In this document: one piece after another, positions 1 through 64,000 of the stretch
How the letters are laid out: the number at the start of each line of letters is the position of its first letter
How positions within the stretch are numbered: the first letter of the stretch is position 1
From: a virus
Reading direction: 5' to 3' (one strand)
IMG/VR virus record: IMGVR_UViG_3300017971_000214
Span: 32,001-96,000 of that record
Length of the DNA stretch: 64,000 nucleotides
The notes under the pieces: model-generated
The model's input: only the letters and a program-made list of their open reading frames with translations
Databases searched by the model: none
What the model was told of the DNA's origin: nothing
Translations under genes and position numbers: made by a program

Positions 1-135
1 GGTCGGAAGGAAGGTCAGATAGGACGCAAGCGGAGCGGTCGACTGGGAGTACACACGATCGGACGAAGGGATGAACGAACGGAGGCGCGACGTCTAGGAC
101 GAGAGCCGGAAGGGGCGTAGGCCCGAAAGGAAGCC

Positions 136-444
136 ATGACTACGAGCCAAGATGCAATCGCATTCCTGAAGAGTCACAAGGACCACGGGGTTTACCCTGC
201 CGATGACCCGGCCCGCAAGCGTAAGGGGCTGCTCTGCTCCAGGTGCGACGTGCTCTGCGAGGTGTCCTTCGCGGAGTGGGCGCTAGAGCCCGCGCTGAGG
301 GCCTGGGAGGCCGAGCAGCGAGAGGCGATGGCCCAGGCTTCCGAGGAGCGAGGACGCCTCCAGAGGGCTCTCAGAGCCCAGCAAGAGGCCCTTCTGCCAG
401 AGGTGCGAATGGGGGCCAACTGGTGCGGAGACTGGGAACCATGA
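136..444 (+). CDS. hypothetical protein (CxxC)
   Basis: ORF with upstream AAGGAAG SD; stop overlaps the next start (ATGA). Confidence 0.7.
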   Translation: MTTSQDAIAFLKSHKDHGVYPADDPARKRKGLLCSRCDVLCEVSFAEWALEPALRAWEAEQREAMAQASEERGRLQRALRAQQEALLPEVRMGANWCGDWEP

Positions 445-920
445 GCGACGTGGCTTTGATCTGTCACCTGCCTCGATCCCGGCGCACGACCTTAGGGATT
501 GCACGAGCGCGAGAGATCTTCGAGGAAACGGAGTGCACGATACAAGAGCGCGTAGGTGTACGTCCCTTGCATCTGAATCCCGGAGTGCCACCCATTATGC
601 GCTTCGGTGGATGTCTTCTGCGCTCCAACTGCAAAGGGTGCAAGGAAGAACCCTTCGAAGATCCATGTGGGCGTCGGGACAGCGAGCGTCCCTTCCCGAA
701 GTGGGGGTTTTCGATCGCGTTGGACAAGTTCGACCAGGCATTCATCGAGAACAACGACGAGAACCACACGTTCCGGTACAAGCATGCGGAGGTGGTGGAG
801 GTCATGACGGAGGTGATCTCCAAGACTCCCGAGCTGGCGCCGGAGATCTGGTGGGACCGAGGCTTCGGGCACTTCGTCTACAACCTGTTCTTCGAGCCCG
901 ATGCCTGGGAGGGCGTGTAG
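441..920 (+). CDS. hypothetical protein
   Basis: ATG at 441 overlaps the previous stop; genome-like codon usage. Confidence 0.7.
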   Translation: MSDVALICHLPRSRRTTLGIARAREIFEETECTIQERVGVRPLHLNPGVPPIMRFGGCLLRSNCKGCKEEPFEDPCGRRDSERPFPKWGFSIALDKFDQAFIENNDENHTFRYKHAEVVEVMTEVISKTPELAPEIWWDRGFGHFVYNLFFEPDAWEGV

Positions 921-1508
921 ATGTACAAGGGGAAGATCCCGTTCACCCGTGAGGGGCGCCTGATGAACTACGTGCACGAGTACAGCTCGATGCACAAGCC
1001 GCACGAGTGGCGGGACAACCACGAGTTCCAAGCGACTCTCACCTTCCAAGGGTTCGAGCGCGGGCGCAGCGCGGCCCATGGCATCTTCCGGGACGAGGAA
1101 GGTCAGCGTTTCGTCATCTTCCTGAAGGACGTGGACAAGCTGATCACTTCCGGAGCCCTTCGGACCGGCGGCATTGCCAGCGGCACGTGGTGCTACTGCA
1201 AGCGCGGGACGAACTACGGGGTGCAGCCGGTCAAGCTCGACATGCCTGAGCCCCCGAAGCCGTGGGTGTGGGACCGCGACGCCAAGGACCACTGGACAGC
1301 GCACGTCCCCGGCGCCGAGCTGACGATGACGGTGTGGGGCGGCTTGGGGGCTCACGAGCCTGAGCCTATCCCCGGTGGTTGGACGTGGGAGGTGTGGGGA
1401 CCTGACCCGGCCAACCCGGACGAGCCCGACTTCACCGGGAAGGTCGGTTCATTCGAGGCCGCTCAGGCTGCGGCGGAACAGTGCCTGAAGGAGAACAGCT
1501 GGGGATGA
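921..1508 (+). CDS. hypothetical phage protein
   Basis: ATG immediately after the upstream TAG; strong GC3 codon bias. Confidence 0.75.
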   Translation: MYKGKIPFTREGRLMNYVHEYSSMHKPHEWRDNHEFQATLTFQGFERGRSAAHGIFRDEEGQRFVIFLKDVDKLITSGALRTGGIASGTWCYCKRGTNYGVQPVKLDMPEPPKPWVWDRDAKDHWTAHVPGAELTMTVWGGLGAHEPEPIPGGWTWEVWGPDPANPDEPDFTGKVGSFEAAQAAAEQCLKENSWG

Positions 1509-2584
1509 GCGAGAGGAAACTACGCCAACCGTGCCCGGTCTGCGGATCTACTGACCCCGGAGAGGACCCCTGCTGCAACCCCAAGTGCGACGGCATGTGG
1601 GGGACCAACTGCTACCACTGCCACTACCCCCCGTTTCTGACGATGGTGGAGGCGGAGGACATCCCGGACCTCGTCGAGCGCGTGAAGAAGTACGCGGGGG
1701 CCATGAACGCCGAGGAGATCCGCAGGAAAGAGCGTGAGCGCTGCGCGGACCTCTGTGACGAAGAAGCTGACCAGATAGGCTCTGGGCCGATTGGCGCTTT
1801 CCGCGCCTGCGCTCGGCGCATCCGAGAGATGGCGGAGGGATACATCCCGCGCCCTCGGAAGAAGACGGGCAACCGTCGAAATGCTTCTGACCCCACGGAT
1901 TGGATCGAAGCTGTGAATCAGATCTTGTACGACCTCACGGACCGCCGCGGGTTGCGCCAGGCGTGGGAGAGCATCGACGTGGACATTCGGGACGAGATCA
2001 AGTCCGCGTGGGTCGACATCGTTTGCCGTGGCATGTTGAAGGCGCGCGAGCTGGAGCGCTTGAAGGTTCTCCGCAACCTCTACAGTCGGTTCGGCTATGA
2101 CGAAATCGCGGTGCCTCGCGACGAGCTGTCGGAGGACATCATCTGGAGCTGCACGATGGACGAGGTGGCAGCGGCGCGGACCCAGGAGCGGCAGGCCATC
2201 GTCGCGGAGCTTCAGAAGATCTTCGACAACACCATGATGAACCAGGATGGCAAGACGGCCCTGGCGCTCAGCATCGACCATCTCAAGAAGCTCCCCGCTT
2301 CGTGGCCCGACGCTCCTTCGGCGGACGAGCAGCGGACTGCGGCCATGACCGCCTGGACTGTTCGTCAGATGCGGAGGAGCAGTCTGAAGAAGTCCGCCGA
2401 GGCGGTGAAGGATATGATCGACTCGCTCACCGAGGCGGTGTCGAGCTTGGACGCGATGCCTGACGTGCTCGCAGACCGCATCACCGCGCGACTCACCGAG
2501 CACTTCAACAATGGGTCGGTACGCCGAGACAAGGAGCAGGACCGTGATGCTGGAGAGCCCGAAGAAGACGACTCGTCTATCTGA
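1505..2584 (+). CDS. hypothetical protein, Cys-rich N-terminus
   Basis: ATGA coupling; CPVC..CCNPKC..CYHC; recurring ERERCA/ERQAI-type helices. Confidence 0.7.
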   Translation: MSERKLRQPCPVCGSTDPGEDPCCNPKCDGMWGTNCYHCHYPPFLTMVEAEDIPDLVERVKKYAGAMNAEEIRRKERERCADLCDEEADQIGSGPIGAFRACARRIREMAEGYIPRPRKKTGNRRNASDPTDWIEAVNQILYDLTDRRGLRQAWESIDVDIRDEIKSAWVDIVCRGMLKARELERLKVLRNLYSRFGYDEIAVPRDELSEDIIWSCTMDEVAAARTQERQAIVAELQKIFDNTMMNQDGKTALALSIDHLKKLPASWPDAPSADEQRTAAMTAWTVRQMRRSSLKKSAEAVKDMIDSLTEAVSSLDAMPDVLADRITARLTEHFNNGSVRRDKEQDRDAGEPEEDDSSI

Positions 2585-3029
2585 GGCGGAGCGCCGGGAG
2601 AAAGCGCTCGGGCACGAGTGCCCCGACTGTGGAGGGCTCATCCAAATCGTTCCTGCCTCGGTGATGCACGAGGCGCACGAGGAAGGGGAGGTCGCACGGC
2701 GCTGTCTGCTCTGCCCCTTCATCTGCTACATAGGCGACGATCCTCTGCACTACTCGCTAGAGGAAGAAGAGACGGTGATAACACCCATCTTCCCGGCCGC
2801 TGACGCGTTCCGAGGCTTCAACGAGGCAGTGAAAAGGATGGCCGATCAGATGGCTGCGGTGGTGGCTGCGATGTCGATCCCTCCTATGCGCTTCGAGCTT
2901 CCTCGCTTGCCTTCTCTCACGCTGCGCCAGGACTTGGAGGAGCTGGGAGAGTTGATCACCGGCCCCGACGACTCGGAAGAAGAGGAGCCCGAAGAAGATG
3001 GCGACGATCGACGTTACAGCGACATGTGA
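2547..3029 (+). CDS. hypothetical zinc-ribbon protein
   Basis: SD AAGGAG; CPDC...CLLC; acidic tail. Confidence 0.65.
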   Translation: MLESPKKTTRLSEAERREKALGHECPDCGGLIQIVPASVMHEAHEEGEVARRCLLCPFICYIGDDPLHYSLEEEETVITPIFPAADAFRGFNEAVKRMADQMAAVVAAMSIPPMRFELPRLPSLTLRQDLEELGELITGPDDSEEEEPEEDGDDRRYSDM

Positions 3030-3252
3030 TCGCTGCGAGAAGCAAGAGCGGCACAGCATTCCGATCAGCCAGCTCAAGAACTCCTGGTGGAAGCCGCACG
3101 ATTGGCTGTGGATGACCGCAGCGATAGGGTTCGACGCCCGGTTGAACGTGAAGACCAGGGCTCATGCGCTAGTGTGCCCCGAGTGCCAGGACAAGATGGG
3201 CGTGCACAAGGATTTGAACATCTCGATGGGTGTGCAGACGGAACAGCGGTAG
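2998..3252 (+). CDS. hypothetical zinc-finger protein
   Basis: CDRC...CPEC; SD upstream. Confidence 0.65.
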   Translation: MATIDVTATCDRCEKQERHSIPISQLKNSWWKPHDWLWMTAAIGFDARLNVKTRAHALVCPECQDKMGVHKDLNISMGVQTEQR

Positions 3253-3325
3253 GTACGTCGGAGCAATGGGCAGGTGGCACGACACGCGGTCGGTCGGTTC
3301 GGCTGGCCGGAGGTCGGTTGGAAAG

Positions 3326-3354
3326 TTGGCCCTACTTGGCGACGGCGGTAGCGT
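3326..3354 (+). promoter_or_regulatory. sigma70-type promoter, likely leaderless
   Basis: TTGGCC-17bp-TAGCGT, then 6 nt to ATG 3361. Confidence 0.5.
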
Positions 3355-3360
3355 GGGAAC

Positions 3361-3594
3361 ATGAGTGCAGAGATGAGACGAGGGCGGCTCGTGCAAGACC
3401 TTCAGGGATACGCAGAGTACGTAGCTGAAAAGATCAAAACGGCCTTCAACACGATGCCTATGGATCGAGCACTTCCGGCCACACGCACGGCGCGCGAAGA
3501 GCTGAGGCTGTTGGAGGAAGCTCGGGACACCGCGATGAAGCTCGACATCGACGACATGCCGGCAGTGGTGAAGGTGAAGCAGGTGAAGCCGTGA
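3361..3594 (+). CDS. hypothetical protein
   Basis: ORF directly after a promoter-like motif; coupled to the next gene. Confidence 0.6.
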   Translation: MSAEMRRGRLVQDLQGYAEYVAEKIKTAFNTMPMDRALPATRTAREELRLLEEARDTAMKLDIDDMPAVVKVKQVKP

Positions 3595-3815
3595 GTGGGG
3601 GCGATGATGGATACAACGCCGAGCCCCTGAACTTCGGCTGTGTCATCTGTCACGCTGCGAGCGCGAAGCACGAGAGTCCTGGGGACGAAACCAAGGTCAT
3701 CCTGCTCATGTTGCTGAAGGGTGATTCCTCGGCGGCGGAGATGTACGAGGACTTGTGCTTCTTCCACCGTCGCATCATGAACGACTTGCTGGAGACGACA
3801 CCGGAGGCGGTATGA
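3591..3815 (+). CDS. hypothetical protein
   Basis: GTGA coupling; CxxC...CxxH. Confidence 0.6.
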   Translation: MSGGDDGYNAEPLNFGCVICHAASAKHESPGDETKVILLMLLKGDSSAAEMYEDLCFFHRRIMNDLLETTPEAV

Positions 3816-4228
3816 ACAGGCGAGAGTTGATCAAGTTGGGAGCCCTGGCTCCTCTGATGGCGTGGTTCGAGCGGGTGTTCGGGCGCTTCTTCCCCGAGCG
3901 CGCCCAAGAGAAAATGCGGGGCTTCCGCCTGTACTTGGACGGCGAAAGCGTGACCTTCCCTGATGCAGTGTCCTTCGAGCACGACCCCTCGGAGTCCTTC
4001 AGCATGGCCTTCTGGTTCAAGACTCAGGCGAAGGACGCGGAGGTGAAGACGCAGCGCAGGAAGAAGATCCCAGCGATGCGCGTGAAGATCTCCAGGCTGT
4101 TCAGCCGCTTGAAGCCTGACGGGCAGTGGCACCACTTCCAGTGTAGCTACGACGGCGGCTCAGACCGGTCCCCAGAGGTCATCGTCCACGAGCCCCCGCC
4201 CGGAGGCATCGAGTTCTGGAAGGGGTAG
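3812..4228 (+). CDS. hypothetical protein with twin-arginine-like N-terminus and LamG-like fragments
   Basis: MNRRELIKLGALAPL; SFSMAFWFK and DGQWHH resemble LamG/concanavalin strands. Confidence 0.55.
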   Translation: MNRRELIKLGALAPLMAWFERVFGRFFPERAQEKMRGFRLYLDGESVTFPDAVSFEHDPSESFSMAFWFKTQAKDAEVKTQRRKKIPAMRVKISRLFSRLKPDGQWHHFQCSYDGGSDRSPEVIVHEPPPGGIEFWKG

Positions 4229-4274
4229 GAATCAGCCATGTAGGTCTGGGTGGGACACATCGTGATCTCGGCGT

Positions 4275-4304
4275 GTTGACAATCAGTTTCCTATGTGATA
4301 GGTT
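4275..4304 (+). promoter_or_regulatory. strong sigma70 promoter (copy 1 of a shared 26-bp motif)
   Basis: TTGACA-17bp-TAGGTT with extended TG; 24/26 identical to 15227-15252. Confidence 0.75.
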
Positions 4305-4347
4305 AGTATTAGAAGCCCAGAAGAAGGGCACGAAAGAGAAGGCAGAG

Positions 4348-4626
4348 ATGAGCGAAGCGGACAAGGGATTCAACAACGAGCGGCTGCTAGCGAAGGCCAA
4401 GGAACTGGCTGCGGCGGCCAACGCTGCTACGGGCTCCGACGACTTCAACGCCGGGATGCTGTCGGTGTACAGCTCGGTGGAGAACGACCACGGAGAGTTC
4501 GTGGTGATCTGGACGGCCAATCTGGGCAAGTTCTCCTCGAACGGCGGCGGCGAGACCATGGAGCGGGCACTGAAGGCGCTGGAGGACAAAATCGCCCGGT
4601 TCGCTTCCGCGCAAGCGGGCGGCTGA
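4348..4626 (+). CDS. hypothetical protein
   Basis: ATG after purine-rich SD downstream of the promoter. Confidence 0.7.
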   Translation: MSEADKGFNNERLLAKAKELAAAANAATGSDDFNAGMLSVYSSVENDHGEFVVIWTANLGKFSSNGGGETMERALKALEDKIARFASAQAGG

Positions 4627-4787
4627 TGCAGCTGACCGAAAAGCAGAAGCAGGCCATCGAAGACTGGGTGTTCGAAATCAGTGCCAAGGGGCTCATCGAG
4701 ACCGGCGAGTTCGGCGACGACTTTCGCGAAGCCGAGGCTGCGATCCTCCAGTACGTGAAGGAGCTGAAAGAGAAGGCCCTGCGATGA
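4626..4787 (+). CDS. small hypothetical protein (53 aa)
   Basis: TGATG overlap upstream and ATGA overlap downstream; MQLTEKQKQAIEDW...; below the ORF-track cutoff. Confidence 0.6.
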   Translation: MQLTEKQKQAIEDWVFEISAKGLIETGEFGDDFREAEAAILQYVKELKEKALR

Positions 4788-5053
4788 TCACCGGAGACTA
4801 CGAGTGGACCCCGGAGGAATGGGCGGAGGTACAGAGGTATCTCGAATCTCCGGATCGGCAGGTCAAACACCAGCCGGGGTGTCCGGGGTTCGAGCCCTCT
4901 GAGGGCGTCGAGCCCTGCGGAGGCGTCTTTCAGTGCGGGCGCTGCGGGAGGTACTTTGGCTGGTGTTACGGCGCCTCGGACGGCACAGAGGCCGACGAGT
5001 GGTGCGACGACTGCTGGTACGAGGTCTACGGAAAGAAGCTCTCCACGGGCTGA
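4784..5053 (+). CDS. Cys-rich hypothetical protein
   Basis: CGRC...WC...CDDC; coupled start. Confidence 0.6.
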   Translation: MITGDYEWTPEEWAEVQRYLESPDRQVKHQPGCPGFEPSEGVEPCGGVFQCGRCGRYFGWCYGASDGTEADEWCDDCWYEVYGKKLSTG

Positions 5054-5066
5054 GGAGACCAACATC

Positions 5067-5495
5067 ATGAAGACTTGGTGCATCGTTCGTTTTCATTCCA
5101 TCGGCTCGGACCGCTCCATGTGCGGACCGCTTGGACGAGAAGGGTGCTTTCCGAACGGGCAGATCTCCACAGAGGTGATGCGCTTCCGAAGCCGCGACAC
5201 TGCCGAGGAGTTCATGCGCCAGCACTTCCCCGACTTCGGTGCAGCGGACCACGAGGTAATGACCCTCGATTCGATCACTTTCACCGTGACCACCCACCGG
5301 TACTACAACGGCAAGACCCGCGTGGTGTTCCGCGGACCCTACGACGAAGCGGTGGCGTCCTACTTCATGTGGAAGGGCCGGCACGCCGACGAGGTTCCGC
5401 GTGTGAAGGTGTCCCTAGATGTCGAACTAGACCTGTCCGTGGCTTTGGAAGAGCGCGGGCATCTGATGCAGATCTGTGAACCGCAAGTGGCCTAG
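5067..5495 (+). CDS. hypothetical protein
   Basis: SD GAGGAG before ATG 5067. Confidence 0.65.
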   Translation: MKTWCIVRFHSIGSDRSMCGPLGREGCFPNGQISTEVMRFRSRDTAEEFMRQHFPDFGAADHEVMTLDSITFTVTTHRYYNGKTRVVFRGPYDEAVASYFMWKGRHADEVPRVKVSLDVELDLSVALEERGHLMQICEPQVA

Positions 5496-5509
5496 AGAGG
5501 ATCAAGTCG

Positions 5510-6121
5510 ATGGGAGACAGAAAGGTACGCGACACTTCTACGAAGGAAGAAGCCACCATAGTGATGATCGACGCCGCGTTGGGAGGGAACAGCGGCGATG
5601 CCATCGAGCGCCAGGAAGCTCGGGGGCAGCAGGACTTCGTGAACAGCACGCAGCTTCCGGTGAAGGGAAGCAACGACGAGGCGTTCACCAAGATGGGAAT
5701 CAGGTTCGGCGTCGCTGTCGAAGGCGAGCTGTTCCGCCACGCCGACCTACCCGAATGTTGGTCCAAGCAACCTACGGAGCATTCAATGTGGTCGAAGCTC
5801 GTTGACCGGAACGGCAACGAGCGAGCTGAGATCTTCTACAAGGCCGCGTTCTACGACCGTCGCGCGCATATGCGTGCCTGTCGCCGGTTCAGTGTCCGGC
5901 ACGACTACGAATACGAGAACAAGAACGAGGGCGAGCTGCGGATCTGCGTGTTCGACATGTGGGGTGGCAAGGAGACGGTGGTCTTCACTGCCGAGGACTC
6001 CTTCACCAAGCGCGAGGAGCGCTGGGAGAAGGACGACGGTCTGACGAATCAGTGCAAGGCGTGGTTGGTGGAGAACTACCCCGAGTGGGAAGACGCGAGC
6101 GCCTGCTGGGACAAGGAGTAG
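5510..6121 (+). CDS. hypothetical phage protein
   Basis: SD GAGG; DRNGNERAEIFYKAAFYDRRA motif typical of phage hypotheticals. Confidence 0.75.
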   Translation: MGDRKVRDTSTKEEATIVMIDAALGGNSGDAIERQEARGQQDFVNSTQLPVKGSNDEAFTKMGIRFGVAVEGELFRHADLPECWSKQPTEHSMWSKLVDRNGNERAEIFYKAAFYDRRAHMRACRRFSVRHDYEYENKNEGELRICVFDMWGGKETVVFTAEDSFTKREERWEKDDGLTNQCKAWLVENYPEWEDASACWDKE

Positions 6122-6127
6122 CGGGCC

Positions 6128-6799
6128 GTGTGGGAGCTAGACGACTACCACAAGGGGCCTCCCCTGAAGCTGCACGAGCTGCGTGACTTGGAGGACGGGG
6201 AGGTCGTGTGGGTCGTCTACTACGACTTCACGTCTGATGGTGGGAGGGAGCCAAAGATCGACGGCCCCTCGCGCATCGAGGACCAGGGGGACGGCTTCAC
6301 GTGGCTGCTCGACGAAGCTGGCTGTGAGTTCGCCATGGAAGGTGAAGACGACGAGGAGTGCTTCGACGACGGGGGCGATGGCTCGGGCGAGATGCGTCTG
6401 TACAAGGCCGTACTCGGCAAGAAGAACGCCGACATCAAGATCTACAAGTACGCGCTGGCGCTCTCTGACGGTGCGTCTCCCGTCTGCATCGTGCAGATGC
6501 CCGAAGGGGCGCGGGTGCTGAAGGTTGCCGCAGCTACGGTGACGACGGGGTTGCCTCCGGACGGTTACCCCCGTGACGAAGAGCGCATGTTCCTCTGGGC
6601 TGCGGTAGACCCCGCCGCGCCTCCAGTGAACCGCGAGTTCGAGGTCTACCCCACGGGGCTTACCAGCTTGCAACCTCCAGTAGACGAGCTGATGCACCTG
6701 GACACTGTGCTGATGCACAACGGCACGCTGGTCTTTCACGTGTTCGAGCGTGATCCCGAAACAGCCGCGCTGATGCGGGAGGCCAAGGCATTGCGATGA
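6128..6799 (+). CDS. two-domain hypothetical phage protein
   Basis: C-terminal KIYKY..MPEGARVL..LWAAVDP..PTG..LVFHVFE domain common in phage accessory genes. Confidence 0.7.
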   Translation: MWELDDYHKGPPLKLHELRDLEDGEVVWVVYYDFTSDGGREPKIDGPSRIEDQGDGFTWLLDEAGCEFAMEGEDDEECFDDGGDGSGEMRLYKAVLGKKNADIKIYKYALALSDGASPVCIVQMPEGARVLKVAAATVTTGLPPDGYPRDEERMFLWAAVDPAAPPVNREFEVYPTGLTSLQPPVDELMHLDTVLMHNGTLVFHVFERDPETAALMREAKALR

Positions 6800-7125
6800 G
6801 TGAAAGTGCCAAGCACCAGTGGGAGCATCTGAGCACGTCCATCGAGAAGAAGTACGTGTCCTGGTGCCACAAGTGCGGGGCGGTCAGGGTAAAAGCGCTG
6901 AAGATCGACACGGATAAGGCATCGTCGCACTACGTCACTTGGTACTACGCGATGGGGACCAAGGCCGCGCTGAAGCACTCTCCGCCTTGCTACCCCGTAG
7001 AGCTGCACAAGGAGTGCCAGGGGCTCGCCGTCGCGCTGGAGACCGCCATCGAGAAGCTGGAGAAGGCTGAGTCCGACAACGCCTTCCTGCGCAACGAGCT
7101 GAAGGAGCTGATGCCGCCGCTATGA
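6796..7125 (+). CDS. hypothetical protein
   Basis: ATGA coupling; WCHKCG motif plus coiled coil. Confidence 0.65.
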   Translation: MSESAKHQWEHLSTSIEKKYVSWCHKCGAVRVKALKIDTDKASSHYVTWYYAMGTKAALKHSPPCYPVELHKECQGLAVALETAIEKLEKAESDNAFLRNELKELMPPL

Positions 7126-7376
7126 GAGACTTGCAGATCAGATTCCACTGGGACCCGATGCCTTGGGAGAGGCAGCGCGACCGAGGAGAACGCCTGGTGA
7201 CCTGGCACCGCGTGCCCCGAACTGGGGACTTGGTGAATCTCATTCTCCAGAACGAGGACTCTCAGGGGACCCTGGCGACGTTCGAGGTCAAGCATGTGCT
7301 CTGGAACGCTGACGGGCTAGACGGATCTCAAATCCACATCTTGCTGCACTCCACAGGACACACCTACGGCGTCTGA
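7122..7376 (+). CDS. hypothetical protein
   Basis: ATGA coupling; VPRTGDLV motif. Confidence 0.65.
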   Translation: MRDLQIRFHWDPMPWERQRDRGERLVTWHRVPRTGDLVNLILQNEDSQGTLATFEVKHVLWNADGLDGSQIHILLHSTGHTYGV

Positions 7377-7461
7377 GCGCGGCCCGAGCTGGCGGTTCGC
7401 GAGGGCGCTGGAAAACTCCCGCCTCCGAAGTTTGCCGCGCTCCGCGCCGAGCTGCCGCCTG

Positions 7462-7490
7462 TTGACTATCGCGCTGCTATGCGATACTGT
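7462..7490 (+). promoter_or_regulatory. sigma70 promoter, leaderless
   Basis: TTGACT-17bp-TACTGT, 6 nt to ATG 7497. Confidence 0.65.
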
Positions 7491-7496
7491 CACGAC

Positions 7497-7676
7497 ATGG
7501 AATGCGCGCACTGCGGGAGCAAGGAGGGGGTCGAGCTGGAGTCCTCGCGGACGGCCTACCCGAAGAAAGAGGAAGAGCCTGATCCCAACGCCCCCATTCC
7601 ACTGTGCCGCAAGTGTGCCAAAGAGCATCATGAGTATTGGAACGAGATGTGGCTGAACGCGATGCCAGAGATTTGA
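7497..7676 (+). CDS. small zinc-finger protein
   Basis: CAHC...CRKC. Confidence 0.6.
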   Translation: MECAHCGSKEGVELESSRTAYPKKEEEPDPNAPIPLCRKCAKEHHEYWNEMWLNAMPEI

Positions 7677-7936
7677 TCCTATGCGACCGTGAAGGTTGTG
7701 AGGAGCCGGCAACCCGAATGTTCATACAGGGGCCTCCGAGCAAACGCCGGTTCACATGCAACCCCTGCGGCGAGAACAACGAAGTGCTGTTCGCCGAAGG
7801 CAGCGTAGGCAATGCTCCGCTGCGGGAGTGCTCGATATGCGAGGCTCTGAAAGCGATTCGAAGACAGGCATGGAAGCTGGGGCTGATCTCGCAGCAGCGC
7901 TACGCGACCCTCTGCCGTTGGCATCCGGAGTGGTGA
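7637..7936 (+). CDS. Cys-rich hypothetical protein (start uncertain)
   Basis: CDREGC..CNPC..CSIC; stop overlaps the next ATG. Confidence 0.5.
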   Translation: MERDVAERDARDLILCDREGCEEPATRMFIQGPPSKRRFTCNPCGENNEVLFAEGSVGNAPLRECSICEALKAIRRQAWKLGLISQQRYATLCRWHPEW

Positions 7937-8184
7937 TGAGTCTACCTGCCCTATCCGCTGTTCTGCGCAACCTTCGCAACGACGGGGAGCACGCGCTAGC
8001 CGGCCGCATCGAGCGCGAAGCGGACCGATGGCAATGTCCGACGTGCACCTTCCGATCAAACCCCGGCTTCGAGTTCGCGGGGCCGCCGCCGGCCACCGAG
8101 GACGAGCCCATCGCCGTGTTCCACTGCCCGTTCTGTTCGCCCGAAAGGGTGCGAGTCGATGATGGTCCTGAAGATCCTAGCTAG
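7936..8184 (+). CDS. small zinc-ribbon protein
   Basis: CPTC...CPFC; TGATG coupling. Confidence 0.55.
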   Translation: MSLPALSAVLRNLRNDGEHALAGRIEREADRWQCPTCTFRSNPGFEFAGPPPATEDEPIAVFHCPFCSPERVRVDDGPEDPS

Positions 8185-8428
8185 GTGGATCATACGCAAC
8201 GAGCTGGCGGAGCTAAGAGGTACTGCCGCCATGACTCGGAGGTTCTTCCACTCGTGGCGTTCGGGCGCGCGGCTGTGGGAGCGGTACGCCCACTACTTGG
8301 AAGAGAAGTACGACTTGGACGAGGACTTCAACGACTTCTTTTGGACACTCTCTTCCGAAGAGCGCAGGGACCCGGCGTCTTCGGACTACGTACCAGGGTT
8401 CACACCAAGGAGAAGCGAGAGAAAGTGA
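8159..8428 (+). CDS. hypothetical protein
   Basis: ORF coupled by GTGA to the ADP-ribosylglycohydrolase. Confidence 0.55.
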   Translation: MMVLKILARWIIRNELAELRGTAAMTRRFFHSWRSGARLWERYAHYLEEKYDLDEDFNDFFWTLSSEERRDPASSDYVPGFTPRRSERK

Positions 8429-9453
8429 ACGACAAGATCAAAGGTTCGATCGTTGGGCTCGCCTGCGGCGATGCTCTGGGGGCTCCCGTGGAGTTCCTGA
8501 ATCAGACGGAGCTGATCACTCGGTACGGCTCGGACGGTATCAGAGATCTCGAAGAGTCCTACGGAGTGGAGGGCGCGTACACCGACGACACGCAGATGAC
8601 CCTCTCAACTGCGGAGGGTGTCGTGGCGGCACGTACTGCAGAGGGGGATGGCATCAACGTCGACCCGGTGCCCTACATCTACGGGGCTTACATCGAGTGG
8701 CGCCGGGGCCAGCTCGACCACGCCAACAATCGCGGGCCGGGCAACACCTGCCTGAGTGCCCTTTCCGGGGGCGTAGCGGGGTCCTCAGCAGCCCCGGTGA
8801 ACAACAGCAAGGGTTGCGGTGGGGTCATGCGCGTCGCCCCTGTGGGGCTCGTCTACAGCGGTACACGGGCTTGGAAGTACGGGCTCGAAAGCGCCGCGTT
8901 GACGCACGGGCATGAGGGGGGATTCTTGCCAGCAGCCTTCCAGGCGCTGATGCTATCCAGAATCATGTCCGCGCCGGAGAAGGAAGCGCCGGCCAAGACG
9001 ATCACGGAGGCTGTGGGGGCGGCGATGAACATGCTCGAACGCTCCCCGAGAAGCGAAGACCGCGACACCTTCGCGGCGATGGTCACGCAGGCAATGAACT
9101 TGCACCGGCAGACCAAGTGGTCCGACGAGATGGTGCTGCGGAAGCTCGGCGCCGGATGGGTAGGCGATGAAGCATTGGCCATGTCGATCTTCTGCGCCAT
9201 GCGCTACCCCAACAGCTTCGAAGGCGCAGTCACCTCCGCGGTCAACTACTCCGGAGACCGGGACTCGGTGGGGTGCATCACGGGCGCCATCATGGGGGCG
9301 CTGCTGGGCTACTCTTCGATACCTGAACGCTGGGCGGCCAAGGTCGAGAACTACGACCTGCTCGTGTCCGTAGCCGAACAGCTCTCCGAAGCGCGCATCG
9401 AGCCCCCGCGTCGCCCTCAACCCCATCCTCCAAAGACGGTAGGCATCGACTAG
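8425..9453 (+). CDS. ADP-ribosylglycohydrolase (DraG/ARH family)
   Basis: GLACGDALG, YTDDTQM, NSKGCGGVMR, THGH and NYSGDRDS motifs; GTG start at 8425. Confidence 0.92.
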   Translation: MNDKIKGSIVGLACGDALGAPVEFLNQTELITRYGSDGIRDLEESYGVEGAYTDDTQMTLSTAEGVVAARTAEGDGINVDPVPYIYGAYIEWRRGQLDHANNRGPGNTCLSALSGGVAGSSAAPVNNSKGCGGVMRVAPVGLVYSGTRAWKYGLESAALTHGHEGGFLPAAFQALMLSRIMSAPEKEAPAKTITEAVGAAMNMLERSPRSEDRDTFAAMVTQAMNLHRQTKWSDEMVLRKLGAGWVGDEALAMSIFCAMRYPNSFEGAVTSAVNYSGDRDSVGCITGAIMGALLGYSSIPERWAAKVENYDLLVSVAEQLSEARIEPPRRPQPHPPKTVGID

Positions 9454-9454
9454 G

Positions 9455-9865
9455 GTGAAGGTCGAGCTGAACAACATCAAGTTCAACAGCGTCGCGCAGG
9501 CGAGGTTCACCTTCGGCTCGGACGGCAGTGGGCAGAAGTCTACGACGGGCTACCGAGCCTCGAAGCAACTACCAGCAAATTGGATCAAAACCGTCTCCTG
9601 GCTCAACAAGGGGAAGATCCATATCGTTGCGCACGAGCCCATGTTCGCGCAGAAGGACAAGACCGTCCTCACCGTCCAGGTACTCCAACCCCCGGAGCAG
9701 CAGTGGCAGGGCTCCACATTCGTAGAAGACGCCCACACCGTGCTCGTCACGCTGATGCGCCTAGCTCCTCCAACCCACCCCCTTCCTGCTCCCTCAGATG
9801 ATCCCTTCGGCGGCTTGATGGCCCCAGGCGATTGCGGATTCGACCTCCTTGTCTGGACACGCTGA
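9455..9865 (+). CDS. hypothetical protein
   Basis: GTG 1 nt after the upstream stop. Confidence 0.6.
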   Translation: MKVELNNIKFNSVAQARFTFGSDGSGQKSTTGYRASKQLPANWIKTVSWLNKGKIHIVAHEPMFAQKDKTVLTVQVLQPPEQQWQGSTFVEDAHTVLVTLMRLAPPTHPLPAPSDDPFGGLMAPGDCGFDLLVWTR

Positions 9866-9958
9866 ACCTCTCTCACTACAATTGTTGACCATTGGTGATG
9901 GTTCAGTACGCTGAGACTTAACCATCACGGACGACAGCTCACTGAAAGGACGCTTCGG

Positions 9959-10714
9959 ATGCATGAACCGGAGGACGTGATGGGTCTGAAGCCAGGAGAG
10001 AATCCGAGGCATGTGTTACCGAGACACGAGGAGCGCAAGTCGGTCTTTTACGAGTTCGATCTCGCAACGGTGGCGGAGGCCGCTGGGGTCAACTATCAGA
10101 CGGCACGCAAGGCGGTCAGCACGGGGCGCTTGCAGCTCAAGGACGCGACAGCGGCTGAGCGCTTGCGTTCGGTGGCGAGCTACATCCAGCGGGCGCTGGT
10201 GCACAAGAGCAAGCCCATCCACAGCGACGAGGCTGTAGGCATGCTGAGCCCCGAGATGAGAAAGTGGTGGGCCGATCGGTGGCCCACGTTTGAGCTGTAC
10301 CGATGCGCGCACCCCGGATGTGATGAGTTGCTGTTCGGCCCTGGAGCCTGCGCGGAGCACGGCGGGGAGAGAAGGCCGCTCATCAAGCTCGACACGGACG
10401 GCCATGTCGCGCTTCTGCTGGGACGAGACTATGTCCCGCTACATCGCCTCGTGGCGCAGACGCCGAAAGGTCAGCACACGCACCACCGAGACGGCAACCC
10501 GTGGAACAACCGCTGGCAGAACTTGGAGTCGTTGTCTCCTGCGGAGCACGAATCTCGGCACATGGGGAGTGTGCTGTCGGCCAAGGTCGTCAAGAAGCAG
10601 CCCCCACGCCGCCCCTTCCGTAGCGAAATGGGTGCGGTGTCGAAGGCGGAGATGCAGAAGAAGGTCGACGAAGCCTACATGCGGGGGCTGAAGGACGGGA
10701 AGAAACGAGCGTAG
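9959..10714 (+). CDS. HTH + HNH endonuclease domain protein
   Basis: LATVAEAAGVNYQTARK HTH; LHRLV..HHRDGNPWNNRWQNL..H HNH motif. Confidence 0.8.
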   Translation: MHEPEDVMGLKPGENPRHVLPRHEERKSVFYEFDLATVAEAAGVNYQTARKAVSTGRLQLKDATAAERLRSVASYIQRALVHKSKPIHSDEAVGMLSPEMRKWWADRWPTFELYRCAHPGCDELLFGPGACAEHGGERRPLIKLDTDGHVALLLGRDYVPLHRLVAQTPKGQHTHHRDGNPWNNRWQNLESLSPAEHESRHMGSVLSAKVVKKQPPRRPFRSEMGAVSKAEMQKKVDEAYMRGLKDGKKRA

Positions 10715-10717
10715 CTC

Positions 10718-10981
10718 ATGGCCGCGACGAAGGAAGAGATCAGAGCGTTCTACGAACAGATGCTTGACGAACACGTGGACCTCGCCGAAGAGCTGATGCA
10801 CCTCAGCCGCCGTCTAGTGCGCACGCGCGGCGTGAAGGTAACGCGCTGCGACTTCCTGAACGGACTTTCGATCACCACCATCGAAGACCCCTATGCGGAC
10901 CCTCGCGAGATGGTGCTGCGCAGCGGCATGAGCACAGCACTCGTCAAGCTGGAAGTCGACAAGCCGGAGGGGGACGAATGA
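10718..10981 (+). CDS. hypothetical protein
   Basis: Coupled ORF with genome-like codon usage. Confidence 0.6.
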   Translation: MAATKEEIRAFYEQMLDEHVDLAEELMHLSRRLVRTRGVKVTRCDFLNGLSITTIEDPYADPREMVLRSGMSTALVKLEVDKPEGDE

Positions 10982-11637
10982 GCTGGCAACCTATCTGTCA
11001 TGGTGGACAGGTTCTTCGGACCAAGAAAGCCGCGAGGGAGCGAGCGCGGGAGATCCTGAACGGCTACAGCATCGGAGAGACCTTACTTCCCAAAGACTTG
11101 GCTTTCATGCTGTTGTTGTTTGAGCGGCACCCAGAGTTCGACTTGAAGCGGGGCTGCGGGATAGCATCTGTCCAGATCGAGAGTAACTGGAACAGCCGGG
11201 GGTTCTGGATCACCCGAGTGGACGGATCTAGGACAGACATCAGTTACCGTGCGTGCCTGTCCCCACCGACACACGAGCAGAACGTCAGGAACGCGATGCG
11301 TACCGAGATACGCGACCAGATCTGGGACTTCCGTAAGGAGCATCTGAAACCGGAAGCCCGCTGCTCTGTGACCGACGAACCGTTGACGTCCAACAACGTC
11401 CACGTAGATCACAAGTACCCGTTCGAGGATCTGCTGAGAGACTTTCTCGCCGCGTGGGGTTTGAGCGCGGATCAGATAACCATCCGTCCGACCTTTGACA
11501 AAGAGACGGACACGCTTTTGGCTGACCGCGCCCTGGCTGCTGCATGGCAGAAATACCATGGGGAACGCGCAGAGCTTCGGCTGGTGACGAGGTACGCTAA
11601 CCTCCACCTGTTGAGACGGAAGCCTGAGAGTCGATGA
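10978..11637 (+). CDS. DCL/DUF3223-like protein with C-terminal HNH-like motif
   Basis: LFERHPE..K.GCGI..F.I.RVDGS..DISYRACL; C-terminal HVDHKYPF. Confidence 0.75.
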   Translation: MSWQPICHGGQVLRTKKAARERAREILNGYSIGETLLPKDLAFMLLLFERHPEFDLKRGCGIASVQIESNWNSRGFWITRVDGSRTDISYRACLSPPTHEQNVRNAMRTEIRDQIWDFRKEHLKPEARCSVTDEPLTSNNVHVDHKYPFEDLLRDFLAAWGLSADQITIRPTFDKETDTLLADRALAAAWQKYHGERAELRLVTRYANLHLLRRKPESR

Positions 11638-11954
11638 AAGGCCACAGGCGCAATCCACTTGGCCCCCTGCGGATACCGCAGGCCGCGTGGGATGAGATGT
11701 TCGAGGAGCTAGAGCCTGTTCGGCGCGAAAGCGACGGGCGGTTGCTCAAACGCTACAGGCTGGTGAAGTTCGGGGGCGTGCCCATCGAAGACGTTCCCAT
11801 CTGTGTCGAGGACCCGATGGACCAGCTCATTCACTGCGAGCTGATCGAACGCAAGCCGCTGCCGATGCCGAAGACCCCGTCCATTTTCTTCATGGACTAT
11901 TCCTACGGATCGGACGATCCTGAAGGGACAGAGGGAGAAGACCCATGCGAGTGA
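11634..11954 (+). CDS. small protein ending in a T4 gp23 (major capsid)-like peptide
   Basis: ELIERKPLPMPKTPSIFFMDYSYG; ATGA-coupled. Confidence 0.6.
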   Translation: MKGHRRNPLGPLRIPQAAWDEMFEELEPVRRESDGRLLKRYRLVKFGGVPIEDVPICVEDPMDQLIHCELIERKPLPMPKTPSIFFMDYSYGSDDPEGTEGEDPCE

Positions 11955-12208
11955 AGTGCCCCAAGTGCGAACGTGAGTACCCGATTGCTCGGGGAAGTGA
12001 GGTCATCTGCCCCTGCGGGCACCGCTTCCCTGTGAAGGGCAACGAGGTGAAGCTACCGGAGATCTTCTGCGACGAGGACTTCTTCACCCAGCCTTGCCTT
12101 CAGCCTGTGTCGGACAACAAGCCGACGAGCACGGAGGAAGACATCGAGTACTTCCAGAAGAATCTGTACGCCGCCATGGGCATCCCGCCGGACATGCTGG
12201 GGAGGTAG
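11945..12208 (+). CDS. zinc-ribbon protein ending in a portal-like peptide
   Basis: CPKC..CPCG plus EEDIEYFQKNLYAAMGIPPDMLG. Confidence 0.65.
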   Translation: MRVKCPKCEREYPIARGSEVICPCGHRFPVKGNEVKLPEIFCDEDFFTQPCLQPVSDNKPTSTEEDIEYFQKNLYAAMGIPPDMLGR

Positions 12209-12210
12209 CC

Positions 12211-12435
12211 ATGTGTTTCCACTGCCGCCCCTATCCTCACTGCGAAGTGGTTCTGCAGATCGAACGTCCTTCGGAAGAAGAGCTGCACCTGACCGTCATC
12301 AAGGGCCGCTCGACTCCAGCCGAGGTTCGCTTCGACACTGCCGAGGACGGGTCCGATGTTGTGGAGGTCGCGGTCGCTCCCAACCGCCCGGCCGAACACA
12401 TCAGGTTCAAGTTCGAGCAAGGAGATGGCGACTAG
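12211..12435 (+). CDS. small protein ending in a tail-sheath C-terminal-like peptide
   Basis: SD GGGAGG; VVEVAVAPNRPAEHIRFKFEQ. Confidence 0.65.
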   Translation: MCFHCRPYPHCEVVLQIERPSEEELHLTVIKGRSTPAEVRFDTAEDGSDVVEVAVAPNRPAEHIRFKFEQGDGD

Positions 12436-12584
12436 CCCGACAACACGGCACCGTGCCAACGGTGCGGAGAGCCGTGGCCTACGTTTCTCGACCCCGAGGA
12501 GTTCCACATCGACGGGCACTACTGCCTCGGGTGTAGGGCTTTGCGCCAGCGGGAGCGAGAGGCGGTGAGAAGGGGGGAAGCAAA

Positions 12585-13085
12585 GTGGTTAAGGTCCCCA
12601 CCATGGAAGTCCTAGACACCTACAAGTTCCAAGGTCCGGGTTTCGTAGCAGTGCTGCGTCGCTCTGAGTGCCCCGACGAGGTCCGTCAGGGCGACCGGGT
12701 GGAAGGGTCGGACGGCCGTAGGTGGGCCATCCGCGGGGTGCTTCCCGGAACGGCTGTGGTGGGACAGTCCTTCAACGAGCCCATCATTGGACTCATGCTC
12801 GAAGGGCGCGGAGAACCCAGGATCGGCAAACCCCTGGTGCTCGTGAGCGAGGGTAACGGAGACGCCATCTGGTTTTCTTCCGAGCAGGCCAGAGCTGTCC
12901 TTCACATCCTACGTACCGTCGACATCTGGTCGAAGTACGAAGGCTGCAACCCCGACAGCGCCGGACTGAAGAAGCTGCCTTTGCACGCCAAGCACTTCGA
13001 AGAAGCTCGCACCGAAGGACTGATGGATCAGCTGCGGGTCATCGGCTACGGCGCTCCCAAGAAGTCGTCGAAGAACTCCGCTTGA
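12585..13085 (+). CDS. hypothetical protein (start may be 12603)
   Basis: ORF with a beta-barrel-like N-terminal half. Confidence 0.6.
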   Translation: MVKVPTMEVLDTYKFQGPGFVAVLRRSECPDEVRQGDRVEGSDGRRWAIRGVLPGTAVVGQSFNEPIIGLMLEGRGEPRIGKPLVLVSEGNGDAIWFSSEQARAVLHILRTVDIWSKYEGCNPDSAGLKKLPLHAKHFEEARTEGLMDQLRVIGYGAPKKSSKNSA

Positions 13086-13110
13086 CAATTGCGTAGCGCA
13101 TTGATACAAC
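13082..13110 (+). promoter_or_regulatory. sigma70 promoter with a palindromic spacer
   Basis: TTGACA-17bp-TACAAC; imperfect inverted repeat CAATTGCG-TAG-CGCATTG overlapping the -35 and spacer. Confidence 0.6.
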
Positions 13111-13148
13111 GGTAGAGCTAAGGACGGCAGTTACCGAAAGGATCGAAG

Positions 13149-14207
13149 ATGGACGAGCTACAGCAGTACATGGGCATTCACGTCGACCACAACTACCTGT
13201 GCCGCGTTCGCGGGCAGGAAAACGGGGGGTGGAACGGCGACAAGGATTGGCAGGGGCACATCAAGTTCCACGCCGAGATGGACGGCCATAAGCTCGTTCC
13301 TCGCTACTTCGAGTCTGACATCGAGGGGCTGCGAAAGCAGGACCACGAGACGGCTCAGGTGGTCGACATCTCTTTCCCCGAACGGTCGGACGAACAGAAG
13401 GAGATCTCCCTGCGCCTTCGGATGCCGGACGGGTCGGAGTTCATGTACACCTTCCAATTCCACCGGTCCTCAGTCCCGAACCTCGTGAGCTTCGTGCGCA
13501 ACAGCCTTGGCGAGTTGGAGCCTCGGTCGGCATTGATCGAGTCAGCCACGACTCGCGAGAAGGCGGCCCCGCTGTTCGCCAATCCGAACGACGCCCTACG
13601 GCCTGCGGATCCGGACGAGGTGGACAAGAGTGCGGTCATGGGTGTGGTGGGCTACGCGACGGACAAGGAAGGCCAGCTGGCGGAGGAAGCGAAGATCGTC
13701 GACTACGCGCCGAGCTTGGACGACCAGAAGCTCATCGTGTTTTGGGAGAAGATGTTGGGGCGTGGGGATGTCGTCGGCGACCCCATCATCGCGCGGACTG
13801 CTTCCGTGGCGCTCATTCGGACCGCCATGCGCGAGCCCGGTAGGATCGTTCCCCTCGCAGCGGTTTGGGGGGCGAGCCGCCGCCTGCTCCATCGGACCAT
13901 CCAGTCCGTTCTTGCCTGCTCCGGTCTATGGCGCTTCGCCAAGAACAACGAGCACACCATCTGCTTCGTCAAGCCCGAGGGGGAAGACAGCTACGACTGG
14001 GGCCGGCTCTGCGAGCAGTGGCTCGCGCCCATCGAGGAGCTGAAGATCGAGGTCCACGCTATCCCCGAGTCCTCGGTGACCAGCATCCCCGGCGACAAGG
14101 CGACCAGCGAGGCGATGAAGGAAGCCCTGGACATGTGCCGTCGTCTCGATGACGAGCACCCCATGGCTCATCACCCGGCCACGCCCCGCAACCCCTTCGA
14201 GAAGTGA
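13149..14207 (+). CDS. hypothetical protein
   Basis: 352-aa ORF with SD AAAGGA. Confidence 0.75.
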   Translation: MDELQQYMGIHVDHNYLCRVRGQENGGWNGDKDWQGHIKFHAEMDGHKLVPRYFESDIEGLRKQDHETAQVVDISFPERSDEQKEISLRLRMPDGSEFMYTFQFHRSSVPNLVSFVRNSLGELEPRSALIESATTREKAAPLFANPNDALRPADPDEVDKSAVMGVVGYATDKEGQLAEEAKIVDYAPSLDDQKLIVFWEKMLGRGDVVGDPIIARTASVALIRTAMREPGRIVPLAAVWGASRRLLHRTIQSVLACSGLWRFAKNNEHTICFVKPEGEDSYDWGRLCEQWLAPIEELKIEVHAIPESSVTSIPGDKATSEAMKEALDMCRRLDDEHPMAHHPATPRNPFEK

Positions 14208-14650
14208 TCACTCTCGGCGAACTGGAAGACCTTGTGGGTCGGGCGGCGTCCGCCTCTGAAAATGTGAACGACCCTGCCTTGGCCCACACCCTCCGGGCTC
14301 TCTCGGAGGCGGCCGACTGCGCCCATGCCGCCCTGTTCCGGAAGCTCGTGCAGGACGGAATGCTGAGGGAGGCCCGCGGCAAGATGCCGGAGGAGCCCGT
14401 GGAGGCCCCTAGCAGCCCTCCAGAGGCCCCGGAGGAGCCTGAGGCGGGCGAGGATATCCCCGAGGCGGAAGACGTCTCCAGGAGTCCTCTAGCGGAGGTA
14501 GACCGCAAGTTGGCGGAGGGGCCTGTTTTCCGAGTCCGCCCCCGCAGCTCGACCCGGCGGTGTTCGGTGTGCGGGGAGCCTCAGTGGAAGCGGGCGTCGG
14601 GGTGGGTGTGCAATCGGGGGCACGAGGGAGCAGAGCCGCTGGACGAGTGA
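14204..14650 (+). CDS. hypothetical protein with C-terminal zinc finger
   Basis: GTGA coupling; CSVC..C..H. Confidence 0.65.
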   Translation: MITLGELEDLVGRAASASENVNDPALAHTLRALSEAADCAHAALFRKLVQDGMLREARGKMPEEPVEAPSSPPEAPEEPEAGEDIPEAEDVSRSPLAEVDRKLAEGPVFRVRPRSSTRRCSVCGEPQWKRASGWVCNRGHEGAEPLDE

Positions 14651-14665
14651 CATGATCGTCACGTC

Positions 14666-14694
14666 TTGAGCTTCTGGGCATCTTAGCCTAGAGT
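14666..14694 (+). promoter_or_regulatory. sigma70 promoter, leaderless
   Basis: TTGAGC-17bp-TAGAGT, 7 nt to ATG 14702; no SD. Confidence 0.6.
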
Positions 14695-14701
14695 ATCCCC
14701 C

Positions 14702-15166
14702 ATGCCTCTACTCACCGAAGAACAGAAGCGGCTCATGGGGATCGAACCCCGCGACTTCGGCGGCATGCCTGCCATGTTCCAGCCCGGAGCCTTCCAAGAG
14801 ATGTCTGCCGAGGAGCTGGCAGAGGCCAAGAAGAAGGCCAAGAAGAAGAAGGCCAAGGGCCGGAAGAAGAGGACCGAGGGTCGCCGGTCGCTGACCCTGT
14901 TCCCCACCACGGAGGCCATGGTCAACGCTCTGGAGCGGGCCAACAAGCTCATCCAGCGGGTGAACGCCACGGTCAACCGCGAGCGCCAGGGGTCCTCGGG
15001 CACCGTCATGAATGAGAAGGCGCGCGCCGACATGTACCGGCTCGACCAAGAGCTAGCCACGGCCATGGACGCCGTGCGTTCGGCGAGCGACGCTCTGGAG
15101 TGCATCGAGCAGGCCAAGAAGATGGCTGCCCGCGAGGCGCGCCAAGCCCGCCGTCAGGGCCGCTAG
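14702..15166 (+). CDS. basic coiled-coil hypothetical protein
   Basis: Lys-rich stretch; strong codon bias; followed by a terminator. Confidence 0.75.
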   Translation: MPLLTEEQKRLMGIEPRDFGGMPAMFQPGAFQEMSAEELAEAKKKAKKKKAKGRKKRTEGRRSLTLFPTTEAMVNALERANKLIQRVNATVNRERQGSSGTVMNEKARADMYRLDQELATAMDAVRSASDALECIEQAKKMAAREARQARRQGR

Positions 15167-15188
15167 TTCCCCCCACACCTCCGGGAAG

Positions 15189-15217
15189 AAAGGTCGATCT
15201 TCGGGTCGGCCTTTTTT
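15189..15217 (+). terminator. rho-independent terminator
   Basis: AAAGGTCGATC-TTCG-GGTCGGCCTTT stem-loop ending in a T-run. Confidence 0.8.
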
Positions 15218-15226
15218 GATCTTCCT

Positions 15227-15256
15227 GTTGACAATCCTTTTCCTATGTGATATTGT
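15227..15256 (+). promoter_or_regulatory. strong sigma70 promoter (copy 2 of the shared motif)
   Basis: TTGACA-17bp-TATTGT; GTTGACAATC.....CCTATGTGATA shared with 4275. Confidence 0.75.
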
Positions 15257-15287
15257 TTTTACGTACCCTGGGAGAAGGACAGAGCAG

Positions 15288-18071
15288 ATGGGACGAAAAG
15301 CATGGGCGAATCGGCGGAGCGGAACCTGCGAGGCGTGCGGCACTTCGGTGGCGGCGCAGGCCGGCTGGGTGTACCGGGACGATGCGGGTTCCTGGAAGGT
15401 GTGCTGCAAGAGCGCGGTGTGCGGGACGCAGCTCGGCCTCGCTGGGGCGGCCCCCGAGGCGGCGGAGACGCGGGAGCTGACGGCGGACGGTCGCGTACTG
15501 ATGCCCTACGAGAAAGCAGCGCTCCCCTTGCTGCGGGCGATGCCGGGCGCGCGGTTCGACCGTGACGCCTCCCCGAAGTGTTGGCGCGTGTCACTGGATC
15601 CCGGTGACCGGGACCGGCTCTTGGAGCTAGCGGACGAGCTGAAGCTCGCCGTGGCCCCCGAGCTGCGCACCGTGTCGGAGGACATCGAAGCGTTGTCCAA
15701 GCAGCTCATCGCGGACGGCCTGTACCCCTTCCAGGTGAAGGGCGTGTGTTGGTTGCGGCAGCGACGCCGCGCGTTGCTCGGCGACTCGATGGGACTAGGA
15801 AAAACCATCCAAGTCTTGTTTGCCCTACCCCATCCAAAGGGGTACGGTAAGAATCATGCCGAGAGGAGTGTATCCGAGAACGTCAAATCAGCTCAGAGCC
15901 GCCAAGGAGAATCTAGCCAAGGGGCGGCAGCCGAATGCTCGGCGAAAAGCAAAAGCGACGATGCGGAAGACAGCTCAGACGCCGGAGTGGCGCGCAAAGG
16001 TAAGCGAGGCCACGCGTCGTGCGATGCAGCGTCCCGAAGTGCGAGAGAAGCATCTCAAAGGTCTGAAGGGGAATCCAGTAGGATTCAAGGGGGGAAACGG
16101 ACAGCCTCCAGTTCCGATAGTCGAGTTGGCGGCCATTTTTCTGGAGCCTCTGGGGTTCGTGAGGGAGCTACCAATACGGACGAAAGGCCACGGAACGGAG
16201 TTGCGAGCACCGACACACTACAAGGCAGATTTAGGCCAGCCGGAACTGAAGATCGTAGTGGAACTGGACGGTCCGAGTCATTGGAACAAGCGCCAGCAGG
16301 ACAAGGATCGGAAGAAGACCGAAATCCTGGAAGCACTGGGTTGGACGGTGATCCGCATCCAGCACGGGCGATCGTCATCTGCCCGGCGAGTCTCAAGCTG
16401 AACTGGCGCGACGAGTGCAAGCGGTGGCGTCCGGGCCTGAAGCCTGTCGTGCTCTCGGGTCGCGGCAGCTTCCGGCACCCCGAAGCTGGAGAGGTCATCA
16501 TCACGAACTACGACATCTTGCCGAAGCTACCCCGCTGCACCTGCAAGGCGCACGGTCAGCTGAAGTACGTATCGGGCACCTGGGAGTGGGTGTGCGAGAA
16601 GTGCTCCAAGAAGAGCAACGCCACGGTGACCATCAAGGCCGACCCCGTGCTCGACCTCTCGGGCAAGGGGATCGTCGTGGTCGCCGACGAGTCCACCGCG
16701 GTCAAGAACTTCAAGGCCATCCGGTCCAAGGTCTTCAAGGCGCTCGCCGTCACCGCCGACAAGGTGTGGCAGCTGTCGGGCACCCCGATGCTCAACCGCC
16801 CGTTTGACCTCTACGGGATGCTCCAGTCCGGAGACATGGCCTACGAGGTGTTCGGTGGCTGGAGGTCCTTCCTCCGCTGCTTCAACGGCTACAAGAACCG
16901 GTGGGGCGGCTACGAGTTCGGCGAGCCTCTTCCCGAGACCCCTGAGCGCCTGCGCCGTGTGATGCTGCGCCGGCTCAAGACCGAGGTGCTGACTGATCTC
17001 CCTGAGGTCACCTACCAGACCCTCACCGTCAACAGTCTCGACAAGGGCCTGAAGGCGGAGCTGGACGCCGCGTGGAGCGCCTGGAACGACGAGGCCGAAG
17101 CACTCGACGGGCTCGCCGATGGTGCCCCCGCAGACCTTCCTCCCTTCGAGCAGTTCTCGAAGCTGCGCGCGAAGCTCGCTGCCAGCCGCATCAACGCGAT
17201 GCTTGATCTGGTCGAGCAGTACGAGGACAACGAGCAGCCGCTCATCGTCTTCTCCGCGCATCGCGCCCCCATCGACACCTTGGCCAAGCGCGAGGGGTGG
17301 GCCGTCATCACCGGCGACACCAACGCTGAGGCCCGCAACGAGGCCGTCAAGCGCTTCCAGAGCGGCGAGCTGAAGGGCATCGGCCTGACCATCAAGGCCG
17401 GCGGCTACGGGCTCACGCTGACCCGCGGCAGCCACCTTCTGTTCGTCGACCTCGAATGGACCCCCTCCGCCAACGCGCAGGCAGAGGACCGGGCTCGTCG
17501 TATCGGGCAGACCGCCGACTCGATTCAGGTCACCCGCATGGTCTCCGACCACCCGCTCGACCAGCACGTCCTACGGCTTCTCGCTGAGAAGACCGCCATG
17601 ATCTTCAAGGCTGTCGAAGCCGAGGTGCAGTACAAGCGGGCGCCCAAGCCCAAAACCGCCCAGCCCAGCGGTTGGGTGCAGGAGAGCGACGCGGACCAGC
17701 AGGCGCGCAAGGATGCCATCGAGCAGGCCGCCAAGGAGGCCGAGAAGGCTCAGGCGCAGAAGCGCATCGACAAGATCATCCTCCAGGAAAAGGACCGTCA
17801 GGGCACCGCTCCGGGCGAGACCTTGGAGCTGACCTCCGAAGTCCGCCAGGCTCTCACCGATGCCTTCTACTTCATGAAGAGCGTCTGCGATGGCGCGCAG
17901 GAGAAGGACGGCCAAGGGTTCTCCAAGCCCGACGTCTACCGCACCGCGTTCCTCGCATCGTGGATGGACACCGGAGAGGAGACCGCGTTCCGCGCGGCGG
18001 CCATGATCCTCTGCCGCTACAGGCGGCAGCTCGGCAAGCAGTTCCCCATCCTTTTCAAGAAGGCGGCTTGA
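15288..18071 (+). CDS. SNF2/SWI2-family (HARP-like) helicase with a 175-codon in-frame insertion
   Basis: GDSMGLGKT, CPASLKLNW, VADES, LSGTP, GYGLTL and QAEDRARRIGQ motifs; low-complexity insert between motifs I and Ia. Confidence 0.9.
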   Translation: MGRKAWANRRSGTCEACGTSVAAQAGWVYRDDAGSWKVCCKSAVCGTQLGLAGAAPEAAETRELTADGRVLMPYEKAALPLLRAMPGARFDRDASPKCWRVSLDPGDRDRLLELADELKLAVAPELRTVSEDIEALSKQLIADGLYPFQVKGVCWLRQRRRALLGDSMGLGKTIQVLFALPHPKGYGKNHAERSVSENVKSAQSRQGESSQGAAAECSAKSKSDDAEDSSDAGVARKGKRGHASCDAASRSAREASQRSEGESSRIQGGKRTASSSDSRVGGHFSGASGVREGATNTDERPRNGVASTDTLQGRFRPAGTEDRSGTGRSESLEQAPAGQGSEEDRNPGSTGLDGDPHPARAIVICPASLKLNWRDECKRWRPGLKPVVLSGRGSFRHPEAGEVIITNYDILPKLPRCTCKAHGQLKYVSGTWEWVCEKCSKKSNATVTIKADPVLDLSGKGIVVVADESTAVKNFKAIRSKVFKALAVTADKVWQLSGTPMLNRPFDLYGMLQSGDMAYEVFGGWRSFLRCFNGYKNRWGGYEFGEPLPETPERLRRVMLRRLKTEVLTDLPEVTYQTLTVNSLDKGLKAELDAAWSAWNDEAEALDGLADGAPADLPPFEQFSKLRAKLAASRINAMLDLVEQYEDNEQPLIVFSAHRAPIDTLAKREGWAVITGDTNAEARNEAVKRFQSGELKGIGLTIKAGGYGLTLTRGSHLLFVDLEWTPSANAQAEDRARRIGQTADSIQVTRMVSDHPLDQHVLRLLAEKTAMIFKAVEAEVQYKRAPKPKTAQPSGWVQESDADQQARKDAIEQAAKEAEKAQAQKRIDKIILQEKDRQGTAPGETLELTSEVRQALTDAFYFMKSVCDGAQEKDGQGFSKPDVYRTAFLASWMDTGEETAFRAAAMILCRYRRQLGKQFPILFKKAA
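15820..15848 (+). promoter_or_regulatory. internal promoter for the nested endonuclease
   Basis: TTGCCC-17bp-TACGGT, 7 nt to ATG 15856; same geometry as other leaderless promoters in the window. Confidence 0.6.
15856..16401 (+). CDS. nested +1-frame Vsr/DUF559-like endonuclease with NUMOD3-like basic helices
   Basis: YKADLG..LKIVVELDGPSH...DRKKTEILEALGWTVIRI; PEWRAKVSEA/PEVREKH helices. Confidence 0.85.
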   Translation: MPRGVYPRTSNQLRAAKENLAKGRQPNARRKAKATMRKTAQTPEWRAKVSEATRRAMQRPEVREKHLKGLKGNPVGFKGGNGQPPVPIVELAAIFLEPLGFVRELPIRTKGHGTELRAPTHYKADLGQPELKIVVELDGPSHWNKRQQDKDRKKTEILEALGWTVIRIQHGRSSSARRVSS

Positions 18072-18072
18072 G

Positions 18073-18588
18073 ATGTCGAAGGGAAAGAAGCGCAGGAAGG
18101 GCGAGCCCACAGGAAAGCAGCGCCGACGAGAGAAGGCCCGGCTCCGATTCGTGCGGACGGTTCAGGACTTCTGGTCTGACTTCGAGGAGTGCCCTCTGTC
18201 CGAGGACTACATCAAGGCGAACCCCAAGGCCGTGGAACAAGGAGACCGCATGTTCTGGAACAGTCGCTACCACGTGTGGCTGCGCGACTTCCACTCCGAG
18301 GCGTTCGACACGACCATAACGCACCTGTCGATCAAACGGAACGACAAGGAGCCGTTGCACGACTGGAGAGATCTGCAGAGGATCAAGAACGAGCTGTGCG
18401 GCGAAGAACGAGAGGCCATCGAGCTGTACCCTGCGGAGTCGCGGACTGTCGATTTGGCAAATCAGTATCACCTCTGGGTGTTCCCGGAAGGGGTGAGGGT
18501 GCCCCTAGGATTCTTCGAGGGGCAGATGAAGGGCACACCGAAAGAAGCGGAAGAGATAGGCGCGAAGCAACGTAGGTTCGAGAGCTGA
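18073..18588 (+). CDS. conserved phage hypothetical protein
   Basis: HLSIKR..DWRDLQRIKNE..G.E.EAIE.YP..LANQYHLW motif. Confidence 0.8.
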   Translation: MSKGKKRRKGEPTGKQRRREKARLRFVRTVQDFWSDFEECPLSEDYIKANPKAVEQGDRMFWNSRYHVWLRDFHSEAFDTTITHLSIKRNDKEPLHDWRDLQRIKNELCGEEREAIELYPAESRTVDLANQYHLWVFPEGVRVPLGFFEGQMKGTPKEAEEIGAKQRRFES

Positions 18589-18603
18589 AACCCCTTGCTT
18601 TCT

Positions 18604-18671
18604 AGCAAGAACTGAGCCGGGCACGGACTAGAGATCGACCTCAAAGTCTTGCCCGGTTGTTCTTTTTTGCT
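18604..18671 (+). terminator. long imperfect hairpin / terminator
   Basis: AAGAAC..AGCCGGGCA.GGACT..AGTCT-TGCCCGGTT-GTTCTT followed by a T-run. Confidence 0.55.
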
Positions 18672-18765
18672 GTAGGGTCCGTACCGCAACGACAACTAAC
18701 CGCGAGGAGTGCCGAGGATCACGCTTGGTGCGTGACGGCCCTCGCCGAACCGTTGAGAGGAGTGG

Positions 18766-19425
18766 ATGGGAGCTGAGTCGATGACAAGTCTTGTGCTTCT
18801 GAATGTGATCTTCTCGTTGACGGCTATGGTGCCGACCTGCCCTACGGACATGGTGGAGTCCGGGGCGGGAACTTGCATCGACCGATACGAGTGGCCCAAC
18901 AAGCCCGGCGTGAAGCCGCTGTTGGGCGTCAGCGGGATTGCAGAAAAGCACGACGTGCGCGAGGGTCTAGTGATGGACGCTGAGCGGCTTTGCGCCAGCG
19001 TCGGAAAGCGGGTGTGTCGTCTCGAAGAATGGCGATCGGCATGCCGCGGAGAGCAGTCCGCGCGCTACCCGTTTGGTGAGAAAATTCCCAAGCTGCTCAG
19101 CAGGGAAGACGCCCCGTGCAACTTCGCCAAGTTCTTCCGAGAACCGAACTGGATGAAGATCTACAACCGCGACGCCAAGCACATGGCGTGGTTGGATCAG
19201 AGTGAGCCCGCAGGTGCCCGCGAAGAGTGCCGGAGTGCGAGCGGAGCATACGACCTCATCGGCAATGCTGAGGAGTGGGTCCGATGCGGGCAAAAGAACA
19301 AGTGGGGTTGGTGCTTGGTCGGCAGGTACTGGTCGCAGGCTGTCGACTGCTCCGCTGTAGTCACAGGTCACTCTCCGAATTGGCACAGCTACGAAAGCAC
19401 TGCTAGATGTTGCTTAACTGTTTAG
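18766..19425 (+). CDS. FGE-sulfatase (formylglycine-generating enzyme-like) domain secreted protein
   Basis: Signal-like N-terminus; CPTDMV..CIDRYE, C..VGKRVC..EW..AC, YDLIGNAEEW, RCC. Confidence 0.85.
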   Translation: MGAESMTSLVLLNVIFSLTAMVPTCPTDMVESGAGTCIDRYEWPNKPGVKPLLGVSGIAEKHDVREGLVMDAERLCASVGKRVCRLEEWRSACRGEQSARYPFGEKIPKLLSREDAPCNFAKFFREPNWMKIYNRDAKHMAWLDQSEPAGAREECRSASGAYDLIGNAEEWVRCGQKNKWGWCLVGRYWSQAVDCSAVVTGHSPNWHSYESTARCCLTV

Positions 19426-19455
19426 TAGACAAGAGCCTTCGCAGCAGGATACAGT
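19426..19455 (+). promoter_or_regulatory. promoter of the free-standing endonuclease, leaderless
   Basis: TAGACA-18bp-TACAGT, 7 nt to ATG 19463. Confidence 0.55.
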
Positions 19456-19462
19456 CGCATGC

Positions 19463-20227
19463 ATGAAGCCCGGAAGGCCGCCGAAACATGGGCATGCGAA
19501 GACTGGGTTCAGGACTTCTGAGTACGTCGCTTGGGTGAGCATGATCTCTAGGTGCGTCAACCCGTCGCACAAGAGCTTTGGCCTCTATGGAGGTCGTGGC
19601 ATACGTGTTTGCGCCAGATGGTTGGATTCGTTCTCCAACTTCCTTGCGGACATGGGAGTGAAACCAGACCCGTCGTGTTCTGTAGATCGCATAGACCCCG
19701 AAGGGGATTACGAGCCACGCAACTGTCGTTGGGCCACCCCGAAGCAGCAAGCCAGGAACAGGAGAAATACGACGTTCCTTACTTCAGAAGGGACAACGAA
19801 GTCTTTGATGGACTGGGCTGAAGAACTGGGTGTTTCTGCAACTGCTATTCGGGAGCGGCTGCGCCGAGGTTGGTCAGACGAAGAGGCGTTGAGTACGCCT
19901 TTCAAGCCTAGGCTAACGAAGGGGACCGTACTCGCCATCTGCAAAGAGTACGATCTAGGGGGTGTGACGATCACAGACCTAGCAACACGGCACGCCACCA
20001 ACCCTTCTACAGTGCAGGCCATTTTGAGCGGGCGGCAGTGGGGGGACGTGACGGGAAGAACGTACACGCCGGTGGTGGGGAGAAAGAAGCCAGTCCTGCT
20101 GAAGCGCGGGGAATCACTTATCACCAAGATCCGAAGGATGATTGATCGAGGTATGTCCCAGCGGGCTGTGGCGCGCGAGCTGGGAACGTCACACACGACG
20201 ATAGCGCGCATTCTTGAGGAGGACTGA
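19463..20227 (+). CDS. free-standing HNH-type homing endonuclease with C-terminal HTH domains
   Basis: W.SM..RC..YGGRGI.VC.RW..F..F..DMG..SVDRID..GDYEP.NCRWAT..QQ.RN; codon usage differs from neighbours. Confidence 0.85.
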   Translation: MKPGRPPKHGHAKTGFRTSEYVAWVSMISRCVNPSHKSFGLYGGRGIRVCARWLDSFSNFLADMGVKPDPSCSVDRIDPEGDYEPRNCRWATPKQQARNRRNTTFLTSEGTTKSLMDWAEELGVSATAIRERLRRGWSDEEALSTPFKPRLTKGTVLAICKEYDLGGVTITDLATRHATNPSTVQAILSGRQWGDVTGRTYTPVVGRKKPVLLKRGESLITKIRRMIDRGMSQRAVARELGTSHTTIARILEED

Positions 20228-20228
20228 C

Positions 20229-21611
20229 ATGCTGGAAAAGACCCTAGCCTACCTGATGATCTTGATGTTCTCGCGCGAGGCGCCAGGCATCATGAAGAAC
20301 ACGCCTCAGATGGAGGCACGCCGTCAGGAAATCACCCAGCTCGCGAAGATCCACGCGGAGGTGGCTGCCCCCGGCCACTTGGTTGACCCACAGACCGACG
20401 CCGCCCTTCTCGCAGCAGTCAGCTGGTTCGAGTCTCGTCACATGCTCAAGCCGCGTGACGGCGACGCACGCTACAACCAGGCGCAGCAGAAGCTCGTGGG
20501 CACCGTCGTCGGACCGATGCAGGTGTCGAAGGCAGCTCCGCAGATCGTGCCCACGTGGTCCATTCTGGGTCCGAAGTACAAGGGGCTCACGGTCGAGAAG
20601 ATGCGCGACCCCCGCAAGAACGTCGAGTTAGCCTACGACATCCTTCGTCAGTGGAAGGACCAGTGCGAGGGTTCACCCGGCGTTTGGATCACCGCCTACG
20701 GCTGGGGCCGTTGCCCTGGGAAGACCTTCGGGCCGAGCGAGCGCACGGTCGACTGGGAGGGCAAGCGTCGCTGCAAGCTCGCAACCCAGACGATGATCCG
20801 CATGGAGAAGGCAGCGCGCACGGACCCCAACTTCACCTACACCGTCCCGAAAGACTGGTACTGCGGTCATGAGACAGGGGTGACGAAAGCATCCCTCAGC
20901 TCAAAGGCCCCCGCCGATCCTACCGAGGAATGGCTTCTCGAACTCGCGCTGAACTTCGCGCCGCCTGCACGAGCCCACCAGTTCCCTGGCTGGGAAGAGA
21001 CCGTTGCGGAACGCACGGCCCGATACCGAGAAGTCGTGAAGGACATCCGAGAAGTCGTGTTCGACAAGAAGCAGCGCCCCATTCCTGGGATGTCTCGGTC
21101 CCGCACGGCGGCCTACATGTTGGCTCTGGGCATTGGAGAGAGCGGGCTCGACCCTGATGCGGACAAGGGGCCGTGCTACCGCGACAAGGGTTGGTGGCGC
21201 CGGTGCGACGCGGGGCAAGCCGCGAGCATGTGGCAGGTGAAGATCGGAAAGGGTTTTCTGTTCGACCGGGATCAGAATCGAATCTGGATGAAGGACCTTT
21301 TCGCCGACCGCAAGGTGGCACTGCGCATCGCCCTTCGAGCTGTGCGCGGGTCGTTCTGGGCCTGCCGGAAGTCCGAGCCCAAGCACCGCCTCGCGGTCTA
21401 CGGTTCAGGTTCCTGCTCGAACAAGGCCGGCATGGTCGGTTCGGAAAAGAGGTACGCTCTTGCCACCAAGCTGTGGGGGCACACTACGATCCCTAAGCCC
21501 GCGCCGACGCCTCCAGAGGCGGAAGAGAAGCCCGAACCCGAAAAGGACCCAGATCGCGTAGTTCTTCAGACCGTTCCAGGTCCAGTGGCGCTCAAGCCGG
21601 CTACTCCATAG
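20229..21611 (+). CDS. tandem lytic-transglycosylase-like protein (putative endolysin)
   Basis: Two SLT-like units: WFES..GPMQV..DPRKNVE..AY and IGESG..SMWQV..AVY. Confidence 0.65.
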   Translation: MLEKTLAYLMILMFSREAPGIMKNTPQMEARRQEITQLAKIHAEVAAPGHLVDPQTDAALLAAVSWFESRHMLKPRDGDARYNQAQQKLVGTVVGPMQVSKAAPQIVPTWSILGPKYKGLTVEKMRDPRKNVELAYDILRQWKDQCEGSPGVWITAYGWGRCPGKTFGPSERTVDWEGKRRCKLATQTMIRMEKAARTDPNFTYTVPKDWYCGHETGVTKASLSSKAPADPTEEWLLELALNFAPPARAHQFPGWEETVAERTARYREVVKDIREVVFDKKQRPIPGMSRSRTAAYMLALGIGESGLDPDADKGPCYRDKGWWRRCDAGQAASMWQVKIGKGFLFDRDQNRIWMKDLFADRKVALRIALRAVRGSFWACRKSEPKHRLAVYGSGSCSNKAGMVGSEKRYALATKLWGHTTIPKPAPTPPEAEEKPEPEKDPDRVVLQTVPGPVALKPATP

Positions 21612-21627
21612 CTCGGAGCGGGCAAAC

Positions 21628-21663
21628 GAAAGGCCCCATGCCTGGGTAGGCGTGGGGCCTTCG
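21628..21663. terminator. bidirectional terminator between convergent genes
   Basis: AGGCCCCATGCCT-GGGT-AGGCGTGGGGCCT 13-bp stem. Confidence 0.75.
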
Positions 21664-21682
21664 TCGTTGCTGGGGTTGTGGT

Positions 21683-22030
21683 TCAGCCCTTGTCCGTGCA
21701 GGCGTGGCGGTCCTCGCACGTTTCGATCTTCGCTATGCACGCAGGGTGCAAGTCCACGCCGTTCTTCTCGGCGTTCTTGAAGACATCCACGCAGCTCACG
21801 CCTCCCGGCGTAGGCTCCCACAGAGGGCGCCCATCACGGGACATGCACTGCAACTCCTCGTAGCGCTTGCACGCCGCCTCCGCCGGATCCACGTCCGGAG
21901 GGAGCACAGGGTCTGGCTCTACGCCGGCATCCGGAGCTGTTGGGATGTGGGGATCCGGGCAAGCCGGGCACCCTACAGCCGTGACGGCGAGGAACAGTAC
22001 AGGGGTCAGTAGTAAAAGCAGCTTCTTCAC
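21683..22030 (-). CDS. Cys-rich lipoprotein
   Basis: MKKLLLLL..AVGC lipobox. Confidence 0.75.
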   Translation of the reverse strand: MKKLLLLLTPVLFLAVTAVGCPACPDPHIPTAPDAGVEPDPVLPPDVDPAEAACKRYEELQCMSRDGRPLWEPTPGGVSCVDVFKNAEKNGVDLHPACIAKIETCEDRHACTDKG

Positions 22031-24069
22031 TTCACGAACTCCTTAGGGATCTTGACTGCCCACCAGTCAGTGACTTGATGCCAAGCCACCCACTCCCAGG
22101 ACATCCGAAAGAACCCTCCCGAGTGGAACCCAGAGGGATCTGACGCACCCCAATCCTTGCCCCAGGAATTGAGAACCCAGAGGCCGTCTTGGTCGTAGGC
22201 CACGGCGCACATCATGTGCCGCCCGCTGAACCCCTTGGGAGGCTTCAGCGGCTCGGGGTTCTTGATGCCCTTGTAGCGCTTGAAGTCGTCATCGACGATG
22301 GTGCCGAAGATGACAGGGTGGCCCTGGGAGATTGCCGACCGCACTTCTTCAGCTCGGCCTGAAAGGCCCCAGATGTTGTAGTAGCCCTCGATCCACTGCT
22401 GGTCGATGGCCGCGGCAGTGGCGTCGAAGTCCGGAGGTCGGTTGATGTTGGCCGGATCGAAAGCCCACATCTTCTCCTCGCAGAAGCCCATCCCTTTGGT
22501 GGCCTGCCAAGCGAGTCTGGGGAAGCATCCGAGATCTAGCTTCTCGGTCCCTCCCCGGTTGCGCGTGTGCCAGTAGCCGAACATCACGCTGAGGGGCTTA
22601 CGGTCAGCTATTCCGTGGACGCCCTGTGCGATGAAGTGCTGCTGTTGGATCGACTGCCACACGCAGTTATGTACGGCCACTCCGTCCGCGATGTAGGTGT
22701 GGTCCCCTTCCACTTCTAGGTTGTAAACCGGGAAGTTGGCCGGGGTTTCAGGGATGTTCACTTCACGGATACGACACAAGAATCCCAGATCGTGTTCCTT
22801 GTACCAGGAGTAGGATGCGATAGTAACGTCGTGCTCCTCCAGAACCTCTTGAAACTCGGGGAACACTCGGAGGATGTTTTTCCCATAGAGACTCAGTTCA
22901 CGCCCAGGGGCGTTCTGATGATCTTGTTCGCGTCGGAGTTGGGTGCTCAGCTTGACTCCGCTAATGGAAGCCAGCCTAAATAGCCCCCGATGGAGGGCTT
23001 TGGAGCTGGTGACTCCTTGAACAGCGGCACTCTTTCGTATCGAGCCGTCTTTCTTCTTTCGGAATCTTACCGGCTCTGAACTGCCGTCTCCTTCAAACCA
23101 ACCTCGAAGAACGGCCAATCGAGTCGAGAGCGGAGCGCGGAAACACACCGTAGGCATGTACTTGTGCAGCGCTCCCTCCCCACAAAGATTGTGGAATACC
23201 TGGGCTAAGGTGGAATTGTGGACCAGCACGCGGGAGGTTGACTCCCTGGATGGGGGCTCGTCCAAAACCCCTTCTACCCCGAATACATCGCCCAGAGCCT
23301 CGATCACGAAGTTGTGCAGGGTGCTTTCTTCGCGGGCAAAAGTGAAAGCAAGCCCCTGGAGGGTTCCCGAAGGCTTCAGGAAAGATCCCTCAGCCAAGAA
23401 CAGTCCGATGAGACGTCCGAGAGTAGAGTCCAACACGACTTCGGACGGAAGTTCGCTCCCTTTCCTACCCTGATACGCTCGAATCTTGTCATTTTCCTCC
23501 CAGAAGTCGCCTTCCAGATAGTCACGTGGACATAGGACTGCATCGGGCTTGTCACCTGACAGATCCAGGTTGGCCGGGAGAAGAACGTAATCCCCCCCTT
23601 CCAACTCGGAAGCCCTCTTCCACGTTAGTGGTCCCGCCTCGAAACTACCGTGCTTGGCCCGAGGGGATACATTCGGAAATACAGCGAAGGGGTGTTCCTC
23701 TGTAGCCGTCGCCGGGTAGATCCAACCTTGAACATTGATCTCGTATAGCGTTCCGTTGTAGGAGCGCTCCGAACATTGAGCCACGGTTCCTACTCGGCCT
23801 GTATGAGTCCGAACCCTGTTGCCAGGGACCAACTCTTCGATGGGCCTTTCGGTGAAGTCTTCCATCACGACCAACGTTCCGGCCGGGAAGCACGAGTTGG
23901 TGTTGCGCTGGTCGTTGATGAAGTCGATGAACTGGATCATGTCCATATGCTCAGACGGGGCAGCCGGAAGGCTCACCCCGAACAGAGCAGTTTCATCCCC
24001 GACCAGTTTGAAGTCGCGGTCATCGACCGGCGACGGGATGTATCCCATCCCCCTCTCGACCATCGTCAC
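22027..24069 (-). CDS. papain-like (C1) cysteine peptidase containing an intein
   Basis: DQ..TNS|C; H in RHMMCAVAY; NSWG.DWG..GFF motif. Confidence 0.85.
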   Translation of the reverse strand: MTMVERGMGYIPSPVDDRDFKLVGDETALFGVSLPAAPSEHMDMIQFIDFINDQRNTNSCFPAGTLVVMEDFTERPIEELVPGNRVRTHTGRVGTVAQCSERSYNGTLYEINVQGWIYPATATEEHPFAVFPNVSPRAKHGSFEAGPLTWKRASELEGGDYVLLPANLDLSGDKPDAVLCPRDYLEGDFWEENDKIRAYQGRKGSELPSEVVLDSTLGRLIGLFLAEGSFLKPSGTLQGLAFTFAREESTLHNFVIEALGDVFGVEGVLDEPPSRESTSRVLVHNSTLAQVFHNLCGEGALHKYMPTVCFRAPLSTRLAVLRGWFEGDGSSEPVRFRKKKDGSIRKSAAVQGVTSSKALHRGLFRLASISGVKLSTQLRREQDHQNAPGRELSLYGKNILRVFPEFQEVLEEHDVTIASYSWYKEHDLGFLCRIREVNIPETPANFPVYNLEVEGDHTYIADGVAVHNCVWQSIQQQHFIAQGVHGIADRKPLSVMFGYWHTRNRGGTEKLDLGCFPRLAWQATKGMGFCEEKMWAFDPANINRPPDFDATAAAIDQQWIEGYYNIWGLSGRAEEVRSAISQGHPVIFGTIVDDDFKRYKGIKNPEPLKPPKGFSGRHMMCAVAYDQDGLWVLNSWGKDWGASDPSGFHSGGFFRMSWEWVAWHQVTDWWAVKIPKEFVK
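22666..23892 (-). mobile_element. intein (409 aa) with LAGLIDADG endonuclease, in the C1 peptidase
   Basis: CFPAGT start, ATEEHPF block B, LIGLFLAEG and LRGWFEGDG, VYNLEVE..VHN end, +1 Cys. Confidence 0.92.
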
Positions 24070-24449
24070 TTCTCCGGGGCCGGGGTGGGAGCAGGGGTGG
24101 CTTCAGGAGCGGCCGTTGCTGGCGCTGCGGGGGGCTCAGGAGCCGGTTTCGCCTCGGGGGCGGCCTCAGGGGCCTTCTCGCACTCGGGGCATTCTGGACA
24201 CGCCCCAGCGGCCCCAGCGGCCTGCGCGGCAGCGGCCTGCTGAGCTGCGAGAATGGAGTCGATGAAGGGCCGAAGCTGCTCCTCGGTCTCACAGACATCC
24301 TTGAACGACACCCCGGTCTGCTCCGCATAGACGGCGCAGGCGTGGCGAGCAGCTTCGAGCGCAGTGCGCGCGAAGGGCTTGATTTGGGGGCAGCCCGTCA
24401 GCACCGTGAGGGCCGCTGCGATGAACACGAATCCGATGAGCTTCTTCAC
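24066..24449 (-). CDS. lipoprotein with Ala/Pro-rich tail
   Basis: MKKLIGFVFIAAALTVLTGC lipobox. Confidence 0.75.
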   Translation of the reverse strand: MKKLIGFVFIAAALTVLTGCPQIKPFARTALEAARHACAVYAEQTGVSFKDVCETEEQLRPFIDSILAAQQAAAAQAAGAAGACPECPECEKAPEAAPEAKPAPEPPAAPATAAPEATPAPTPAPEK

Positions 24450-24880
24450 TTGTCCTTCTCCTTGTCGTCCTTGGAGTCCTCGTCTTCGGAAGCATCTTCT
24501 TCCTTGTCCTCGGAGTCCTTCTTCTTCTCGTCCTTCGAATCCTTGTCGTCTTTCTCCTCTTCGGGATCAACGCCATCGACGACAGCATCGAGAACTTTGT
24601 CGGCCACCTCCAGAGCTGGGAGAGGCTTGGGCGCGTTGGCCTTGCCGTCCACCATCCGTTTGAAGGCGAGCAGGGCTTTGTGCAAGTCGATGCCCATGGA
24701 ACTGCACAGACGGATCAGTGCGGCCATGCGTGGGTTCTTCTTGCCGTACTCGATCCACGCTTCGGGGCTCTTCTTGCGAAACAGAATGTTGAGGACGGCG
24801 CTGAGCACCATCCAGGCTAGGGGAATGAGCCAGTAGCTGTGCTTGGCCCACAGATCTTGCAAAGTCTCTTGAATCTCCAT
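24446..24880 (-). CDS. small membrane protein with charged tail (holin-like?)
   Basis: SD GGAGG; TM segment WLIPLAWMVLSAVLNILF; D/E/K-rich C-terminus. Confidence 0.65.
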   Translation of the reverse strand: MEIQETLQDLWAKHSYWLIPLAWMVLSAVLNILFRKKSPEAWIEYGKKNPRMAALIRLCSSMGIDLHKALLAFKRMVDGKANAPKPLPALEVADKVLDAVVDGVDPEEEKDDKDSKDEKKKDSEDKEEDASEDEDSKDDKEKDK

Positions 24881-24964
24881 GGGATCCTCCAACGAGGGGG
24901 AAGCATACCGCAGATCTTGGAAGCAGGACCAGCAGAGAGCGGGCACCACGGAAAACTCCCCAGA

Positions 24965-24993
24965 TAGACAATCTGGTCCCTTAGAGGTATGGT
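24965..24993 (+). promoter_or_regulatory. promoter for UDG, near-leaderless
   Basis: TAGACA-17bp-TATGGT, 8 nt to ATG 25002. Confidence 0.55.
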
Positions 24994-25001
24994 GGTGGAG
25001 C

Positions 25002-25613
25002 ATGGGTGAACAGGTGATGATGTTCTCCTCGGACGTGATGCGCGGACCAACTGGGGAACAGGAAATAGAACGCCTTCGTGCTCGGGCAATGGACTGCATG
25101 ATGTGTCGTCTGGCAGAGAGCCGGACGAACGTGGTCTTCGGTGTGGGGAATGCCGAACGCCCTCCGGTGGCCTTCGTGGGTGAAGGTCCAGGAGCCAACG
25201 AGGATCTGAAGGGTGAGCCGTTCATCGGCCCGGCCGGTCAGCTTCTCGACCAGATGCTCGACGCGATGGGGTTGCAACGCCAGGAAGTGTTCATCACCAA
25301 CTGCGTCCTGTGCCGACCACCAGACAATCGGAAACCACACCCCCACGAGATCGGAGCCTGTCGCGAGTTTCTTCTCGGACAGCTTCGAGCAGTGGATCCC
25401 AAGTGCATTGTGGCGCTGGGAGGTTCTGCAGCTCAAGCACTCTTGGGGACCAAGAAGCGTATCGGAGCCCTCATGGGGGAGTGGTACGAGTGGGAGGAGA
25501 CGCCTCTGCGCGCCACGTTCCACCCGGCCTACCTGCTACGCGACCCCTCCCAAAAGCGGAAGGCTTGGGACGACCTCCAGGCCGTTATGCTAAGATTAGG
25601 GATAGTCAAGTGA
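25002..25613 (+). CDS. udg: uracil-DNA glycosylase, family 4 (Fe-S)
   Basis: C..C.L..R..VVFG.G, FVGEGPG..ED..G.PF.G.AG.LL, N.V.CRPP.NR.P, TFHPAYLLR. Confidence 0.93.
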   Translation: MGEQVMMFSSDVMRGPTGEQEIERLRARAMDCMMCRLAESRTNVVFGVGNAERPPVAFVGEGPGANEDLKGEPFIGPAGQLLDQMLDAMGLQRQEVFITNCVLCRPPDNRKPHPHEIGACREFLLGQLRAVDPKCIVALGGSAAQALLGTKKRIGALMGEWYEWEETPLRATFHPAYLLRDPSQKRKAWDDLQAVMLRLGIVK

Positions 25614-25688
25614 TTCCCCCGACAGGGAGACCGGTCGCTCGTGTACTCCTTCAGAGGTTGCTCGATACGTCGGGACTAGGAGAAAGAC

Positions 25689-25928
25689 ATGGTGGCGGCT
25701 ACAGCGGAGGAACTAGAAGTTCGCTGCATAGGTTGCGGAAGACCCATTGCAGAAGGTGAAAAGATCTACCGGATCGCCAAGGGAGATCTCGACAGCGGAG
25801 AGTTCGACGAGCACTCGGAGTACGGCTCCATGCATGAGGAGTGCTTTCATCGAGCTGTCGAGTCCCCCCGTTCGGTGCTAGAGGAAGTGCGACGCATCTC
25901 CCGAAAGCAACGACGGCGGAGGTCATGA
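25689..25928 (+). CDS. small zinc-binding protein
   Basis: CIGC...HEEC; SD AGGAG. Confidence 0.6.
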   Translation: MVAATAEELEVRCIGCGRPIAEGEKIYRIAKGDLDSGEFDEHSEYGSMHEECFHRAVESPRSVLEEVRRISRKQRRRRS

Positions 25929-26206
25929 GCGGTAGAAGCACGATCGACCAGCTGAAGTTGGATTTGGAGCTGGAAGGGTACGAACCCGGAACGCCTCAGT
26001 TCGACGTCATGCTCCGGCAGCGCCAGGTGGAACACTGCGTGGAGATGAAGGAGCTGCCGAGCTGCGAGACGTGCCCAGCATACTTCGACTGCGAGATCAT
26101 CAAGGCACACCTTCGTGACCTCCGGTACGGAGTGGAGATAGATCAAGATGGACCCGATGGAGGAGCAGGAGCTGCTGACCGAAGTGGTTCGGGCGCTGGT
26201 GGATAA
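25925..26206 (+). CDS. small Cys-containing protein
   Basis: C..SCETC..C; ATGA coupling. Confidence 0.6.
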   Translation: MSGRSTIDQLKLDLELEGYEPGTPQFDVMLRQRQVEHCVEMKELPSCETCPAYFDCEIIKAHLRDLRYGVEIDQDGPDGGAGAADRSGSGAGG

Positions 26207-26411
26207 CCCTCACGTCGTGCAAGTGCACGAACGAAGGTCCAACGGTGCTTCTCACATGATCATATGCGTGGATGCTCAGGATCGCGGAAAGGTCATCGGC
26301 AGGTCCGGGGCCACCATGCGCGCGATGCGCGTACTTTTTGGAAGGATCGCTGCGGTAGAAGGCCGCAAGATCTTCCTACACGTGGAAGGGGACGAGCGCT
26401 GCTCGGCGTAG
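26148..26411 (+). CDS. khpA: KhpA-like single KH-domain RNA-binding protein
   Basis: LVDNP..V.V..D.GKVIGRSG.T..A.R pattern with the GxxG loop. Confidence 0.85.
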   Translation: MDPMEEQELLTEVVRALVDNPHVVQVHERRSNGASHMIICVDAQDRGKVIGRSGATMRAMRVLFGRIAAVEGRKIFLHVEGDERCSA

Positions 26412-26419
26412 GAGACCTT

Positions 26420-26902
26420 GTGGACCTGATAGCTGTACTTGTTGGCGGAGTCGTTCTAGGCGTCATCCTCACCCTCGGCATTCTGCGGTCTCGTAAGAGC
26501 CCTGCCCCCCATCTCGTGGAAGAAGTCCCTGAGGTGGACGAGCCGGGCGACGTGTACGAGGTAGCCTTCGGGGCCGCGGAGGCGCCAGAGGCCGCGGTGA
26601 CTCGTCGGGGAGGTGCAGTCATCTTCGGGCTGCCGCCGCGGGCACAAGAGCCGCAGGAGAAAGACGAGGAGATCGTGGAAGCAACGATGCAAGAAGACAA
26701 GGTGCTGGTCGAAGGTCACCCCTGTGTCCACCTATCGGGGGAGACCCCGCCCAACTACAAGCCCTCGGAGTGCTCGGGGATTTGCCAAGCCCCCGGCCAA
26801 AACGGTCGTCCCTGTTTCTGGGCTTCCAATGCGGCATCGAAGTGCCCCTACTTCCGCCCCAAAGTGCTTCCCAGACGGGTGAAGCTGAAGCGTGTCGGCT
26901 GA
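26420..26902 (+). CDS. membrane-anchored protein with Cys-rich C-terminus
   Basis: N-terminal TM helix; SD AGGAG before GTG. Confidence 0.6.
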   Translation: MDLIAVLVGGVVLGVILTLGILRSRKSPAPHLVEEVPEVDEPGDVYEVAFGAAEAPEAAVTRRGGAVIFGLPPRAQEPQEKDEEIVEATMQEDKVLVEGHPCVHLSGETPPNYKPSECSGICQAPGQNGRPCFWASNAASKCPYFRPKVLPRRVKLKRVG

Positions 26903-26904
26903 CG

Positions 26905-26933
26905 TTGACAATCGTTTAGCTACCTGCTAGTCT
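26905..26933 (+). promoter_or_regulatory. sigma70 promoter
   Basis: TTGACA-17bp-TAGTCT with extended TG. Confidence 0.65.
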
Positions 26934-27001
26934 GGTTCCGTCATACCGAATCGATCAGAGGCCGCACTGTGCCGCCGGATGAACGAACGGAGGAACCAGA
27001 A

Positions 27002-27505
27002 ATGAACGAACTGCTCTCAGCGCTCAAGACCCTGTTCTCGCACACCCTGTTCGCTGGGCCTGTTTCCGAACTGTCGATCGCCCAGATGGCGCTCGTCTAC
27101 AAGTTCGTGGACGCTGTCGAGAAGGCGGCGCAGGCGCGCAAGAAGGAGCTGAAGCCTACGCTCCTCGCCTACGCGCAGGCCAACGGGGAGAAGACGGAGA
27201 AGGGGCACTATCAGGCGTCTGCGGACGGGCACAAGATCATGAACGAGGTCCGTCAGGCCACTGAGCCTAAGATGGACGACTTCCGGGAGCTACTGGAAGA
27301 GAAGGGGCTCAAGTTGACCACTGCCTTCAACGAGGTGAAGACCCTCGTGTACGACCCGAGCAAGGTGAAGCACCTGATCGACGTAGGCAAGCTGGAGGCA
27401 GACGAAGTCGACGAGCTGCGCAGCACCAGCCATGCGCTGAAGGTCACGCTGAGCAAACCAGCGGCCAAGGAGCTGAAGGAGTCTCTACCCCCGAAGGGGG
27501 AGTGA
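27002..27505 (+). CDS. hypothetical phage protein
   Basis: SD GGAGG; strong codon bias. Confidence 0.75.
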   Translation: MNELLSALKTLFSHTLFAGPVSELSIAQMALVYKFVDAVEKAAQARKKELKPTLLAYAQANGEKTEKGHYQASADGHKIMNEVRQATEPKMDDFRELLEEKGLKLTTAFNEVKTLVYDPSKVKHLIDVGKLEADEVDELRSTSHALKVTLSKPAAKELKESLPPKGE

Positions 27506-27717
27506 TGTCCTGGATCGGCAACCAGCTGTTGCCGGCCGTCATGGATGCGCTGCACGCGCCGGGCGGTAGCGGGGAGTTCCGAAGGCCCTCGTCTGCCGCC
27601 CAGCTTGCGAGCTGGCTCCGTGCGGTTGGCTGCGAGTCCGAAGCGAAGTACGTCGAGAAGATGAACGAGGCTACCTTCCAGACGCTTCTCGACTACTTCC
27701 CCCTCGAAGACTCATGA
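27505..27717 (+). CDS. hypothetical protein
   Basis: TGATG coupling. Confidence 0.55.
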   Translation: MSWIGNQLLPAVMDALHAPGGSGEFRRPSSAAQLASWLRAVGCESEAKYVEKMNEATFQTLLDYFPLEDS

Positions 27718-28265
27718 GCCTACCAGAGAACCTGCACACAGCGGAGGGGGCGTTGGAGTTCGCGGAGGTGGTGTTTCGATCCGCCAAGGCGAGGTTCGAC
27801 GAGCGCGGGGCCGTTGGCGCCGCGTCGTTCCTTCTCGTAGATCTAAACCCTGAAACCGGTGAGCCCTTCGAGGACGGTACGAAGGTGACCGTGGTGGAGG
27901 GAGGCGACCAGACGCCAGAGCAGCACGCGGCCGTCGTGGGCAGGAACGCCAAAAAGTATCGAGCTGTAGGAATCCTCACGCTGTTCGAGGCTTCGATCGG
28001 TGACGTATCCGAGGACGACGGCCCTTCAGAGAGCGAAGAGATGAACGAGTTCTTGTCCGGGTTCGAGGACACCGATCCGGACGTCAAGGTGACCCCCGCA
28101 GTGCTCGCGACATTCGAGCACCTGCGGTTCCGACCGCGCACGCGGGTGTGGGGTGCGCCCGTGATGACTGTGGACGGCTCGAAGGTGCTCGGCGCTTTCG
28201 AGGAACGAACCAACGAGGTGCAGGGGCTCAACCACTTCGGGAGCATCCTGACCTTCTACGACTGA
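27714..28265 (+). CDS. hypothetical protein
   Basis: ATGA coupling. Confidence 0.65.
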   Translation: MSLPENLHTAEGALEFAEVVFRSAKARFDERGAVGAASFLLVDLNPETGEPFEDGTKVTVVEGGDQTPEQHAAVVGRNAKKYRAVGILTLFEASIGDVSEDDGPSESEEMNEFLSGFEDTDPDVKVTPAVLATFEHLRFRPRTRVWGAPVMTVDGSKVLGAFEERTNEVQGLNHFGSILTFYD

Positions 28266-28271
28266 GGAACC

Positions 28272-28481
28272 ATGAGAGACGGCAGTGGAAGCAACGATTT
28301 CGAGATCTCGGTGGAGGTACTGGTGGAAGGGCGAAACGCCATCAAGGTGCTGACCGAGCATGGCGACGAGGCGTGGATACCTCACTCCCAAATCCGCCAG
28401 GGGTCGGACGTGGAAAGCAGCGGGGACGAGGGCGTGCTCATCATACCGATGTGGCTAGCTCGCAAAGAAGGCTGGGCGTAG
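28272..28481 (+). CDS. small conserved phage protein
   Basis: AI.V..EAWIP.SQI..L.IP.WLA..G motif. Confidence 0.7.
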   Translation: MRDGSGSNDFEISVEVLVEGRNAIKVLTEHGDEAWIPHSQIRQGSDVESSGDEGVLIIPMWLARKEGWA

Positions 28482-28490
28482 GCGCCACGC

Positions 28491-28519
28491 TTTACAATAG
28501 GCAGCACACTTGGTAACTT
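28491..28519 (+). promoter_or_regulatory. sigma70 promoter of the AAA/vWA operon
   Basis: TTTACA-17bp-TAACTT; SD GGAGG before ATG 28545. Confidence 0.55.
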
Positions 28520-28544
28520 CGGAGCACGAAAAACTGGAGGAGAG

Positions 28545-30632
28545 ATGACAGAGCTGAGCATCCAGCGCATGGGCTCGGGTGAGTTCGAGCCCAAAGCCGG
28601 CCTGATCTACAAAGACGTATTCGACCTGATGAGCCTGTACGAAGGGCTCGCGTTCCGGGCGCCGACCATCGTGGTTGGCCCGAAAGGCATCGGCAAGACC
28701 CTGAGCATCCAGGCGTTCGCGGCGCAGCAGGACTGTCCCATCGTGACGTTCGACTGCTCGGAGGATGTTCGTCGCCAGCACTTGATCGGCATCTTCGTTC
28801 TGCGTGGGCAGGAGACTCCGTTCGTCCTGGGGCCGCTGACGACGGCGTTCGAGGTCGCCAACGAGGTGGGGCAGTGCATCCTGTGTTTGGAGGAGATCAA
28901 CTGTCTCTACCCCACCACTACCGTCTTGGTCCCCTCTGGCGAAGAAGTTCCGATCGAGCGGCTGCGGTTGGGAGATCCTGTTGTTGGATTCGATCCTGCG
29001 GGCGGTCAGTGTTTAGCGCATGTGGTAGAAACCCGGTATCAACGCGCTGACTCCTCATATACAATAGAAGCCGGTGAGGAAATCATCAAAGCCAGCGAAA
29101 ACCACCTCTTTTGGACAAGGAGGGGGTGGGTCCCCGCGAAGTTCCTCCAAGAAGGGGACGAAGTCCTTCGTGTGTGCGAAGTGTGGTTGCCGCAAAAAGG
29201 ACCTGAGGTCTCTTCGGGCGCACGAACGGATGGCTCACGGGAAGAATCCGATGAAGAATCCGGAATGCGTCGTGAAGGTTCACACGGCGGCTCGGAACGA
29301 GAAGATTTCAAAAGCCGCAACAGCGCGGTGGAAGGACCCGGAGTACCGGGAGACGATGAGCGAGTTTCTACGGGAGTTGCGTCCCATGGACAACCCCAAG
29401 GTGAGATCAAAGATGTCCGAAACCCAGAGGCTTCGGATGCTTTCGGAATGGAGGGATCCGAAAAAGAGAGAACGTCGCTTGGAGAGTTGTCGGACGCCGG
29501 AGTTCCGAGAGACTGCGGCGAAAGGGGGAAAGAAGACCGCTGCGTTCTGGAGGTCCCCAGAAGGAAGAAAGATAGCTTCGATGCGCTCCAAGAAGCTCTG
29601 GGCGGACGAGAGACACCGGAAGCTCATGTCCGAAAAGCGAAAACAGCATCTACTGGATCATCCAGACAAGAAGATACAGTTCGTACATGCGGGATGGAAC
29701 GCTCAACGCCCAACGAAGTTGGAACGTCGGGCCATAGAGATTCTAGTCGACCTTCCAGTCTTCTACACAGGGGACGGAACGAGATGGATCACTACACCCA
29801 AAGGGCGACATTTGAATCCGGACTTTTCGGTGGAAGGCAAGAAAGTGATTCTTGTGGATGGGGACTACTGGCACCCACCGAATCAGAAGAGGTCAGAGAC
29901 TTTGGCCTACAAGAGCGCGGGATTCTCAGTTCTTCGCTTGTCGGAAGACCAAGTGAAGAACCATCCAGCACTTGTGCTAAAGCGGGTCCAGAAATTCCTC
30001 TCTGGGTAACCGTTCGAAGAGTCACCCGAAATCTTGAGGCTACTCCTCTGTGCGAAATCGGCCTTACTGGTCCTCACACTTACTTTGCTTCGGGGCTCGG
30101 AACGCACAACTCACTGACACCCCAGATGCAGAAGGTGCTCAACGCCCCAACCGACTGGCGGCAACGCATCGAGGTGCCGGAAGCTCGGAAGGTGTTCCGG
30201 TTGGAGAAGGGCAAGAAGATTTGGGTAACGGGGACGATGAACACTGCGGTATACGGCGGCGTGTACCAGCTCAACGAAGACCTGAAGAGTCGCATGAGGC
30301 TCGTTGCGCTTACCTACCCGAAGTCCTCCAAGGAGAAGGAGATCATCGCCGCGGTCCTCTCCGACACGTCTCTGGATCAGTCGGTAGTCGACCGGGTGAT
30401 TCTCCTTGCGCACGAGACTCGACAGCAGTCGTTGGAGTACGCGCTCAGTACACGCGACGTCGTGCAGTTGCTGGAGGACATCGCGGCTATGGATTTGACC
30501 AGGGCGCTGCGCATCGTACTCGGCAAGTTCGACGACACCGACCGGGACACGGTGGCAGAGAGAATCCAAAGCATCTTCGGCGTGAGCTTCGATCAGACCT
30601 CGCGGCGTCGCGGGGCTGCAGCGAGGGCGTGA
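28545..30632 (+). CDS. MoxR/CbbQ-type AAA+ ATPase containing an intein
   Basis: Walker A GPKGIGKT, Walker B ILCLEEIN, TMN..Y.G...LNEDLKSR, STR. Confidence 0.88.
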   Translation: MTELSIQRMGSGEFEPKAGLIYKDVFDLMSLYEGLAFRAPTIVVGPKGIGKTLSIQAFAAQQDCPIVTFDCSEDVRRQHLIGIFVLRGQETPFVLGPLTTAFEVANEVGQCILCLEEINCLYPTTTVLVPSGEEVPIERLRLGDPVVGFDPAGGQCLAHVVETRYQRADSSYTIEAGEEIIKASENHLFWTRRGWVPAKFLQEGDEVLRVCEVWLPQKGPEVSSGARTDGSREESDEESGMRREGSHGGSEREDFKSRNSAVEGPGVPGDDERVSTGVASHGQPQGEIKDVRNPEASDAFGMEGSEKERTSLGELSDAGVPRDCGERGKEDRCVLEVPRRKKDSFDALQEALGGRETPEAHVRKAKTASTGSSRQEDTVRTCGMERSTPNEVGTSGHRDSSRPSSLLHRGRNEMDHYTQRATFESGLFGGRQESDSCGWGLLAPTESEEVRDFGLQERGILSSSLVGRPSEEPSSTCAKAGPEIPLWVTVRRVTRNLEATPLCEIGLTGPHTYFASGLGTHNSLTPQMQKVLNAPTDWRQRIEVPEARKVFRLEKGKKIWVTGTMNTAVYGGVYQLNEDLKSRMRLVALTYPKSSKEKEIIAAVLSDTSLDQSVVDRVILLAHETRQQSLEYALSTRDVVQLLEDIAAMDLTRALRIVLGKFDDTDRDTVAERIQSIFGVSFDQTSRRRGAAARA
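28902..30110 (+). mobile_element. intein (403 aa) whose endonuclease is encoded out of frame
   Basis: CLYPTT.V block A, ASENHLFW block B, HTYFASGLGTHN end with +1 Ser; middle ~280 aa is low-complexity in the intein frame. Confidence 0.85.
29074..30009 (+). CDS. nested +1-frame endonuclease: C2H2 finger + NUMOD3-like helices + Vsr/DUF559-like domain (start uncertain, 29074 or 29170)
   Basis: CAKC..H....H; WKDPEYRE-type repeats; PTKLE..NPDF..KKVILVDGDYWH..YKSAGFSVLRL. Confidence 0.85.
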   Translation: MRKSSKPAKTTSFGQGGGGSPRSSSKKGTKSFVCAKCGCRKKDLRSLRAHERMAHGKNPMKNPECVVKVHTAARNEKISKAATARWKDPEYRETMSEFLRELRPMDNPKVRSKMSETQRLRMLSEWRDPKKRERRLESCRTPEFRETAAKGGKKTAAFWRSPEGRKIASMRSKKLWADERHRKLMSEKRKQHLLDHPDKKIQFVHAGWNAQRPTKLERRAIEILVDLPVFYTGDGTRWITTPKGRHLNPDFSVEGKKVILVDGDYWHPPNQKRSETLAYKSAGFSVLRLSEDQVKNHPALVLKRVQKFLSG

Positions 30633-30633
30633 G

Positions 30634-32775
30634 GTGCGGACTCCTTTTTCTCCCCCCGCGGACCCGCTAGCTGCGGCGATGTCGGAAGAGGCTGAGTCCG
30701 CCGACACGTTGGCGGACTTACGTCGGTACTCGGTGCTCAAGTCGGTGGCCTACAAGACCGTCGACATGTTCTCCGGCATCACCAAGCGGCGCTTGTGGCT
30801 GAAGGACGGCTCCTTCGTGGGGACAGACGGGAACGAGATCAGAGTTCCCTTCTCCGATCCGGACTTCTACCAGCTGGTGGAGCGCCAGCTCGCCCACGTC
30901 CTGTTTCGCTCGGACGCCAAGGCCAAGAAGGTGTTCGTCCGGGACTACTCGATGAAGGTGGCGGAGGTAGCCAAGAAGATGGGGGTCGAGCTGAACGCCG
31001 GCCACCTTCAGGGAGCCATCGGCCACATCATCACGGTTCTGGAGAAGCGCCGCGTCACCTCCCTGTGGGGGATCTTGTATCCCGGCAGCCACCAGCTACT
31101 GAAGGAGATCGACCAGGAGTCCGTCGCAGAGCTGATGAATGAAGCGCACGGGAGCCTACTCGCCTATCTGACCTGTTTGGAAGGCGACGGAGCGTCGGTC
31201 GGTGCGGGGGAGATGGATCGATTCCGGCCCTACATCGAGGAAGCCTTCCGGAAGGTGCACAAGCGGGGGTTCTCGGCGACGCTTTCGATCTCCAAGTGGC
31301 TCGTGATGCAGTTCGTCAACGAGATCATCCGAGAGCTGAAGGACATCCCACCCCCTCCCCCGCCCATGCCTACGCCCCAAGGGCAGCCCGGCTCTGCTGG
31401 AAGCTCCGGCGAGAACGATTCAGAGAGGGAGGAAGGTGACGACTGCGACTGCGACGCCCCGAAGGCTGGGGGCAGCTCGGAGGGATCCGGAGAAGAAGGC
31501 GATGAAGGCTCCCAGGAGCCCTCTGAAGGCGACGATGGGGAGGGGGAGGGCGACGCCCCCGACGAAGGCGACGAAGGGCAGGAAGGGGCCTCAGAGGGGG
31601 AAGAAGACGGGGATGGGGATGCCCCCTGGAACCCGCCGCCTCCGCCGGCTACCGGGGCCGAGCGTACCCAGGCGCTGAAAGATCTGATCGACAAGCTGGG
31701 GAAGGCCCCCGAGCAGGTGAAGGACACAATGCTGGAGTCCAAGTTCACCAAGTCTCGGCACTCGCCTAAGGCGCAGGCGCTTGCTTCGCAGGCGTTGAAG
31801 GCGGACGTGAACAACCCGGACAAGTTCGAGGACAGCCTGGATGACTCCGAGCAGGAGATGGAGGACATCCTGGATGCGGCTCTCCGAGCCATGCGCCAGA
31901 AGATGCACCACGACGAGTGGTTGCAGAAAGATGCGATGGCGAAGATCAGCTTCGTCGACAAGGAGGATCAGAAGCACGCCCGGCAGCCCATGAGCTTCGA
32001 GGACCAGCAGACGGTCAACCGTCTGCGCGCGATGTTCCACCGCGTGATGGGCAAGCGCAAGAGCGTGCTGGAGTACGAAGGCACGGAGATCGACGTGAGC
32101 GCCTACATCGAGCGCATGACCACAGGGCTTCCTGTGCCGTGCTTTCGATCGGAGGGCACGGGACGAGGGTTCAAGGCCCTGTTGTTGCTGGACCGATCGA
32201 GTTCGATGGGTGGTGCCAAGACGCAGCAGTGCGAGAGGGCGGGTCGAATCATACGGAGGGCGTTGGAGTTCCCTTTCGTGGAGACCACGGTGTGGGGCTT
32301 CAGCTCGAACGAGCCGGGGCAGATCTCGCTCATCCGGCACAACTCACGCGCCGACGTCGAGCTGCGGGAGGGGGAACGAGGGTCGGGAGGTTCGACGCCG
32401 CTGCACGTGGCTGTTCGTCTGGGGGTACGCGAGCTGGAGCGGGGGACCGAGAGCAAGCAGCTTTTCGTCCTGACCGATGGCTTTCCTACGCACGCTAAGC
32501 GCAACGGGAAGATCTTCGCTACCGAGCAGCTGATGCTGTTTGTCCGCGACGAAGTGCGGAAGGCGCGGAGTAAGGGGATCAACGTCACTTGTGTCTTGGT
32601 GGGCGCACCGGACTGGAGAAAGCCCGACCAGATCCACTACGACATGTCCCCAAAGCAACTTTCCTATATGTTCGGCCCTCGTCGCAACTGGCGTCAGATG
32701 GACCCCGAGCGTGTCGGCAGCGATCTAGTTCACCTTGTTGCCACGAGCTTCGTGGACTTTCTGAAGCGGGGGTAG
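30634..32775 (+). CDS. vWA-domain protein, partner of the MoxR ATPase
   Basis: MIDAS residues LLDRSSSM, STP, VLTDG; long acidic linker; N-terminal metallopeptidase-like LAH region. Confidence 0.85.
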   Translation: MRTPFSPPADPLAAAMSEEAESADTLADLRRYSVLKSVAYKTVDMFSGITKRRLWLKDGSFVGTDGNEIRVPFSDPDFYQLVERQLAHVLFRSDAKAKKVFVRDYSMKVAEVAKKMGVELNAGHLQGAIGHIITVLEKRRVTSLWGILYPGSHQLLKEIDQESVAELMNEAHGSLLAYLTCLEGDGASVGAGEMDRFRPYIEEAFRKVHKRGFSATLSISKWLVMQFVNEIIRELKDIPPPPPPMPTPQGQPGSAGSSGENDSEREEGDDCDCDAPKAGGSSEGSGEEGDEGSQEPSEGDDGEGEGDAPDEGDEGQEGASEGEEDGDGDAPWNPPPPPATGAERTQALKDLIDKLGKAPEQVKDTMLESKFTKSRHSPKAQALASQALKADVNNPDKFEDSLDDSEQEMEDILDAALRAMRQKMHHDEWLQKDAMAKISFVDKEDQKHARQPMSFEDQQTVNRLRAMFHRVMGKRKSVLEYEGTEIDVSAYIERMTTGLPVPCFRSEGTGRGFKALLLLDRSSSMGGAKTQQCERAGRIIRRALEFPFVETTVWGFSSNEPGQISLIRHNSRADVELREGERGSGGSTPLHVAVRLGVRELERGTESKQLFVLTDGFPTHAKRNGKIFATEQLMLFVRDEVRKARSKGINVTCVLVGAPDWRKPDQIHYDMSPKQLSYMFGPRRNWRQMDPERVGSDLVHLVATSFVDFLKRG

Positions 32776-32777
32776 CG

Positions 32778-33302
32778 TTGGGGCAGGCGCTTTACACAGG
32801 ACCCAAGGGCCTTTGTCGAGACTGCGGCAAAGAGACCTTCATCCGGCTGGGCTCGATGGTAGGCAAGGTCAAAGAGCGCGCGTGGGAGATCCACCCGGAG
32901 CTGATGCAGCTCATCTACAGCGACATCCGCCGGGCCACCGTGATGCTCAGCAGAGGGAAGCTAGAGGTTCGGTGCCCCGCCTGTATCGAGGACCCCATCG
33001 TCCAGACGCCCAAGGCGTCCAAGCTGATGTGGGTGGCTCTGGACGGTGTTGTGGGCGACGCACCTTCAGGCATGCTCATCGGTCCGTTCTGCAACCAGTG
33101 CTTCAAGGTCCGTCGTCGTAAGTTCGAGTCGCAGGACGGCTTGGCCGCGGACCTGCCCGTCTACTACGTGACGGTCACCCAGAACAACCTGGAGATCGTC
33201 CGAGAGACCCCACGGCCCGTGGAGATTCCCCCCGAAGACGAGCCCAGTCGCGGCGGGGAGCCAGACGACTCCGGAGCAGCGGAGGTGGGGGGACTGTTTT
33301 GA
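32778..33302 (+). CDS. multi-CxxC hypothetical protein
   Basis: CRDC, CPAC, CNQC; TTG start inferred. Confidence 0.55.
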   Translation: MGQALYTGPKGLCRDCGKETFIRLGSMVGKVKERAWEIHPELMQLIYSDIRRATVMLSRGKLEVRCPACIEDPIVQTPKASKLMWVALDGVVGDAPSGMLIGPFCNQCFKVRRRKFESQDGLAADLPVYYVTVTQNNLEIVRETPRPVEIPPEDEPSRGGEPDDSGAAEVGGLF

Positions 33303-33336
33303 TGCGTCCATGTGGACGTATTGCGGAGGTGAGGTA

Positions 33337-33693
33337 ATGGTGACGAAGAAGAAGGCCAAGAAACCGGCCAAGAAACCGGCCAAGAAGGCCGTCAAGAAGA
33401 CCGCGAAGAAGGCGCAGCCGAAGAAAGCGGCCAAGAAGAAGGTAGCCAAGAAGAAGCGGGCGCCTGCGGGCTCGGATACGGTAGTCGAGCGCGAGGTGCA
33501 GTCGGCTTTGAAGGGTGGTCCCAAGAGCAACCAGGAGCTGCGTTCTCAGCTCGGCACCGAGGACAAGAAGCTGACACGGACGCTGCAGCGGCTGCGACGC
33601 CGCGGGTTGCTGAAGGTGGTCAAGGGCCGCTGGGCTCTGACGACCGTCGAGATCTGCCCCAAGTGCGGCGGCAAAGGCTGGGTCAAGAAGTAG
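33337..33693 (+). CDS. histone H1-like Lys-rich protein fused to winged HTH and zinc knuckle
   Basis: KKPAKKPAKKA repeats; LKGGPKSNQEL..L.RL..RGLL..V.GRW; CPKCGGKG. Confidence 0.75.
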   Translation: MVTKKKAKKPAKKPAKKAVKKTAKKAQPKKAAKKKVAKKKRAPAGSDTVVEREVQSALKGGPKSNQELRSQLGTEDKKLTRTLQRLRRRGLLKVVKGRWALTTVEICPKCGGKGWVKK

Positions 33694-33700
33694 GGCCGCC

Positions 33701-33835
33701 ATGCCCGCTTTCATCGCCGAGAAGCAGCTTCACCCTAAGCTGCGGGCAAGGATCAGTGTGTCCTATTGGGCCGTCGTTCTTCTGTCCTTCGTGCAGGTAG
33801 TGGTTCTGGCAGTCGTCTTGTGGAGGTGTATGTGA
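33701..33835 (+). CDS. small membrane protein (44 aa)
   Basis: ATG 33701; hydrophobic YWAVVLLSFVQVVVLAVVLW; stop overlaps the next GTG. Confidence 0.5.
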   Translation: MPAFIAEKQLHPKLRARISVSYWAVVLLSFVQVVVLAVVLWRCM

Positions 33836-34275
33836 AGCCTCAGACCACGGAGGAGCTAGCCGATTGGATCGGAATCCGCCACCGCGCGGTAGAAGGGATG
33901 GATGTCGATGAAGAGTGGACGCGGATCTGCACCACTCTTGGGCTCACCAGCGACGAGCTGGAAGCCGCCGGCCCCGAGGGCTGCCGGCGTTTCATCGACA
34001 TCTACGACCGAGGGTTCCGGGCGGCCGAAGGCATGTGGCACGGATCTTTTCAGTCCTTGCGCAAGCAGTACGGAGAGGAAGTGATCGGAAGCGACTACCG
34101 GCTCGCTGGCTTCAGCTTCGTGCAGATCAACGGCCGTATGATTCAGCTCGTAGCGAATCACACCGGGCGCACAGCGGAGGAGATTCGAGCCTACCTAGAA
34201 GGCGACGAACACAACCCGAAGTTGTTCAGGGCGTTTGCTTACTTCGGGGTTCACCCCGTAGGGAAAGGCTTCTGA
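33832..34275 (+). CDS. hypothetical protein
   Basis: SD GGAGG and GTGA coupling. Confidence 0.6.
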   Translation: MKPQTTEELADWIGIRHRAVEGMDVDEEWTRICTTLGLTSDELEAAGPEGCRRFIDIYDRGFRAAEGMWHGSFQSLRKQYGEEVIGSDYRLAGFSFVQINGRMIQLVANHTGRTAEEIRAYLEGDEHNPKLFRAFAYFGVHPVGKGF

Positions 34276-34688
34276 TGAGCTGGCCCAAAGCCGCGGTCTA
34301 CCTCCCGCCTCCGTGGAACAGCCCACGGACGGTAGACGTCCTAGGATTCTACAGGAACGCCGTGTGTGGCGTAGACGGAAAGGTACGCATTACCAACGGA
34401 GAGTGGACCGAAGAGCTAGGGCTCAAGAACGCGCTGAAGTTCGAGGACATGGCCCCCGGTGTGCACATCGTAGAGGAGCCTATCCTTTGGGTCCGCTTGC
34501 GGCTGGGGTGGCCCGCGTGTGAGCGACGGTTCGAGATCCCAGGACGCGACGTGGTGTGGGTCAACACCGAGGCCGCGCAGGCGTACCGCATAGGAACCAT
34601 GCTGCCCGTCATCGGAGTCGGCTACGCAGCCGACGAGAAACTGAGGCTGTTCAGAGAGGAGTTCGGAGATGGGAAAGCCCCAGCGTAA
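34275..34688 (+). CDS. hypothetical protein
   Basis: TGATG coupling. Confidence 0.6.
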   Translation: MSWPKAAVYLPPPWNSPRTVDVLGFYRNAVCGVDGKVRITNGEWTEELGLKNALKFEDMAPGVHIVEEPILWVRLRLGWPACERRFEIPGRDVVWVNTEAAQAYRIGTMLPVIGVGYAADEKLRLFREEFGDGKAPA

Positions 34689-35235
34689 GCACTACGTGCT
34701 GTTCATCAGTCCGGGGACGTTGTTCTCGGAGACCACTAGCAAGGCCATCGACTCGTGGGACACCAAGAAGGCGGTGGAGCTGTCCAAGGGCATCGAGGAG
34801 CGCCACGGCGCCACGCCCTACGGCTTCCGGTTCGAGACCTACCTGAAGGGCGAACCCGTACCGGATGGAGAGGGAGGAACACTGGAGGTGCGCCCCAAGC
34901 GCGTCGAGACTTCGGGCATTCACTTCTTGGGAGGGAGGATCGAATCCTACGGTGAAGTGGTGACTCGAAACGACCCCAAGGAGGACATCCTTCGCAGCAA
35001 CATGCGAGGCGAGACGGCGTTCATCTGCATCAACACCAACAGCTACAAGAGCACGACGCCCTTCGGGGAGGACGACTGCGTGGTGGACGAAGAGGGCAAC
35101 GTGGTTGAGCGCGGGAACGATCCCGAGCGCATGAAGTACCGCGAAGAGGTCAAGGCGGAATGGGACCGCCAGCACGAAGAGGACATGAAGAGATGGAGAG
35201 CGAGGGAAGAATCCGCATCCGCAAACGAGACCTGA
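34669..35235 (+). CDS. conserved phage hypothetical protein
   Basis: F.SPGTLFSE..ERHGATPYGFRF..SG.HFLGG..ILRSNM motif. Confidence 0.75.
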   Translation: MGKPQRKHYVLFISPGTLFSETTSKAIDSWDTKKAVELSKGIEERHGATPYGFRFETYLKGEPVPDGEGGTLEVRPKRVETSGIHFLGGRIESYGEVVTRNDPKEDILRSNMRGETAFICINTNSYKSTTPFGEDDCVVDEEGNVVERGNDPERMKYREEVKAEWDRQHEEDMKRWRAREESASANET

Positions 35236-35426
35236 TCAGCACAGGCAAGGGCAAGAAGCTGCACATCGTGGAGGGGGTCGAGAACGGGATGGTGCACGTG
35301 CTCTGCTGCGCGCACATCTACGAGGACAACGTGGTGGAGCGCATGTCTCCCAGCTTGGCAGTGCGCGGCCGTGTGTGCCGGCGGTGCCAGGCGTACTTCA
35401 ACAAGTGGAACGCAGCCAAGCGCTGA
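35193..35426 (+). CDS. small zinc-binding protein
   Basis: H..LCC..VCRRC. Confidence 0.55.
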   Translation: MESEGRIRIRKRDLISTGKGKKLHIVEGVENGMVHVLCCAHIYEDNVVERMSPSLAVRGRVCRRCQAYFNKWNAAKR

Positions 35427-35439
35427 CTAGAGGTGAACC

Positions 35440-35880
35440 ATGACCATCAAGAAGACCACCATCCTGATCATTCTGGGCGTACTACTCGCCTGCGGTCTGA
35501 CCGGCTTCGGTTGCTGGGCAGTACCCAAGTGGAACGTCTACAGCCAAGAGATGTCGGGCAAGGCCAAGCTAGCAGAGGCTGAGTCCTCTCGGCAGATCGC
35601 CATTCTCGAAGCCAAGGCTAAGCAGGAAAGCGCCAAGATGCTCGCGGTTGCCGAGGTCGAGCGCGCCAAGGGAGTAGCGCAGGCCAACCAGATCATAGGC
35701 GAGTCGCTGAAGGGCAACGAGAGCTACCTGCGATACCTCTGGATCCAGGGTCTGCAGGACGGTAGCAGCGAGGTCATCTACATTCCGACCGAGGCCAACA
35801 TGCCCATCCTCGAAGCTCGGGACGAGCGCCCCACGCCTAAAGCGGAGAAGGCTGCTACGCCGCCTCCCGAAAAGAAGTAG
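35440..35880 (+). CDS. SPFH/band-7-related phage membrane protein
   Basis: TM helix, then G.A.LAEAE..RQI..AEVERAKGVA.AN.IIG.SL..YLRYLWI..YIPTEAN.PILEA. Confidence 0.75.
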   Translation: MTIKKTTILIILGVLLACGLTGFGCWAVPKWNVYSQEMSGKAKLAEAESSRQIAILEAKAKQESAKMLAVAEVERAKGVAQANQIIGESLKGNESYLRYLWIQGLQDGSSEVIYIPTEANMPILEARDERPTPKAEKAATPPPEKK

Positions 35881-35892
35881 GAGAAGAACGAG

Positions 35893-36819
35893 ATGCGATT
35901 GGTCAAACCGTACTACGAGGTGGAAAACTTCCCTCCCGGTGATGAAGTCCTGGCGATGTTGGAGCGCGCGGCCCGGACTTGCTACAAGTCGGAGGACAAG
36001 ATCGAGGATGGTCGGGAGGTGTGCTCTCACTGCAAGGGCACCGGCTACGAGGCGAAGCTCCGGTACTCCGAGATGGAGGATCGAGTCTCTGGCGCTCACG
36101 TCCAGAAGTGCTCCGAGTGCGGAGGTGTTGGCTACCATCAGATCGACGAGCCTTCGAGCTACGCCATCATCAAGAAGATCCTGAAGTCCAACCGACGCGC
36201 CAAGCTCGTCAAGAAGATCACCGAGCGGCTGGGGTTTGTGGGACGTGCCGGTGTGCTGACGGGAGCCACGGAGGGCGAGCTGGCGGAGGTCGCCGAAGCT
36301 ATCATCGACGACGTGTGGAACGACGACCCGGCACACGAGTCGGTCATCGAGCACGTTAGCGCTACGGTCCGGTTCATCTGTGCTCGCGGCATCACACACG
36401 AGATGGTGCGCCACAGGATCGCAGCCTATTCGCAGGAGTCGACGAGGTACTGCAACTACTCGAAGGGGAAGTTTGGCGAGTCCATCACCTTCATCGACGA
36501 CGAGCACTACCTGACCGACGAGCAGCGCGAGTGGGGCCGGGCTGCGCAGAAGGTCATGGAGGACACGTACATGAAGATGGTGGAGAGCGGTCTCGCTCCG
36601 CAGATCGCGAGGAACTATCTCCCCATCGGGCTGAAGACGGAGATCGTCGCGACCTACAACATGCGCCAGTGGAGAAACGTATTCAAGCAACGGTGCTCCC
36701 CAAGGGCACACCCCCAAATGAGGGAACTGATGGTCCCTTTGCTTCACGACTTCCGTGCGCGTGTTCCGATTCTGTTCGACGACATCTACCCGAACATGAC
36801 GTGGCCGGAGGCGGTATGA
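35893..36819 (+). CDS. thyX: FAD-dependent thymidylate synthase ThyX with zinc-finger insertion
   Basis: HESVIEH, RHRIAAYSQESTRY signature, AR..LP, N.RQW. Confidence 0.92.
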   Translation: MRLVKPYYEVENFPPGDEVLAMLERAARTCYKSEDKIEDGREVCSHCKGTGYEAKLRYSEMEDRVSGAHVQKCSECGGVGYHQIDEPSSYAIIKKILKSNRRAKLVKKITERLGFVGRAGVLTGATEGELAEVAEAIIDDVWNDDPAHESVIEHVSATVRFICARGITHEMVRHRIAAYSQESTRYCNYSKGKFGESITFIDDEHYLTDEQREWGRAAQKVMEDTYMKMVESGLAPQIARNYLPIGLKTEIVATYNMRQWRNVFKQRCSPRAHPQMRELMVPLLHDFRARVPILFDDIYPNMTWPEAV

Positions 36820-37499
36820 TCGCCGAAGAAGTCGAGCCCTTGGTACTCGTGGTGCAGGGGACCGAGAAGCCCTGTGGGTACGCGTGTCCGACCTGCAAGA
36901 AGGTGTACGTCAGCGCCTATGACGACCCGAGCGAGAAGGCGATGGCGACGGTGCGAGATGTAGCCCAGCGGTGCTGCGCGGAGAAGGTCTGCCAGGACTG
37001 TGGCAAGATCTCCGGAGACTCCAAGTACGTCTACACGGTGTGCGCCGAGTGCCGGGCCAAGAACGACGCTGAGCGGGAGGCCAAGCGTTTCGAGAAGGCC
37101 AAGAAGGTGCCGCTCTCCGACTACGACGGCGAGACGCTGTACTGGGAGGAGAACTACTACAACGACGTGTGGGAGCTGTACGACCACTGTGTGGACAACA
37201 CCGAGGAAGGTGAGGAGCCTGACTTTCCCGAGTACGTGTGGGCCTGCAAGCGGGTGCCTTTCACGCTCGATGCTGACCGCATGGTGAGCGACGAGTGCGA
37301 GTACAACCACCACGACGAAGCCTACGATCGTATTCCGCGGAGCGAGATCGCAGACCTCCAAGTGTTTCTCGACGGTTGGTGCGAGCAGCAAGGGGTGACG
37401 ACCTACGAGCAGGACACCGGCACAGCAGTCTTGATCCCGCCACCTCCGAAGGACTACCAAGACGGGCTGGAAGACACCCCAGTCGAGAAGGAGTCGTAG
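36816..37499 (+). CDS. Cys-rich hypothetical phage protein
   Basis: CPTC..CC..CQDC..CAEC; ATGA coupling. Confidence 0.7.
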   Translation: MIAEEVEPLVLVVQGTEKPCGYACPTCKKVYVSAYDDPSEKAMATVRDVAQRCCAEKVCQDCGKISGDSKYVYTVCAECRAKNDAEREAKRFEKAKKVPLSDYDGETLYWEENYYNDVWELYDHCVDNTEEGEEPDFPEYVWACKRVPFTLDADRMVSDECEYNHHDEAYDRIPRSEIADLQVFLDGWCEQQGVTTYEQDTGTAVLIPPPPKDYQDGLEDTPVEKES

Positions 37500-37501
37500 G
37501 G

Positions 37502-38212
37502 ATGTTGATCGGAATTTCAGGCATGGCCGGTTCTGGGAAGGACGTGGTCGCCACCGACTTGGTGGAGGACTTCGGGTTCGTGCAGGTCGCCCTGGCGGAC
37601 CCGGTGAAGCGCGCAGCTCGGCATGTGTACGACTTCACGGTGGAGCAGTTGTGGGGGCCGAGCCCCGAGCGCGCGAAGCCTGACACCCGCTACCCGCGCG
37701 AGCATGGCCCGTGGACGGACGACGAGAAGTGTCTGTGCTGCGGCGTGGAGTGGGGCAGGCCGGCGCAGAAGAAGCAGTGCTACCTGACGCCTCGCTTCGC
37801 TATCCAGACGCTCGGGACCGAGTGGGGGCGCGGGTGCTACTTGGACACGTGGGTGGACTACACCATCCGAACCGCCAACCGGCTGCTCGGTCCCCAAGGG
37901 GAGCATCTTCGCTACGATCCTGTGGACGGGATCATCGAAGCACCGTTGCGCGACAGCTGGAAGGCGAAGGGCGTGGTGGTGTCGGACATCCGGTTCCGCA
38001 ACGAGTTGGAGGCCATTCGTGCAGCGGATAGCAAGCTGTGGCGAGTGCTGCGCGTCGGCCACGAGAAGCCCAAATGGAACCACGAGTCCGAAACGGAGCA
38101 GCAGGGTTTCAAAGACGAGGAGTTCGACGTGGTGCTCAAGAACGCGGGCACCTTGGCGGACCTACACACGCTGGTGAAGAGGTCGATGATGGCGATCAAG
38201 GAGCTAGGATGA
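37502..38212 (+). CDS. deoxynucleoside monophosphate kinase
   Basis: IGISGMAGSGKD, ADPVK, TPR..Q..GTE.GR, SDIRFRNE, HESE. Confidence 0.9.
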   Translation: MLIGISGMAGSGKDVVATDLVEDFGFVQVALADPVKRAARHVYDFTVEQLWGPSPERAKPDTRYPREHGPWTDDEKCLCCGVEWGRPAQKKQCYLTPRFAIQTLGTEWGRGCYLDTWVDYTIRTANRLLGPQGEHLRYDPVDGIIEAPLRDSWKAKGVVVSDIRFRNELEAIRAADSKLWRVLRVGHEKPKWNHESETEQQGFKDEEFDVVLKNAGTLADLHTLVKRSMMAIKELG

Positions 38213-38535
38213 ACTTCAGCGAGTACCAGAAGAAGGCCGGAACGACGGCGCTCTACCCCGACCGAGGCAACCACATCGCCTACCCCGCGCTAGGGCTTGC
38301 CGGCGAAGCTGGCGAGGTCGCAGAGAAGGTGAAGAAGATCTTGCGAGGAGACCGCGAGTTGGACGACGAGTACCGCGCGGTGCTGCGCAAAGAACTCGGG
38401 GATGTCCTGTGGTACGTGGCGGCGATGTGCCACGAGATCGGAGCCGACATGCAGGACGTCGCCGAGGAGAACATCGCGAAGCTCGCCTCGCGGAAGGAGC
38501 GTGGGGTCATCCGCGGAAGTGGGGATGACCGATGA
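38209..38535 (+). CDS. MazG-like nucleotide pyrophosphohydrolase
   Basis: LGLAGEAGEVAEKVKK..ELGDVLWY..N..KL..R. Confidence 0.92.
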   Translation: MNFSEYQKKAGTTALYPDRGNHIAYPALGLAGEAGEVAEKVKKILRGDRELDDEYRAVLRKELGDVLWYVAAMCHEIGADMQDVAEENIAKLASRKERGVIRGSGDDR

Positions 38536-38735
38536 AGGTCGAGCCCGGACCCGAGCTGACGAGGGCGCAGGGGGACCTCGTGATGGAGCTGTTGTCCGAT
38601 GCGCGTGACAGCGTGTACCGAGCGGCGCAGGAAATCGGATCGAAGGACCCGGCCCACGACGTCCTGTGGAGCATGGCCGGGAGGATCGAACACGAGAAGG
38701 TCAAGCTGCTGCGGCGGTGCAAACAATGCTCTTGA
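38532..38735 (+). CDS. hypothetical protein
   Basis: ATGA coupling. Confidence 0.5.
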   Translation: MKVEPGPELTRAQGDLVMELLSDARDSVYRAAQEIGSKDPAHDVLWSMAGRIEHEKVKLLRRCKQCS

Positions 38736-38744
38736 CCGATCTGA

Positions 38745-38905
38745 ATGTAGGCGGTAGTCCTACATGCCAGGCTGGACTAAGCCTCCAGCACAGTGGGTGG
38801 TCACTCCAGAAGCGAAGAAGAGTCCGGAAGGGGATCTTCACCGGTTTCTCCCCCCTGCCGGTGATGCCCGGCTTAGCTTTCGGGCTCTCCTTCGCCGCTG
38901 GAGTG
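38745..38905 (+). other. structured intergenic element upstream of the initiator
   Basis: Hairpins ATGTAGG/CCTACAT and GCTGGA/TCCAGC, plus a long stem CACTCCAG..CTGGAGTG with nested pairings. Confidence 0.55.
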
Positions 38906-38937
38906 CGTCTTGAAGCCGATGAGAGGAGCCCGTAGCC

Positions 38938-40212
38938 ATGCCCCGACCCAAGAAGCAGCCGGCCCGTGTGAACCCTTGGCGCCTCTTTGTGGGGGCCATG
39001 GTGCCCAACTGGCTGCTGCTGCGCCCCGAGCTGTCCCTCGGTGCCAAGCTCGTCTACGGGCGCCTCGCCCAGTACGCCGGGCGCCGGGGCTACGCCTACC
39101 CACTCATGAAGACCCTCGGGCGCGCGGTAGGGGTCAGCGAGAGGCAAGCGCGACGCTACGTCTCGGAGCTGAAGAACCACGGTCTCCTGGACACGGTCGA
39201 CTACTCGGAGACCAACCGACCGAGCCGGTACTACTTCCTAAGCCACCACTGGATGTATGAAGAGGAAGTACACGAAACCACACTAGAAAGCGCGGGGGAC
39301 CAGGACCAAGAAGAAAACGACCAGGAATTGCAGAGCGATTCCGAGGATTTGACACACCCCCCGGACACATATGACCGGACCCCCCGGACACATATGACCG
39401 GACCCCCCGGACAGATGTGTCCGCCAGAAGAGAGTCAGGGAAGAGAGTCAGAGAAAGAGACTCAGGGTAGCGCCTTGCGGCGCCCCATCCCGGAAACGCC
39501 TCCTTCCGGCCCCCCGTCGAAACCGCAGGATACTGAATACGCCAGGCCACCTGATATGAAACGCGATTGTCAAGTGGGGCGCTCAGTTCCGGTCCCCTCG
39601 GTGGCCGAGCTGGGTGCGGTCGTGAAGGCCGCTCAAGCGGAGGCCGACGACGCCGCGCGCATCAAGGCGGCCAAGAAGAAGGCCGCGGCGGAGCGACGCC
39701 AGCGGTACAACGAGCAGCGCAAGGAGAACCGGAAGAACGAGCAGCGCGCGACCAACCTGCAGGGCAATGGGCTGAACGGGTCGAAGCTCACTCCTGAGCA
39801 GCGCAAGCGCCTGAAGAAGTGCGAGGGGCTGTGGCTATCCGGCATGCGGGCTCGTTGGCCCGACGCTACGTTTGCGGCGTGGAGCGGGAAGGAGCGCGGG
39901 CAGTGCACCAAGTTGCTGAAGCTCTACCCTGGTGACCTCGTAGGGCAAGCGCTATCCTATGTGATAACCAACTGGGATGCGATCAAGGAGAGGCTGTTCA
40001 GAGGCAAAGGCTCCTTCCCCACGGTGGGGATGGTGCTCCGGCTGCACGACGTGCTGGTCCCCGAAGCCGAGACGCTAGGAAAGGCGCTGGCTGTTCGGGA
40101 CGAATACAAGCAGTGGTTCAAAGACAACCCCAACAGCCTGTACCCACCGGATGACCTGGAGGCCAGGTACAACGCGGTCAAACCAGATCTCGAAGCGCTT
40201 GGATTGGAATAG
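38938..40212 (+). CDS. phage replication initiator (N-terminal winged HTH)
   Basis: LSLGAKLVYGRL..AYP...LGRAVGVSERQARRYVSEL...GLL HTH; internal repeats; upstream of DnaC-like and DnaB. Confidence 0.8.
   Translation: MPRPKKQPARVNPWRLFVGAMVPNWLLLRPELSLGAKLVYGRLAQYAGRRGYAYPLMKTLGRAVGVSERQARRYVSELKNHGLLDTVDYSETNRPSRYYFLSHHWMYEEEVHETTLESAGDQDQEENDQELQSDSEDLTHPPDTYDRTPRTHMTGPPGQMCPPEESQGRESEKETQGSALRRPIPETPPSGPPSKPQDTEYARPPDMKRDCQVGRSVPVPSVAELGAVVKAAQAEADDAARIKAAKKKAAAERRQRYNEQRKENRKNEQRATNLQGNGLNGSKLTPEQRKRLKKCEGLWLSGMRARWPDATFAAWSGKERGQCTKLLKLYPGDLVGQALSYVITNWDAIKERLFRGKGSFPTVGMVLRLHDVLVPEAETLGKALAVRDEYKQWFKDNPNSLYPPDDLEARYNAVKPDLEALGLE
39356..39422 (+). repeat. iteron-like tandem repeat (probable replication origin)
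   Basis: ACCCCCCGGACACATATGACCGG x2 perfect (23 bp, not a multiple of 3) plus a degenerate third copy. Confidence 0.75.
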
Positions 40213-40845
40213 ATGAAGGATGGAGGGAGCAACGTGGAGCGGCTGCGCCGCACGCTAGGTCGATCGGACCTGGAGCGCATGAACATCCCGAAGAAGTTCT
40301 GGGGTGCGAAGGTGCAGTATGCCCCCGAGAGCGTGCGCGACGTCGTGCGCCGCTACCTGCTCAACATCGACAATATGGTGGCCCGCGGGGCCGGCATGTA
40401 CGTCGTCGGGAAGCCCGGCGTGGGCAAGACCTCTATCGCCGTTATGGTCTGCAAGGAAGCGCGTTCCTGCGGCTTCACGGCCTACTTCACCCCCATCTGG
40501 GAGTTGAGGGAGTGCATCAAGTCCAGAGTCATGTTCGAAGAGAACACGTCGGTTCTGGACCGCTGCAAGGAAGTCGATGTTCTGGTGCTCGATGATCTCT
40601 GCGCCGATGACGTCAAAGACTACACGTTCGGCGCTCGTCGCATCGAGGAGCTGCTGTCGTACCGGAGTTCTCAGAAGCTCGTCACTGCGGTTACGACGCG
40701 ATTGGATGCGTCGGAGCTGAAGAGCAAATTCGCATCCTTGATTTCATCGACACGTGGGTGCATGGTGTTCCTCCCCGTCGAAGGCCCAGACCTGAGACGG
40801 AAGCAGGACGAAGAGTTGAATAGAGCGGTGTTCGGTTCGGACTAG
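40213..40845 (+). CDS. DnaC/IstB-like helicase loader ATPase
   Basis: GKPGVGKT Walker A; VLVLDDL Walker B; V.GPDLR. Confidence 0.85.
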   Translation: MKDGGSNVERLRRTLGRSDLERMNIPKKFWGAKVQYAPESVRDVVRRYLLNIDNMVARGAGMYVVGKPGVGKTSIAVMVCKEARSCGFTAYFTPIWELRECIKSRVMFEENTSVLDRCKEVDVLVLDDLCADDVKDYTFGARRIEELLSYRSSQKLVTAVTTRLDASELKSKFASLISSTRGCMVFLPVEGPDLRRKQDEELNRAVFGSD

Positions 40846-40879
40846 CACGCGATCTGGCGTTGCTGTCTGGGGGATAGTA

Positions 40880-43456
40880 GTGGGCGTTGATCTCGACAAA
40901 GGACTGGTTGCATCCATACTCCGCGATGGCCCCGACGCTTTGAAGGTCGTGAGGGAGTTCGGGATTGACGGCAGCCTTTTGGTAGATCCGGGGCGCAAGT
41001 TGTTCGACTTCGTCGAGCACTACTTTCGGCAGTATGGCCAGCTCCCCACGCCCGAGCTGCTGGTATCGAAGTTCGAGAAGGGCTCTCTTCCCGACGTGAA
41101 GGATCCAATTGAGTACTTCATCTTGGAGATCCGCGGCAGGAAACTGCAGAACGATCTGAAGGGCCGCGTCTACCCGTTCATGAAGATGCTCGAAGACGGG
41201 CAGAAACCCTTCGAGGCTCTAGACGAACTGGACATTCTGATCCGTGGTCTGCGTCAGGCTCACGAGATCACACGGGCTCAAGCCGAGAGCGTGCCGAAGC
41301 TGTGGCCTGAGGTGATGGATCTCTACGACCGGGTGAAGGGCGGGGAGAAGGGCATTCTCACCCCGTGGCCTACGGTGAACAACGAGACGCTAGGCTTCTG
41401 GCCTGAAGACCTCGCGCTGTTCGCGGCCCGGCTCGGCATAGGCAAGTGCGTAGCCGAGGATACGGAGATCGTAGACCCAGAGACAGGTGTTCCGCATACC
41501 ATCCACGAGGTGTGTGAGAGAGAAGATCTCAGGAAGGTGTTCACTTGGAGCAAGGAGCGGGGGGTTCACGCTGCGCGGATAACGGCCAAGGTAGACACGG
41601 GAGTAAAACCCTGTCTGCGGTTCCGCTTTGCGTCTGGTCGCGAGGTCACTGTGACGCCGGAGCACCCTTTTCTGACCTCAGCTGGTTGGGAACCAGCGGC
41701 GGACTTGGTTGTGGGGGCTTCTGTGGGCCTTCCGGCTCGGGTGCCGTTCCCCGAGAGCCCCGAGCAGCTGCTTCCAGAGGCGGTTGATCTCCTCGCACTC
41801 CTGTTGGCGGAAGGGAGCTATAGCGGGAAGCACGTTGGGGTCTCTAGCGATGATGACGTATTGTTGTCGATCGCTAGTCGAGCGTCTGACGCTTTCGGAG
41901 TAGATCTGAAGTACCGCTCGGGAGTCGACTACGATTTCGTCCGGCGGGAGAAGTCAGGCCCCAACCATGTGAGGACGTTTCTACGCTCTCACGATATGGA
42001 CGGGAAGAAGGCCGTAGACAAGATTATCCCAGAAGCCGTGTTTGGTCTCCCTTCCGATCAGCTAGCTCGGTTCCTCGGGCTGTTCTGGATGTGTGACGGG
42101 TACGTAGATGGCACCGGTCCTGGCGTGACGCTTGCCTCCGAGAAGATGGTTCAGCAGCTCCAACATCTTCTCCTCCGTTTTGGGATTCATAGTAGTGTTG
42201 ATCCAAAGAAGGCTACGTGTGAGGGGCGTGTATTCAACGCGTGGCGTCTCAGGGTGTACGCTTCCTCTTGGCCTGTGTTCTTGGCCGCTATTCCGCTGTG
42301 GGGTAGCAAGCGAGAGCGGTTGGAGGAGTTGGAGAGCCTGGACCGAAATCCTAACATCGGCTTCCCCAGGGTTTCAGGGGAGTTCAAGGCGCATCTTTTG
42401 GGATTGGTACGGAAGAGAGAAAACCATGGGAAGCTGAAACAGGTTGGCGAGCGCCTTGGCTGGTCCAGCTATTTCATGTTCCGCAGCCTGTTCGGGAAGG
42501 GCGACACTTTGTTGCTTCGGCGCTTCGCGGTGTTCTGCGAAGTATTTGGGCTGGAAAGGGAGTTCGGTTGGTTGTGGGACAGTGAGATTTTCTGGGACTC
42601 TGTGGAGTCTATCGAGGACGTCGGCCCTACCAAGATCTATGACCTCACTGTCGAGCCTTCTGCGTGTTTCTTGGCCAATGACGTGATCGTTCACAACACG
42701 TGGGCGGCGGCCATCATCGCTCATCACGCGTGGGCCGTGGGCGGCCACAAGGTGCTGTTCGGAACGACGGAGATCTCCAAGATTCGCATCGCCATGCGCT
42801 TCGCGGCGATCCACTTCAAACTCCCCTACCGTGAGATTCGCCTCGGGAAGCTCGACGCCTTCAACGAGAAGAAGATGCGCGATGGCATCAAAGACATCAT
42901 GGATGCCGAGGGGCTGTACGTCATCGGCGGGGACTTCGACTTCCGCGTGGAGTCCTACGAGAACGCCGTCGAAGAGGTGGCGCCCGAGCTGTCGATCTTG
43001 GACGGAGCCTATTTGCTCAAGACGCAGGGGCAAACCAGGACCGAGCGCGCTGCCAACGCCTTCGACGAGCTGAAGCGAATTTGCAAGCGCACGAAGTGCC
43101 CGAGCATCGTCACCATGCAGTTCAACCGCGAGGTGAAGGCAGGCTCCAAGGCCACGGCAGACGCCGGCAACATCGCGCTGACCGACGTCGCTGGCTGGAA
43201 CGCCGATCTCGCCTACGGACTGATCCAGTCCGAGGACATGAAGAAGGACCGCCGTATGATCTTCAAGCCCTTGAAGGTCCGTGAAGGCGAGGGCGAGGAG
43301 TTCGAGGTCAATTGGGACATCGACAAGGTGAACTTCACCGAGCTGCCGAAGCTGGGTGGCGGCGGGGGTGGAGCCGATGATGATGACGATCCGTTCGGTG
43401 CTGGAGTGAACGGCACGGGCGCCAGCTCGGGCGGTTCGGACGAGGTGCCTTTCTAG
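40880..43456 (+). CDS. dnaB: DnaB-like replicative helicase containing an intein
   Basis: AARLGIGK|T Walker A, ILDGAYL, MQFNRE, LKVREG. Confidence 0.88.
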   Translation: MGVDLDKGLVASILRDGPDALKVVREFGIDGSLLVDPGRKLFDFVEHYFRQYGQLPTPELLVSKFEKGSLPDVKDPIEYFILEIRGRKLQNDLKGRVYPFMKMLEDGQKPFEALDELDILIRGLRQAHEITRAQAESVPKLWPEVMDLYDRVKGGEKGILTPWPTVNNETLGFWPEDLALFAARLGIGKCVAEDTEIVDPETGVPHTIHEVCEREDLRKVFTWSKERGVHAARITAKVDTGVKPCLRFRFASGREVTVTPEHPFLTSAGWEPAADLVVGASVGLPARVPFPESPEQLLPEAVDLLALLLAEGSYSGKHVGVSSDDDVLLSIASRASDAFGVDLKYRSGVDYDFVRREKSGPNHVRTFLRSHDMDGKKAVDKIIPEAVFGLPSDQLARFLGLFWMCDGYVDGTGPGVTLASEKMVQQLQHLLLRFGIHSSVDPKKATCEGRVFNAWRLRVYASSWPVFLAAIPLWGSKRERLEELESLDRNPNIGFPRVSGEFKAHLLGLVRKRENHGKLKQVGERLGWSSYFMFRSLFGKGDTLLLRRFAVFCEVFGLEREFGWLWDSEIFWDSVESIEDVGPTKIYDLTVEPSACFLANDVIVHNTWAAAIIAHHAWAVGGHKVLFGTTEISKIRIAMRFAAIHFKLPYREIRLGKLDAFNEKKMRDGIKDIMDAEGLYVIGGDFDFRVESYENAVEEVAPELSILDGAYLLKTQGQTRTERAANAFDELKRICKRTKCPSIVTMQFNREVKAGSKATADAGNIALTDVAGWNADLAYGLIQSEDMKKDRRMIFKPLKVREGEGEEFEVNWDIDKVNFTELPKLGGGGGGADDDDDPFGAGVNGTGASSGGSDEVPF
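41447..42697 (+). mobile_element. intein (417 aa) with LAGLIDADG endonuclease, in the DnaB Walker A
   Basis: CVAEDT start, VTPEHPF, LLLAEG, FLGLFWMCDG, IYDLTVE..IVHN end, +1 Thr. Confidence 0.92.
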
Positions 43457-43462
43457 GGTGAG

Positions 43463-43783
43463 ATGATGGCGCAGGTAGGACAGATTCCCCGGTACGTGAA
43501 ACACGTCACGATGGCCATTCTCAAGAAGAGAGGAATCCATTCGTTCGAGGCTGCTCTCGACATTGCTAGGGCTCAGCTCACCAAGTTCGGCTACCTCGCG
43601 GCGGGCTCGGACAAGGGACCCCCTGCGAGAATCAAGCTGACGGCGGAGGGCAGGAAGAAGAACAGGGAGTTCGCTCGCCGCCCGATGCGCATGCTTTTGG
43701 AGTTCGATCGGGCGTATCAGAAGTCCAAGTGGGGCGGGAAGGACTTGAGCGAGCGGGAGGCGGGTTCAAAATCAGAGGACTAG
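43463..43783 (+). CDS. basic hypothetical protein
   Basis: ORF between helicase and primase. Confidence 0.6.
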   Translation: MMAQVGQIPRYVKHVTMAILKKRGIHSFEAALDIARAQLTKFGYLAAGSDKGPPARIKLTAEGRKKNREFARRPMRMLLEFDRAYQKSKWGGKDLSEREAGSKSED

Positions 43784-43788
43784 ACCGG

Positions 43789-44898
43789 ATGGACTTGGAG
43801 CAGATAGAGAAGTTGTTCAAGGTCTTGGGGTGCCTAGAGACGCGGTACAGCGGCACGTGGCTGAACGCCTCGTGCCCCTTCGCTGCGTGGAAGCACAAGA
43901 AGGGCCGCGACTCCCGTCCGAGCTTCGGCATCTCGATAGCGCCCGGCTGCGTGAGTCGGTATCGGTGCTTCGCGTGTTCGACTTCGGGGGACCTTCCCAC
44001 GTTTTTGTGGGCGTTGCAGAAGCTGAAGGGCGACGGCCCCTGGTTCGAGAGGGCTTCCAAGATCCTCATGGACCACGAGCATCCATCGCTTCGGGAGATC
44101 GAAGCTCGTATTGCTTTCGCCGAGGACCCGGAGAAGACGATTGCCGACCGACTGGCTCGGGCGCCTTCGGGTTGGGCGTACTCGGAGGCGAAGAAGCCTA
44201 GCTTCGCGTTCGATCAGAAGAGCGACGGGCGGAAGGCGCTGAAGCTAGACCACCTCGAATACGTGAAGATTCCAGAGGAGCATCTGGATCCTTTCCACTC
44301 CATTCCTCCCGAGGTGCTGGACTACCTGACAGGCCCAAGGCGTAAATTGCAGCACACCGCTATCGCGTTGTGGGATCTGGGGTGGCACCCACACAAGCGC
44401 CGAGTGGTGATCCCTATTCGAGACTGGGATGGGAACCTCGTAGCTCTCACCGGGCGCTGTCTCGACCAGTACGACGCCAAGGACGACAAGTGGTGGCACG
44501 AGCAGGAGCCCAAGTTCCTTCACAGCAAAGGTTTCAAGCGGGACTACTTTCTGTTCGGCGAGCACTTGGTGGAGCAGGGAGAACCCGGCATTCTCGTGGA
44601 GGGTCACTTCGACGCCATGTACCTCCGGCAGATGGGTTACCCCAACACGGTGGCGGTGATGGGCTCCTATTTGAGCAAGGTACAGGTCGAGAAGATCGTG
44701 TCGATGTTCAGCGAGGTCACCATCTTCCCGGACGGTGACGAGGCTGGCGGAATCGCTGCCGAGAAGTGGGAGCACGCGCTGAAAGGCCGGGTCGATGTCA
44801 AGGTGCTCACGGTACACACGGGCCGCGATCCTGACGATTACGACGACGAGGAGTTGTTGGAGCTGATGGGCTTTGACTATCAGGACGCACCCTGCTAG
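43789..44898 (+). CDS. dnaG: DnaG-type primase (zinc finger + TOPRIM)
   Basis: CPF..H..D.RPSF..CFAC; LVEGHFDA; FPDGDEAG; DPD. Confidence 0.88.
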   Translation: MDLEQIEKLFKVLGCLETRYSGTWLNASCPFAAWKHKKGRDSRPSFGISIAPGCVSRYRCFACSTSGDLPTFLWALQKLKGDGPWFERASKILMDHEHPSLREIEARIAFAEDPEKTIADRLARAPSGWAYSEAKKPSFAFDQKSDGRKALKLDHLEYVKIPEEHLDPFHSIPPEVLDYLTGPRRKLQHTAIALWDLGWHPHKRRVVIPIRDWDGNLVALTGRCLDQYDAKDDKWWHEQEPKFLHSKGFKRDYFLFGEHLVEQGEPGILVEGHFDAMYLRQMGYPNTVAVMGSYLSKVQVEKIVSMFSEVTIFPDGDEAGGIAAEKWEHALKGRVDVKVLTVHTGRDPDDYDDEELLELMGFDYQDAPC

Positions 44899-44979
44899 AG
44901 TTTTCCCCCTGCGACTCCGTAAAGGGTCGTTCGTTTTTCAACATCAGCGCGTAGCGTGAAAGCACGCCAGGAGATAGAA

Positions 44980-45783
44980 ATGAGCGAAGAACAGTCTTGG
45001 TACAACACTGGGTACGACGGCGTCTCGAAGGAAGAGGCGCGCATCCAGGCATCGCGCGGCCCGAGCCGCGTGTGGATCAAAGGGGGGACGGGGAAAGACC
45101 TCGTCCTTGTCGACGGGGAACCGTTCTGCATCTACGAGCACAATGCGAAGATCGACGGCAACTGGCGCAACCATCACACTTGTATGCGGGGGTTCGAGGA
45201 TCCCTGCCTGTCGTGTGAGACGCTGGGGGCCAAGAGCCGGTACTACTGCGGCTACCTTACTGCGGTGGACTGCTCGCTCTGGGAGGACAAGAAGGGCAAC
45301 AAGTACCAGTTCGAGGTGAAGCTCATCGGCGGCAAGCTGGGGCAGCTCAAGAAGTGGAAGCGCAAGCAGGAGTCGCGGGAAGAGGACGGCAAGGGCGGCC
45401 TGGCGATGACCAAGTGGAAGGTCTTCCGGGAGGACGACACGAAGGCGTCTACGGGCGATGAGTGGGAAGCTGACGGCGAGGTAACGAAGCCGGAAAAGCT
45501 GTTCGAGGTCGCCAACTACCGCGGGAAGCTGCTGTCCGAGATGTGGGACGAGGCGGAAAAAGAGGAGCCCAAGATGGTGGCTCTCAAGAAGATTTTCCAG
45601 CTGGAGTTCGACGACGACGGCAATCTCGTGCGCAAGGTTGTCCCGTTCAACTACATGGAAGTCCTGAAGCCGAGGGGCAACCAGTTCGTGAAGGACATGC
45701 TTCGCGGAGCTTCGACGGACGACGACACCAACAGCGATAAGTCTGGTGGCGCTGGAGGGTCGGAGGACGACGTTCCGTTCTAG
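44980..45783 (+). CDS. phage ssDNA-binding protein (gp32-like, zinc-binding)
   Basis: H..C...DPCLSC; acidic tail ending EDDVPF; located in the replication module. Confidence 0.65.
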   Translation: MSEEQSWYNTGYDGVSKEEARIQASRGPSRVWIKGGTGKDLVLVDGEPFCIYEHNAKIDGNWRNHHTCMRGFEDPCLSCETLGAKSRYYCGYLTAVDCSLWEDKKGNKYQFEVKLIGGKLGQLKKWKRKQESREEDGKGGLAMTKWKVFREDDTKASTGDEWEADGEVTKPEKLFEVANYRGKLLSEMWDEAEKEEPKMVALKKIFQLEFDDDGNLVRKVVPFNYMEVLKPRGNQFVKDMLRGASTDDDTNSDKSGGAGGSEDDVPF

Positions 45784-45801
45784 GGGCGTAGCTGAGGCTA
45801 T

Positions 45802-45848
45802 GCCCCGCCGGCTGCCTATTCCCCCCTTGGTGGTCGGCGGGGCTTTTT
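45802..45848 (+). terminator. rho-independent terminator
   Basis: GCCCCGCCGGCTGCC..GGTGGTCGGCGGGGC followed by TTTTT. Confidence 0.8.
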
Positions 45849-45863
45849 CATTGGGAGACGGGC

Positions 45864-46073
45864 ATGAGTGAGCGGAGTCGGGTGGTGTTCGCTGTACTGC
45901 ACTTGGGGCGAAGCGGCATGGAGGTGGTGAGCGAACGTGGAGGCAGGAAGCGCAAGGTGAACATCACCTGGCACCGGAAGGATGTCTCTGACGCTCCTCC
46001 CGAAGACTGGGCGAATCAGGTCAGCAAAGAGCAGGATTTCCAGGACTCTGATCGTATGCCGGACATGGGGTAA
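45864..46073 (+). CDS. hypothetical protein
   Basis: SD GGGAG before ATG. Confidence 0.5.
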   Translation: MSERSRVVFAVLHLGRSGMEVVSERGGRKRKVNITWHRKDVSDAPPEDWANQVSKEQDFQDSDRMPDMG

Positions 46074-46077
46074 TCTG

Positions 46078-47424
46078 TTGCGGGTCGTAATCGACAAGCT
46101 CGCCTGGATCTCGAAGGCCGACCTCGAACCTGCCAAGGAGCAGGTGCTTCGTCGACAGCTCACCGTGACTCCCCGCAAGGTCGGGGACTATCCAGGGGAC
46201 CCCCCGAGCCCCATCAAGCTGTGGGTTGAGACAGAGACTCACATGGGGATCCCTCGCGAGTACTACCGCGAGAACAAGAAGGACGATCACGAGGTCGTTT
46301 ACGAGTACACGATGGGAGCGAAGCTCCCGAGCGTTCTCGCGTTCGAGGGCGAGCTGCGTGAGGAGCAGAACGAGGCGCTGCACTGCCTGTTGGACACGTT
46401 TCCCGATGAGGCATGCACCGGAGGTCTCGTGAGGGCCGCGCCCGGATGGGGCAAGACGGTCTGGTGCTGTGCGGCCATCGCGACTCTGAACGTCCCGACG
46501 CTGGTCGTGGTGCACAAGGAGTTCCTGATGAACCAGTGGCGCGAGCGCATTCAGCAGTTTTTGCCGGATGCGGAGATCGGCCACGTGCAGCAGGACACCT
46601 GCGACTTCAAGGGCCGCCACGTCGTCTTGGCCATGGTTCACTCGCTGGCGCAGAAGTCCTATCCTGATGATCTTTACTCCTACTTCGGTCTGGTGGTTAC
46701 CGACGAGGTGCATCGCATCGGGGCCGAAACGTGGTCCGCGGTCCCCGCCAAGTTCGCAGCTCGGTGGCGCTTGGGTGTCACGGCGACGCCACGGCGGAAG
46801 GACCGCGCGGACAACGTGTTCAAGTACCACATCGGTTCGATCTTCTTCACGGCGCACGAGCAGCGCCTGAAGGTGAAGATCAAGCGGGTGTGGACTGACT
46901 TCAAGCTCGTCAAAACCTCGCGGTTCAACCCGTCGTTGGCCCCCCGCTCGCTCATCCTGAAGTTCCTGGTGGCGAGCAAGCAGCGCAACCGGCGCATCGC
47001 CGGGCAGATCATCAGCGCGGCGGAAGCAGGCCGGAAGATCTTGGTGCTCAGTGAGCGCCTGAACCACCTGGACCTGCTGGACGGATGTTTCCGGGAAGGG
47101 TGGCGAGAGAAGCACCCGAAGGACGACGTGCCCTCGGTGGGCTACTACGTGGGCGGTATGGAGGAAGATGAGCGCAAGGAGTCCGCTCAGGCGCAGGTCA
47201 TCTTCGCCACGAAACAGTACGCTTCTGAAGGTCTCGATATTCCGGCTCTGGATACGCTCGTCATCGCTACTCCTATGGGGGATGTGGAGCAGGCTGTTGG
47301 TCGGATCCAACGCCCCCACCCGGACAAGAAGGAGCCCATCGTAGTGGACATTCGGGACGACTACGTCCGGCCCTTCAAGTTCTCCGGACAGACTCGGGAC
47401 AAGTTCTACCTCCGGGTGACTTGA
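46078..47424 (+). CDS. superfamily 2 DExH helicase (UvsW/XPB-like); start uncertain
   Basis: LREEQ, APGWGKT, TDEVH, GVTATP, EGLDIP, QAVGRIQR. Confidence 0.9.
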   Translation: MRVVIDKLAWISKADLEPAKEQVLRRQLTVTPRKVGDYPGDPPSPIKLWVETETHMGIPREYYRENKKDDHEVVYEYTMGAKLPSVLAFEGELREEQNEALHCLLDTFPDEACTGGLVRAAPGWGKTVWCCAAIATLNVPTLVVVHKEFLMNQWRERIQQFLPDAEIGHVQQDTCDFKGRHVVLAMVHSLAQKSYPDDLYSYFGLVVTDEVHRIGAETWSAVPAKFAARWRLGVTATPRRKDRADNVFKYHIGSIFFTAHEQRLKVKIKRVWTDFKLVKTSRFNPSLAPRSLILKFLVASKQRNRRIAGQIISAAEAGRKILVLSERLNHLDLLDGCFREGWREKHPKDDVPSVGYYVGGMEEDERKESAQAQVIFATKQYASEGLDIPALDTLVIATPMGDVEQAVGRIQRPHPDKKEPIVVDIRDDYVRPFKFSGQTRDKFYLRVT

Positions 47425-47449
47425 CAATTCAGAAACCACCTGCTAAGTT
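47421..47449 (+). promoter_or_regulatory. sigma70 promoter, near-leaderless
   Basis: TTGACA-17bp-TAAGTT, 9 nt to ATG 47459. Confidence 0.65.
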
Positions 47450-47458
47450 ATTGATAAT

Positions 47459-48280
47459 ATGGGAAACGGCGACTCAGGCTTTAGTTTCAGGGACTGGTAC
47501 GCCGAGAACGGCAAGCGCCTGAACAAGAAACGACGCAGGCGCTACCAGGATGATCCGGAGTACCGCGAGCGCGTGCTGGAGATGAACCGAGTCTCCCGCG
47601 AGCGTCGGCGCAAAGAGCAGGAGACAAAGCGGCGCAAGGAGCGGAGCGCGTCCAAGGTCAAGACGCGGCCGTTACCCTTCAAGACAGTGCGGGCCGTGGT
47701 GGAGACCGCGGATGGCAAAGAGGGGGAGGAACAGCTGTTCACCATCGGAGCGCTGGCTCGGACGGTGGGGTGTTCGGTGCAGGCCATTCGCCTGTGGGAG
47801 AAGCAGGGTGTGCTACCTCCCACAGAGATTCGGAACGAGAAGGGCGATCGGCTGTACACTGCTCAGCAAGTGGAGATGATCTACGAGCTGATGAAGCAGC
47901 AGGGGAGGCTCAACGAGAAGCAGGCTAACAAGCCTCGCAAGCGAGACGAGCCCCGGCCCTTCTTCCGCGACGTCGACTTCGGGGGTGGGCAGGTGGAGGA
48001 GATACCTCTATTCCGCATTGGCGTGCTTGCGCAGGCCATTGGGCGCACGGTGCTGACGGTCGAGCAGATGGAGAGCCGGGGTGCGCTTCCCGAGACCCCG
48101 TTCCGAGCTGCGAGCACCCGGTATCGTCTCTATACCGGCGAGATGATCGAGGCCGTAGCGAAGGCTATGGATGCTCGGGGCGGGACAATTAGGGGGAAGG
48201 CCCGCTGGCAGGCTTTCCACGATGAGATTTTGGACGCGTGGAATCGCCTGGGGGTGATGGAAGCATCGCTCGCAGGGTAG
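47459..48280 (+). CDS. tandem MerR-type HTH protein
   Basis: FTIGALARTVGCSVQAIRLWEKQG..RLYT and FRIGVLAQAIGRTVLTVEQMESRG..RLYT. Confidence 0.8.
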   Translation: MGNGDSGFSFRDWYAENGKRLNKKRRRRYQDDPEYRERVLEMNRVSRERRRKEQETKRRKERSASKVKTRPLPFKTVRAVVETADGKEGEEQLFTIGALARTVGCSVQAIRLWEKQGVLPPTEIRNEKGDRLYTAQQVEMIYELMKQQGRLNEKQANKPRKRDEPRPFFRDVDFGGGQVEEIPLFRIGVLAQAIGRTVLTVEQMESRGALPETPFRAASTRYRLYTGEMIEAVAKAMDARGGTIRGKARWQAFHDEILDAWNRLGVMEASLAG

Positions 48281-48290
48281 AGGGGACGAC

Positions 48291-48641
48291 ATGTCGAAGA
48301 AGAACGCGGTGCAGCCCACCGTCGTAACGGTGAGGCGTCAGTTTCTGGAGGGTGGGGAGCCCGCGAGCCTTCCTGAAGAGAAGACCGAAGTGATCGAAGT
48401 CCACCGCTTCGTCGTCGAACCCGCGAAGGTCCAGGTCGGTCGGGGCCTTACCTTGAACATGGGCAACTACGAGTCTGCTCGCTTGGATGTGGGCATCGAG
48501 GTCCCCTGCTACGTCGAAGAAGTCGACTCTGCTTACGAGTGGGCGCGCCGCTGGGTCGAGAAGCGTATCGGTGAGGAGCACAAGTCGATCAAGGGGCACG
48601 TTGACAAGAAGAAGTCTGGGTCGGAGGAGAACCCGTTCTGA
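48291..48641 (+). CDS. conserved phage hypothetical protein
   Basis: TLNMGNYESARLDV motif; ends EENPF. Confidence 0.7.
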   Translation: MSKKNAVQPTVVTVRRQFLEGGEPASLPEEKTEVIEVHRFVVEPAKVQVGRGLTLNMGNYESARLDVGIEVPCYVEEVDSAYEWARRWVEKRIGEEHKSIKGHVDKKKSGSEENPF

Positions 48642-50881
48642 TGGCCAAGAAGAAGGACAACAAGCCCGGCGTGGAACTCGCGTCCTCGTTGGACAAGCTG
48701 CTTGCCAGCAAGGCCATGGCATCCATCCACAAGGATCACGGGGACGCCATCTTCATGAAGGCGTCCGAGCATGACTCGGCTATCCCTCGGATCCCAACGG
48801 GGGTTTTCAGGATGGACTACGCCACCGGAGGCGGCCTCCCCGTGGGGCGCGTCACGGTGATTTGGGGGCACAAGTCGAGTGCCAAGACGACCACCTATCT
48901 GAAGACCATCGCCAACGCGCAGAAGATGTGCGCGAGCTGCTGGCAATTTCAGGAAACGTGCAACTGCGGGAACTACAGGGATCCCGTCATCGCGTTCCTC
49001 GATGTGGAGGGAACACTCGACCTTCGGTGGGCCAAGGTGCTCGGTGTAGATCTGGACCGGATGCTCTACTCCAAACCGGAGTACGCCGAGCAGACGCTCG
49101 ACATTGCGGAGGCCATCATACGCAACGGTGCCGACATCATGGTCATCGACTCGCTCGCGTTCCTAGCGCCTGCAGCAGAGATCATGAAGTCGACGAGCGA
49201 GGACACAGTGGGACTGCAAGCGCGCCAGCTCGGCAAGGGCACGCGCAAGTTCGTTGCGGCCGTCAACACTGTGTCCAACGCTCGTGGTATCGGCCCCACG
49301 TTGTTCTTCACCAATCAGGTTCGCATGAAGGTTGGTGTCATGTTCGGCTGCTTCCCCTACCAGGCTCCCGTCCTACTGGCAGACGGAACCAAACGAAGTA
49401 TCGGTCAGATCGTCAATCAGAAGCAGCCTGTGGAGGTACTGAGTTGGAATGCACACGAAAAGAGATTTGAGCCCAAGCGGGTGGTCCGCTGGTGGAAGCA
49501 AGGGGTTGATGTAGACGAATGCTGTCTGTCGGACAACGACATCGGGGCGCTACGTCAGGAGTACCGCACTCTTGTTGTGTCGTATCCGGATGGCAGCGGT
49601 CACACCAAGATCACCGCTACTCCGAATCATGAGATATCGACGCCGCGTGGGTTCGTTTCTGCCGACACGCTCGACTTGGACGACGAGGTATATTGCCGAC
49701 ATGAGCGTGTGGTATTCAGCCACGACTTGGAGCAGTTGATCTTCGGCTCGCTGCTCGGCGACGGGTCGATCAGGAAATCGGGAAGGCATACTTCGTACTT
49801 CCGAGAGTCCCACGCTCAGAAAGAGCGCCAGTACTTGATGTGGAAGCGCGAATGCTTTGGCGACTTGGTTCGCGAGAGCCTGACCGACAGAGACGACGAG
49901 AGATCAGAGGTAGGTTTCGAGACGAGGGCTCTGTCTTCCTTTTCTCAGTACAAGCGGTTGTTCTACGGGGAGTCCGGTAGGTACAAGCGGATTCCTCGGT
50001 CGTGGCCGATGGTTCTTTCTCCGTTTGCTCTGGCCATTTGGTATCAGGACGATGGTTGGCTGGCAGACGAAGGCGGCACGAGAAAGCGCAACGTGATTTG
50101 CCTCCACGAGACTACGCCGGATGAAAAGGATCACATCAAGAAATTGATCGAGGGGCTATTCGGACTGCAGGTCGCAGTGTGCTCCGGCGGCCATCGCACT
50201 GATATCCAGTTCAACGGGGAGGTAGCGGACAAATTCGAGAAGATAGTGGCTGGTTGGGTTCATCCCAGCATGTCGCACAAGCTGCGGACAACTGCCGGTG
50301 TGGGTCAGCTGCTGCCTCGACTCGAATTTGGGTGGTGCACTGAGGTTGTTGCTCATCCGTGTCCTGTTGTTGAGATCCGAAGGTCTATGCGAGAGGGATC
50401 TTCTGGAGTCCGGTACAACTTGGAGGTGGAGGATAACGCCACCTACGTTGTTGGAGATGCCATCGTCCACAATTCGCCCGAGACGCAGCCCGGCGGTCTG
50501 TCGACCGGCTTTGCTTCTTCGCTGGAGATCAAGACCAGGGCGGGCAAGTTCGAGATGGACGAGGTGCTAGGAAAGCCTCTTACTGCGGGCTTCGCGTTTC
50601 GCGTCGAGAAGAACAAGGCCGGCGTGCCTAAGATGGAGGGCGACTTCAAGCTGCTGCTGATGAGCACGGAGCACCGGCGTGTTGGGGATGCGGTCAACGA
50701 GCCCTTCATGGTCGACATGGCGCAGAAGGTCGGGCTCGTGGAAGGCGGCGGTTCCTCGTGGAAGGCGCTCGGAGAGAAGTTCAAGTCCAAGACCGCCATC
50801 GAGGAAGCAATGATCCAGAGCCCCGACTTCTACCTGCGCATGCACAGCGCTTTGATGGCTGTGCTGCTGTCGGATGACTAG
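48641..50881 (+). CDS. recA: RecA-like recombinase containing an intein
   Basis: IPTG..D...GGLP.GR, FLDVEG, VIDSLA, NQVRMKVGVMFG|SPETQPGG. Confidence 0.9.
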   Translation: MAKKKDNKPGVELASSLDKLLASKAMASIHKDHGDAIFMKASEHDSAIPRIPTGVFRMDYATGGGLPVGRVTVIWGHKSSAKTTTYLKTIANAQKMCASCWQFQETCNCGNYRDPVIAFLDVEGTLDLRWAKVLGVDLDRMLYSKPEYAEQTLDIAEAIIRNGADIMVIDSLAFLAPAAEIMKSTSEDTVGLQARQLGKGTRKFVAAVNTVSNARGIGPTLFFTNQVRMKVGVMFGCFPYQAPVLLADGTKRSIGQIVNQKQPVEVLSWNAHEKRFEPKRVVRWWKQGVDVDECCLSDNDIGALRQEYRTLVVSYPDGSGHTKITATPNHEISTPRGFVSADTLDLDDEVYCRHERVVFSHDLEQLIFGSLLGDGSIRKSGRHTSYFRESHAQKERQYLMWKRECFGDLVRESLTDRDDERSEVGFETRALSSFSQYKRLFYGESGRYKRIPRSWPMVLSPFALAIWYQDDGWLADEGGTRKRNVICLHETTPDEKDHIKKLIEGLFGLQVAVCSGGHRTDIQFNGEVADKFEKIVAGWVHPSMSHKLRTTAGVGQLLPRLEFGWCTEVVAHPCPVVEIRRSMREGSSGVRYNLEVEDNATYVVGDAIVHNSPETQPGGLSTGFASSLEIKTRAGKFEMDEVLGKPLTAGFAFRVEKNKAGVPKMEGDFKLLLMSTEHRRVGDAVNEPFMVDMAQKVGLVEGGGSSWKALGEKFKSKTAIEEAMIQSPDFYLRMHSALMAVLLSDD
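49349..50473 (+). mobile_element. intein (375 aa) with LAGLIDADG endonuclease, at the RecA MFG/SPET site
   Basis: CFPYQAPV start, ATPNH, GSLLGDG, IWYQDDG, YNLEVE..IVHN end, +1 Ser. Confidence 0.92.
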
Positions 50882-50884
50882 CTC

Positions 50885-51304
50885 GTGGGGGAAGGTAGGA
50901 TCAAGAAGCCTAGCCCCAAGTGGCTGGAGGATGGCGGCGACCGAGGAGCGCGGACGAGGCGATCGAAGAAGAGCGAGGAGAAGCTAGCAGGGCGCTTGGG
51001 TGGTCGTAGGCTTCCGGGGTCGGGAAACAAGTCATGGTCAAAGCACGACAAGACGACGGCGCAGGGGGATGTGGGGGTCGCCGGGTTTCATCTGGAGCAC
51101 AAGGAGACCGAGAACGAGTCGATCGGGTTGAAGAGGGAATGGCTGCACAAGGTGGAGGCCGGAGCGCGAAGGACGATGAAGGATCCCGGACTGGTGATGA
51201 AGTTCGTGAGGCCCGTTGGGGAAGGGGACGAAGAGTACGTCATTCTCCCTTTGGAGGTATTCGAGCGTTTACGGGCCGCCTGCGGACTCGATTCCGAGAG
51301 GTGA
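50885..51304 (+). CDS. PD-(D/E)XK nuclease, Holliday-resolvase-like
   Basis: E..LA..PGSG..GDV..LEHK.T..SI.LK..W motif. Confidence 0.7.
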   Translation: MGEGRIKKPSPKWLEDGGDRGARTRRSKKSEEKLAGRLGGRRLPGSGNKSWSKHDKTTAQGDVGVAGFHLEHKETENESIGLKREWLHKVEAGARRTMKDPGLVMKFVRPVGEGDEEYVILPLEVFERLRAACGLDSER

Positions 51305-51459
51305 TCCGAGCCTTCTACTGGGAGGCGGCCGATTTCAAGAACGACCCGCTGTTCCGCGCAGCTCTGGACGACGCCTGGTGGGAGGGGTTCTCCACAGGAG
51401 ATCCGCTTCGGCGGGGCAAGAAGGAGTGCGAGGAGATCGCCAAGAAGAATTTGTCGTGA
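51301..51459 (+). CDS. small hypothetical protein
   Basis: GTGA coupling; 52 aa. Confidence 0.45.
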   Translation: MIRAFYWEAADFKNDPLFRAALDDAWWEGFSTGDPLRRGKKECEEIAKKNLS

Positions 51460-51468
51460 GGATGCACC

Positions 51469-51786
51469 ATGAATGACGAGGAGATGGCAGAGTTCATCAA
51501 CGAGGCCGTCGAGCAGTACCGGGAGGTAACGCTCGAATTTTTGGAGGCGCTGGACGACGAAGACGCTCCGGACGTTGTGGTGGCCTTGTTGCACGCGGTG
51601 GCTCACGAGCAGGGACACGTGGAGGGGATGGCCGCGCTGTTGGGTAATTCGAAGGAGGACCGGGCGGCGGCGCGAGCCAGCTCGCGGCGCCAGGGGATGG
51701 AGGAAGCTCTAGCCAACCACGACGAGGGGCCGTGTGAGGGGTGCCGGGCGTCCGAGGAGCTACGTCTGGAGCTGTTCGCCAACTAG
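51469..51786 (+). CDS. hypothetical protein
   Basis: SD GAGG; acidic helical protein with CEGC. Confidence 0.6.
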   Translation: MNDEEMAEFINEAVEQYREVTLEFLEALDDEDAPDVVVALLHAVAHEQGHVEGMAALLGNSKEDRAAARASSRRQGMEEALANHDEGPCEGCRASEELRLELFAN

Positions 51787-51795
51787 GAGCTGCCC

Positions 51796-52155
51796 ATGCC
51801 CTCTCGCCCCCTACCTGCGCTGGTCAAGGTCCGAAGCGACTTGCACCTGTCGTCGGACGAGCAGGTGCGCATGGTCTTCGAGGGGGACGAGCGCGTTCCG
51901 CTCTTTGAGTGCTTTCCCTGTGAGACGTTGCTCCGCTGGTCGGAGGAGAAGGGCTGGTGGGAGTGCCCGAGTTGCACCTACGAACTGACTCCTACGGAAG
52001 CCGAGGAGCTGGTAGACTTGGCCATTCGCCGACTACAGATCATTTTGACGGACGTTAGGCGCAAGCAGGGAAAGGACGATGGGAAATGGGGCGAAGAAAA
52101 CTGGTTCTTCCGGATACTCCGTCGATTGTTCGGAGGATCGAAAAGGAGTTCATAA
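51796..52155 (+). CDS. zinc-ribbon protein
   Basis: CFPC..CPSC; SD AGGAG. Confidence 0.6.
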   Translation: MPSRPLPALVKVRSDLHLSSDEQVRMVFEGDERVPLFECFPCETLLRWSEEKGWWECPSCTYELTPTEAEELVDLAIRRLQIILTDVRRKQGKDDGKWGEENWFFRILRRLFGGSKRSS

Positions 52156-52946
52156 GGGAGCGCGAGGTTCCGCCGCTGACTGCGGGGGGCACGATACGAG
52201 CTTCCTCCCTTCCCAACCTCTGCGCTCGCGAGGAAGTGCTGGCGGCCCAGCTGGAGATCACCCGGCGGGACGATGTGGACGCCGACCTGAACCTCACCTT
52301 CGCGCAGGGCACCGGTATGCACTGGGTCATGCAGAACGAGGTCTTGCCTGTGCTCGGCAAGGTGCTCGTAGGCAAGTGGCAGTGCAAGGTGTGCGGGGAG
52401 GTCTACGGTGGTCTCGACACAGAGGACGGCAACATCCCGATGCCGGACTCATGCACGATGTGCGAGGAGTTGGGAGAGAGCCCGATCTTCGACGGCGACT
52501 TCCGCTTCGAGTTCATGGAGCAGGAGTTCATCAACGTCGAGTACCAATTCACGGGGCACAACGATGGGTTCTTGAGACTGCCCGAAGCTGACGGGGACGG
52601 AGTTTTCGAGCTGAAGAGCTGTAGCGCGTACAAGGCCAAGCAGATCAAAGACGTGCCTGACATGGGTCACGTGGCGCAGGCGCAGTCGTACATGTGGCTC
52701 ACCAACACGCGGTGGGCTTTGCTTCTCTACTGGGACAAGGGGACGTTTCGTGGGCCTCTTACGGAGCACTTCGTCGAGCGGGATGAAGAAGCTATCGAGG
52801 AGATCAAGTCGATGCTACGAAGTGTTTGGGAGGGCATCGAGACGGGTGAACTCCCAGATCGCATCTGTACTTCGGTGGACTGCAATCGCGCGGAAGAGTG
52901 CCCGGTGGCGAAGCCGTGCTTCGAATACGAGCTGAGGGTGAAATGA
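52086..52946 (+). CDS. Cas4-like PD-(D/E)XK exonuclease
   Basis: SSL..CARE, GT.MH, GHNDG..ELKS, Q.Q.YM, C-terminal Cys cluster. Confidence 0.8.
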   Translation: MGRRKLVLPDTPSIVRRIEKEFIREREVPPLTAGGTIRASSLPNLCAREEVLAAQLEITRRDDVDADLNLTFAQGTGMHWVMQNEVLPVLGKVLVGKWQCKVCGEVYGGLDTEDGNIPMPDSCTMCEELGESPIFDGDFRFEFMEQEFINVEYQFTGHNDGFLRLPEADGDGVFELKSCSAYKAKQIKDVPDMGHVAQAQSYMWLTNTRWALLLYWDKGTFRGPLTEHFVERDEEAIEEIKSMLRSVWEGIETGELPDRICTSVDCNRAEECPVAKPCFEYELRVK

Positions 52947-53395
52947 CGGACGACGAGAAGTTGATCGAGGTTCCGGACCAGGAGCCGGTATCGGGGACGC
53001 AGGAACGACCGAGGATGGTGCCGCTGGTGTTGGACACCAGGATGCTGCGCCCTCTTCCTCAGTCTCTCTACGACGCGGCGTGTAGCAACTGCGACAAGCG
53101 CCAGTCCCGGTGGGAGATGGGGCCGGCGAATACGGATCGCTGCGTGTTTGTGTGTTCGCTCTGCTTCCTTTACGAGTCGAAGTGGGGCGAGGCTCGGCGG
53201 GACCAGATCGACATTCTGGTCGACGAAGTGGAGAAGGAGAGGGGGCAGAAGTTCCTTCGATCTGTGGACGGTACGTCGCTGCTTCGGTGCCAGGACGCTG
53301 ATCAGATCCTGGCTTCTGTCGCGCTCACCTCCCGCATGTTCCAGGTTCACGACACCATCGAGGCGGTACGCGGAGGAGCCAAAGGGGGGACCTAA
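52943..53395 (+). CDS. zinc-binding hypothetical protein
   Basis: CSNC..CSLC; ATGA coupling. Confidence 0.6.
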   Translation: MTDDEKLIEVPDQEPVSGTQERPRMVPLVLDTRMLRPLPQSLYDAACSNCDKRQSRWEMGPANTDRCVFVCSLCFLYESKWGEARRDQIDILVDEVEKERGQKFLRSVDGTSLLRCQDADQILASVALTSRMFQVHDTIEAVRGGAKGGT

Positions 53396-53943
53396 TGGCC
53401 ACGGTACTCGGGATCGACACCGGGTTCGCGGCCTGTGGGTACAGCCGCATCGAGCTGGGGCTCGACTCCGAAGAGGTGCTGGCTCTGGGAGTGGTGCGGA
53501 CGGCCAAGTCTCCCAACAAGCGGGGCTTCAAGGCTGCGGACGACAACATCCGCAGGGGCCGTGAGATAGCGCAGGTGCTCATCCCGGTCGGTGAGGGAGT
53601 GGACGCTCTGTGTGTGGAAGCCCCCTCGCTACCGCGCAACGCGAGCACGTCGTTCAAGCTCGGGATCTGCTACGGCATCCTGTGCTGTCTGACCGAAGTG
53701 CTCGCCGTGCCAGTGGTCATGGTGAGCCCCCAGGAGCTGAAGAAGGGGGTCTGTGGCAACCCTCAGGCGTCGAAGGACGACGTCGCGCAGGCACTCGATC
53801 AGCGATTCGGTCGCGATTTCGGGGCTGAGCTGATACAAGGTGGTATCCCGAAGGGCGCGCACGAGCACGCCTACGACTCGATCGGGGCCGTGATCTCCAG
53901 TCTCGACGCAGAGATCATTCGGATGGTCCGGAGGATGCCATGA
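53395..53943 (+). CDS. ruvC: RuvC-like Holliday junction resolvase
   Basis: VLGIDTG, VEAP, PQELKK.V.G...ASK, H..DS. Confidence 0.88.
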   Translation: MATVLGIDTGFAACGYSRIELGLDSEEVLALGVVRTAKSPNKRGFKAADDNIRRGREIAQVLIPVGEGVDALCVEAPSLPRNASTSFKLGICYGILCCLTEVLAVPVVMVSPQELKKGVCGNPQASKDDVAQALDQRFGRDFGAELIQGGIPKGAHEHAYDSIGAVISSLDAEIIRMVRRMP

Positions 53944-54245
53944 ATGTCGTCGCGATCTCAGGAAATGTATCAGCCAAGATCGAGTTTGCGAGGACCGGAG
54001 GGGGAACCCCCGTCTGCACGTTCCAGATGGCTTCCGACCGCCACACCCGCGACACGGTCATTACCGCCTGGGTGAAAGTCAACGCTTACGGGGCGGGGCT
54101 CGTTGAGGCTTGCCGCCAGAGGCTCGCCAAGGGAAGATACGTGGTGGTGGAAGGCGAGCTGATGAACCGGGACGGTAGGATGGGCGAGTTGCTAGAAGTC
54201 CGGGCTCGGCGGATCGACTTCCCGAACAACAACAACGAGAGTTGA
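53940..54245 (+). CDS. ssb: OB-fold single-stranded DNA-binding protein lacking the acidic tail
   Basis: N.V.ISGN..T.GG..V.F.MA..W.KV.A.G..L.KG..VVVEG.L. Confidence 0.85.
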   Translation: MNVVAISGNVSAKIEFARTGGGTPVCTFQMASDRHTRDTVITAWVKVNAYGAGLVEACRQRLAKGRYVVVEGELMNRDGRMGELLEVRARRIDFPNNNNES

Positions 54246-54261
54246 AGGAGCGCGGGGAACT

Positions 54262-55203
54262 ATGGGAGCCAAGGCAGCTGCCGTGGTGAGTATCGGTGTC
54301 GGTTCGAAAAAGTGGGCGGACAGGCTAAAGAAGCGGTCCAAGGAGATCGTAGAGCAGATGGATGTCGCGTATGTGGAGCTGGCGGACCTTCTTCACCTTG
54401 CGCACGACATTCCGGTGGACAACGACCCCAAGGGGCCTCCGACCTACACTCGGTGGGGATACACGACGTTTGGCTCCTACGCGGAGGGTGCTCTTGGGTT
54501 GCAGCGCCGAAAGGCGGAGCGCCTGCGTAGCATTGGGAGGCTTCTCAATATCGAGCTGGCCGGGCTGGACCCGGCGTTGAAGAAGCGCCTCACGGAGCTA
54601 GGTTGGACCAAGCTGACCGAGCTTGTTCGGATTCTCATGAACAAGCACGACCGCAAGACGGTCGAGAAGTGGGTCGAGTTCGCTGAAGAGAACAGCTACG
54701 AGCAGCTTTGGCGTGCTGTGGGGAAGGCCCTGGACAAGATGGGTGTCAAGAACGGAGAGGTCGTGGACGACGTGACGGAGAGCGTGGTCGACGAGGACGC
54801 TGAAGAAGAGGACGAGAGTGTTTTGGAGGACAGCGGCGAGGACGACGGATTCTACGGGGCCGGAAAGATGACGGTGAAGGACGCTGCCGACGCGCTACCT
54901 TCTCCTGCGCGAACGAAGATGTTCAACTTCATGTGCATCGACGAGCAGATCGATGTGGTGGCTGCGGCTTTGCAGCGCGCCGAGGAGATGGGCGCTGACA
55001 ACCTCAGCAAGTCCTCTCGTCTCGCGCTAATTTGCACGGACTTTCTCGCGACCAACACGTTCGGTAAGCCGCACGACCCCAAGTCTCGCGTTGCGTTTCT
55101 CAAGAAGCTGGAGAATTTCCTTGGGTGTAAGATCATAGCGGTCAACAACAAGGCCGATGTGTTCTACGGCTTCAAGACGCTCAAGAAGATAGCGGACAAG
55201 TGA
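54262..55203 (+). CDS. hypothetical DNA-binding protein, possibly partition-associated
   Basis: Y..WGY.TF..Y....LG...R.A..L helix motif; close to the ParB-like gene. Confidence 0.55.
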   Translation: MGAKAAAVVSIGVGSKKWADRLKKRSKEIVEQMDVAYVELADLLHLAHDIPVDNDPKGPPTYTRWGYTTFGSYAEGALGLQRRKAERLRSIGRLLNIELAGLDPALKKRLTELGWTKLTELVRILMNKHDRKTVEKWVEFAEENSYEQLWRAVGKALDKMGVKNGEVVDDVTESVVDEDAEEEDESVLEDSGEDDGFYGAGKMTVKDAADALPSPARTKMFNFMCIDEQIDVVAAALQRAEEMGADNLSKSSRLALICTDFLATNTFGKPHDPKSRVAFLKKLENFLGCKIIAVNNKADVFYGFKTLKKIADK

Positions 55204-55204
55204 C

Positions 55205-55426
55205 ATGCTGACTGTATCGACACCAGTGATCCAGAACGAGCTGGAGACGGCGAAGAAGATCATCGAGAAGTGGCAGGAGAAGATCGAGATGCTGCCAGGC
55301 GTGAATGTTCCTGCGGGGGACCCGGCGGCTTTCGACAACTACATGCGCGAGTTCATCGGCGAGCTGCAGGTTGTCTCTGGCAAGTGCGACACGTTGGCTG
55401 AAGCGCTTTCGGGGTCGTTGCCGTGA
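55205..55426 (+). CDS. hypothetical protein
   Basis: Coupled on both sides. Confidence 0.6.
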   Translation: MLTVSTPVIQNELETAKKIIEKWQEKIEMLPGVNVPAGDPAAFDNYMREFIGELQVVSGKCDTLAEALSGSLP

Positions 55427-56244
55427 CTGAGGCTGCTGAACAAGAAGGGTCGGTTGACGTCAACATCGCGGACTCCGCGACGATCGACGTGGACGACATG
55501 GAGCCGGTCGCTTGGAATCCCAACGAGATGAACTCCGAGGAGTTCGACATGCTCGTTGAGAACATCAAGGAGGTGGGCTTCATCGACTACCCACAGGTCG
55601 TCCCGATGGTGGACGGCTCCTACCGGATCATCGGTGGGGCACATCGGTGGCAGGCCGCCAAGGTGCTGGGGCTGAAGAAGATCCCTTGCGTCCTGTTGTC
55701 TCACGAGCGCTGGACGGACGAGGACTTGCAGAAGTTCGTCACGGTCCGGCTCAACACGCTGCACGGTCGCATCAACCCCGAGAAGATGGTGGCGCTTCAT
55801 CGGGAGATGGCCGCCAAGTACGGCGACAAGGCGATGCGTCGGATGTTCGCCTACACGGACAAGGCGGGGTGGCAGAAGATCGTCAAGCAGATGAAGAAGG
55901 GCATGAAGTCAGCCGGCATGCCTAAGCAGGCGCAGGACAAGTTCGAGGAAGCCACGAAGGACGCCAAGACCGTCAACGACTTGGGGCACGTCTTGAACCA
56001 CCTGTTCAACGAGTACGGCGACACGTTGGAGTACTCGTTCATGGTGTTCGACTACGGAGGCAAGGAACACCTGTACATTGCCATGAGCAAGAAGACCAAG
56101 CGGGTGATGGATCGGGTGATGGAGGTCTGCCGGAGCTGGGGTCGCGATGTGAACGAGGTCGTCGGGGAGGTCACCGAAGAGTGGCTAAAGAAAGCCGAGC
56201 AGATCGAGGACGAAGAGATCGACGCAGAGATAGACGCCAGCTGA
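55423..56244 (+). CDS. ParB/Srx N-terminal domain protein
   Basis: WNPN.M..L.ENI..VGF..P..YRIIGGAHRW.AA..LG...IPCV. Confidence 0.82.
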   Translation: MTEAAEQEGSVDVNIADSATIDVDDMEPVAWNPNEMNSEEFDMLVENIKEVGFIDYPQVVPMVDGSYRIIGGAHRWQAAKVLGLKKIPCVLLSHERWTDEDLQKFVTVRLNTLHGRINPEKMVALHREMAAKYGDKAMRRMFAYTDKAGWQKIVKQMKKGMKSAGMPKQAQDKFEEATKDAKTVNDLGHVLNHLFNEYGDTLEYSFMVFDYGGKEHLYIAMSKKTKRVMDRVMEVCRSWGRDVNEVVGEVTEEWLKKAEQIEDEEIDAEIDAS

Positions 56245-56270
56245 CCGGATCTCCTGTTGTGTGGTAGAAG

Positions 56271-57035
56271 ATGGGAGTCCCCCGGAATCCGCTAGCTAGG
56301 AGATCTCCCATGCGCTCTCTACAGGAGAACATCGCCGTTGCTCGGGCTCTGATGGAGTCGAACGCCATCCGAACCCCCTCGGTTCGCGTCGCTGACGCCT
56401 GGCGCAAGACCATCCGAATGGGCGATCAGTACTTGGAACTTCTGACACAGGCGGCGCAGGCGGCTTCGAAGGCGGCGAAGGCCGATGACCCGGTGGCCTC
56501 CAGGCGTGCCAACTCGGACGTCTCGGGGGTCATGACGAAGTTCGTTCCTCTGACCAACAAGTTCTACTCGTCGCACAAGGATGCCATGCTTTTCATGGAC
56601 AAGCTGGGCGAGCAGTTGGACCTTCCGACGTACCGTCCGTGGCCCAAGAAATTGAAGTCCCCTGCTAACCTCACGTCGATGTCGGACGATGAGATCAGGA
56701 AGCAGTTGGAGAAGGCCGCGAGGAACGCCATCGGCGGGTGGCGAGACATGTTGGAGAAGGGCGCCTCTGCGTCCCGGATGTTCCGGGAGGCCGCCAAGAG
56801 CAAGGAGACGCCGAGCAACGAGTTTGTATCGGAGATCATCCAGGACGGGCTGAACTTCAGGGACTCGGTGGGCATCAACGTCTACGCACGGACGAACGGG
56901 ATCATCCGAAGGGTGGTCGAGCTGTCCAACCGCGCTTGGGAGGCCATGGCGCTGGAAGCACGGTTGGACGAGGGCTCGATGCTCCGGTGGAACCCGCCGT
57001 GGCGTGGTGAGATTGGCGACGCCGAGGTCATCTGA
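56271..57035 (+). CDS. helical hypothetical protein (start uncertain)
   Basis: ORF coupled by TGATG to the giant gene. Confidence 0.6.
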   Translation: MGVPRNPLARRSPMRSLQENIAVARALMESNAIRTPSVRVADAWRKTIRMGDQYLELLTQAAQAASKAAKADDPVASRRANSDVSGVMTKFVPLTNKFYSSHKDAMLFMDKLGEQLDLPTYRPWPKKLKSPANLTSMSDDEIRKQLEKAARNAIGGWRDMLEKGASASRMFREAAKSKETPSNEFVSEIIQDGLNFRDSVGINVYARTNGIIRRVVELSNRAWEAMALEARLDEGSMLRWNPPWRGEIGDAEVI

Positions 57036-60000
57036 TGGACGAGATCTTCTTCGCGCGCCCCGCGGGACTGGCTCTGTGGGAGGACGCCGCAGGCGTCCTG
57101 CTCGAAAGCACCGGCTTCGTCAATGAGGTCAAGATCATCGGAGTCAAGACGGACGACTCCGGCAACAAGAAGATCTTGGTCTGGAAGAACTACAAGTCCG
57201 GCCCCAAGCCCGCGTGGATTTCGTCGAAGAACCTCCACAAGCACGCGAGCGACCTGATGGACCCCCCAGAGGGGACCACGGATGAGTACCCCCCGGTGGG
57301 GGACATCTCCGACCCTGCGAGCTTCACCGGAAGCACCACCGACATCAAGCCCCTGCCAGGCAAGGAGACAGTTCCCGAGATGGGGGCCGACGTGTGGGTG
57401 CCTTCCGTTGCGCTGAAGAACCTTGCCAAGAAGGTCAAGGCCATGGGCCTGAAGCCTCAGGACACCTTCCAGAAGGCGGTTGCTGCCGGCGAGCCCATCC
57501 CGAAGGAGATCCCGAAGGCTGTCGGCCTGTCCGGGCTCCCCAAGGCGGACGAGCCCGCCAAGGCCCCTGAGACGCCTCCAGAGGCGCCGAAGGAGCCCGA
57601 GGCCCCCGAGCCCCCGGCAGAGCCAGAAGCGCCTCCAGAGGCCCCTGCGGAGCCCGCAAAGCCTGCTCTCGTGATGACTCCGGACGAGGTGGCGCAGGCC
57701 GCCAAGGCTGGGGACATCGACAAGTTGGATCAGAACGCTGAGAAGTTGGGGATCAAGGGGCGCGAGGAGCTGAAGAAGGCGGCCCTCGGCGCCCATGACT
57801 CGGGGGACTACGAGAAGGCGGCCAAGCTCGCTGGGGTGTTGGCGAAGGCATTCGAGAAGACGAAGGGTGCTAGCCACGCGTTCACCAAGGCGTGGGCGGA
57901 CAAGGCGCAGGAGTTTGCGAAGAAGGCGAGCGGGGAAGAGCCGGCGCCTCCAGAGCCCGAGAAGCCCAAGGCTGCGGAGCCTGGGGGGCCGATTGGGGAC
58001 GATGCTATTCAGGCTGCGTCTGTTTCCGGTGATTGGAGCCAGGTCGTAGCGAGTGCCAAGGAGCTTACTCCAGAGCAGATCAATACCGTCACCAACGCGT
58101 TCAACGCCGCATCGGCTGGAGACGATCACAAGAAGGCCGCAAGCGTGGCCGAGGCCATGGCGGAGATCCAGCAGGCGCGTGGGGAGGATATTTCGGCCAA
58201 GTTCTGGAAGGAGGACGCCGAAGAGGCCAAGAAGCTCGCGGGCCTACCCGTCGAGATGTCGGTTCCTCAGGTCAAAGACGCTGTTGAGGCCGGAGACATC
58301 GCCACGCTGAAGCAGAACGCCACGAAGCTCGGGGCCGCGCGAAAGTTCGTGGCCGCTGACATGGAGTTCGCCATTCAGGACGGCAACTGGAGCAAGGCGT
58401 CCGAGCTGGCTTCGATTCTCTCGGACTCCTACAAGGAGCACGGCATTCCGAGCATGGTTGAGTCCTATGCTCAGGCCGCGGAGAGCTACAAGAAGAAGGC
58501 AGAGGATCAGGCGGCGGCGAAGGATGCGGTCAGCGACGTCCAGGTAGACGACGCCCTCAGCTCCGGCAACTACGATGCGATCGTGGATAACGCCACCAAG
58601 CTGACGCCTCACCAGAAGAGCAAGTTCTGCGGGCACGTGGCGGACATGATGGTCGCGGCCGAGAAGGACCCCACCGCGGAGAAGGCGCAGAAGGTGGCGG
58701 AGGGGTGTGGTGCGCTGAAGAAGACCTACGAGGCGCTGGGCGAGGACACCATGGCGGAAGCCATGGGGGTCGAAGCGGAGAAGTGGGAGACCAAAGCAAA
58801 GGAGGCGCAGCCTTCGCCGATGGACGACTCAGAGATCGATCAAGCGGTCTCTGACGGCAACTACCAGAAGCTCATCAACAACGCCACGAAGCTGAGCGCG
58901 GACCAGATCGACAACGTAAAGGACGCGCACGAGAAGCTGTTCGATGTGGGCGAGTACGAAAAGGCGTCTGATCTAGCTAAGGCGATCTCTGAGGTAGAGA
59001 CCCAGCTGAAGGATGACTACGCCGCCACGCAGTGGGCGAAGAAGGCCCAGCAGCTCGGACCAGGATTCGCGCAGAACGAGTTGAGCAGCGCCATCGCTTC
59101 GGGGGACACCGAGGCGATCAAGAAAAACGCGGACTCGTTGGGGCTGGACGAGAAGTACCTCATCGCGAATGGAGCAGAGGAAGCGGCAGAAGCGGGCGAG
59201 TACGAGAAGGCGGCGAACCTTCTCACGGCTCTCGCGGAGGTTCAGGAGCAGAAGGGTGAGGAGAAGTCCGCGCAGAAGCTGAAGGCCAAGGCCAAGAACT
59301 TCCAGGCGCAGGCCGATCACGGGGAGGCGTTCTCCGAAGCGCTGGCGCAGGGCGACGCCGACTACATGGTGGCTAACGCCGAGAAGTTGTCGGCGCAACA
59401 GCGCGGCACCCTCGGGGAAGCTCTCACGAAGCTGGAGTCCGACCAGGATTGGGGCAACGCCGCGAAGATCGCCGAGGCCATTGCCGAGTCGTACAAGCAC
59501 GAGGACTCCCCCGCGGCCCCGTTCTGGGAGAACGAATCGAAGAAGTACGCCAAGCTCGCGGGGAAGGAAGTCTCTTCGCCCGTGCCAGAGCCGTTCAACG
59601 CTGCGGGGAATCTGACGCCTATGGCTGTTAACGCAGCCTTGGACAAGGGGGACTTGGACTTCCTAGCTGCGCACGCCGGCAAGTTGCAGGACAAGTCAGG
59701 AGTGCTGGAGGCATACACCGACGCGCAGTCTTTTGGGGACTGGGGGAAAGCCGCCAAGATAGCTGGGGTCATGGTGGCGCACTATGAGTCCAAGCTCGCT
59801 GGAGAGGAGCTGCCCGAGTCGCTGGCGGACACGTACCAGGCGGTTTTGGGAAACTGGCAGGGCGAGCAGGCTTTCGCGGCGGAGAAGATGGGGAAGGAAG
59901 CTCCTCCATCGGCGAAGGCTGCTGCTGAAGCGCAGGGAGAGTCCGCCTACACCAAGTACGGCTACGTCAAGGCAGCCGTGGCGGACAAGGCTGCGCAGAA

Positions 60001-63000
60001 CGGCGACTTCGACTTTCTGATGGAGAACGCCTCGAAGATGGGGAAGGCGTCTTTGGGGAAGGTGAGGGACGGGTTCGAGGTATCTCTGCACACAGGCAAG
60101 CCGGGCGATGCCGCCAAGTTCGCGGCGGTCATGGTGGCCCACTACCAGTTCAAGAAGAACGGCAAGAAGGCTACGTACTGGAAGGAGATCCAAGACGAGT
60201 ACGCAGCGGAAGCGGGAGGCGCAGAGGCGGGCGAGGTTCCTTCCAACGCTGACGTCGACAAGCTGGCGGAGCAGTACTCGGCCGCGCACAAGGCCAACGA
60301 CTTCGTACAGGCTGCAAACGTCGCCAAGAAGCTGTCGGGAGCCCTAGCGGCCAAGGGCGACGCGGCAGGAGCGGAGCTGTGGGGGAAGCTCTCGGACGAT
60401 GTCGGCAAGAACGTGATCGCCTCGGCTGTTTCCCCTGACGCAGAGGAGTCGAAGAAGATCGGCGACGAGCTGTTCGATGCCTCTTTGTCCATCGGGAAGG
60501 TAACCGAACTGGCAGAGAAGGATCTGTCCGACTCTCAGGTGATGAAGCTGGAAGAGGTATTCCAGCAGGCTTTGGAGGACGAGGACCACGGGAAGGCGGC
60601 GCAGGTTGCGGAGGCGCTATCTAAGATCCACAAGGACAAGGGCAATGAAGCGACGGCGGAGAAGTGGGCCGAGTCTGCGGCTTACCACAAGGATCTAGCG
60701 GAGAAGAAGCCGGAGGATCCGTACAAGCCCAAGGCCGCCGAGCCGGCCCCCACTCTGGAGGAGATGGAAGCGAGCGGCGTTCTGGTTCTTCCGTGGAACG
60801 CCAAGCCTGCGAAGGGTAAGGAGCACCCGACCGCGGCACAAGCCGCTTCAGCGCAGGGCACCTTGGGCCTGGCGGTGGACGAGTTCGTGCATCCCGTGTC
60901 CAAGGAGGTGTGGAAGGTCGTGGGGATCATCGAGAATGAGTACATCGACCCCAACGACGGCATTGTCTACGACAAGAAGACCGGAAAGCCCATCAAGGGC
61001 AAGGGCAAGTTCAACATCGTGGAGACGGGGAAGTCTGTCGAAGGGGAGCCCGCAGAAGCCGCTCCTTCAGGCCCCACGGAAAACTTCCCCATGCCCGAGC
61101 CGGCCCCTCCGCCTGCCCCGCCTACGCCAGTTCCGTCTTCGGCTAAGGATGCTGTGGACGTCATCAAGGCGACGCCGCTACCGAAGGGTGTTCCGAGCCC
61201 CGAAGACCTCACGTTGGAGGGGAGCGCCAATCACCTTGGAGGCGCTGGAACGAAGTACACGTACACGGACAAGGACGGGAACAAGTGGCTTCACAAGCAT
61301 GCCTACGCCAAGGGCAGCAGCAGTGCGGCAAAGCCCTACGCCATGATGGCGCAGCAAGTGTGGTCCCAGGTAGCACTTCGCGCGCGCGGGGAGCATCTAC
61401 CCATTGCGGCGATGGAGGTATCAGGCCCTGGTGGCAAGAAGGCCCTCGGTACGTTGCAGCCGCTGGTGGAACGAGACGCCAAGCAGCCTGACCTTCGCGG
61501 GGTGGATCCAAAGACGCTGTCCGACGAGGACCGTTCGACCATCGCCAAGGAGCATGTGCTCGACTGGCTGATGAGTCAGCACGACAGCCACGCGGCCAAC
61601 TTCATCCGTCGAGCTGAGGATGGGAAGATCTTCTCGGTCGACAAGGAGCAGGGCTTTCGCTTCTTCGGCTCGGACAAGCTGAGCATCGACTACGCGCCGA
61701 ACTCCGATCTCTACGGCGAGAACCCGCCCTTCTACAACAAGGTTTGGAGCGGCTGGGTCAAGGGTGACTACGACATGGACCCGAAGGGACTTCAGGAGAC
61801 GGTCGAAAAGATCGATGCCATCCCCGTGAAGGAATACATCGATATGATGAAGCCCTACGCGGAGACCATGTGGCCGGGGAAGCCGGACAAGCAGCTTGAG
61901 TTCTTGAAGGCCGCGCGGCGCCGCAAGCTCGACATCCGGAAGGACTTCGAGAGGTTCTTCACCGAGCTGTATCGGAAGAAGACCGGAGACGACGGCAATT
62001 TCACCTTCGACGCCGGATGGTCCGGAGACAAGCCGAGTGAAGAAGGACCCAAGGTCATCAAGCACACTGTCTCGGCCAAGGACTACATCAAGGTCTTTGC
62101 GTCCGAGCACGACACCACGATGAAGTGGGAGGAGTTCGACGACCCTCAGACAGGTAAGGACCCCTCCAAGCTCACGGTGAAGGTAGCCAACAGCGACACC
62201 AACGGGCAGAAGAAGCTGGAGAAGATGCTGGCGAAGACGGGGGTGTCCCCTCTGAACACTACGCCAGTCAAGGGCGGCTACTACACGATGCTCTTCGTGA
62301 ACGCCGAGGAGTTCAACAACGCCACGGTGGACTACGAGGAGATCCAGCAGCCGGTCAAGCCGGGCGACATCGCTCCGACGCCCAAGACCCCCCGTTACTT
62401 CCCAGACGACTACGAGCACGCGGTGGCCTCTTCGAACACCGAAGAGATCAAGAACCTTCAGAACATCTCGACGGGACGTGGAGGGAAGCGCTACGAGTCG
62501 GATGGTACAGCGGTGGAGGGAAGTTCTCTGCGGGCACGCCGTTACGAGGACAAGAACGGATCGTACTTCGGTTTCCAGTTCAAGCTGCGCCCGGAGATCT
62601 GGGAAGCTCTGCGGGACTCGGGGACTGGCGAGCCCTCCACGCTAAAGTTCAAGCAGTCGGAGTACATCGAGGCAAAGGACGCCTACGTCGAAACGGGCTC
62701 GACCATCGACACCGCCAATGCTCGACGTTGGGCGGTGGGATCCTCGGACATCCATTTGGTTCCTGGCAGTGAGGATAACAAGTCCTCCGACAAGTACTCC
62801 TACGTGGGCATGGTTCAGGCGAAGGTTCGCCCCAAGCCAGGACAGTCACCTTACGATGCGCTGGCGGAGTTGTTGGAGGAGATGAAGCCTGGGTTGGCGA
62901 AGGACGTGCTTCGGACCGCGACGCCCGAGGAGAAGGAGATCTGGAAGCTCAGCCAACTCCTGTGGGCGCGGGCACCGCAGATGGCAGACAAGCTGGAGGA

Positions 63001-63769
63001 GAAGGATCGGACCGTCAAGAACCTTCGCAAGAAGCTGAAGTCCAAGGGTGTGTCTCAGGAAGAGATCGAAAACACTGAGCTGCGTGAGGTGCTTCCGGGG
63101 TTTTCGACACATGTGGAGAAGGGTCGCTGGAAGAAGCTGCGCGAGAAGGGCGCACGTTTCGTTTTCCACGGCGCCGACCTGGGGTCGATCGTTTCCATCG
63201 TCCAGCGCGGGGCGCTGGGCATCAATGAGCGCAACGCGGCCGGCGTTCCCAAGACTGGCGTATCGTACAGCCAGGACGTGAAGACGGGTTCAGGCGATGG
63301 CGTGTTGGGTTACGTGGCGCACTCGGCCCAAGGCGGGAAGAGCCCTGGGTCCTACAGCTTCAGTAAGCAGGTTCAGGTCATCTTCGACCCGCGCGAGCTG
63401 GAACGCCTCGACGCCTACATGCATTACGGCGATTGCTACGGCACTTGCACGCCTTACAACAACGGCACGAAGTCGGGGTCGGTGTGGAACAAGAGGCAGT
63501 CTTTGGAGAAGCGTGTAGAGGGGCTGGCTAGCCAGGGCAGCTCGCACGAGATCTCGTTCCGCCGAGGCATCTCTCCCACAAGCATCCTTCGGCTCAACGT
63601 AGCGAACGAGACGACGCGGAAGAAGGTCATCAAAGACCTTCGAGCTGCAGGCATCGAGGAAGTGAACGGGCTGCCGGTGGAAGATCTCGTCGTCGTGGGC
63701 GGCTCCAACGAGGAGATCTACAAGAAGTACGTCGAGCCCATGATGACGGAGAGGCGAAATGCAGCCTAA
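57035..63769 (+). CDS. giant 2244-aa protein: helical repeats + HipA/PI3K-like kinase + putative ADP-ribosyltransferase-like C-terminus
   Basis: At least 9 A..GD...NA.KL repeats; LGGAG..KW.HK..DWLMSQHDSHAANF..VDKEQ; FVFHG..Y..HEI. Confidence 0.7.
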   Translation: MDEIFFARPAGLALWEDAAGVLLESTGFVNEVKIIGVKTDDSGNKKILVWKNYKSGPKPAWISSKNLHKHASDLMDPPEGTTDEYPPVGDISDPASFTGSTTDIKPLPGKETVPEMGADVWVPSVALKNLAKKVKAMGLKPQDTFQKAVAAGEPIPKEIPKAVGLSGLPKADEPAKAPETPPEAPKEPEAPEPPAEPEAPPEAPAEPAKPALVMTPDEVAQAAKAGDIDKLDQNAEKLGIKGREELKKAALGAHDSGDYEKAAKLAGVLAKAFEKTKGASHAFTKAWADKAQEFAKKASGEEPAPPEPEKPKAAEPGGPIGDDAIQAASVSGDWSQVVASAKELTPEQINTVTNAFNAASAGDDHKKAASVAEAMAEIQQARGEDISAKFWKEDAEEAKKLAGLPVEMSVPQVKDAVEAGDIATLKQNATKLGAARKFVAADMEFAIQDGNWSKASELASILSDSYKEHGIPSMVESYAQAAESYKKKAEDQAAAKDAVSDVQVDDALSSGNYDAIVDNATKLTPHQKSKFCGHVADMMVAAEKDPTAEKAQKVAEGCGALKKTYEALGEDTMAEAMGVEAEKWETKAKEAQPSPMDDSEIDQAVSDGNYQKLINNATKLSADQIDNVKDAHEKLFDVGEYEKASDLAKAISEVETQLKDDYAATQWAKKAQQLGPGFAQNELSSAIASGDTEAIKKNADSLGLDEKYLIANGAEEAAEAGEYEKAANLLTALAEVQEQKGEEKSAQKLKAKAKNFQAQADHGEAFSEALAQGDADYMVANAEKLSAQQRGTLGEALTKLESDQDWGNAAKIAEAIAESYKHEDSPAAPFWENESKKYAKLAGKEVSSPVPEPFNAAGNLTPMAVNAALDKGDLDFLAAHAGKLQDKSGVLEAYTDAQSFGDWGKAAKIAGVMVAHYESKLAGEELPESLADTYQAVLGNWQGEQAFAAEKMGKEAPPSAKAAAEAQGESAYTKYGYVKAAVADKAAQNGDFDFLMENASKMGKASLGKVRDGFEVSLHTGKPGDAAKFAAVMVAHYQFKKNGKKATYWKEIQDEYAAEAGGAEAGEVPSNADVDKLAEQYSAAHKANDFVQAANVAKKLSGALAAKGDAAGAELWGKLSDDVGKNVIASAVSPDAEESKKIGDELFDASLSIGKVTELAEKDLSDSQVMKLEEVFQQALEDEDHGKAAQVAEALSKIHKDKGNEATAEKWAESAAYHKDLAEKKPEDPYKPKAAEPAPTLEEMEASGVLVLPWNAKPAKGKEHPTAAQAASAQGTLGLAVDEFVHPVSKEVWKVVGIIENEYIDPNDGIVYDKKTGKPIKGKGKFNIVETGKSVEGEPAEAAPSGPTENFPMPEPAPPPAPPTPVPSSAKDAVDVIKATPLPKGVPSPEDLTLEGSANHLGGAGTKYTYTDKDGNKWLHKHAYAKGSSSAAKPYAMMAQQVWSQVALRARGEHLPIAAMEVSGPGGKKALGTLQPLVERDAKQPDLRGVDPKTLSDEDRSTIAKEHVLDWLMSQHDSHAANFIRRAEDGKIFSVDKEQGFRFFGSDKLSIDYAPNSDLYGENPPFYNKVWSGWVKGDYDMDPKGLQETVEKIDAIPVKEYIDMMKPYAETMWPGKPDKQLEFLKAARRRKLDIRKDFERFFTELYRKKTGDDGNFTFDAGWSGDKPSEEGPKVIKHTVSAKDYIKVFASEHDTTMKWEEFDDPQTGKDPSKLTVKVANSDTNGQKKLEKMLAKTGVSPLNTTPVKGGYYTMLFVNAEEFNNATVDYEEIQQPVKPGDIAPTPKTPRYFPDDYEHAVASSNTEEIKNLQNISTGRGGKRYESDGTAVEGSSLRARRYEDKNGSYFGFQFKLRPEIWEALRDSGTGEPSTLKFKQSEYIEAKDAYVETGSTIDTANARRWAVGSSDIHLVPGSEDNKSSDKYSYVGMVQAKVRPKPGQSPYDALAELLEEMKPGLAKDVLRTATPEEKEIWKLSQLLWARAPQMADKLEEKDRTVKNLRKKLKSKGVSQEEIENTELREVLPGFSTHVEKGRWKKLREKGARFVFHGADLGSIVSIVQRGALGINERNAAGVPKTGVSYSQDVKTGSGDGVLGYVAHSAQGGKSPGSYSFSKQVQVIFDPRELERLDAYMHYGDCYGTCTPYNNGTKSGSVWNKRQSLEKRVEGLASQGSSHEISFRRGISPTSILRLNVANETTRKKVIKDLRAAGIEEVNGLPVEDLVVVGGSNEEIYKKYVEPMMTERRNAA

Positions 63770-64000
63770 GTTCAGGTTCCGGGACGTCTACGTGGTTACC
63801 GCTCCTCCGGGGGACTACAACGGCATCGACATCGCCGTTGGGGTGCGGGTGGTGGAGGGCCACGTCAACCCCGGTACTAAGCAGAAGGAGAGGTCCATCG
63901 AGTGGCTAGCTGCGGACGGCAGCTTCCAGGGGGGCCACACTCTTTTCGGGGACGTGGTCAAGGCGGAGAACGACATCACCGAGGTGCAGGACACCAGCAT
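63759..64000 (+). CDS. partial hypothetical protein (runs off the window)
   Basis: SD GAGG, ATG 63759, open to the window end (MQPKFRFRDVYVV...). Confidence 0.6.
   Translation, partial: MQPKFRFRDVYVVTAPPGDYNGIDIAVGVRVVEGHVNPGTKQKERSIEWLAADGSFQGGHTLFGDVVKAENDITEVQDTS

Follow-up and report, generated by a model that had tools for sequence, protein, structure and literature searches.

Three adjacent genes of a T4-like virus, here called A, B, and C, each appear to join a small scaffold to a fragment paralogous to one of the virus's own virion genes (those for the major capsid protein, or MCP, the portal protein, and the tail sheath protein, respectively) and to have been selectively maintained in that form. 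We have little doubt that they are functional genes derived from virion-protein fragments, and they probably act as molecular mimics of the proteins from which the fragments come.

Gene order and genomic setting

The genes lie in a 64-kb window (the whole stretch of DNA that was analyzed), which is part of a 126-kb T4-like virus record estimated to be ~68% complete. An earlier note on this DNA, made by a model from the sequence, had described three consecutive open reading frames (ORFs) here, each with a peptide resembling a virion protein, and we found all three with their peptides where it had placed them: A at 11634..11954 (106 aa), B at 11945..12208 (87 aa), and C at 12211..12435 (74 aa; these and all coordinates below are those of the window, on the plus strand). 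All three are well formed and closely spaced. B and C are preceded by Shine-Dalgarno-like sequences, start and stop codons overlap or abut, and the GC contents of the codon positions (GC2 of 0.40, GC3 of 0.72 to 0.84) match those of bona fide genes. The tightly packed run begins with an HNH endonuclease gene (9959..10714; Pfam HNH_3, E = 6.9e-7; phrog_7545 HNH endonuclease, E = 3.3e-12) and continues with a gene for an 87-aa protein (10718..10981), the stop codon of which overlaps the start of the next gene. That gene encodes a DUF3223 plus HNH-like protein (10978..11637; Pfam DUF3223, E = 3.3e-17; phrog_28887, E = 5.5e-32), and its stop codon in turn overlaps the start of A. The 87-aa gene possibly belongs to the same functional unit as A, B, and C, and the N terminus of its product resembles the N-terminal extension of an A-like fusion protein, P0017 (12/30 residues identical; pairwise E = 2e-4).

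A sigma-70-like promoter match (9854..9882; TGGACA-17-TACAAT, 10/12) precedes the genes at 9959 to 12435, which is weak evidence, there being two matches to the motif in 8 kb against 1.0 ± 1.2 in shuffled sequences. A T4-type late promoter motif was absent across the whole genome record and thus offers neither a contrast nor any indication of timing. Contigs from marsh metagenomes with 81 to 85% DNA identity span B-C and C without a gap. One marsh contig matches the window only from 11524 onward and is unlike it upstream of that position, a divergence which suggests that the second HNH gene (10978..11637) is polymorphic. The cassette occupies 43.6 to 44.4 kb of the genome, and the portal gene is found at 107 kb, the MCP gene at 113 kb, and the sheath gene at 120 kb; the distance of 63 to 76 kb between the cassette and its parent virion genes agrees with the earlier description of an accessory region far from the structural module.

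Relationship to the capsid, portal, and sheath proteins

When A, B, and C were compared with the virus's own 126-kb genome by tblastn, the best nonself matches were its own MCP, portal, and sheath genes, respectively (the E value of 2.6e-4 obtained for A combines several segments in a sum statistic, one of them out of frame). The hidden Markov model (HMM) of each small family, run against the whole genome, made exactly two matches, one to the gene itself and one to its virion counterpart (A to the MCP, E = 0.0079; B to the portal, E = 1.8e-4; C to the sheath, E = 5.9e-6), and these profiles bear out the proposal that the tails copy MCP, portal, and sheath segments. In a 3-by-3 Smith-Waterman test with 3,000 shuffles per pair, no shuffle attained the score of any cognate pair, and the six noncognate pairs of A, B, or C with a virion protein were reached 80 to 1,870 times out of 3,000. 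We regard as refuted, and almost certainly wrong, the idea that the likeness of these small proteins to virion proteins is coincidental. Although the A-MCP and B-portal BLAST pairs taken singly (E = 0.012 and 0.023) do not rise above the noise of an all-against-all comparison of 1,878 frames, which gave ~80 pairs at E < 0.05, and although A is not reached significantly by a profile built from GenBank MCPs, three out of three adjacent genes match different hallmark virion proteins as their sole nonself match, no shuffle reached any of the cognate scores, an independent profile of distant A relatives finds the MCP (see below), and matches to portal and head protein models come from both Pfam and PHROG. 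Profile similarity to the virion proteins and conservation of the motifs among homologs of the small proteins, on both of which the earlier note had staked its reading, are present.

The copied stretches, which had been put at ~22 to 25 aa each, proved to be longer, at ~35, ~45, and ~50 aa in A, B, and C, respectively. The scaffolds are small, as claimed, but are not the wholly unrelated ones that had been supposed, since ~45 of the 87 residues of B and ~50 of the 74 residues of C align to the parent protein. DNA identity between the copies and the parent segments is 50 to 71%, and we therefore ruled out recent gene conversion or copying. We also ruled out a virion gene split by an endonuclease or intein, since the parent frames (MCP, 515 aa; portal, 616 aa; sheath, 1,020 aa) are open, have no internal stop codons, and each contain their own copy of the segment. 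A diversity-generating retroelement was rejected on the same level of DNA identity and on the absence of RVT_1 matches (E ≤ 1) from the 126-kb record (~68% complete), and RiPP-like precursors were rejected because a weak Nif11 match occurs in only 1 of 39 members of the A family (E = 0.0035) and the conserved part of that family is the C-terminal tail rather than a leader.

The product of gene A consists of a small N-terminal domain (residues ~13 to 63) and a C-terminal tail containing the MCP-like block (11820..11921; residues ~63 to 96), which is homologous to residues ~88 to 125 of the virus's own MCP. A has three close homologs (58 to 85% identity), and an exhaustive HMMER search, which covered A, brought together a previously undescribed family of small proteins that retain the MCP block, comprising 37 clusters at 50% identity that share 34 to 57% identity with the A of the window. 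The most conserved parts of this family are the tail and a DGR..KR motif (alignment A4, which holds 39 of 40 sequences; P0042, a protein of 372 aa with seven short repeated matches, was left out). The link between A and the MCP is secured only by a profile built from 35 distant members of this family, which found the virus's own MCP in the genome (E = 2e-6, residues 91 to 124; next frame, E = 5.9) and matched seven of eight gp23-like MCPs, every time at the same block. In the other direction, a profile of seven GenBank gp23-like MCPs did not match A significantly (E = 7.4, rank 3 of 1,878; E = 0.81 with the virus's own MCP added). Pfam Gp23 (PF07068) was matched by 4/39 family members (best E = 8.7e-5) and the major head protein family phrog_138 by 2/39, and A itself had no Pfam match at E ≤ 1. 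With only ~35 residues aligning to the MCP, A fails a test for full-length gp23 (PF07068, 376 positions, cutoff of 24.4 bits), and the genuine MCP elsewhere in the genome scores 251 bits against the same model.

To place the block in T4, we aligned the virus's own MCP with T4 gp23 by using phmmer and found that residues 81 to 130, the sole N-terminal block aligned, match the mature gp23 chains, with alignment offsets that put the block at approximately residues 86 to 135 of T4 gp23. The Gol region of T4 gp23 comprises residues 93 to 122. The block of A is thus a positional homolog of the conserved, Gol-type N-terminal block of gp23, and by this alignment the tail of A represents the most conserved N-terminal block of a gp23-type capsid protein. 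The A of the window does not have the SVQPM core and carries ERKPLPM in its place; all eight aligned MCPs retain SVQPM in some form, and the wider A family retains V[KQ]PM. In an AF2 model of A, which has a low mean pLDDT of 56 (~63 to 77 in the N-terminal domain and <50 at residues 64 to 103 of the tail), the tail is predicted to be disordered, that is, displayed. A wide VIA-align search with this model gave a best Z score of 3.7 and no fold assignment, and an ESM Atlas search for A gave no hit at ≥0.9. RHH_1 and Arc-like matches each occur in one of the 39 family members (E = 0.0038 to 0.0084); the RHH-bearing member is taken to be P0016, the N terminus of which is ribbon-helix-helix-like by eye.

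Gene B couples a zinc-ribbon head (11954..12031; CPKC...CPCG, residues ~4 to 29) to a portal-derived tail (12071..12205; residues 43 to 87). The head makes weak matches to several Pfam zinc-ribbon families (best E = 0.0013), its four Cys residues are invariant in alignment A7, and P0010 joins this same head to an A-like protein (22/28 residues identical). In the tail, DEDFF aligns to a clip strand of the portal (T4 residues ~331 to 335) and the EDIEYFQKNLYAAMGIP stretch aligns to the end of the channel loop and stem helix α7 of T4 gp20 (residues ~358 to 376; domain limits are from PMC4493910, and T4 numbering is by alignment). DIEYFQ is identical in B and the virus's own portal, and solved relatives differ there. 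B matches positions 284 to 304 of Pfam Portal_T4 (PF07230; 284 to 306 in the genome search) at E = 0.0087 and the portal family phrog_213 at E = 0.0041, and it fails a test for a T4-like portal (433 positions), scoring 15.3 bits against a cutoff of 22.9, where the genuine portal scores 253 bits. The portal-derived motifs are conserved in homologs of B, among which P0005 is 57% identical and the homolog in locus L015 was reached by 0 of 2,000 shuffles. The other stem helix region (portal residues 243 to 303) also has a copy, in a gene beyond the window whose product has, by eye, an HNH-like finger and an RHH-like stretch ahead of the portal piece.

The product of gene C begins with a Cys cluster (C2, C5, and C11) and continues as an all-beta body, in which residues 21 to 70 (12271..12420) are homologous to the last ~50 residues of the virus's own 1,017-aa sheath (E = 3e-7 by tblastn and 2e-6 in the all-against-all search, in addition to the HMM match given above). 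The C terminus of that sheath aligns to the ends of solved sheaths, and the Cys cluster of C is followed by the final three strands of the tail sheath. APNRPAE is identical in C and the virus's own sheath, and solved relatives differ; the sheath motif is conserved in the two homologs of C, which have the same length and 78% and 72% identity. The best PDB sequence match of C is likewise a tail sheath C terminus (9ezm_A, residues 540 to 569 of 574; E = 0.41). An AF2 model of C, with a low to middling mean pLDDT of 62, is a five-strand beta meander, for which Foldseek found no PDB structure at E ≤ 0.001. C matches no Pfam family at E ≤ 1, including the sheath families PF04984 and PF17482, and fails a tail sheath test in that genome searches with these two models find the 1,020-aa sheath frame only. 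A complex prediction for C with residues 1 to 100 and 726 to 1017 of the virus's own sheath gave no answer (score of 0.00) and points neither way.

The distribution of A, B, and C is patchy. A-like and B-like genes are found together in another phage, and fusions occur; no HNH gene is nearby in the ORF list of that second phage, in which seven ORFs were scanned against Pfam and PHROGs, and in locus L016 an HNH gene lies 1.1 kb upstream of an A-like gene. Searches of viral and metagenome contigs for loci related to A, B, and C found none, the sole success being sub-alignment A5, which led to two loci; alignment A7 led to the same contig again. The two related contigs (estimated to be 24% and 59% complete) yielded no MCP or portal gene. 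Among 50,697 GenBank phage records, tblastn found nothing similar to A or to P0044, a member of the A family, and for C it returned just 12 rows, with E values of 5 to 8, which we read as noise. Neither Pfam nor PHROGs has a family dedicated to any of the three, and only a few members touch the parent virion models. We found no description of virion-fragment mini-genes in the literature that we searched, and the parts of two anti-defense surveys on which we drew mention no capsid-, portal-, or sheath-derived decoy.

Possible roles of A, B, and C

Whereas the homology, conservation, gene structure, and recurrence in other phages of A, B, and C are demonstrated, competitive mimicry as their mode of action is what we infer. 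The reading that we tentatively favor, while giving it less than an even chance, is that they compete with virion proteins for host sensors that read motifs. Their segments, if displayed, would occupy the site of the usual binder of the same segment in the unassembled virion protein. The partner would be a host reader of short conserved virion motifs, such as a Lit-type or CapRel-type abortive-infection sensor, or alternatively the EF-Tu complex used by Lit, and an early-made copy that bound without activating would blunt the alarm when the late virion proteins appear. The earlier note had proposed decoys for defenses such as Avs-type or CapRel-type sensors, a reading that our results support in part. 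According to the parts of Lee et al. (2026) used here, Lit and CapRel detect the MCP by short sequence motifs, unlike Avs-type sensors, which envelop the whole fold of their target; a fragment of 35 to 50 aa would therefore be a poor Avs decoy and would better fit a motif reader. We counted toward such a fit the facts that the copied MCP block is the Gol region and that the tail of A is modeled as disordered and displayed. Tail conservation across the 37 clusters of the A family, motif conservation in B and C homologs, and the ungapped marsh contigs were counted as selection, and the sigma-70-like promoter, the two HNH genes in the run, and the patchy distribution make up a context typical of conflict genes. 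Against anti-sensor mimicry, we counted that the same parts of Lee et al. (2026) place the tail sheath among sensor targets not yet found and name no sheath sensor, that the A of the window has lost its SVQPM core, and that the case for early expression is one weak promoter match. In addition, the 29-residue Gol region suffices to define Gol function (T4 review, PMC3014915, as far as drawn on here), so that supplying it as a free copy could switch on a Lit-type sensor instead of titrating it.

Interference with assembly fits at least as well with the portal and sheath pieces, which are elements of self-association. A, B, and C would then be poison subunits or caps that dock onto free MCP, portal, and sheath proteins and block or delay their polymerization, either in a coinfecting related phage or satellite (dominant-negative exclusion) or among the virus's own proteins (timing control, chaperone-like). 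This is the main rival to our favored reading and was the alternative offered by the earlier note, as dominant-negative inhibition of competing phages; we think it possible if somewhat doubtful. The strands copied in C are those with which sheath C termini enter an intersubunit "handshake" sheet (PMC10457771), B copies a clip strand and helix α7 of the portal, the second stem helix region is represented in the gene beyond the window, few copies suffice to poison a polymer, and the cassette travels with homing endonucleases, which are classic tools of competition between phages. A 24-residue portal clip peptide, 288 to 311, binds gp17 and inhibits packaging (PMC4493910, in the portion cited), but it is a segment of the clip other than that in B. 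Moreover, the fragments are closest to the virus's own alleles (APNRPAE and DIEYFQ are identical), so that self-poisoning would require an unexplained immunity; a core assembly factor would be expected to be widespread and to sit in the structural module, whereas A, B, and C are patchy and far from it; and the tail of A is modeled as disordered rather than as a lattice element.

We regard it as improbable that A, B, and C are assembly-coupled regulators, in which the fragment would be a handle by which a virion protein captures a small regulator and so couples expression to assembly. Heads of a nucleic acid-binding type do occur, as RHH_1 and Arc-like matches in the A family, as the HNH-like finger and RHH-like stretch of the portal-fragment gene outside the window, and as zinc ribbons in B and P0010; however, these assignments are weak (single members at the E values given above, or by eye), the A and C of the window have no such head, and no operator or target was identified. 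Still less probable is that the genes are functionless by-products of homing endonuclease or recombination activity that hitchhike beside HNH genes, a possibility raised by the two HNH genes in the same run, the HNH gene in L016, the seemingly polymorphic second HNH gene, and the splitting of MCP genes by endonucleases elsewhere (Bacillus phage SP-15 has the features "major capsid protein (x2)" and "putative endonuclease"). Neutral relics would have lost their open frames and ribosome-binding sites and would not show the same motif across 37 clusters that are only 34 to 57% identical to the A of the window; A-like and B-like genes recur in a second phage with no HNH gene nearby in its ORF list; and the low DNA identity to the parents means that the copies are not recent conversion tracts.

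If A, B, and C are indeed mimics, they mark the short capsid, portal, and sheath segments that matter most in phage-host or phage-phage conflict and would reveal such segments in lineages beyond culture. The A family, with its 37 clusters, offers a handle on whether the gp23-type Gol block interacts with EF-Tu in hosts generally (cf. PMC3014915) and would test whether phages counter Lit-type sensing by means other than mutating an essential protein. More speculatively, and we think this somewhat doubtful, large uncultured phages may carry modular, shuffling "self-epitope" mini-proteins that preoccupy or desensitize motif-reading sensors, with the motifs sensed in capsid, portal, and sheath copied onto zinc or beta scaffolds and expressed ahead of the late proteins. 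Were this true, such proteins would be a new anti-defense class built from the trigger itself, and the A family would be a natural Gol antagonist. If the genes are assembly poisons instead, their products would be naturally occurring peptides that inhibit the polymerization of portal, capsid, and sheath.

Comparison with known systems

The tail of A is homologous to the N-terminal gp23-type block that includes the Gol region, described in the cited part of the T4 review (PMC3014915) as 29 residues in the first quarter of gp23 that form its most conserved part, bind domains II and III of EF-Tu, and activate the Lit protease. The two differ in that Gol lies within the capsid protein, whereas A is a separate 106-aa gene, and in that the A of the window has lost the VQPM core, which the wider A family retains. 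B copies the clip strand and stem helix α7 of a protein of the T4 gp20 type, the clip of which is a three-stranded sheet of strands from adjacent subunits, and the clip peptide 288 to 311 is a precedent for competition by a short portal piece (both from the cited portion of PMC4493910); that peptide, however, is a laboratory reagent, and B is itself a fragment and not a portal. C copies the C-terminal strands of the sheath, where the N and C termini of the subunits form the "handshake" sheet by augmenting the C-terminal domain of the ring below (PMC10457771, in the portion cited), but C has 74 residues and none of the other domains of the sheath.

A published parallel is provided by T4 vs.8, Ksap1, and Ksap2, small phage proteins that resemble terminase and fit into the pocket of Avs2, and for which an anti-defense role has been raised (PMC13601566, in the part drawn on here). 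Like A, B, and C, they are encoded by free-standing genes that resemble part of a virion or packaging protein and occur in limited phage taxa. Unlike them, vs.8 is a whole ATPase-domain paralog with Walker motifs, whereas A, B, and C carry fragments of 35 to 50 aa on foreign scaffolds; vs.8 is toxic with EcAvs2 (same source) and hence triggers rather than blocks; and vs.8 and the Ksap proteins resemble terminase, whereas A, B, and C copy capsid, portal, and sheath.

Three small genes and their virion counterparts

Genes A (11634-11954, 106 aa), B (11945-12208, 87 aa) and C (12211-12435, 74 aa), all on the plus strand, lie exactly where the earlier note had placed them and carry the peptides it quoted. 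The start of A and the stop of the preceding gene overlap, the end of A overlaps the start of B by 10 bases, and only 2 bases separate the stop of B from the start of C. Ribosome-binding sites of the GGAG type precede B and C, and the GC content by codon position of all three genes shows the pattern of the genome's real genes. The IMG/VR virus record (126,260 bases, of which the window is bases 32001-96000; estimated 68% complete, GC content ~61%) also carries, intact, the parent genes for a T4-type portal (genome 107167-108420; Pfam Portal_T4, 253 bits), a gp23-type major capsid protein (MCP; genome 113276-114529; 251 bits) and the tail sheath (genome 120027-123077; a 1020-aa frame). Because its MCP shares no more than ~37% identity with any of those in the 50,697 GenBank phage records searched, the phage belongs to a deep-branching uncultured lineage. 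The sheath protein (1017 aa) is unusually long, with only about its first 100 and last 290 residues resembling solved sheaths and the middle 600 consisting of Thr/Gly/Ala-rich insertions. Two other large frames, at window 40880-43456 and genome 101769-106229, are paralogous (29% identity over 457 columns, E 1e-37). In Bacillus phage SP-15 (KT624200.1, 25518-27984), the MCP match falls in two pieces, with features labeled "major capsid protein (x2)" and "putative endonuclease"; this capsid gene is endonuclease interrupted.

The earlier note had likened A to capsid, B to portal and C to sheath protein, and all three assignments were supported by tblastn against the phage's own genome, by family HMMs and by a shuffle test. 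In the tblastn search, the best non-self matches were the MCP for A (residues 65-101), the portal for B (residues 43-87) and the sheath C terminus for C (residues 21-70, E 3e-7); the E value of 2.6e-4 obtained with A was made too favorable by an out-of-frame piece. One HMM per gene, built from the small protein together with its close homologues, was searched against the six-frame genome; every one gave exactly two matches, to its own gene and to the virion counterpart (E 0.0079 for A, 1.8e-4 for B and 5.9e-6 for C). When all nine pairings were compared with 3000 shuffles each, no shuffle reached a cognate pair, whereas the six noncognate pairs were matched by 80 to 1870 of them. B also matched Portal_T4 positions 284-304 (E 0.0087) and the phrog_213 portal family (E 0.0041), and A and C matched no Pfam family at E<=1. 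The best PDB sequence match of C was a tail sheath C terminus (9ezm_A, 540-569 of 574), which at E 0.41 is not significant alone. An all-against-all BLAST of the 1878 frames gave some 80 pairs at E<0.05, among which A-MCP (0.012) and B-portal (0.023) do not stand out. Taken with the other tests, chance resemblance to virion proteins is extremely improbable.

The A family and the copied segments

The resemblance of A to capsid protein was not recovered from the MCP side, where a profile of seven GenBank gp23-like MCPs placed A third of 1878 frames at E 7.4 (E 0.81 with the phage's own MCP added), but the reverse comparison, A-family profile to MCP, was significant. When 1.84 billion representatives were searched exhaustively with HMMER and the A alignment, 37 proteins reached E<=0.001 and ten of these reached E<=1e-10; most are 71-158 aa long. 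The A-family alignment comprises 39 sequences (the repetitive P0042 was left out), and its tail consensus as printed by HMMER, "pmdqlfevelvevkPmemPkgsifyldykyg," matches the MCP stretch NLIANEIVSVQPMTAPVGAVFFLDYVYG column for column. A profile of 35 distant members, made without A and its three close relatives, hit the phage's own MCP at E 2e-6 as the sole significant non-self frame among 1878 (next best, E 5.9) and matched seven of eight gp23-like MCPs of diverse phages, in the same block each time (the eighth, E 0.86). Scanned singly, 4 of the 39 members matched Pfam Gp23 (best E 8.7e-5) and 2 matched phrog_138 "major head protein"; no family of their own was found for them in Pfam or PHROGs. 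On these alignments, the A family settles the A-MCP link, the weakest of the three.

The block copied in A corresponds to MCP residues ~88-125. MCP 81-130 is the only N-terminal stretch that phmmer aligned with T4 gp23 chains, and the offsets of those chains place the block at ~86-135 in gp23. Gol, the short block of gp23 in the Gol-Lit-EF-Tu exclusion system, is presumably residues 93-122 of T4 gp23. It is described in the passages of PMC3014915 consulted as a 29-residue stretch, the most conserved in gp23, inside the first quarter of the protein, whose binding to EF-Tu domains II/III switches on the Lit protease. Under the T4 portal limits in the relevant passages of Sun et al. 2015 (PMC4493910; clip 279-358, stem 255-278 and 359-377, channel loop 350-359), the DEDFF of B aligns to a clip strand (T4 ~331-335) and its EDIEYFQKNLYAAMGIP to the end of the channel loop and stem helix alpha-7 (T4 ~358-376). 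In C, 50 of the 74 residues align with the final strands of the sheath, and in solved sheaths, as excerpted from PMC10457771, the termini build an intersubunit "handshake" sheet. The motifs APNRPAE and DIEYFQ are identical in the fragments and the phage's own proteins, whereas solved relatives have APVKPAE and DIRWFR; the fragments resemble the phage's own alleles. They are, judging by a DNA identity of 50-71% to the parent segments, old copies.

The AF2 model of A comprises a folded N-domain (residues ~13-63, pLDDT 63-77) and a disordered tail (64-103, pLDDT below 50), and that of C is a five-strand beta meander (mean pLDDT 62). Neither Foldseek against PDB with C nor a wide VIA-align search with A yielded a fold match. 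The N terminus of B is a four-Cys zinc ribbon.

Relatives and shuffled modules

The motifs singled out in the earlier note proved to be the best-conserved parts of the homologues, which number three close ones for A, one for B (57% identity) and two for C (same length, 78% and 72% identity). Marsh-metagenome contigs cover A, B and C with no gaps, spanning HNH-A-B (24 differences in 734 bases), B-C (45 in 309) and C (48 in 257) and bridging C to the next gene. One such contig matches the window only from 11524 on, inside the DUF3223/HNH gene at 10978-11637, and is unlike it upstream; a relative may lack this second HNH gene or have something else in its place. At 14777-15027, all four marsh runs show a pile-up (summed word depth 46-273, versus 0-8 elsewhere) with many loose ends rich in AAG repeats; the stretch is of low complexity, rich in lysine codons, and draws contigs of other organisms.

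A second phage (locus L015) carries two B-like genes that encode a zinc ribbon and a portal helix (phrog_104 portal, E 3.1e-4; Portal_T4 positions 283-335; 0 of 2000 shuffles against B), with an A-like gene 0.6 kb upstream of one and 2 kb upstream of the other. Between these paralogues, in L015:10972-12718, is a minus-strand gene for a 321-aa protein that matched no known family. Both paralogues have an extra tail, GK[YW]WVLPP...SLYGWH, and the run VGKYWVL is common to this tail and the 321-aa protein (8 of 2000 shuffles did as well); this may be another copied segment. In a third phage, HNH and nucleotidyltransferase genes precede an A-like gene. The 147-aa homologue P0010 joins an A-like body to a head 79% identical (22/28 residues) to the zinc ribbon of B, with two of the four Cys replaced, a fusion that suggests that modules have been shuffled between mini-gene families. 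Another homologue, P0017 of another phage, has an A-like body with an N-terminal extension resembling the 87-aa gene at 10718-10981, two genes upstream of A (12/30 identical at the N terminus, pairwise E 2e-4); there is a hint in this likeness that the 87-aa gene works with A.

A fourth virion-fragment gene lies on the minus strand at genome 27061-27540, ~4.5 kb before the window start. The C-terminal ~50 residues of its 160-aa frame copy portal residues 243-303, leading into the first stem helix (0 of 1000 shuffles; Portal_T4 positions 203-234, E 7.1e-4), and ahead of them, by eye, are an HNH-like Cys/His finger and a ribbon-helix-helix-like stretch.

Possible roles

The anatomy of A, B and C suggests competitive mimicry, in which each would display a short conserved segment that, in the unassembled virion protein, is normally partner bound. 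We tentatively favor a host motif reader as the partner, because the MCP piece is the only segment of its capsid family that an abortive-infection system is known, from the text of PMC3014915 consulted, to recognize as a linear motif (the passages of Lee et al. 2026 contrast Lit and CapRel with Avs sensors, which envelop folds), because the tail of A is modeled as exposed, because the genes belong to an accessory run of patchy occurrence that follows a sigma-70-like promoter and includes homing endonucleases, and because the terminase-like small proteins vs.8 and Ksap1/2, for which the passages of PMC13601566 suggest an antidefense role, offer a published parallel. However, a Gol-like peptide on its own might switch such a system on instead of blocking it, a sheath sensor is absent from the literature passages on phage sensors, and the pieces taken from portal and sheath are ones through which those proteins self-associate. 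These same points make interference with the assembly of co-infecting relatives, of satellites or of the phage's own premature polymers the main rival, which we consider only slightly less probable and which one precedent supports, the clip peptide inhibiting T4 packaging described in an excerpt of PMC4493910. Roles as assembly-coupled regulators are improbable, and a functionless existence as hitchhikers of the endonucleases is slightly more so.

The main texts searched contained no description of virion-fragment mini-genes. The A family offers a way to test the question of Gol. A, B and C belong with the known phage-encoded mimics or paralogues of virion proteins.

Follow-up and report, generated by a model that had tools for sequence, protein, structure and literature searches.

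A Vsr/DUF559-like endonuclease gene nested in a stop-free insert of a viral SNF2 helicase gene

A SNF2-family helicase gene in the window (the whole 64,000-nt stretch of viral DNA analysed here) carries, between its motifs I and Ia, an insert whose +1 frame encodes an endonuclease and whose helicase frame contains no stop. We consider it likely that the insert is a homing cassette without intron or intein, that the helicase is translated through it as a tolerated disordered loop, and that the endonuclease is a separate translation product. On the usual view, homing endonucleases can spare the host gene only by residing in an intron, an intein or an intergenic site. The preliminary description of this locus had proposed a homing-type element whose open host frame keeps it from killing the gene it occupies, a proposal supported by the depletion of host-frame stops, the recurrence of the arrangement, purifying selection and the existence of near-identical phages without the insert. 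The coordinates are collected in Table 1.

Table 1. Features of the helicase locus and its insert (positions in the window)
Feature	Position	Strand	Basis
SNF2-family helicase gene, host of the insert	15288..18071	+	Pfam, homologue alignment, AF2 model
Helicase motif I codons (GDSMGLGKT), 22 nt 5' of the insert	15780..15806	+	alignment with empty alleles
Hairpin of 5+6 pairs, separated by 5 nt from the endonuclease start codon that follows	15820..15850	+	folding, homologues
Inserted cassette, each boundary uncertain by ~9 nt	15828..16361	+	helicase alignment, stop counts, contigs
5' copy of the 9-mer direct repeat (CCCCATCCA), within the stem-loop of the cassette hairpin	15828..15836	+	sequence
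Endonuclease gene, +1 frame, 181 aa	15856..16401	+	ORF, DUF559 match, fold comparison
3' copy of the 9-mer repeat (CCGCATCCA), in conserved C-terminal endonuclease codons (…VIRIQ…)	16353..16361	+	sequence, alignment
Helicase right flank including motif Ia (16374-16406)	16362..16470	+	divergence from insert-free phages

The helicase ORF is open from 15216 to 18071 (951 codons) and, as first described, runs continuously through the insert; its likely start is the ATG at 15288, which matches P0004 and the homologues. The product matched the Pfam families SNF2-rel_dom (5.6e-26) and Helicase_C (8.5e-12), and its AF2 model had a mean pLDDT of 81.5, mostly above 90 around one low-confidence segment inside the insert (pLDDT <50 at P0004 residues 206-351), a low confidence that says nothing about whether the loop is tolerated. 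A tblastn search of the helicase against GenBank phages returned 227 records, none of which reached 60% identity or 80% query coverage, and a scan of viral contigs with its C-terminal part found no relatives. The metagenome scan returned 80 loci, the best 45% identical, with close relatives absent among them.

Compared with empty alleles, the cassette represents a net gain of 525 nt (175 codons). Five close homologues (P0005-P0009, 65-90% identical) have AL-PE(N/S/K)-(G/A)R in place of 178 residues of the window, which amounts to 175 codons net, and in run X1 the distance between shared anchors is exactly 525 nt shorter on a diverged contig; empty alleles of just this kind had been suggested as a check on the preliminary description. 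In runs X3 and X4, from two studies, the flanks were 98.9-100% identical to the window and there was no depth over 15803-16338. Contigs from both runs join the window at 16372 from sequence encoding K-A-L-P-E-N-G-R-V, which is the empty junction, and the X3 contig has a loose end after 15785; this comparison was made with contigs rather than raw reads, and none of them bridges the empty site. No RNA run was among those listed for this stretch. Several bases distinguish the motif I codons from the empty allele; they comprise synonymous changes and an Asp to Ser replacement. On the right flank, 8 of 99 nt differ from the near-identical insert-free phages, against 0/211, 2/176, 2/157 and 0/95 farther out. 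Such raised divergence next to the insert fits a putative co-conversion tract, as after homing. With flanks so nearly identical, the gain or loss of the insert would be recent.

The open host frame of the insert is not due to chance. Where synonymous shuffles predicted 5.87 host-frame stops, none was observed, and a single shuffle in 5000 was open (P 0.0002); codon-order shuffles predicted 6.22. The third frame contained 10 stops against 8.15 expected, so it is the host frame in particular that is depleted. As controls, 49 stretches of 181 codons were taken from 19 other long open frames in the window; each of them had stops at the same offset (mean 3.86 stops). Read in the helicase frame, the insert encodes a Ser/Gly/Glu/Arg-rich peptide without a Pfam match at E<=1, and its G+C content is ~0.57 compared with ~0.64-0.68 in the flanks.

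Comparison with L085, a relative carrying a similar cassette, separated the constraints on the two frames. In the endonuclease frame, differences at the three codon positions numbered 54/48/101, with a pS of 0.765 and a pN of 0.285, while the host-frame peptides were 28% identical with a dN/dS of ~1.7. Judged from these substitutions, purifying selection is acting on the endonuclease frame alone, and the host frame is otherwise unconstrained except for stops. Because synonymous sites are saturated between the two sequences, the open host frame must be under active maintenance. The preliminary description had suggested comparing dN/dS and stop depletion in both frames, and both comparisons came out in its favour.

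The endonuclease gene has no stop of its own; it extends 37 nt into helicase codons and ends at a TGA at 16399-16401. Its product matched DUF559 (PF04480, 2.5e-9) and no HNH family in Pfam. The AF2 model (mean pLDDT 83.2) has four N-terminal helices at residues 10-72 followed by a nuclease domain of the Vsr/DUF559 fold at residues 80-176. With VIA-align, whose Z scores were computed on Foldseek's own candidate list, this domain aligned with 3hrl (Z 7.8, rmsd 2.1, 69 aligned), with the catalytic domain of I-Bth0305I, 3r3p (Z 7.4, rmsd 2.9, 75 aligned), and with Vsr, 1cw0 (Z 7.2, rmsd 3.2, 84 aligned); Foldseek itself gave no match at E<=0.001. A single-sequence search of the PDB returned 3hrl alone (E 0.92), and a profile of 49 family members reached it at 8.3e-7. 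The sequence match to 3r3p was only E 0.15-0.17, the likeness being one of fold. Residues E136, D138, H142 and D151, candidates for the composite E-D-x-H-D catalytic set, were invariant across 49 relatives. The initial reading of the +1 ORF as a Vsr/DUF559-like endonuclease is thus upheld by the Pfam match and the modelled fold, while its 'NUMOD3-like' label found no NUMOD family at E<=1.

Immediately upstream of the endonuclease lies the hairpin noticed at the left junction in the preliminary description. It folds with -20.1 kcal/mol over a 66-nt stretch (z -1.95), and homologous hairpins precede the start codon in L085, L168 and L172; in L085 one arm covers GGGAGG. The 9-mer direct repeat is present as first reported (8 of 9 positions identical, 525 nt apart) and is absent at the ends of the L085 cassette. 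Its reading as a duplicated host target was rejected, the 3' copy being conserved endonuclease codons and the 5' copy part of the hairpin shared with L085, L168 and L172. Upstream of ATG 15856 we saw only a weak Shine-Dalgarno-like sequence. A leaderless promoter, TTGCCC-17-TACGGT, had also been proposed there; it did not pass a consensus scan, which found no promoter for the endonuclease and a single site at 15228-15256, upstream of the helicase. The region 15000-18300 contained no terminator-like site.

Members of the same clade (45-60% identical) were found in the +1 frame of intein-less SNF2 helicase ORFs in L085, in L168/L169/L171 and in L172/L173. These three further intein-less lineages use two insertion sites near motif I that differ from the window's. 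No stops occur in their host frames, against 4.7-9.1 expected. The host ORFs of L168 and L172 are intact (894 and 903 codons) and match SNF2-rel_dom and Helicase_C but no intein family. The insertion site in L168 and L172 lies upstream of the ATPase core, whereas the window's insert lies inside it, a less obviously permissive place.

The wider family is dominated by a different setting. The endonuclease has at least 302 viral relatives; among the best 80 of the 302, 78 are +1-nested in long host ORFs. A crude intein motif (xxHN[CST] within 150 residues) occurs at 74 of these 78 nested loci, 10 of the 78 being near-duplicates, and Pfam intein or Hint domains were matched in all seven host ORFs scanned (L087, L093, L118, L124, L120, L143 and L149), although the Intein_splicing scores of L143 (27.3 bits) and L149 (35.1 bits) fell short of that family's curated cut-off (35.8 bits). 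The window holds a second, intein-nested relative at 28545-30632 (overprinted endonuclease gene 29074-30009), which the 49-relative profile did not recover when searched against the phage's own genome. Fourteen partial matches (L174-L187) cover the N-terminal helices only, and a search of genome contigs with a profile of the clade alignment gave just one partial match (residues 1-71), in a metagenome-assembled genome. In the tree, the window, L085 and L086 were grouped with 100/100 support; the tree is unrooted, with a bootstrap that had not settled, and as such cannot place the intein-less clade as derived from intein-nested ancestors.

The open frame could also have been inherited from ancestors that required it, such as the intein-nested relatives, by a helicase now dead or dispensable. 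We regard this as unlikely. The 78 nested relatives among the best 80, with their intein signatures, do occupy a setting that demands an open frame. The L085 helicase frame stays open across the cassette, but an 8-nt insertion within its P-loop codons then disrupts it, so that this helicase may be dead unless the insertion is an assembly error. Host-offset stops are likewise missing from the free-standing relative L086, at a G+C of 0.71 that leaves this result not significant (P 0.061). Against such inheritance, synonymous sites in the clade are saturated (pS 0.765) and yet all nested members are open, and the helicases of L168 and L172 are full length. In the window, the helicase is the sole SNF2 gene detected in the 126-kb phage record (68% complete), the alignment shows all its motifs intact, and, within 16481-17200, third codon positions account for 7 of the 8 differences between it and the X4 relative.

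It seems to us highly improbable that the insert is removed, whether through an unrecognised ribozyme, through ribosomes bypassing it from one set of Pro-His-Pro codons to the other, or through excision of the DNA at the 9-mers. Such a route would be suited by the matched codons, by the left-junction hairpin and by a repeat whose copies (8 of 9 identities) are spaced by exactly one insert length, and in T4 gene 60/mobA, as described in 10.1101/2022.08.31.505936, an endonuclease cassette brings a bypass signal. An open frame would be needless under any of these routes, yet it is stop-depleted in all four intein-less lineages. Moreover, the putative take-off Pro codon is followed by AAG rather than a stop, and the implied gap of 525 nt is ten times the bypass gap of 50 nt known from that account. 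The endonuclease ORF fills 506 of the ~534 nt, leaving no room for an intron core as had been pointed out before; Rfam, which holds described families only, gave no intron in 15500-16800 at E<=10, its sole match being an unrelated sRNA (E 9.4). The missing repeat at the L085 cassette ends likewise speaks against removal. Of the three ways in which the preliminary description let the host cope, we therefore favour the tolerated loop and set aside bypass and RNA or DNA excision, since none of these would select an open host frame.

It is very doubtful that the nuclease has been domesticated into a helicase-nuclease pair and is no longer a selfish homing enzyme. The clade is always found in or adjoining SNF2 helicase genes, as a functional pairing would predict, but its presence varies among near-identical phages, its insertion sites differ between lineages, and in L169 the endonuclease copy is interrupted by an in-frame stop although the host frame is still open. 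These are the marks of a selfish life cycle. A cryptic or new protein-splicing element, with a self-excising host-frame peptide, is scarcely credible even though nearly all relatives of the endonuclease lie inside inteins, including the window's own at 28545-30632: in keeping with the early remark that intein motifs are missing, the helicase lacked matches to intein or Hint families at E<=1, the insert is not followed by Cys/Ser/Thr in any repeat register (junction residues Pro/His/Pro/Ala), no His-Asn precedes the junction, the host-frame peptide is unconserved and predicted disordered, and the endonuclease ORF leaves splicing blocks no room.

The reading that we prefer, a cassette translated through in the host frame, suggests the following course of events. 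A homing endonuclease cassette of the free-standing type, made up of a 5' hairpin and an ORF for putative helical DNA-binding repeats followed by a nuclease of the Vsr/DUF559 fold, would have recombined into the gene between motifs I and Ia and either brought in or reshaped the neighbouring helicase codons. Its DNA would be dual-coding, the +1 frame for the endonuclease and the helicase frame kept stop-free. Ribosomes would read through to give a helicase with a disordered, presumably tolerated, 175-residue loop in its first RecA-like lobe. Separate translation of the endonuclease may begin at the internal ATG 15856, probably restrained by the hairpin, and helicase alleles that lack the insert are probably cleaved by the enzyme close to their motif I codons, which would spread the cassette.

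The novelty implied by the 'stealth' label of the preliminary description was overstated, because an element of the same kind was published in 2025: the hidden HNH endonuclease of ShiLan (PMC11855218) lies out of frame in an in-frame insert without intein or intron. According to that account, the two share a stop-free host frame, a complete same-strand out-of-frame endonuclease ORF, no intein or intron signals, presence or absence among relatives, and a host-frame peptide predicted to be an unstructured loop. They differ in the nuclease (Vsr/DUF559 fold here, HNH there), in the frame (+1 here, the 'third frame' there) and in the host (the ATPase core of a SNF2 helicase here, a methylase called non-essential there). 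The HNH type is a trait of the described ShiLan-type examples rather than of the concept. The window's element is further set apart from the published one by an ORF without its own stop, by statistical evidence of selection for the open frame and by intein-nested relatives.

Gosselin, Arsenault and Gogarten (10.1101/2025.01.02.630785) have described non-canonical inteins whose homing endonuclease occupies a frame of its own, and a preprint on a cyanobacterial dnaX intein (10.64898/2026.09.14.751524) concerns the same class, to which most of the window's endonuclease family belongs. In these accounts, as here, the endonuclease is overprinted on a host-frame linker that must stay open; their Hint blocks remove the linker from the protein, whereas the window's cassette has none. 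The Vsr-like endonucleases of the actinophage preprint (10.1101/2025.01.02.630785) are reported as antisense, in contrast to the same-strand +1 arrangement seen here. The EDxHD or Vsr-like family with its prototype I-Bth0305I, and the fractured genes associated with it (PMC2677866, PMC3239194), resemble the window's enzyme, as far as those reports describe them, in their Vsr-like fold, N-terminal helical repeats (putative in the window's enzyme), phage DNA-metabolism targets and 5' leader hairpin. Fractured genes as described (PMC2677866) have a closed host frame, a 27-51-nt spacer, a restart and split inteins that rejoin the halves; no such layout was found here, the host frame being continuous. 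I-Bth0305I is reported from a group I intron (PMC3239194), unlike the intron-less cassette of the window, and the sequence similarity between them is marginal. T4 gene 60/mobA is alike in being an intron- and intein-less endonuclease cassette that brings its own solution for host expression; that solution, in the account cited (10.1101/2022.08.31.505936), is a 50-nt bypass with gene splitting, while the window's frame is read through. We found no report of the Vsr/DUF559 family in an intein-less in-frame insert in the literature searched, whose supplementary lists may hold further out-of-frame elements.

In three GenBank phages the gene callers annotate only the long helicase ORF, and nested endonuclease genes of this kind are therefore systematically missed. 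A gene hidden in a harmless loop that is translated through is a third option for homing endonucleases, proposed in 2025 from what is described as one HNH/methylase case (PMC11855218). The locus extends this option to a different nuclease family and to a core replication/repair enzyme, adds statistical evidence of a selected open frame, and shows it in four independent intein-less lineages tied to a family of at least 302 viral loci, in which 78 of the best 80 are +1 dual-coded. More tentatively, the clade's -1 frame may serve as a built-in, stop-free disordered linker that needs neither intron nor intein; in the relatives the same dual coding would bridge the splicing halves of an intein, and here it would allow direct entry into SNF2 genes, even into the ATPase core. 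If so, read-through of a dual-coded linker would be a third general route, beside RNA and protein splicing, for colonising important genes, and the read-through form would be evolutionarily continuous with the intein-nested one.

The virus record from which the window was taken comprises 126,260 bases, is estimated to be 68% complete and contains no SNF2 gene that we could find other than the helicase described here. The likely start of this helicase is the ATG at 15288, matching its database protein (P0004) and the homologues. Between motifs I and Ia, the helicase frame reads ~175 extra codons rich in Ser, Gly, Glu and Arg, for which no Pfam family was found at E ≤ 1. The G+C content is ~0.57 in the insert and ~0.64–0.68 in both flanks. 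The predicted helicase structure has a pLDDT mostly >90, and its single segment <50 spans residues 206–351 of P0004.

Features of the two overprinted genes in the window and of their hosts
Feature	Position	Strand	Host or supporting match
SNF2-family helicase ORF	15216-18071	+	SNF2-rel_dom 5.6e-26, Helicase_C 8.5e-12
Helicase motif I (GDSMGLGKT)	15780-15806	+	
Helicase motif Ia (VICPASLKLNW)	16374-16406	+	
Endonuclease ORF, 181 aa, +1 frame	15856-16401	+	DUF559 match 2.5e-9
Second overprinted endonuclease, DUF559/Vsr-like, 311 aa	29074-30009		+1 frame of AAA+ ATPase ORF 28545-30632

An AF2 model of the endonuclease built on a 49-sequence alignment (mean pLDDT 83.2) shows four helices at residues 10–72 and an alpha/beta domain at 87–168. 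This domain resembled the RAP-domain mitoribosomal proteins (Z 8.9–10.0), the DUF559 structure 3hrl (Z 7.8), the I-Bth0305I catalytic domain (3r3p; Z 7.4) and Vsr (1cw0; Z 7.2), and a profile-to-PDB sequence search returned 3hrl at 8.3e-7 and 3r3p at just 0.17. Residues E136, D138, H142 and D151 are invariant across the family alignment. The NUMOD3-like label in the preliminary description finds no support in Pfam, where no NUMOD family was detected.

The open helicase frame through the insert is not due to chance. Synonymous-codon shuffles of the endonuclease ORF predicted 5.87 host-frame stops where none is seen, and only 1 of 5000 shuffles was open; codon-order shuffles predicted 6.22. The remaining frame holds 10 stops compared with 8.15 expected, which confines the depletion to the helicase frame. 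As controls we used 49 stretches of 181 codons cut from 19 other long open frames in the window, none of which was stop-free at the same offset (mean 3.86 stops). We then compared the window with L085, a related cassette, and found 54, 48 and 101 differences at the first, second and third endonuclease codon positions, with a pS of 0.765 and a pN of 0.285, while the host-frame peptides are only 28% identical (dN/dS ~1.7). As judged from these sequence comparisons, the endonuclease protein is conserved and the host-frame peptide varies freely as long as it is stop-free.

A protein search with the helicase part after the insert returned 977 homologues. The five closest insert-free ones (P0005–P0009; 90, 77, 76, 67 and 65% identical, respectively) have 750–800 residues compared with 927 for P0004, and read QVLKAL-PEN-GRVVVICPASL where the window reads QVLFAL-PHP[...]PHP-ARAIVICPASL, a net gain of 175 codons in the window. 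Among public sequencing runs, contigs of X1 and X2 cover the whole stretch, and these two runs may be where it came from. A diverged 2383-nt X1 contig, anchored at 15529–15589 and 16401–16517, has 287 nt between the anchors compared with 812 in the window, and thus lacks exactly 525 nt. In the contigs (not raw reads) of X3 and X4, wetland metagenomes from two studies, depth is zero over 15803–16338 and the flanks are covered. One X3 contig shows no differences in 211 nt over 15575–15785 and then diverges inside the motif I codons, and in X3 and X4 contigs matching from 16372 the preceding bases encode K-A-L-P-E-N-G-R-V, the empty junction, although no contig in X3 or X4 bridges the empty site. 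Differences amount to 8 in 99 nt at 16372–16470, compared with 2/176, 2/157 and 0/95 at greater distance; over 16481–17200, X4 differs at 8 of 720 nt, and seven of these differences fall at third codon positions of the helicase. Taken together, the identity of the flanks, the empty junction and the adjacent differences show that a near-identical phage exists without the insert and that divergence is clustered beside it. This is the pattern expected of homing co-conversion, or of selection for a cleavage-resistant site. Relative to the insert-free lineage, the helicase carries a cluster of changes at 15786–15827 and 16362–16470. Motif I goes from GDDMGLGKT to GDSMGLGKT (Asp to Ser), and the other changes are Val to Ile, Lys to Phe, PEN to PHP, Gly to Ala and ValVal to AlaIle. 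Together they may protect the site from cleavage by the endonuclease.

In an unrooted tree, L085, L086 and the window endonuclease form a long-branched group with 100/100 support, which a scan specific to this clade extended with L168/L169/L171 and L172/L173.

Members of the SNF2-associated clade, with host-frame stops seen and expected
Locus	Arrangement	Position	Stops
Window	+1 in SNF2 helicase, no intein	between motifs I and Ia	0 vs 5.87
L085	+1 in another SNF2 helicase	between Q motif and motif I	0 vs 4.7
L168 type	+1, intact 894-codon SNF2 ORF, no intein family match	upstream of Q motif	0 vs 7.1
L172 type	+1, intact 903-codon SNF2 ORF, no intein family match	upstream of Q motif	0 vs 9.1
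L086	free-standing, ends at SNF2 helicase start codon	upstream of gene	0 vs 2.3 (not significant)

All these positions lie a short way from the motif I codons, a hint that the endonuclease target may be in or near them. Two loci run counter to this picture or add nuance to it. In L085 (4558–4592), 8 extra nt downstream of the cassette interrupt the P-loop codons (GDEMG/LGKT), creating a stop at 4573–4575 and a frameshift; this could mean that the helicase is dead, that repair at the endonuclease cut site left a scar, or that the assembly is wrong. In L169 (3501–4037) the endonuclease has an in-frame stop and the overlying 894-codon helicase frame is uninterrupted, as would be expected of a decaying homing gene inside a host gene that is still needed. 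Separately, the ORF upstream of the free-standing endonuclease of L086 (3228–4534) has, by eye, an HNH-like Cys/His motif, and the two may be endonuclease genes in tandem.

Homology between the window, L085 and L086 extends to the His codon at 16362–16364 and ends there. The L085 stop codon sits at this point, and the window ORF continues through 11 helicase-derived codons to the TGA at 16399–16401. Upstream, similarity to L085, L168 and L172 starts around CTA/CCCAT (15825–15833) and includes a hairpin ending just 5' of the endonuclease start codon; in L085 its 3' arm spans a GGGAGG Shine-Dalgarno sequence. No promoter for the endonuclease was found. Both copies of the 9-mer repeat previously described as bounding the insert are present, but they do not represent a duplicated host target, since the limits of homology place both in cassette-derived sequence; the L085 cassette has no such repeat. 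The exact 525-nt spacing of the copies might offer a route to rare in-frame loss.

Beyond this clade, tblastn with the endonuclease matched 40 GenBank phage records. In all three of the records inspected, Pseudomonas phage MR14, Corynebacterium phage phi673 and Vibrio phage K391, the match lies in the +1 frame of an annotated helicase CDS that continues uninterrupted across it, and around the match the host frame forms a classic intein at helicase motif II. The deposited annotation of these three is one long "helicase" CDS, with intein and +1 endonuclease unannotated. A profile of five endonucleases retrieved 302 IMG/VR relatives, and the following statistics cover the best 80 of them. The host offset is free of stops over the match in 80/80 and the other offset is open in none; 78 lie within host ORFs of 489–1645 codons that remain open for 150 nt or more past both ends, and in 74 of these 78 an xxHN[C/S/T] motif shortly follows the endonuclease. 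For the 68 non-duplicate loci, shuffles predicted 321 host-frame stops and none was seen. All seven host ORFs scanned gave intein or Hint family matches. The 1645-codon RecQ-like helicase ORF of L124 (1948–6882) matches Hom_end_hint, Hom_end, LAGLIDADG_3, Hint and Intein_splicing, a sign that this gene may hold several inteins, one of them with a +1 Vsr-like endonuclease. The window itself holds a comparable arrangement: its AAA+ ATPase ORF carries an unsplit intein with the second endonuclease in the middle, and the host frame over the latter has no stops compared with 11.7 expected.

An out-of-frame endonuclease within the SNF2 helicase is real and well supported: we observed dual coding, its selection pattern, its recurrence and its presence/absence polymorphism. 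As for the mechanism, it is unlikely that the insert is removed, whether by splicing, bypass or excision, because the open host frame would then be unnecessary; moreover, no Rfam intron model matches the insert. Instead, the helicase would be translated through the insert and would work with a disordered loop, with which the low-pLDDT segment of its model is compatible, without being evidence of tolerance. The endonuclease would be made from the ATG at 15856 under control of the hairpin, and would cut empty alleles.

The closest published case of an out-of-frame endonuclease insert is the ShiLan domain, an in-frame insert hiding an HNH endonuclease, with a second insert in Pacc40 gp60 (PMC11855218). 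A 2026 preprint reports an endonuclease in a separate frame of a cyanobacterial dnaX intein (10.64898/2026.09.14.751524). Fractured genes involve the same nuclease family as the window, but their host frame is closed and their inteins are split (PMC2677866). The kind of element reported here was thus already known, having been described in 2025; the present case differs in its nuclease family and in its host site, which is more critical, and it connects directly to a very large family nested in inteins.

Follow-up and report, generated by a model that had tools for sequence, protein, structure and literature searches.

A phage MoxR/NorQ-type ATPase gene carries an unbroken intein that is very probably overlapped by a separate Vsr-like endonuclease gene on the same strand

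Evidence that the endonuclease of an intein can be encoded outside the reading frame of the intein itself came from two preprints. Gosselin, Arsenault & Gogarten (2025; bioRxiv 10.1101/2025.01.02.630785) described, in the available text, actinobacteriophage inteins with an endonuclease VII-like homing endonuclease in frame 3, and others with VSR-like or LAGLIDADG homing endonucleases encoded antisense. Phillips, DeSimone & Gogarten (2026; bioRxiv 10.64898/2026.09.14.751524) described, in the portion available, a cyanobacterial dnaX intein with a LAGLIDADG homing endonuclease that is +2 out of frame. The available parts of both preprints (10.1101/2025.01.02.630785, 10.64898/2026.09.14.751524) cite Gorbalenya (1998), which Phillips et al. 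credit. A related arrangement is found in fractured genes, where the two halves of a split intein flank a free-standing Vsr-like or GIY-YIG endonuclease gene, as outlined in the available text of PMC2677866. Finally, PMC11855218 (2025) presents, in its available part, an endonuclease open reading frame (ORF) overprinted on a stop-free host ORF, with no intein; this is the closest match to an insert in an SNF2 gene of the DNA analyzed here. The intein locus considered below had been presented as unprecedented in a first-pass annotation of the sequence, a claim that does not hold, since inteins whose endonuclease lies in a different frame or on the opposite strand were already in print (Gosselin 2025, Phillips 2026).

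The locus lies within a stretch of viral DNA of 64,000 nucleotides (the window; positions 32,001 to 96,000 of IMG/VR record IMGVR_UViG_3300017971_000214). The host gene (28545..30632, plus strand, 695 aa) is stop-free throughout in its ORF translation, and encodes a MoxR/NorQ-like AAA+ ATPase (Pfam AAA_5, E 1e-10). Foldseek comparison of the precursor model with the PDB gave NorQ/CbbQ proteins as the best matches (9qhd_C, E 1.7e-6), and the AF2 model is confident in both exteins, with a pLDDT of about 90-98 in the N-extein. The intein sits directly 3' of the Walker B motif, after CLEEIN. GC3 is 0.87 in the N-extein and 0.81 in the C-extein, and drops to ~0.5 in the intein; by this measure the intein is foreign in composition relative to the exteins. 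The same layout was found in a second phage (L006/L007), with exteins 65-66% identical and a nuclease 58% identical to those of the window. The order of ATPase gene and VWA-domain gene (Table 1) is also shared with L007, and a fused form of the ATPase and its VWA partner is seen in P0014. We consider it very probable that the insertion is a contiguous class-1 intein at the ATPase Walker B motif, and that its homing endonuclease is a separate +1 gene lying over the central ~790 nt rather than a domain of the intein.

Table 1. Coordinates of the intein, the overlapping nuclease gene and their surroundings in the window
Feature	Position	Strand	Details
N-extein	28545..28901	+	Walker A GPKGIGKT; ends in Walker B region CLEEIN
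Class-1 intein, 403 codons, residues 120-522	28902..30110	+	Cys1 ... His-Asn, then Ser+1
N-terminal splicing region	28902..29204	+	Block A CLYPTT; block B ...ASENHLFW
Overlapping +1 ORF, putative homing-endonuclease gene	29074..30009	+	311 codons from GTG 29074; true start uncertain
Shine-Dalgarno-like AAGGAGG inside intein ORF	29117..29123	+	Aligns with GAGG of L007
CCG codon at nuclease-start position	29134..29136	+	ATG in L007 (DNA alignment)
C2H2 zinc finger	29173..29238	+	C34, C37, H50, H55; PDB zinc-finger match 2i13 by phmmer, E 2.4e-6
Host-frame linker, residues 221-483	29205..29993	+	Stop-free; pLDDT <50, no secondary structure
EDxHD/Vsr-like catalytic domain	29707..30006	+	E217, D250, D262, H267, E291
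C-terminal splicing region	29994..30110	+	WVTVRRV ... HTYFASGLGTHN; AF2 strands 486-507
C-extein	30111..30632	+	Starts SLTPQMQKVLN; 66% identity to L007
Partner gene, C-terminal VWA domain, NorD-like	30634..32775	+	Pfam VWA_2 E 4.6e-5, VWA E 5.2e-4, both below cut-off

Indications that the host-frame product may splice came from its termini and from structure prediction. The first-pass annotation had described intact N- and C-terminal splicing regions in one open frame, and the frame does read without a stop from CLYPTT through ASENHLFW to HTYFASGLGTHN and the following Ser; the terminal residues of the intein are C120 at one end and H521 and N522, followed by S523, at the other. The AF2 model places beta strands in the N-terminal splicing region up to residue about 220 (pLDDT about 62-89), and phmmer matched this region to the BIL domain 2lwy (E 0.002). 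Foldseek searches with the precursor model returned HINT structures, namely 2lwy (E 3.2e-5), the DnaB intein 6bs8 (E 1e-4), gp41-1 (6qaz, E 1.8e-4) and the Mtu RecA intein (2in0, E 7.5e-4). The N- and C-terminal regions are predicted by this model to form the HINT fold together. The block B motif of inteins is TxxH. Its His is kept in four of the four sequences compared, and Ser stands in place of Thr in three of them (SENH in the window, SGNH in L007, SMDH in P0009, TPEH in P0122). The +1 residue is Ser in the window and L007, and Cys in the intein alleles P0009, P0011 and P0122. The Pfam intein models remained below their cut-offs (PT-HINT, 21.1 against 27.7 bits; Hint_2, 16.4 against 28.4; Intein_splicing, 13.4 against 35.8) because the intein sequence is too diverged for these profiles. 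The intact C1, SxxH, HN and S+1, together with purifying selection on the exteins, suggest that HINT halves on either side of a disordered linker of ~263 residues would excise an intein of 403 residues, leaving ...CLEEIN-SLTPQ....

The insertion could in principle act at the RNA level, as a group I or II intron with a free-standing endonuclease gene, given that Vsr-like endonucleases are found in group I introns of recA in the available text of two studies (Dassa 2009, PMC2677866; Taylor 2011, PMC3239194). This is extremely unlikely here. Such an intron would need no open host frame, and the insertion starts with Cys and ends with His-Asn then Ser, its middle being flanked by predicted HINT-fold halves. 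Moreover, 0 Rfam families reached the gathering score in the whole window, and therefore no group I intron is indicated.

Support for the use of both frames came from the distribution of stop codons. Over the nuclease ORF the host frame contains 0 stops, versus about 11.5 expected, and the third frame contains 13. When synonymous codons were shuffled with the amino acids and codon usage of the nuclease held fixed (n=20000), the host frame was left stop-free in 0/20000 shuffles of the window sequence (mode 12 stops, range 2-22), and likewise in 0/20000 shuffles of the L007 sequence. Substitutions were then compared in a single sequence pair, window versus L007, as differences per codon position 1/2/3. 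In the host frame, these are 0.27/0.21/0.66 and 0.30/0.19/0.51 for the exteins, and 0.40/0.22/0.58 and 0.24/0.19/0.73 for the N- and C-terminal splicing blocks. Over the middle of the intein, the host frame gives 0.61/0.36/0.30, with a peak at position 1, and the nuclease frame gives 0.35/0.30/0.60, with a peak at position 3. Amino acid identity to L007 over the middle is 58% in the nuclease frame and 28% in the host frame; it is 73% in the C-terminal splicing region. The comparison indicates that, over the overlap, purifying selection acts in the nuclease frame and not on the host-frame sequence, and the linker is stop-free but otherwise apparently not conserved. To judge from these sequences, selection keeps the host frame open and the dual layout is real. 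The central claim of the first-pass annotation, that of a dual-coding, unsplit intein with a separate Vsr/DUF559-type endonuclease ORF at +1, is thus borne out by the shuffles, the L007 layout and the substitutions.

These data bear directly on whether the layout could be an assembly or sequencing artifact, with two compensating indels having displaced an originally in-frame endonuclease domain. The record was assembled from a metagenome at a depth of about 9, and it was compared with assembled contigs. Logan contigs of two runs showed 0 differences and 0 gaps, a weak argument since the runs may be the source of the record or one data set twice; no RNA data set was listed as carrying the stretch. 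If the middle were read in the nuclease frame, however, the host frame there would be untranslated and should carry about 11.5 stops, and it carries 0. L006/L007 have the same offset, and there the nuclease has a start codon of its own after a Shine-Dalgarno sequence. Compensating indel errors are excluded by the frame-dependent substitution pattern between two phages, and an artifact is hardly credible as an explanation.

The product of the +1 ORF has the domains expected from the first-pass annotation: the C2H2 finger, the helical repeats and the nuclease motif NPDF...VILVDGDYWH were all recovered in place. Scanning both frames with profile models placed Pfam DUF559 above its cut-off in the +1 ORF (22.5 bits versus 20.6; E 1.1e-4) and gave Vsr at E 2.3e-3; the Hint models stayed below theirs. 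No Pfam match to NUMOD families was found in the +1 ORF. The zinc ligands C34, C37, H50 and H55 are invariant in the P0004 alignment and also present in the L007 product, and the helical repeats are of the W-x-D-P-E-x-R type. A family profile of the nuclease built with 41 relatives matched I-Bth0305I (3r3p, E 8.5e-16) and Vsr (1cw0, E 2.7e-11). The AF2 model (41 sequences) has a mean pLDDT of 80.2 and reaches at least 90 in 132 residues, and Foldseek placed 3r3p_B first among its PDB matches (E 6.2e-4, TMt 0.67, 27% identity) and Vsr 1cw0 third. E217, D250 and H267 are invariant in 41/41 aligned sequences. The final Asp of EDxHD is unaligned here; Glu275 lies one residue off in 3/3 members of the clade, in a stretch where the alignment is uncertain. 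The Glu of the "IEVDG" motif is present in 36/41 relatives and is Leu in the clade of the window. As modeled, the nuclease has a Vsr-like fold of the EDxHD/Vsr type.

Translation of the nuclease on its own would require internal initiation, and the clearest signal for this lies in L007, where the nuclease start reads GAGG, 8 nt, ATG in the DNA alignment. The spacing of the Shine-Dalgarno sequence is in line with that of other genes of the window phage. P0004, known as a protein alone, and the L007 product both start with MPKTS, 12 residues ahead of the first Cys. The window has CCG in place of this ATG, and therefore only two in-frame alternatives, GTG 29074 and GTG 29170, remain as starts. 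With the ATG of its relatives lost, the window copy may start at one of these GTG codons or may be poorly expressed. No evident ribosome-binding site precedes GTG 29074. The first-pass annotation had proposed a promoter -10 element, TACAAT, at 29060-29065; the hexamer is indeed located there, 8 nt 5' of GTG 29074, but a promoter role was not upheld, as a consensus scan of 28400..30700 found 0 sigma-70-like promoters. TACAAT was rejected as the nuclease promoter on the grounds that it lies within intein coding sequence, that L007 has TACACT at this position, and that the scan found nothing. Comparison of the two phages indicates that the conserved signal upstream of the nuclease is a Shine-Dalgarno sequence. 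An RNA hairpin masking the ribosome-binding site was also considered and rejected: an 11-bp stem pairs AAGGAGG with a z of -0.39, the L007 fold differs (z -0.90), and neither is significant. The model that emerges is one in which ribosomes would translate the open, selection-maintained host frame straight through, and the nuclease would be translated separately from an internal ribosome-binding site for which L007 retains the signal.

An alternative route to the nuclease is programmed ribosomal frameshifting into the +1 frame and back, which would make the nuclease part of the precursor. The window has no canonical start at the conserved position, and its ORF is open upstream into the N-terminal intein block, as such a mechanism would allow. 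In L007, however, a stop codon closes the nuclease frame 15 codons ahead of the ATG (open span from 4995), and a fusion of precursor and nuclease is therefore impossible there; moreover, a host frame that is open throughout favors straight read-through. Frameshifting is accordingly given a very low probability.

Related sequences place the locus among intein-containing and intein-less alleles. The host ORF of L007 (4460..6508) is unbroken and contains an intein of the form C...HN followed by S. The gene sequences of L006 and L007 are identical, so they were counted as one lineage; window and L006/L007 are two DNA lineages for comparison, and the element is probably shared between them by descent. 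A single-protein scan of viral contigs found no homologues of the nuclease, and a two-sequence alignment query was needed to find L006/L007. Among 31 viral loci with a related ATPase, the insertion occurs only in L056/L057, which are the same phage as L006/L007. In 25/29 of the remaining loci the exteins are contiguous at the site; in 4/29 the site was not located by pattern. In the 25 empty alleles the +1 position holds Ala (16), Gly (8) or Ser (1). The intein-less P0008 allele is 85% identical, and its length (292 aa = 695 - 403) reflects the absence of exactly the 403-aa stretch. Homing would involve cleavage of such alleles by the nuclease at the conserved junction of GAGGAGATCAAC and GCN CTN ACN CCN CAG, with repair copying the element in. 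As for its origin, the element likely arose when a free-standing endonuclease gene invaded a mini-intein, as in the models of Dassa 2009 and Gosselin 2025.

In P0009, the linker of the precursor is about 90 residues shorter, and the missing part overlaps what is the catalytic domain in the window; decay therefore occurs in this family. This raises the question of whether the window itself has a decaying canonical intein, with an endonuclease that has slipped out of frame as a non-functional remnant and a mini-intein with a junk loop. The loss of the ATG and the Leu in "IEVDG" would fit such decay, as would the P0009 linker. It is nonetheless an improbable account, since the nuclease ORF runs without interruption over 311 codons in the window and 290 in L007, its substitutions are biased to third positions at 58% identity, the residues E217, D250 and H267 are retained in a confidently predicted fold, and L007 has a ribosome-binding site and ATG. 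A separate, maintained nuclease gene remains our preferred reading.

The first-pass annotation had suggested that the locus might be an intermediate between invasion of a mini-intein and intein splitting, a proposal that stays speculative. No split relative was found at this site: proteins consisting of an N-extein with an N-terminal intein half numbered 0 (38 short candidates, none at E <= 0.01). Two proteins start at the C-terminal intein block, namely P0026, of 200 aa, from a contig of 64 kb, and P0158, of 226 aa, from a contig of 3818 bases. Truncation of dual-coding loci by the gene caller can account for both, because a caller that bars long overlaps would make exactly these pieces. The nuclease homologue P0004 also lies on a 3818-base contig, as does P0158. 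At the window locus the database pipeline called a 252-aa nuclease fragment, P0003, and elsewhere it called P0026 and P0158 as short C-terminal pieces of a "MoxR-like ATPase". Automatic annotation breaks dual-coding loci, and intein surveys therefore miss them or file them as decaying inteins or mini-inteins.

The first-pass annotation had linked the intein to the SNF2 insert of the same window as members of one family of elements specialized in overprinting. The shared +1 offset stands, but a shared nuclease family does not: the two nucleases have only the DUF559 superfamily in common (BLASTP E 0.57, 23% identity). The broader idea of an overprinting family fails on the lack of detectable kinship beyond the superfamily and on the loci of relatives, 48/50 of which lack any same-strand frame that extends across the nuclease ORF (spans at the midpoint of the ORF, 0-219 aa). 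The same 48/50 loci speak against the suggestion that these nuclease genes are pre-adapted as "transparent" sequences. All four placements of one nuclease family are seen among the relatives, namely free-standing, in-frame, antisense and sense +1; in L013 and in the first intein of L026 the nuclease lies antisense inside another gene. Relatives of the SNF2 gene were absent from the L006/L007 records, and none were found in viral contigs by single-protein patterns. A joint reading of both window loci, which we regard as rather unlikely, would have Vsr/DUF559 genes of this phage lineage settling in coding DNA as frame-transparent cassettes, with the peptide spliced out in the intein and tolerated as a loop in the SNF2 protein, whose gene has no splicing element. 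The contiguous dual-coding intein would then be a stable third outcome beside in-frame fusion and gene fracture, and split inteins at this site might arise from it or revert to it.

The locus is relevant to two questions: how free-standing endonuclease genes join inteins, and why gene fracture follows from some invasions but not from others. It extends the recently described class by a Vsr-like/EDxHD case on the same strand and by a new host, a MoxR/NorQ-type ATPase interrupted at Walker B. With the 85%-identical empty allele and the 58%-identical second copy, direct tests of splicing, internal initiation and homing become possible.

There are close parallels with the systems already described. 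As in the inteins of Gosselin et al., in the text available, the intein is contiguous, with a host frame that runs through an unstructured stretch and an endonuclease ORF over the same DNA. Like the window nuclease, their VSR-like homing endonuclease matches 3R3P (EDxHD) and contains a long helical region, and their model, in the same text, is that of an intein invaded by a free-standing endonuclease gene, as proposed here. One difference is that the VSR-like endonucleases in that text are antisense and its same-strand case is endonuclease VII-like, whereas the nuclease here is VSR-like, sense +1, and carries a C2H2 finger. The hosts named there are DNA polymerase, minor capsid, terminase and thymidylate synthase, in contrast to a MoxR-like ATPase of an uncultured phage. 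The dnaX intein, as portrayed in the available part of the Phillips preprint, shares the same-strand overlap, a disordered host-frame segment, a confidently folded alternative-frame product, frame-dependent selection, a Shine-Dalgarno sequence before the internal ORF and coexisting intein-free alleles. It differs in having a LAGLIDADG endonuclease at +2 in a bacterial chromosome gene, and not a Vsr-like one at +1 in a phage gene.

In fractured genes (Dassa et al. 2009, PMC2677866), going by the available text, the 3' end of the nuclease overlaps the coding region of the C-terminal intein, as it does here; there, however, a stop follows the N-terminal half, a spacer of 27-51 nt intervenes and the C-terminal half has its own start, whereas the present ORF is unbroken. 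The host gene is not broken in two in either the window or L007. I-Bth0305I (Taylor et al. 2011, PMC3239194; 3r3p), as set out in the accessible part of that paper, has a similar catalytic fold with conserved E, D and H, the same D-to-H spacing of 17 residues (D250-H267 here, D196-H213 in I-Bth0305I), and an N-terminal DNA-binding region followed by a C-terminal nuclease domain. In that account I-Bth0305I belongs to a group I intron and carries NUMOD-like motifs; the window nuclease instead overlies an intein and combines a C2H2 finger with helical repeats. Compared with the system of PMC11855218, as far as its available text goes, the window element has complete intein splicing blocks. The dual-coding intein is a rare design with published precedents, and this locus does not establish a new category; possibly new is the pairing of a Vsr-like nuclease, on the same strand at +1, with a MoxR/NorQ-type ATPase as host.

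The ATPase gene of this phage is interrupted by an intein that carries a Vsr/DUF559-like homing endonuclease (HEN) gene in its +1 frame; this arrangement is genuine, with strong support and a clear mechanism. The window covers bases 32001-96000 of a viral record of 126,260 bases, and its ATPase precursor ORF is stop-free along the whole length, with a Pfam AAA_5 match at both ends (E 1e-10). In an AlphaFold model, the exteins, the ATPase parts flanking the intein, superpose on NorQ/CbbQ MoxR-type ATPases (9qhd_C, Foldseek E 1.7e-6), and the gene directly after the ATPase has a VWA domain at its C-terminal end, like NorD-type partners. The intein spans precursor residues 120-522; it begins with Cys, contains ASENHLFW, ends in HTYFASGLGTHN and is followed by Ser. 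The precursor model (43 aligned sequences) is confident in the exteins and predicts two stretches rich in beta strands (residues 125-220 and 486-507), which in Foldseek resemble the bacterial intein-like domain 2lwy (E 3.2e-5) and also match the DnaB, gp41-1, DnaX and RecA inteins. Residues 221-483 are modelled with pLDDT <50 and without secondary structure.

Evidence for the identity of the +1 product came from profile and structure comparisons. The ORF scores 22.5 bits against DUF559 (cut-off 20.6) and matches Vsr at E 2.3e-3 in Pfam, bearing out the nuclease assignment of the first-pass annotation; the other sequence features named there, the splicing regions and a C2H2 finger among them, are likewise all present. 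The N-terminal CxxC...HxxxxH segment resembles classical C2H2 fingers (2i13, E 2.4e-6). A model built from 41 aligned relatives (mean pLDDT 80.2) predicts a hairpin-helix for the finger, an extended helical stretch at residues 72-223 and an alpha/beta domain. Its closest structure in the PDB is the catalytic domain of I-Bth0305I (3r3p_B, Foldseek E 6.2e-4, TMt 0.67), and Vsr comes after it. The family profile (41 relatives) recovers both, with E 8.5e-16 for 3r3p and 2.7e-11 for Vsr. Residues E217, D250 and H267 are invariant (41/41 aligned sequences), and D262 and E291 are present in 39/41. In the clade of the window nuclease, the Glu of 'IEVDG' (36/41 relatives) is replaced by Leu, and at the final acidic position of the EDxHD motif there is a Glu, in an uncertain alignment.

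Coordinates of the features discussed
Feature	Record	Position	Strand	Remark
ATPase precursor ORF	window	28545..30632		695 aa
Intein	window	28902..30110
+1 nuclease ORF	window	29074..30009		311 aa
VWA-domain gene	window	30634..32775
SNF2 helicase gene	window	15216..18071
SNF2 insert	window	within 15828..16401		525 bp
SNF2-insert +1 ORF	window	15820..16401		probable ATG 15856
DnaB-like helicase	window	40880..43456		conventional intein, in-frame LAGLIDADG domain
RecA	window	48641..50881		conventional intein, in-frame LAGLIDADG domain
ATPase ORF, 682 aa	L007	4460..6508		402-codon intein at same site, CIHPSS...THN|S
+1 nuclease ORF, 290 aa	L007	5040..5912		ATG start
755-aa ORF	L013	3921..6188	minus	intein CFPAF...LVHNC
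Vsr-like nuclease ORF, 281 aa, Cys-rich	L013	4359..5204	plus	opposite intein middle
Large partial ORF	L026	1..3543		two inteins
Vsr-like ORF, complete	L026	319..1161	minus	antisense to first intein

Whether two open frames could arise by chance was assessed by permuting synonymous codons 20000 times with the nuclease protein and codon usage fixed. The shuffled sequences had 2-22 stops in the host (ATPase) frame (mode 12) and none of the 20000 was stop-free, as the real sequence is; the third frame has 13 stops. When host-frame codons were shuffled instead, the +1 frame stayed open in 653/20000, so the openness of the host frame is the unusual feature. GC3 is lower in the intein (~0.5) than in the exteins (0.81-0.87), and in the intein middle it peaks in the nuclease frame (0.635).

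Additional evidence came from a second phage with the same layout. Two viral records, L006/L007 (= L004/L005), came up in an alignment-based scan with the nuclease at 57% identity (best tblastn segment); as they share the same gene sequence along 2049 nt, they count as one lineage. Its host frame was likewise stop-free in 0/20000 shuffles (mode 8 stops). Between the window and L007, the exteins and the two splicing blocks have changed most at host-frame codon position 3 (0.51-0.73); the middle has changed most at host-frame position 1 (0.61), which corresponds to position 3 of the nuclease frame (0.60). At the amino-acid level, identity stands at 65-66% for the exteins, 51% and 73% for the splicing blocks, 58% for the nuclease over aligned codons, and 28% for the host-frame middle. 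Evolution of the middle is therefore that of a nuclease gene, with the host frame merely kept open there. In both phages, the nuclease stop TAA falls among the codons for the conserved WVTV in the C-terminal block of the intein. The first-pass annotation had worried that compensating indel errors displaced an in-frame domain. This artefact is rejected, since an unread host frame would be full of stops; the open frame and the frame-dependent substitutions dispose of it. The stretch is unchanged in contigs of two runs, possibly the source data themselves.

The two copies differ at the nuclease start. L007 has GAGG 8 nt ahead of its ATG; in the window, a Shine-Dalgarno-like AAGGAGG is retained at this position (29117-29123), with a spacing that agrees with other genes of this phage, and CCG (29134..29136) stands in place of the ATG. 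The remaining in-frame starts are GTG 29074, ahead of which no ribosome-binding site is evident, and GTG 29170, which precedes the first finger Cys by one codon. With the ATG lost and only GTG starts left, this copy may be poorly expressed; the CCG may reflect early endonuclease decay or a shift to the upstream GTG. The promoter proposed ahead of the nuclease was not recovered, as a consensus scan found no sigma-70-like match at the locus, and hairpins predicted near the start were not significant. Database calls at such loci are fragments: P0003, the call for the window's own nuclease (252 aa), begins from a Met that is not conserved and leaves out the finger, and P0026 and P0158 are ATPase C-terminal pieces starting from the intein C-block. 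These calls show annotation pipelines mishandling overlapping genes. The intein may, as the first-pass annotation proposed, be an intermediate on the way to splitting; a search of shorter proteins found no N-half of a split version, and P0026 and P0158 are best read as artefacts of gene calling.

When the full library was searched with the precursor, 865 relatives came up at E <= 0.001. The best match, P0008, is 85% identical, has 292 aa (exactly 695 minus 403) and reads ...CLEEINALTPQ... across the junction, without an intein. Among 31 viral loci with a related ATPase, the insertion occurs in the L006/L007 phage only; the uninterrupted site was located in 25/29 other loci, the pattern search having missed it in the remaining 4. 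DNA around the empty site is highly conserved in these 25 loci, and the +1 residue is Ala in 16, Gly in 8 and Ser in 1. Same-site inteins with similar low-complexity middles occur in P0009 (604 aa), P0011 (a fragment) and P0122 (685 aa, a more distant ATPase). The nearest allele is empty and a more distant one occupied, which fits the expectation for a mobile intein. The host-frame linker of P0009 is ~90 residues shorter and lacks the part that overlaps the nuclease catalytic domain in the window; P0009 may be an endonuclease-deleted copy with the frame still open. A third nuclease homologue, P0004, begins MPKTS, as does the L007 nuclease. Other ATPase-family members have in-frame LAGLIDADG-type inteins at two other sites: P0012, P0025, P0044, P0073, P0111 and P0015 bear large inteins either after GTMN (LAGLIDADG-like inserts) or within the Walker A region, giving this small protein family three intein sites in total.

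Related nucleases are placed in several ways. A same-strand frame spanning the nuclease ORF is missing in 48/50 viral loci of nuclease relatives. In locus L026, the first intein has a middle of odd, hydrophobic composition beneath the antisense Vsr-like ORF; in the second, a Vsr-like domain (IAVEVDGAYWH) is in frame. Together with L013 and the window, these loci show the family free-standing, in frame, antisense and, in the ATPase intein, sense +1. The phage bears several mobile insertions, with at least four genes invaded in the window (ATPase, SNF2 helicase, DnaB-like helicase and RecA). An imperfect direct repeat of 9 nt (CCCCATCCA at 15828-15836, CCGCATCCA at 16353-16361) flanks the SNF2 insert, which separates SNF2 motifs I and Ia and has no intein blocks. 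The +1 ORF of the insert matches DUF559 (E 3e-9) and continues for 40 nt into the host codons that follow; the host frame contains no stop there, as in 5/20000 shuffles, and GC3 drops from ~0.85-0.9 to 0.36-0.56. The insert resembles ShiLan-type hidden-endonuclease insertions (PMC11855218). Elsewhere, the window holds an ADP-ribosylglycohydrolase-family gene (8185..9453, E 8.5e-65) and a 2244-aa ORF (57035..63769).

Dassa et al. 2009 (PMC2677866) describe Vsr-like endonuclease genes located between split-intein halves, and Taylor et al. 2011 (PMC3239194) characterise I-Bth0305I and name the EDxHD family. Gosselin et al. 2025 (bioRxiv 10.1101/2025.01.02.630785) report actinophage inteins whose HENs are LAGLIDADG or VSR-like on the antisense strand, or endonuclease VII-like in frame 3, and make the case for invasion by free-standing endonuclease genes. 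Phillips et al. 2026 (bioRxiv 10.64898/2026.09.14.751524) describe a +2 LAGLIDADG ORF in a cyanobacterial dnaX intein with frame-dependent selection, and credit Gorbalenya 1998. No published report was found of a same-strand overlapping Vsr-like HEN or of an intein in a MoxR-like ATPase, cases of which supplementary tables may hold. An intein with a separately framed endonuclease is a rare kind that has already been described, and the window adds a member to it.
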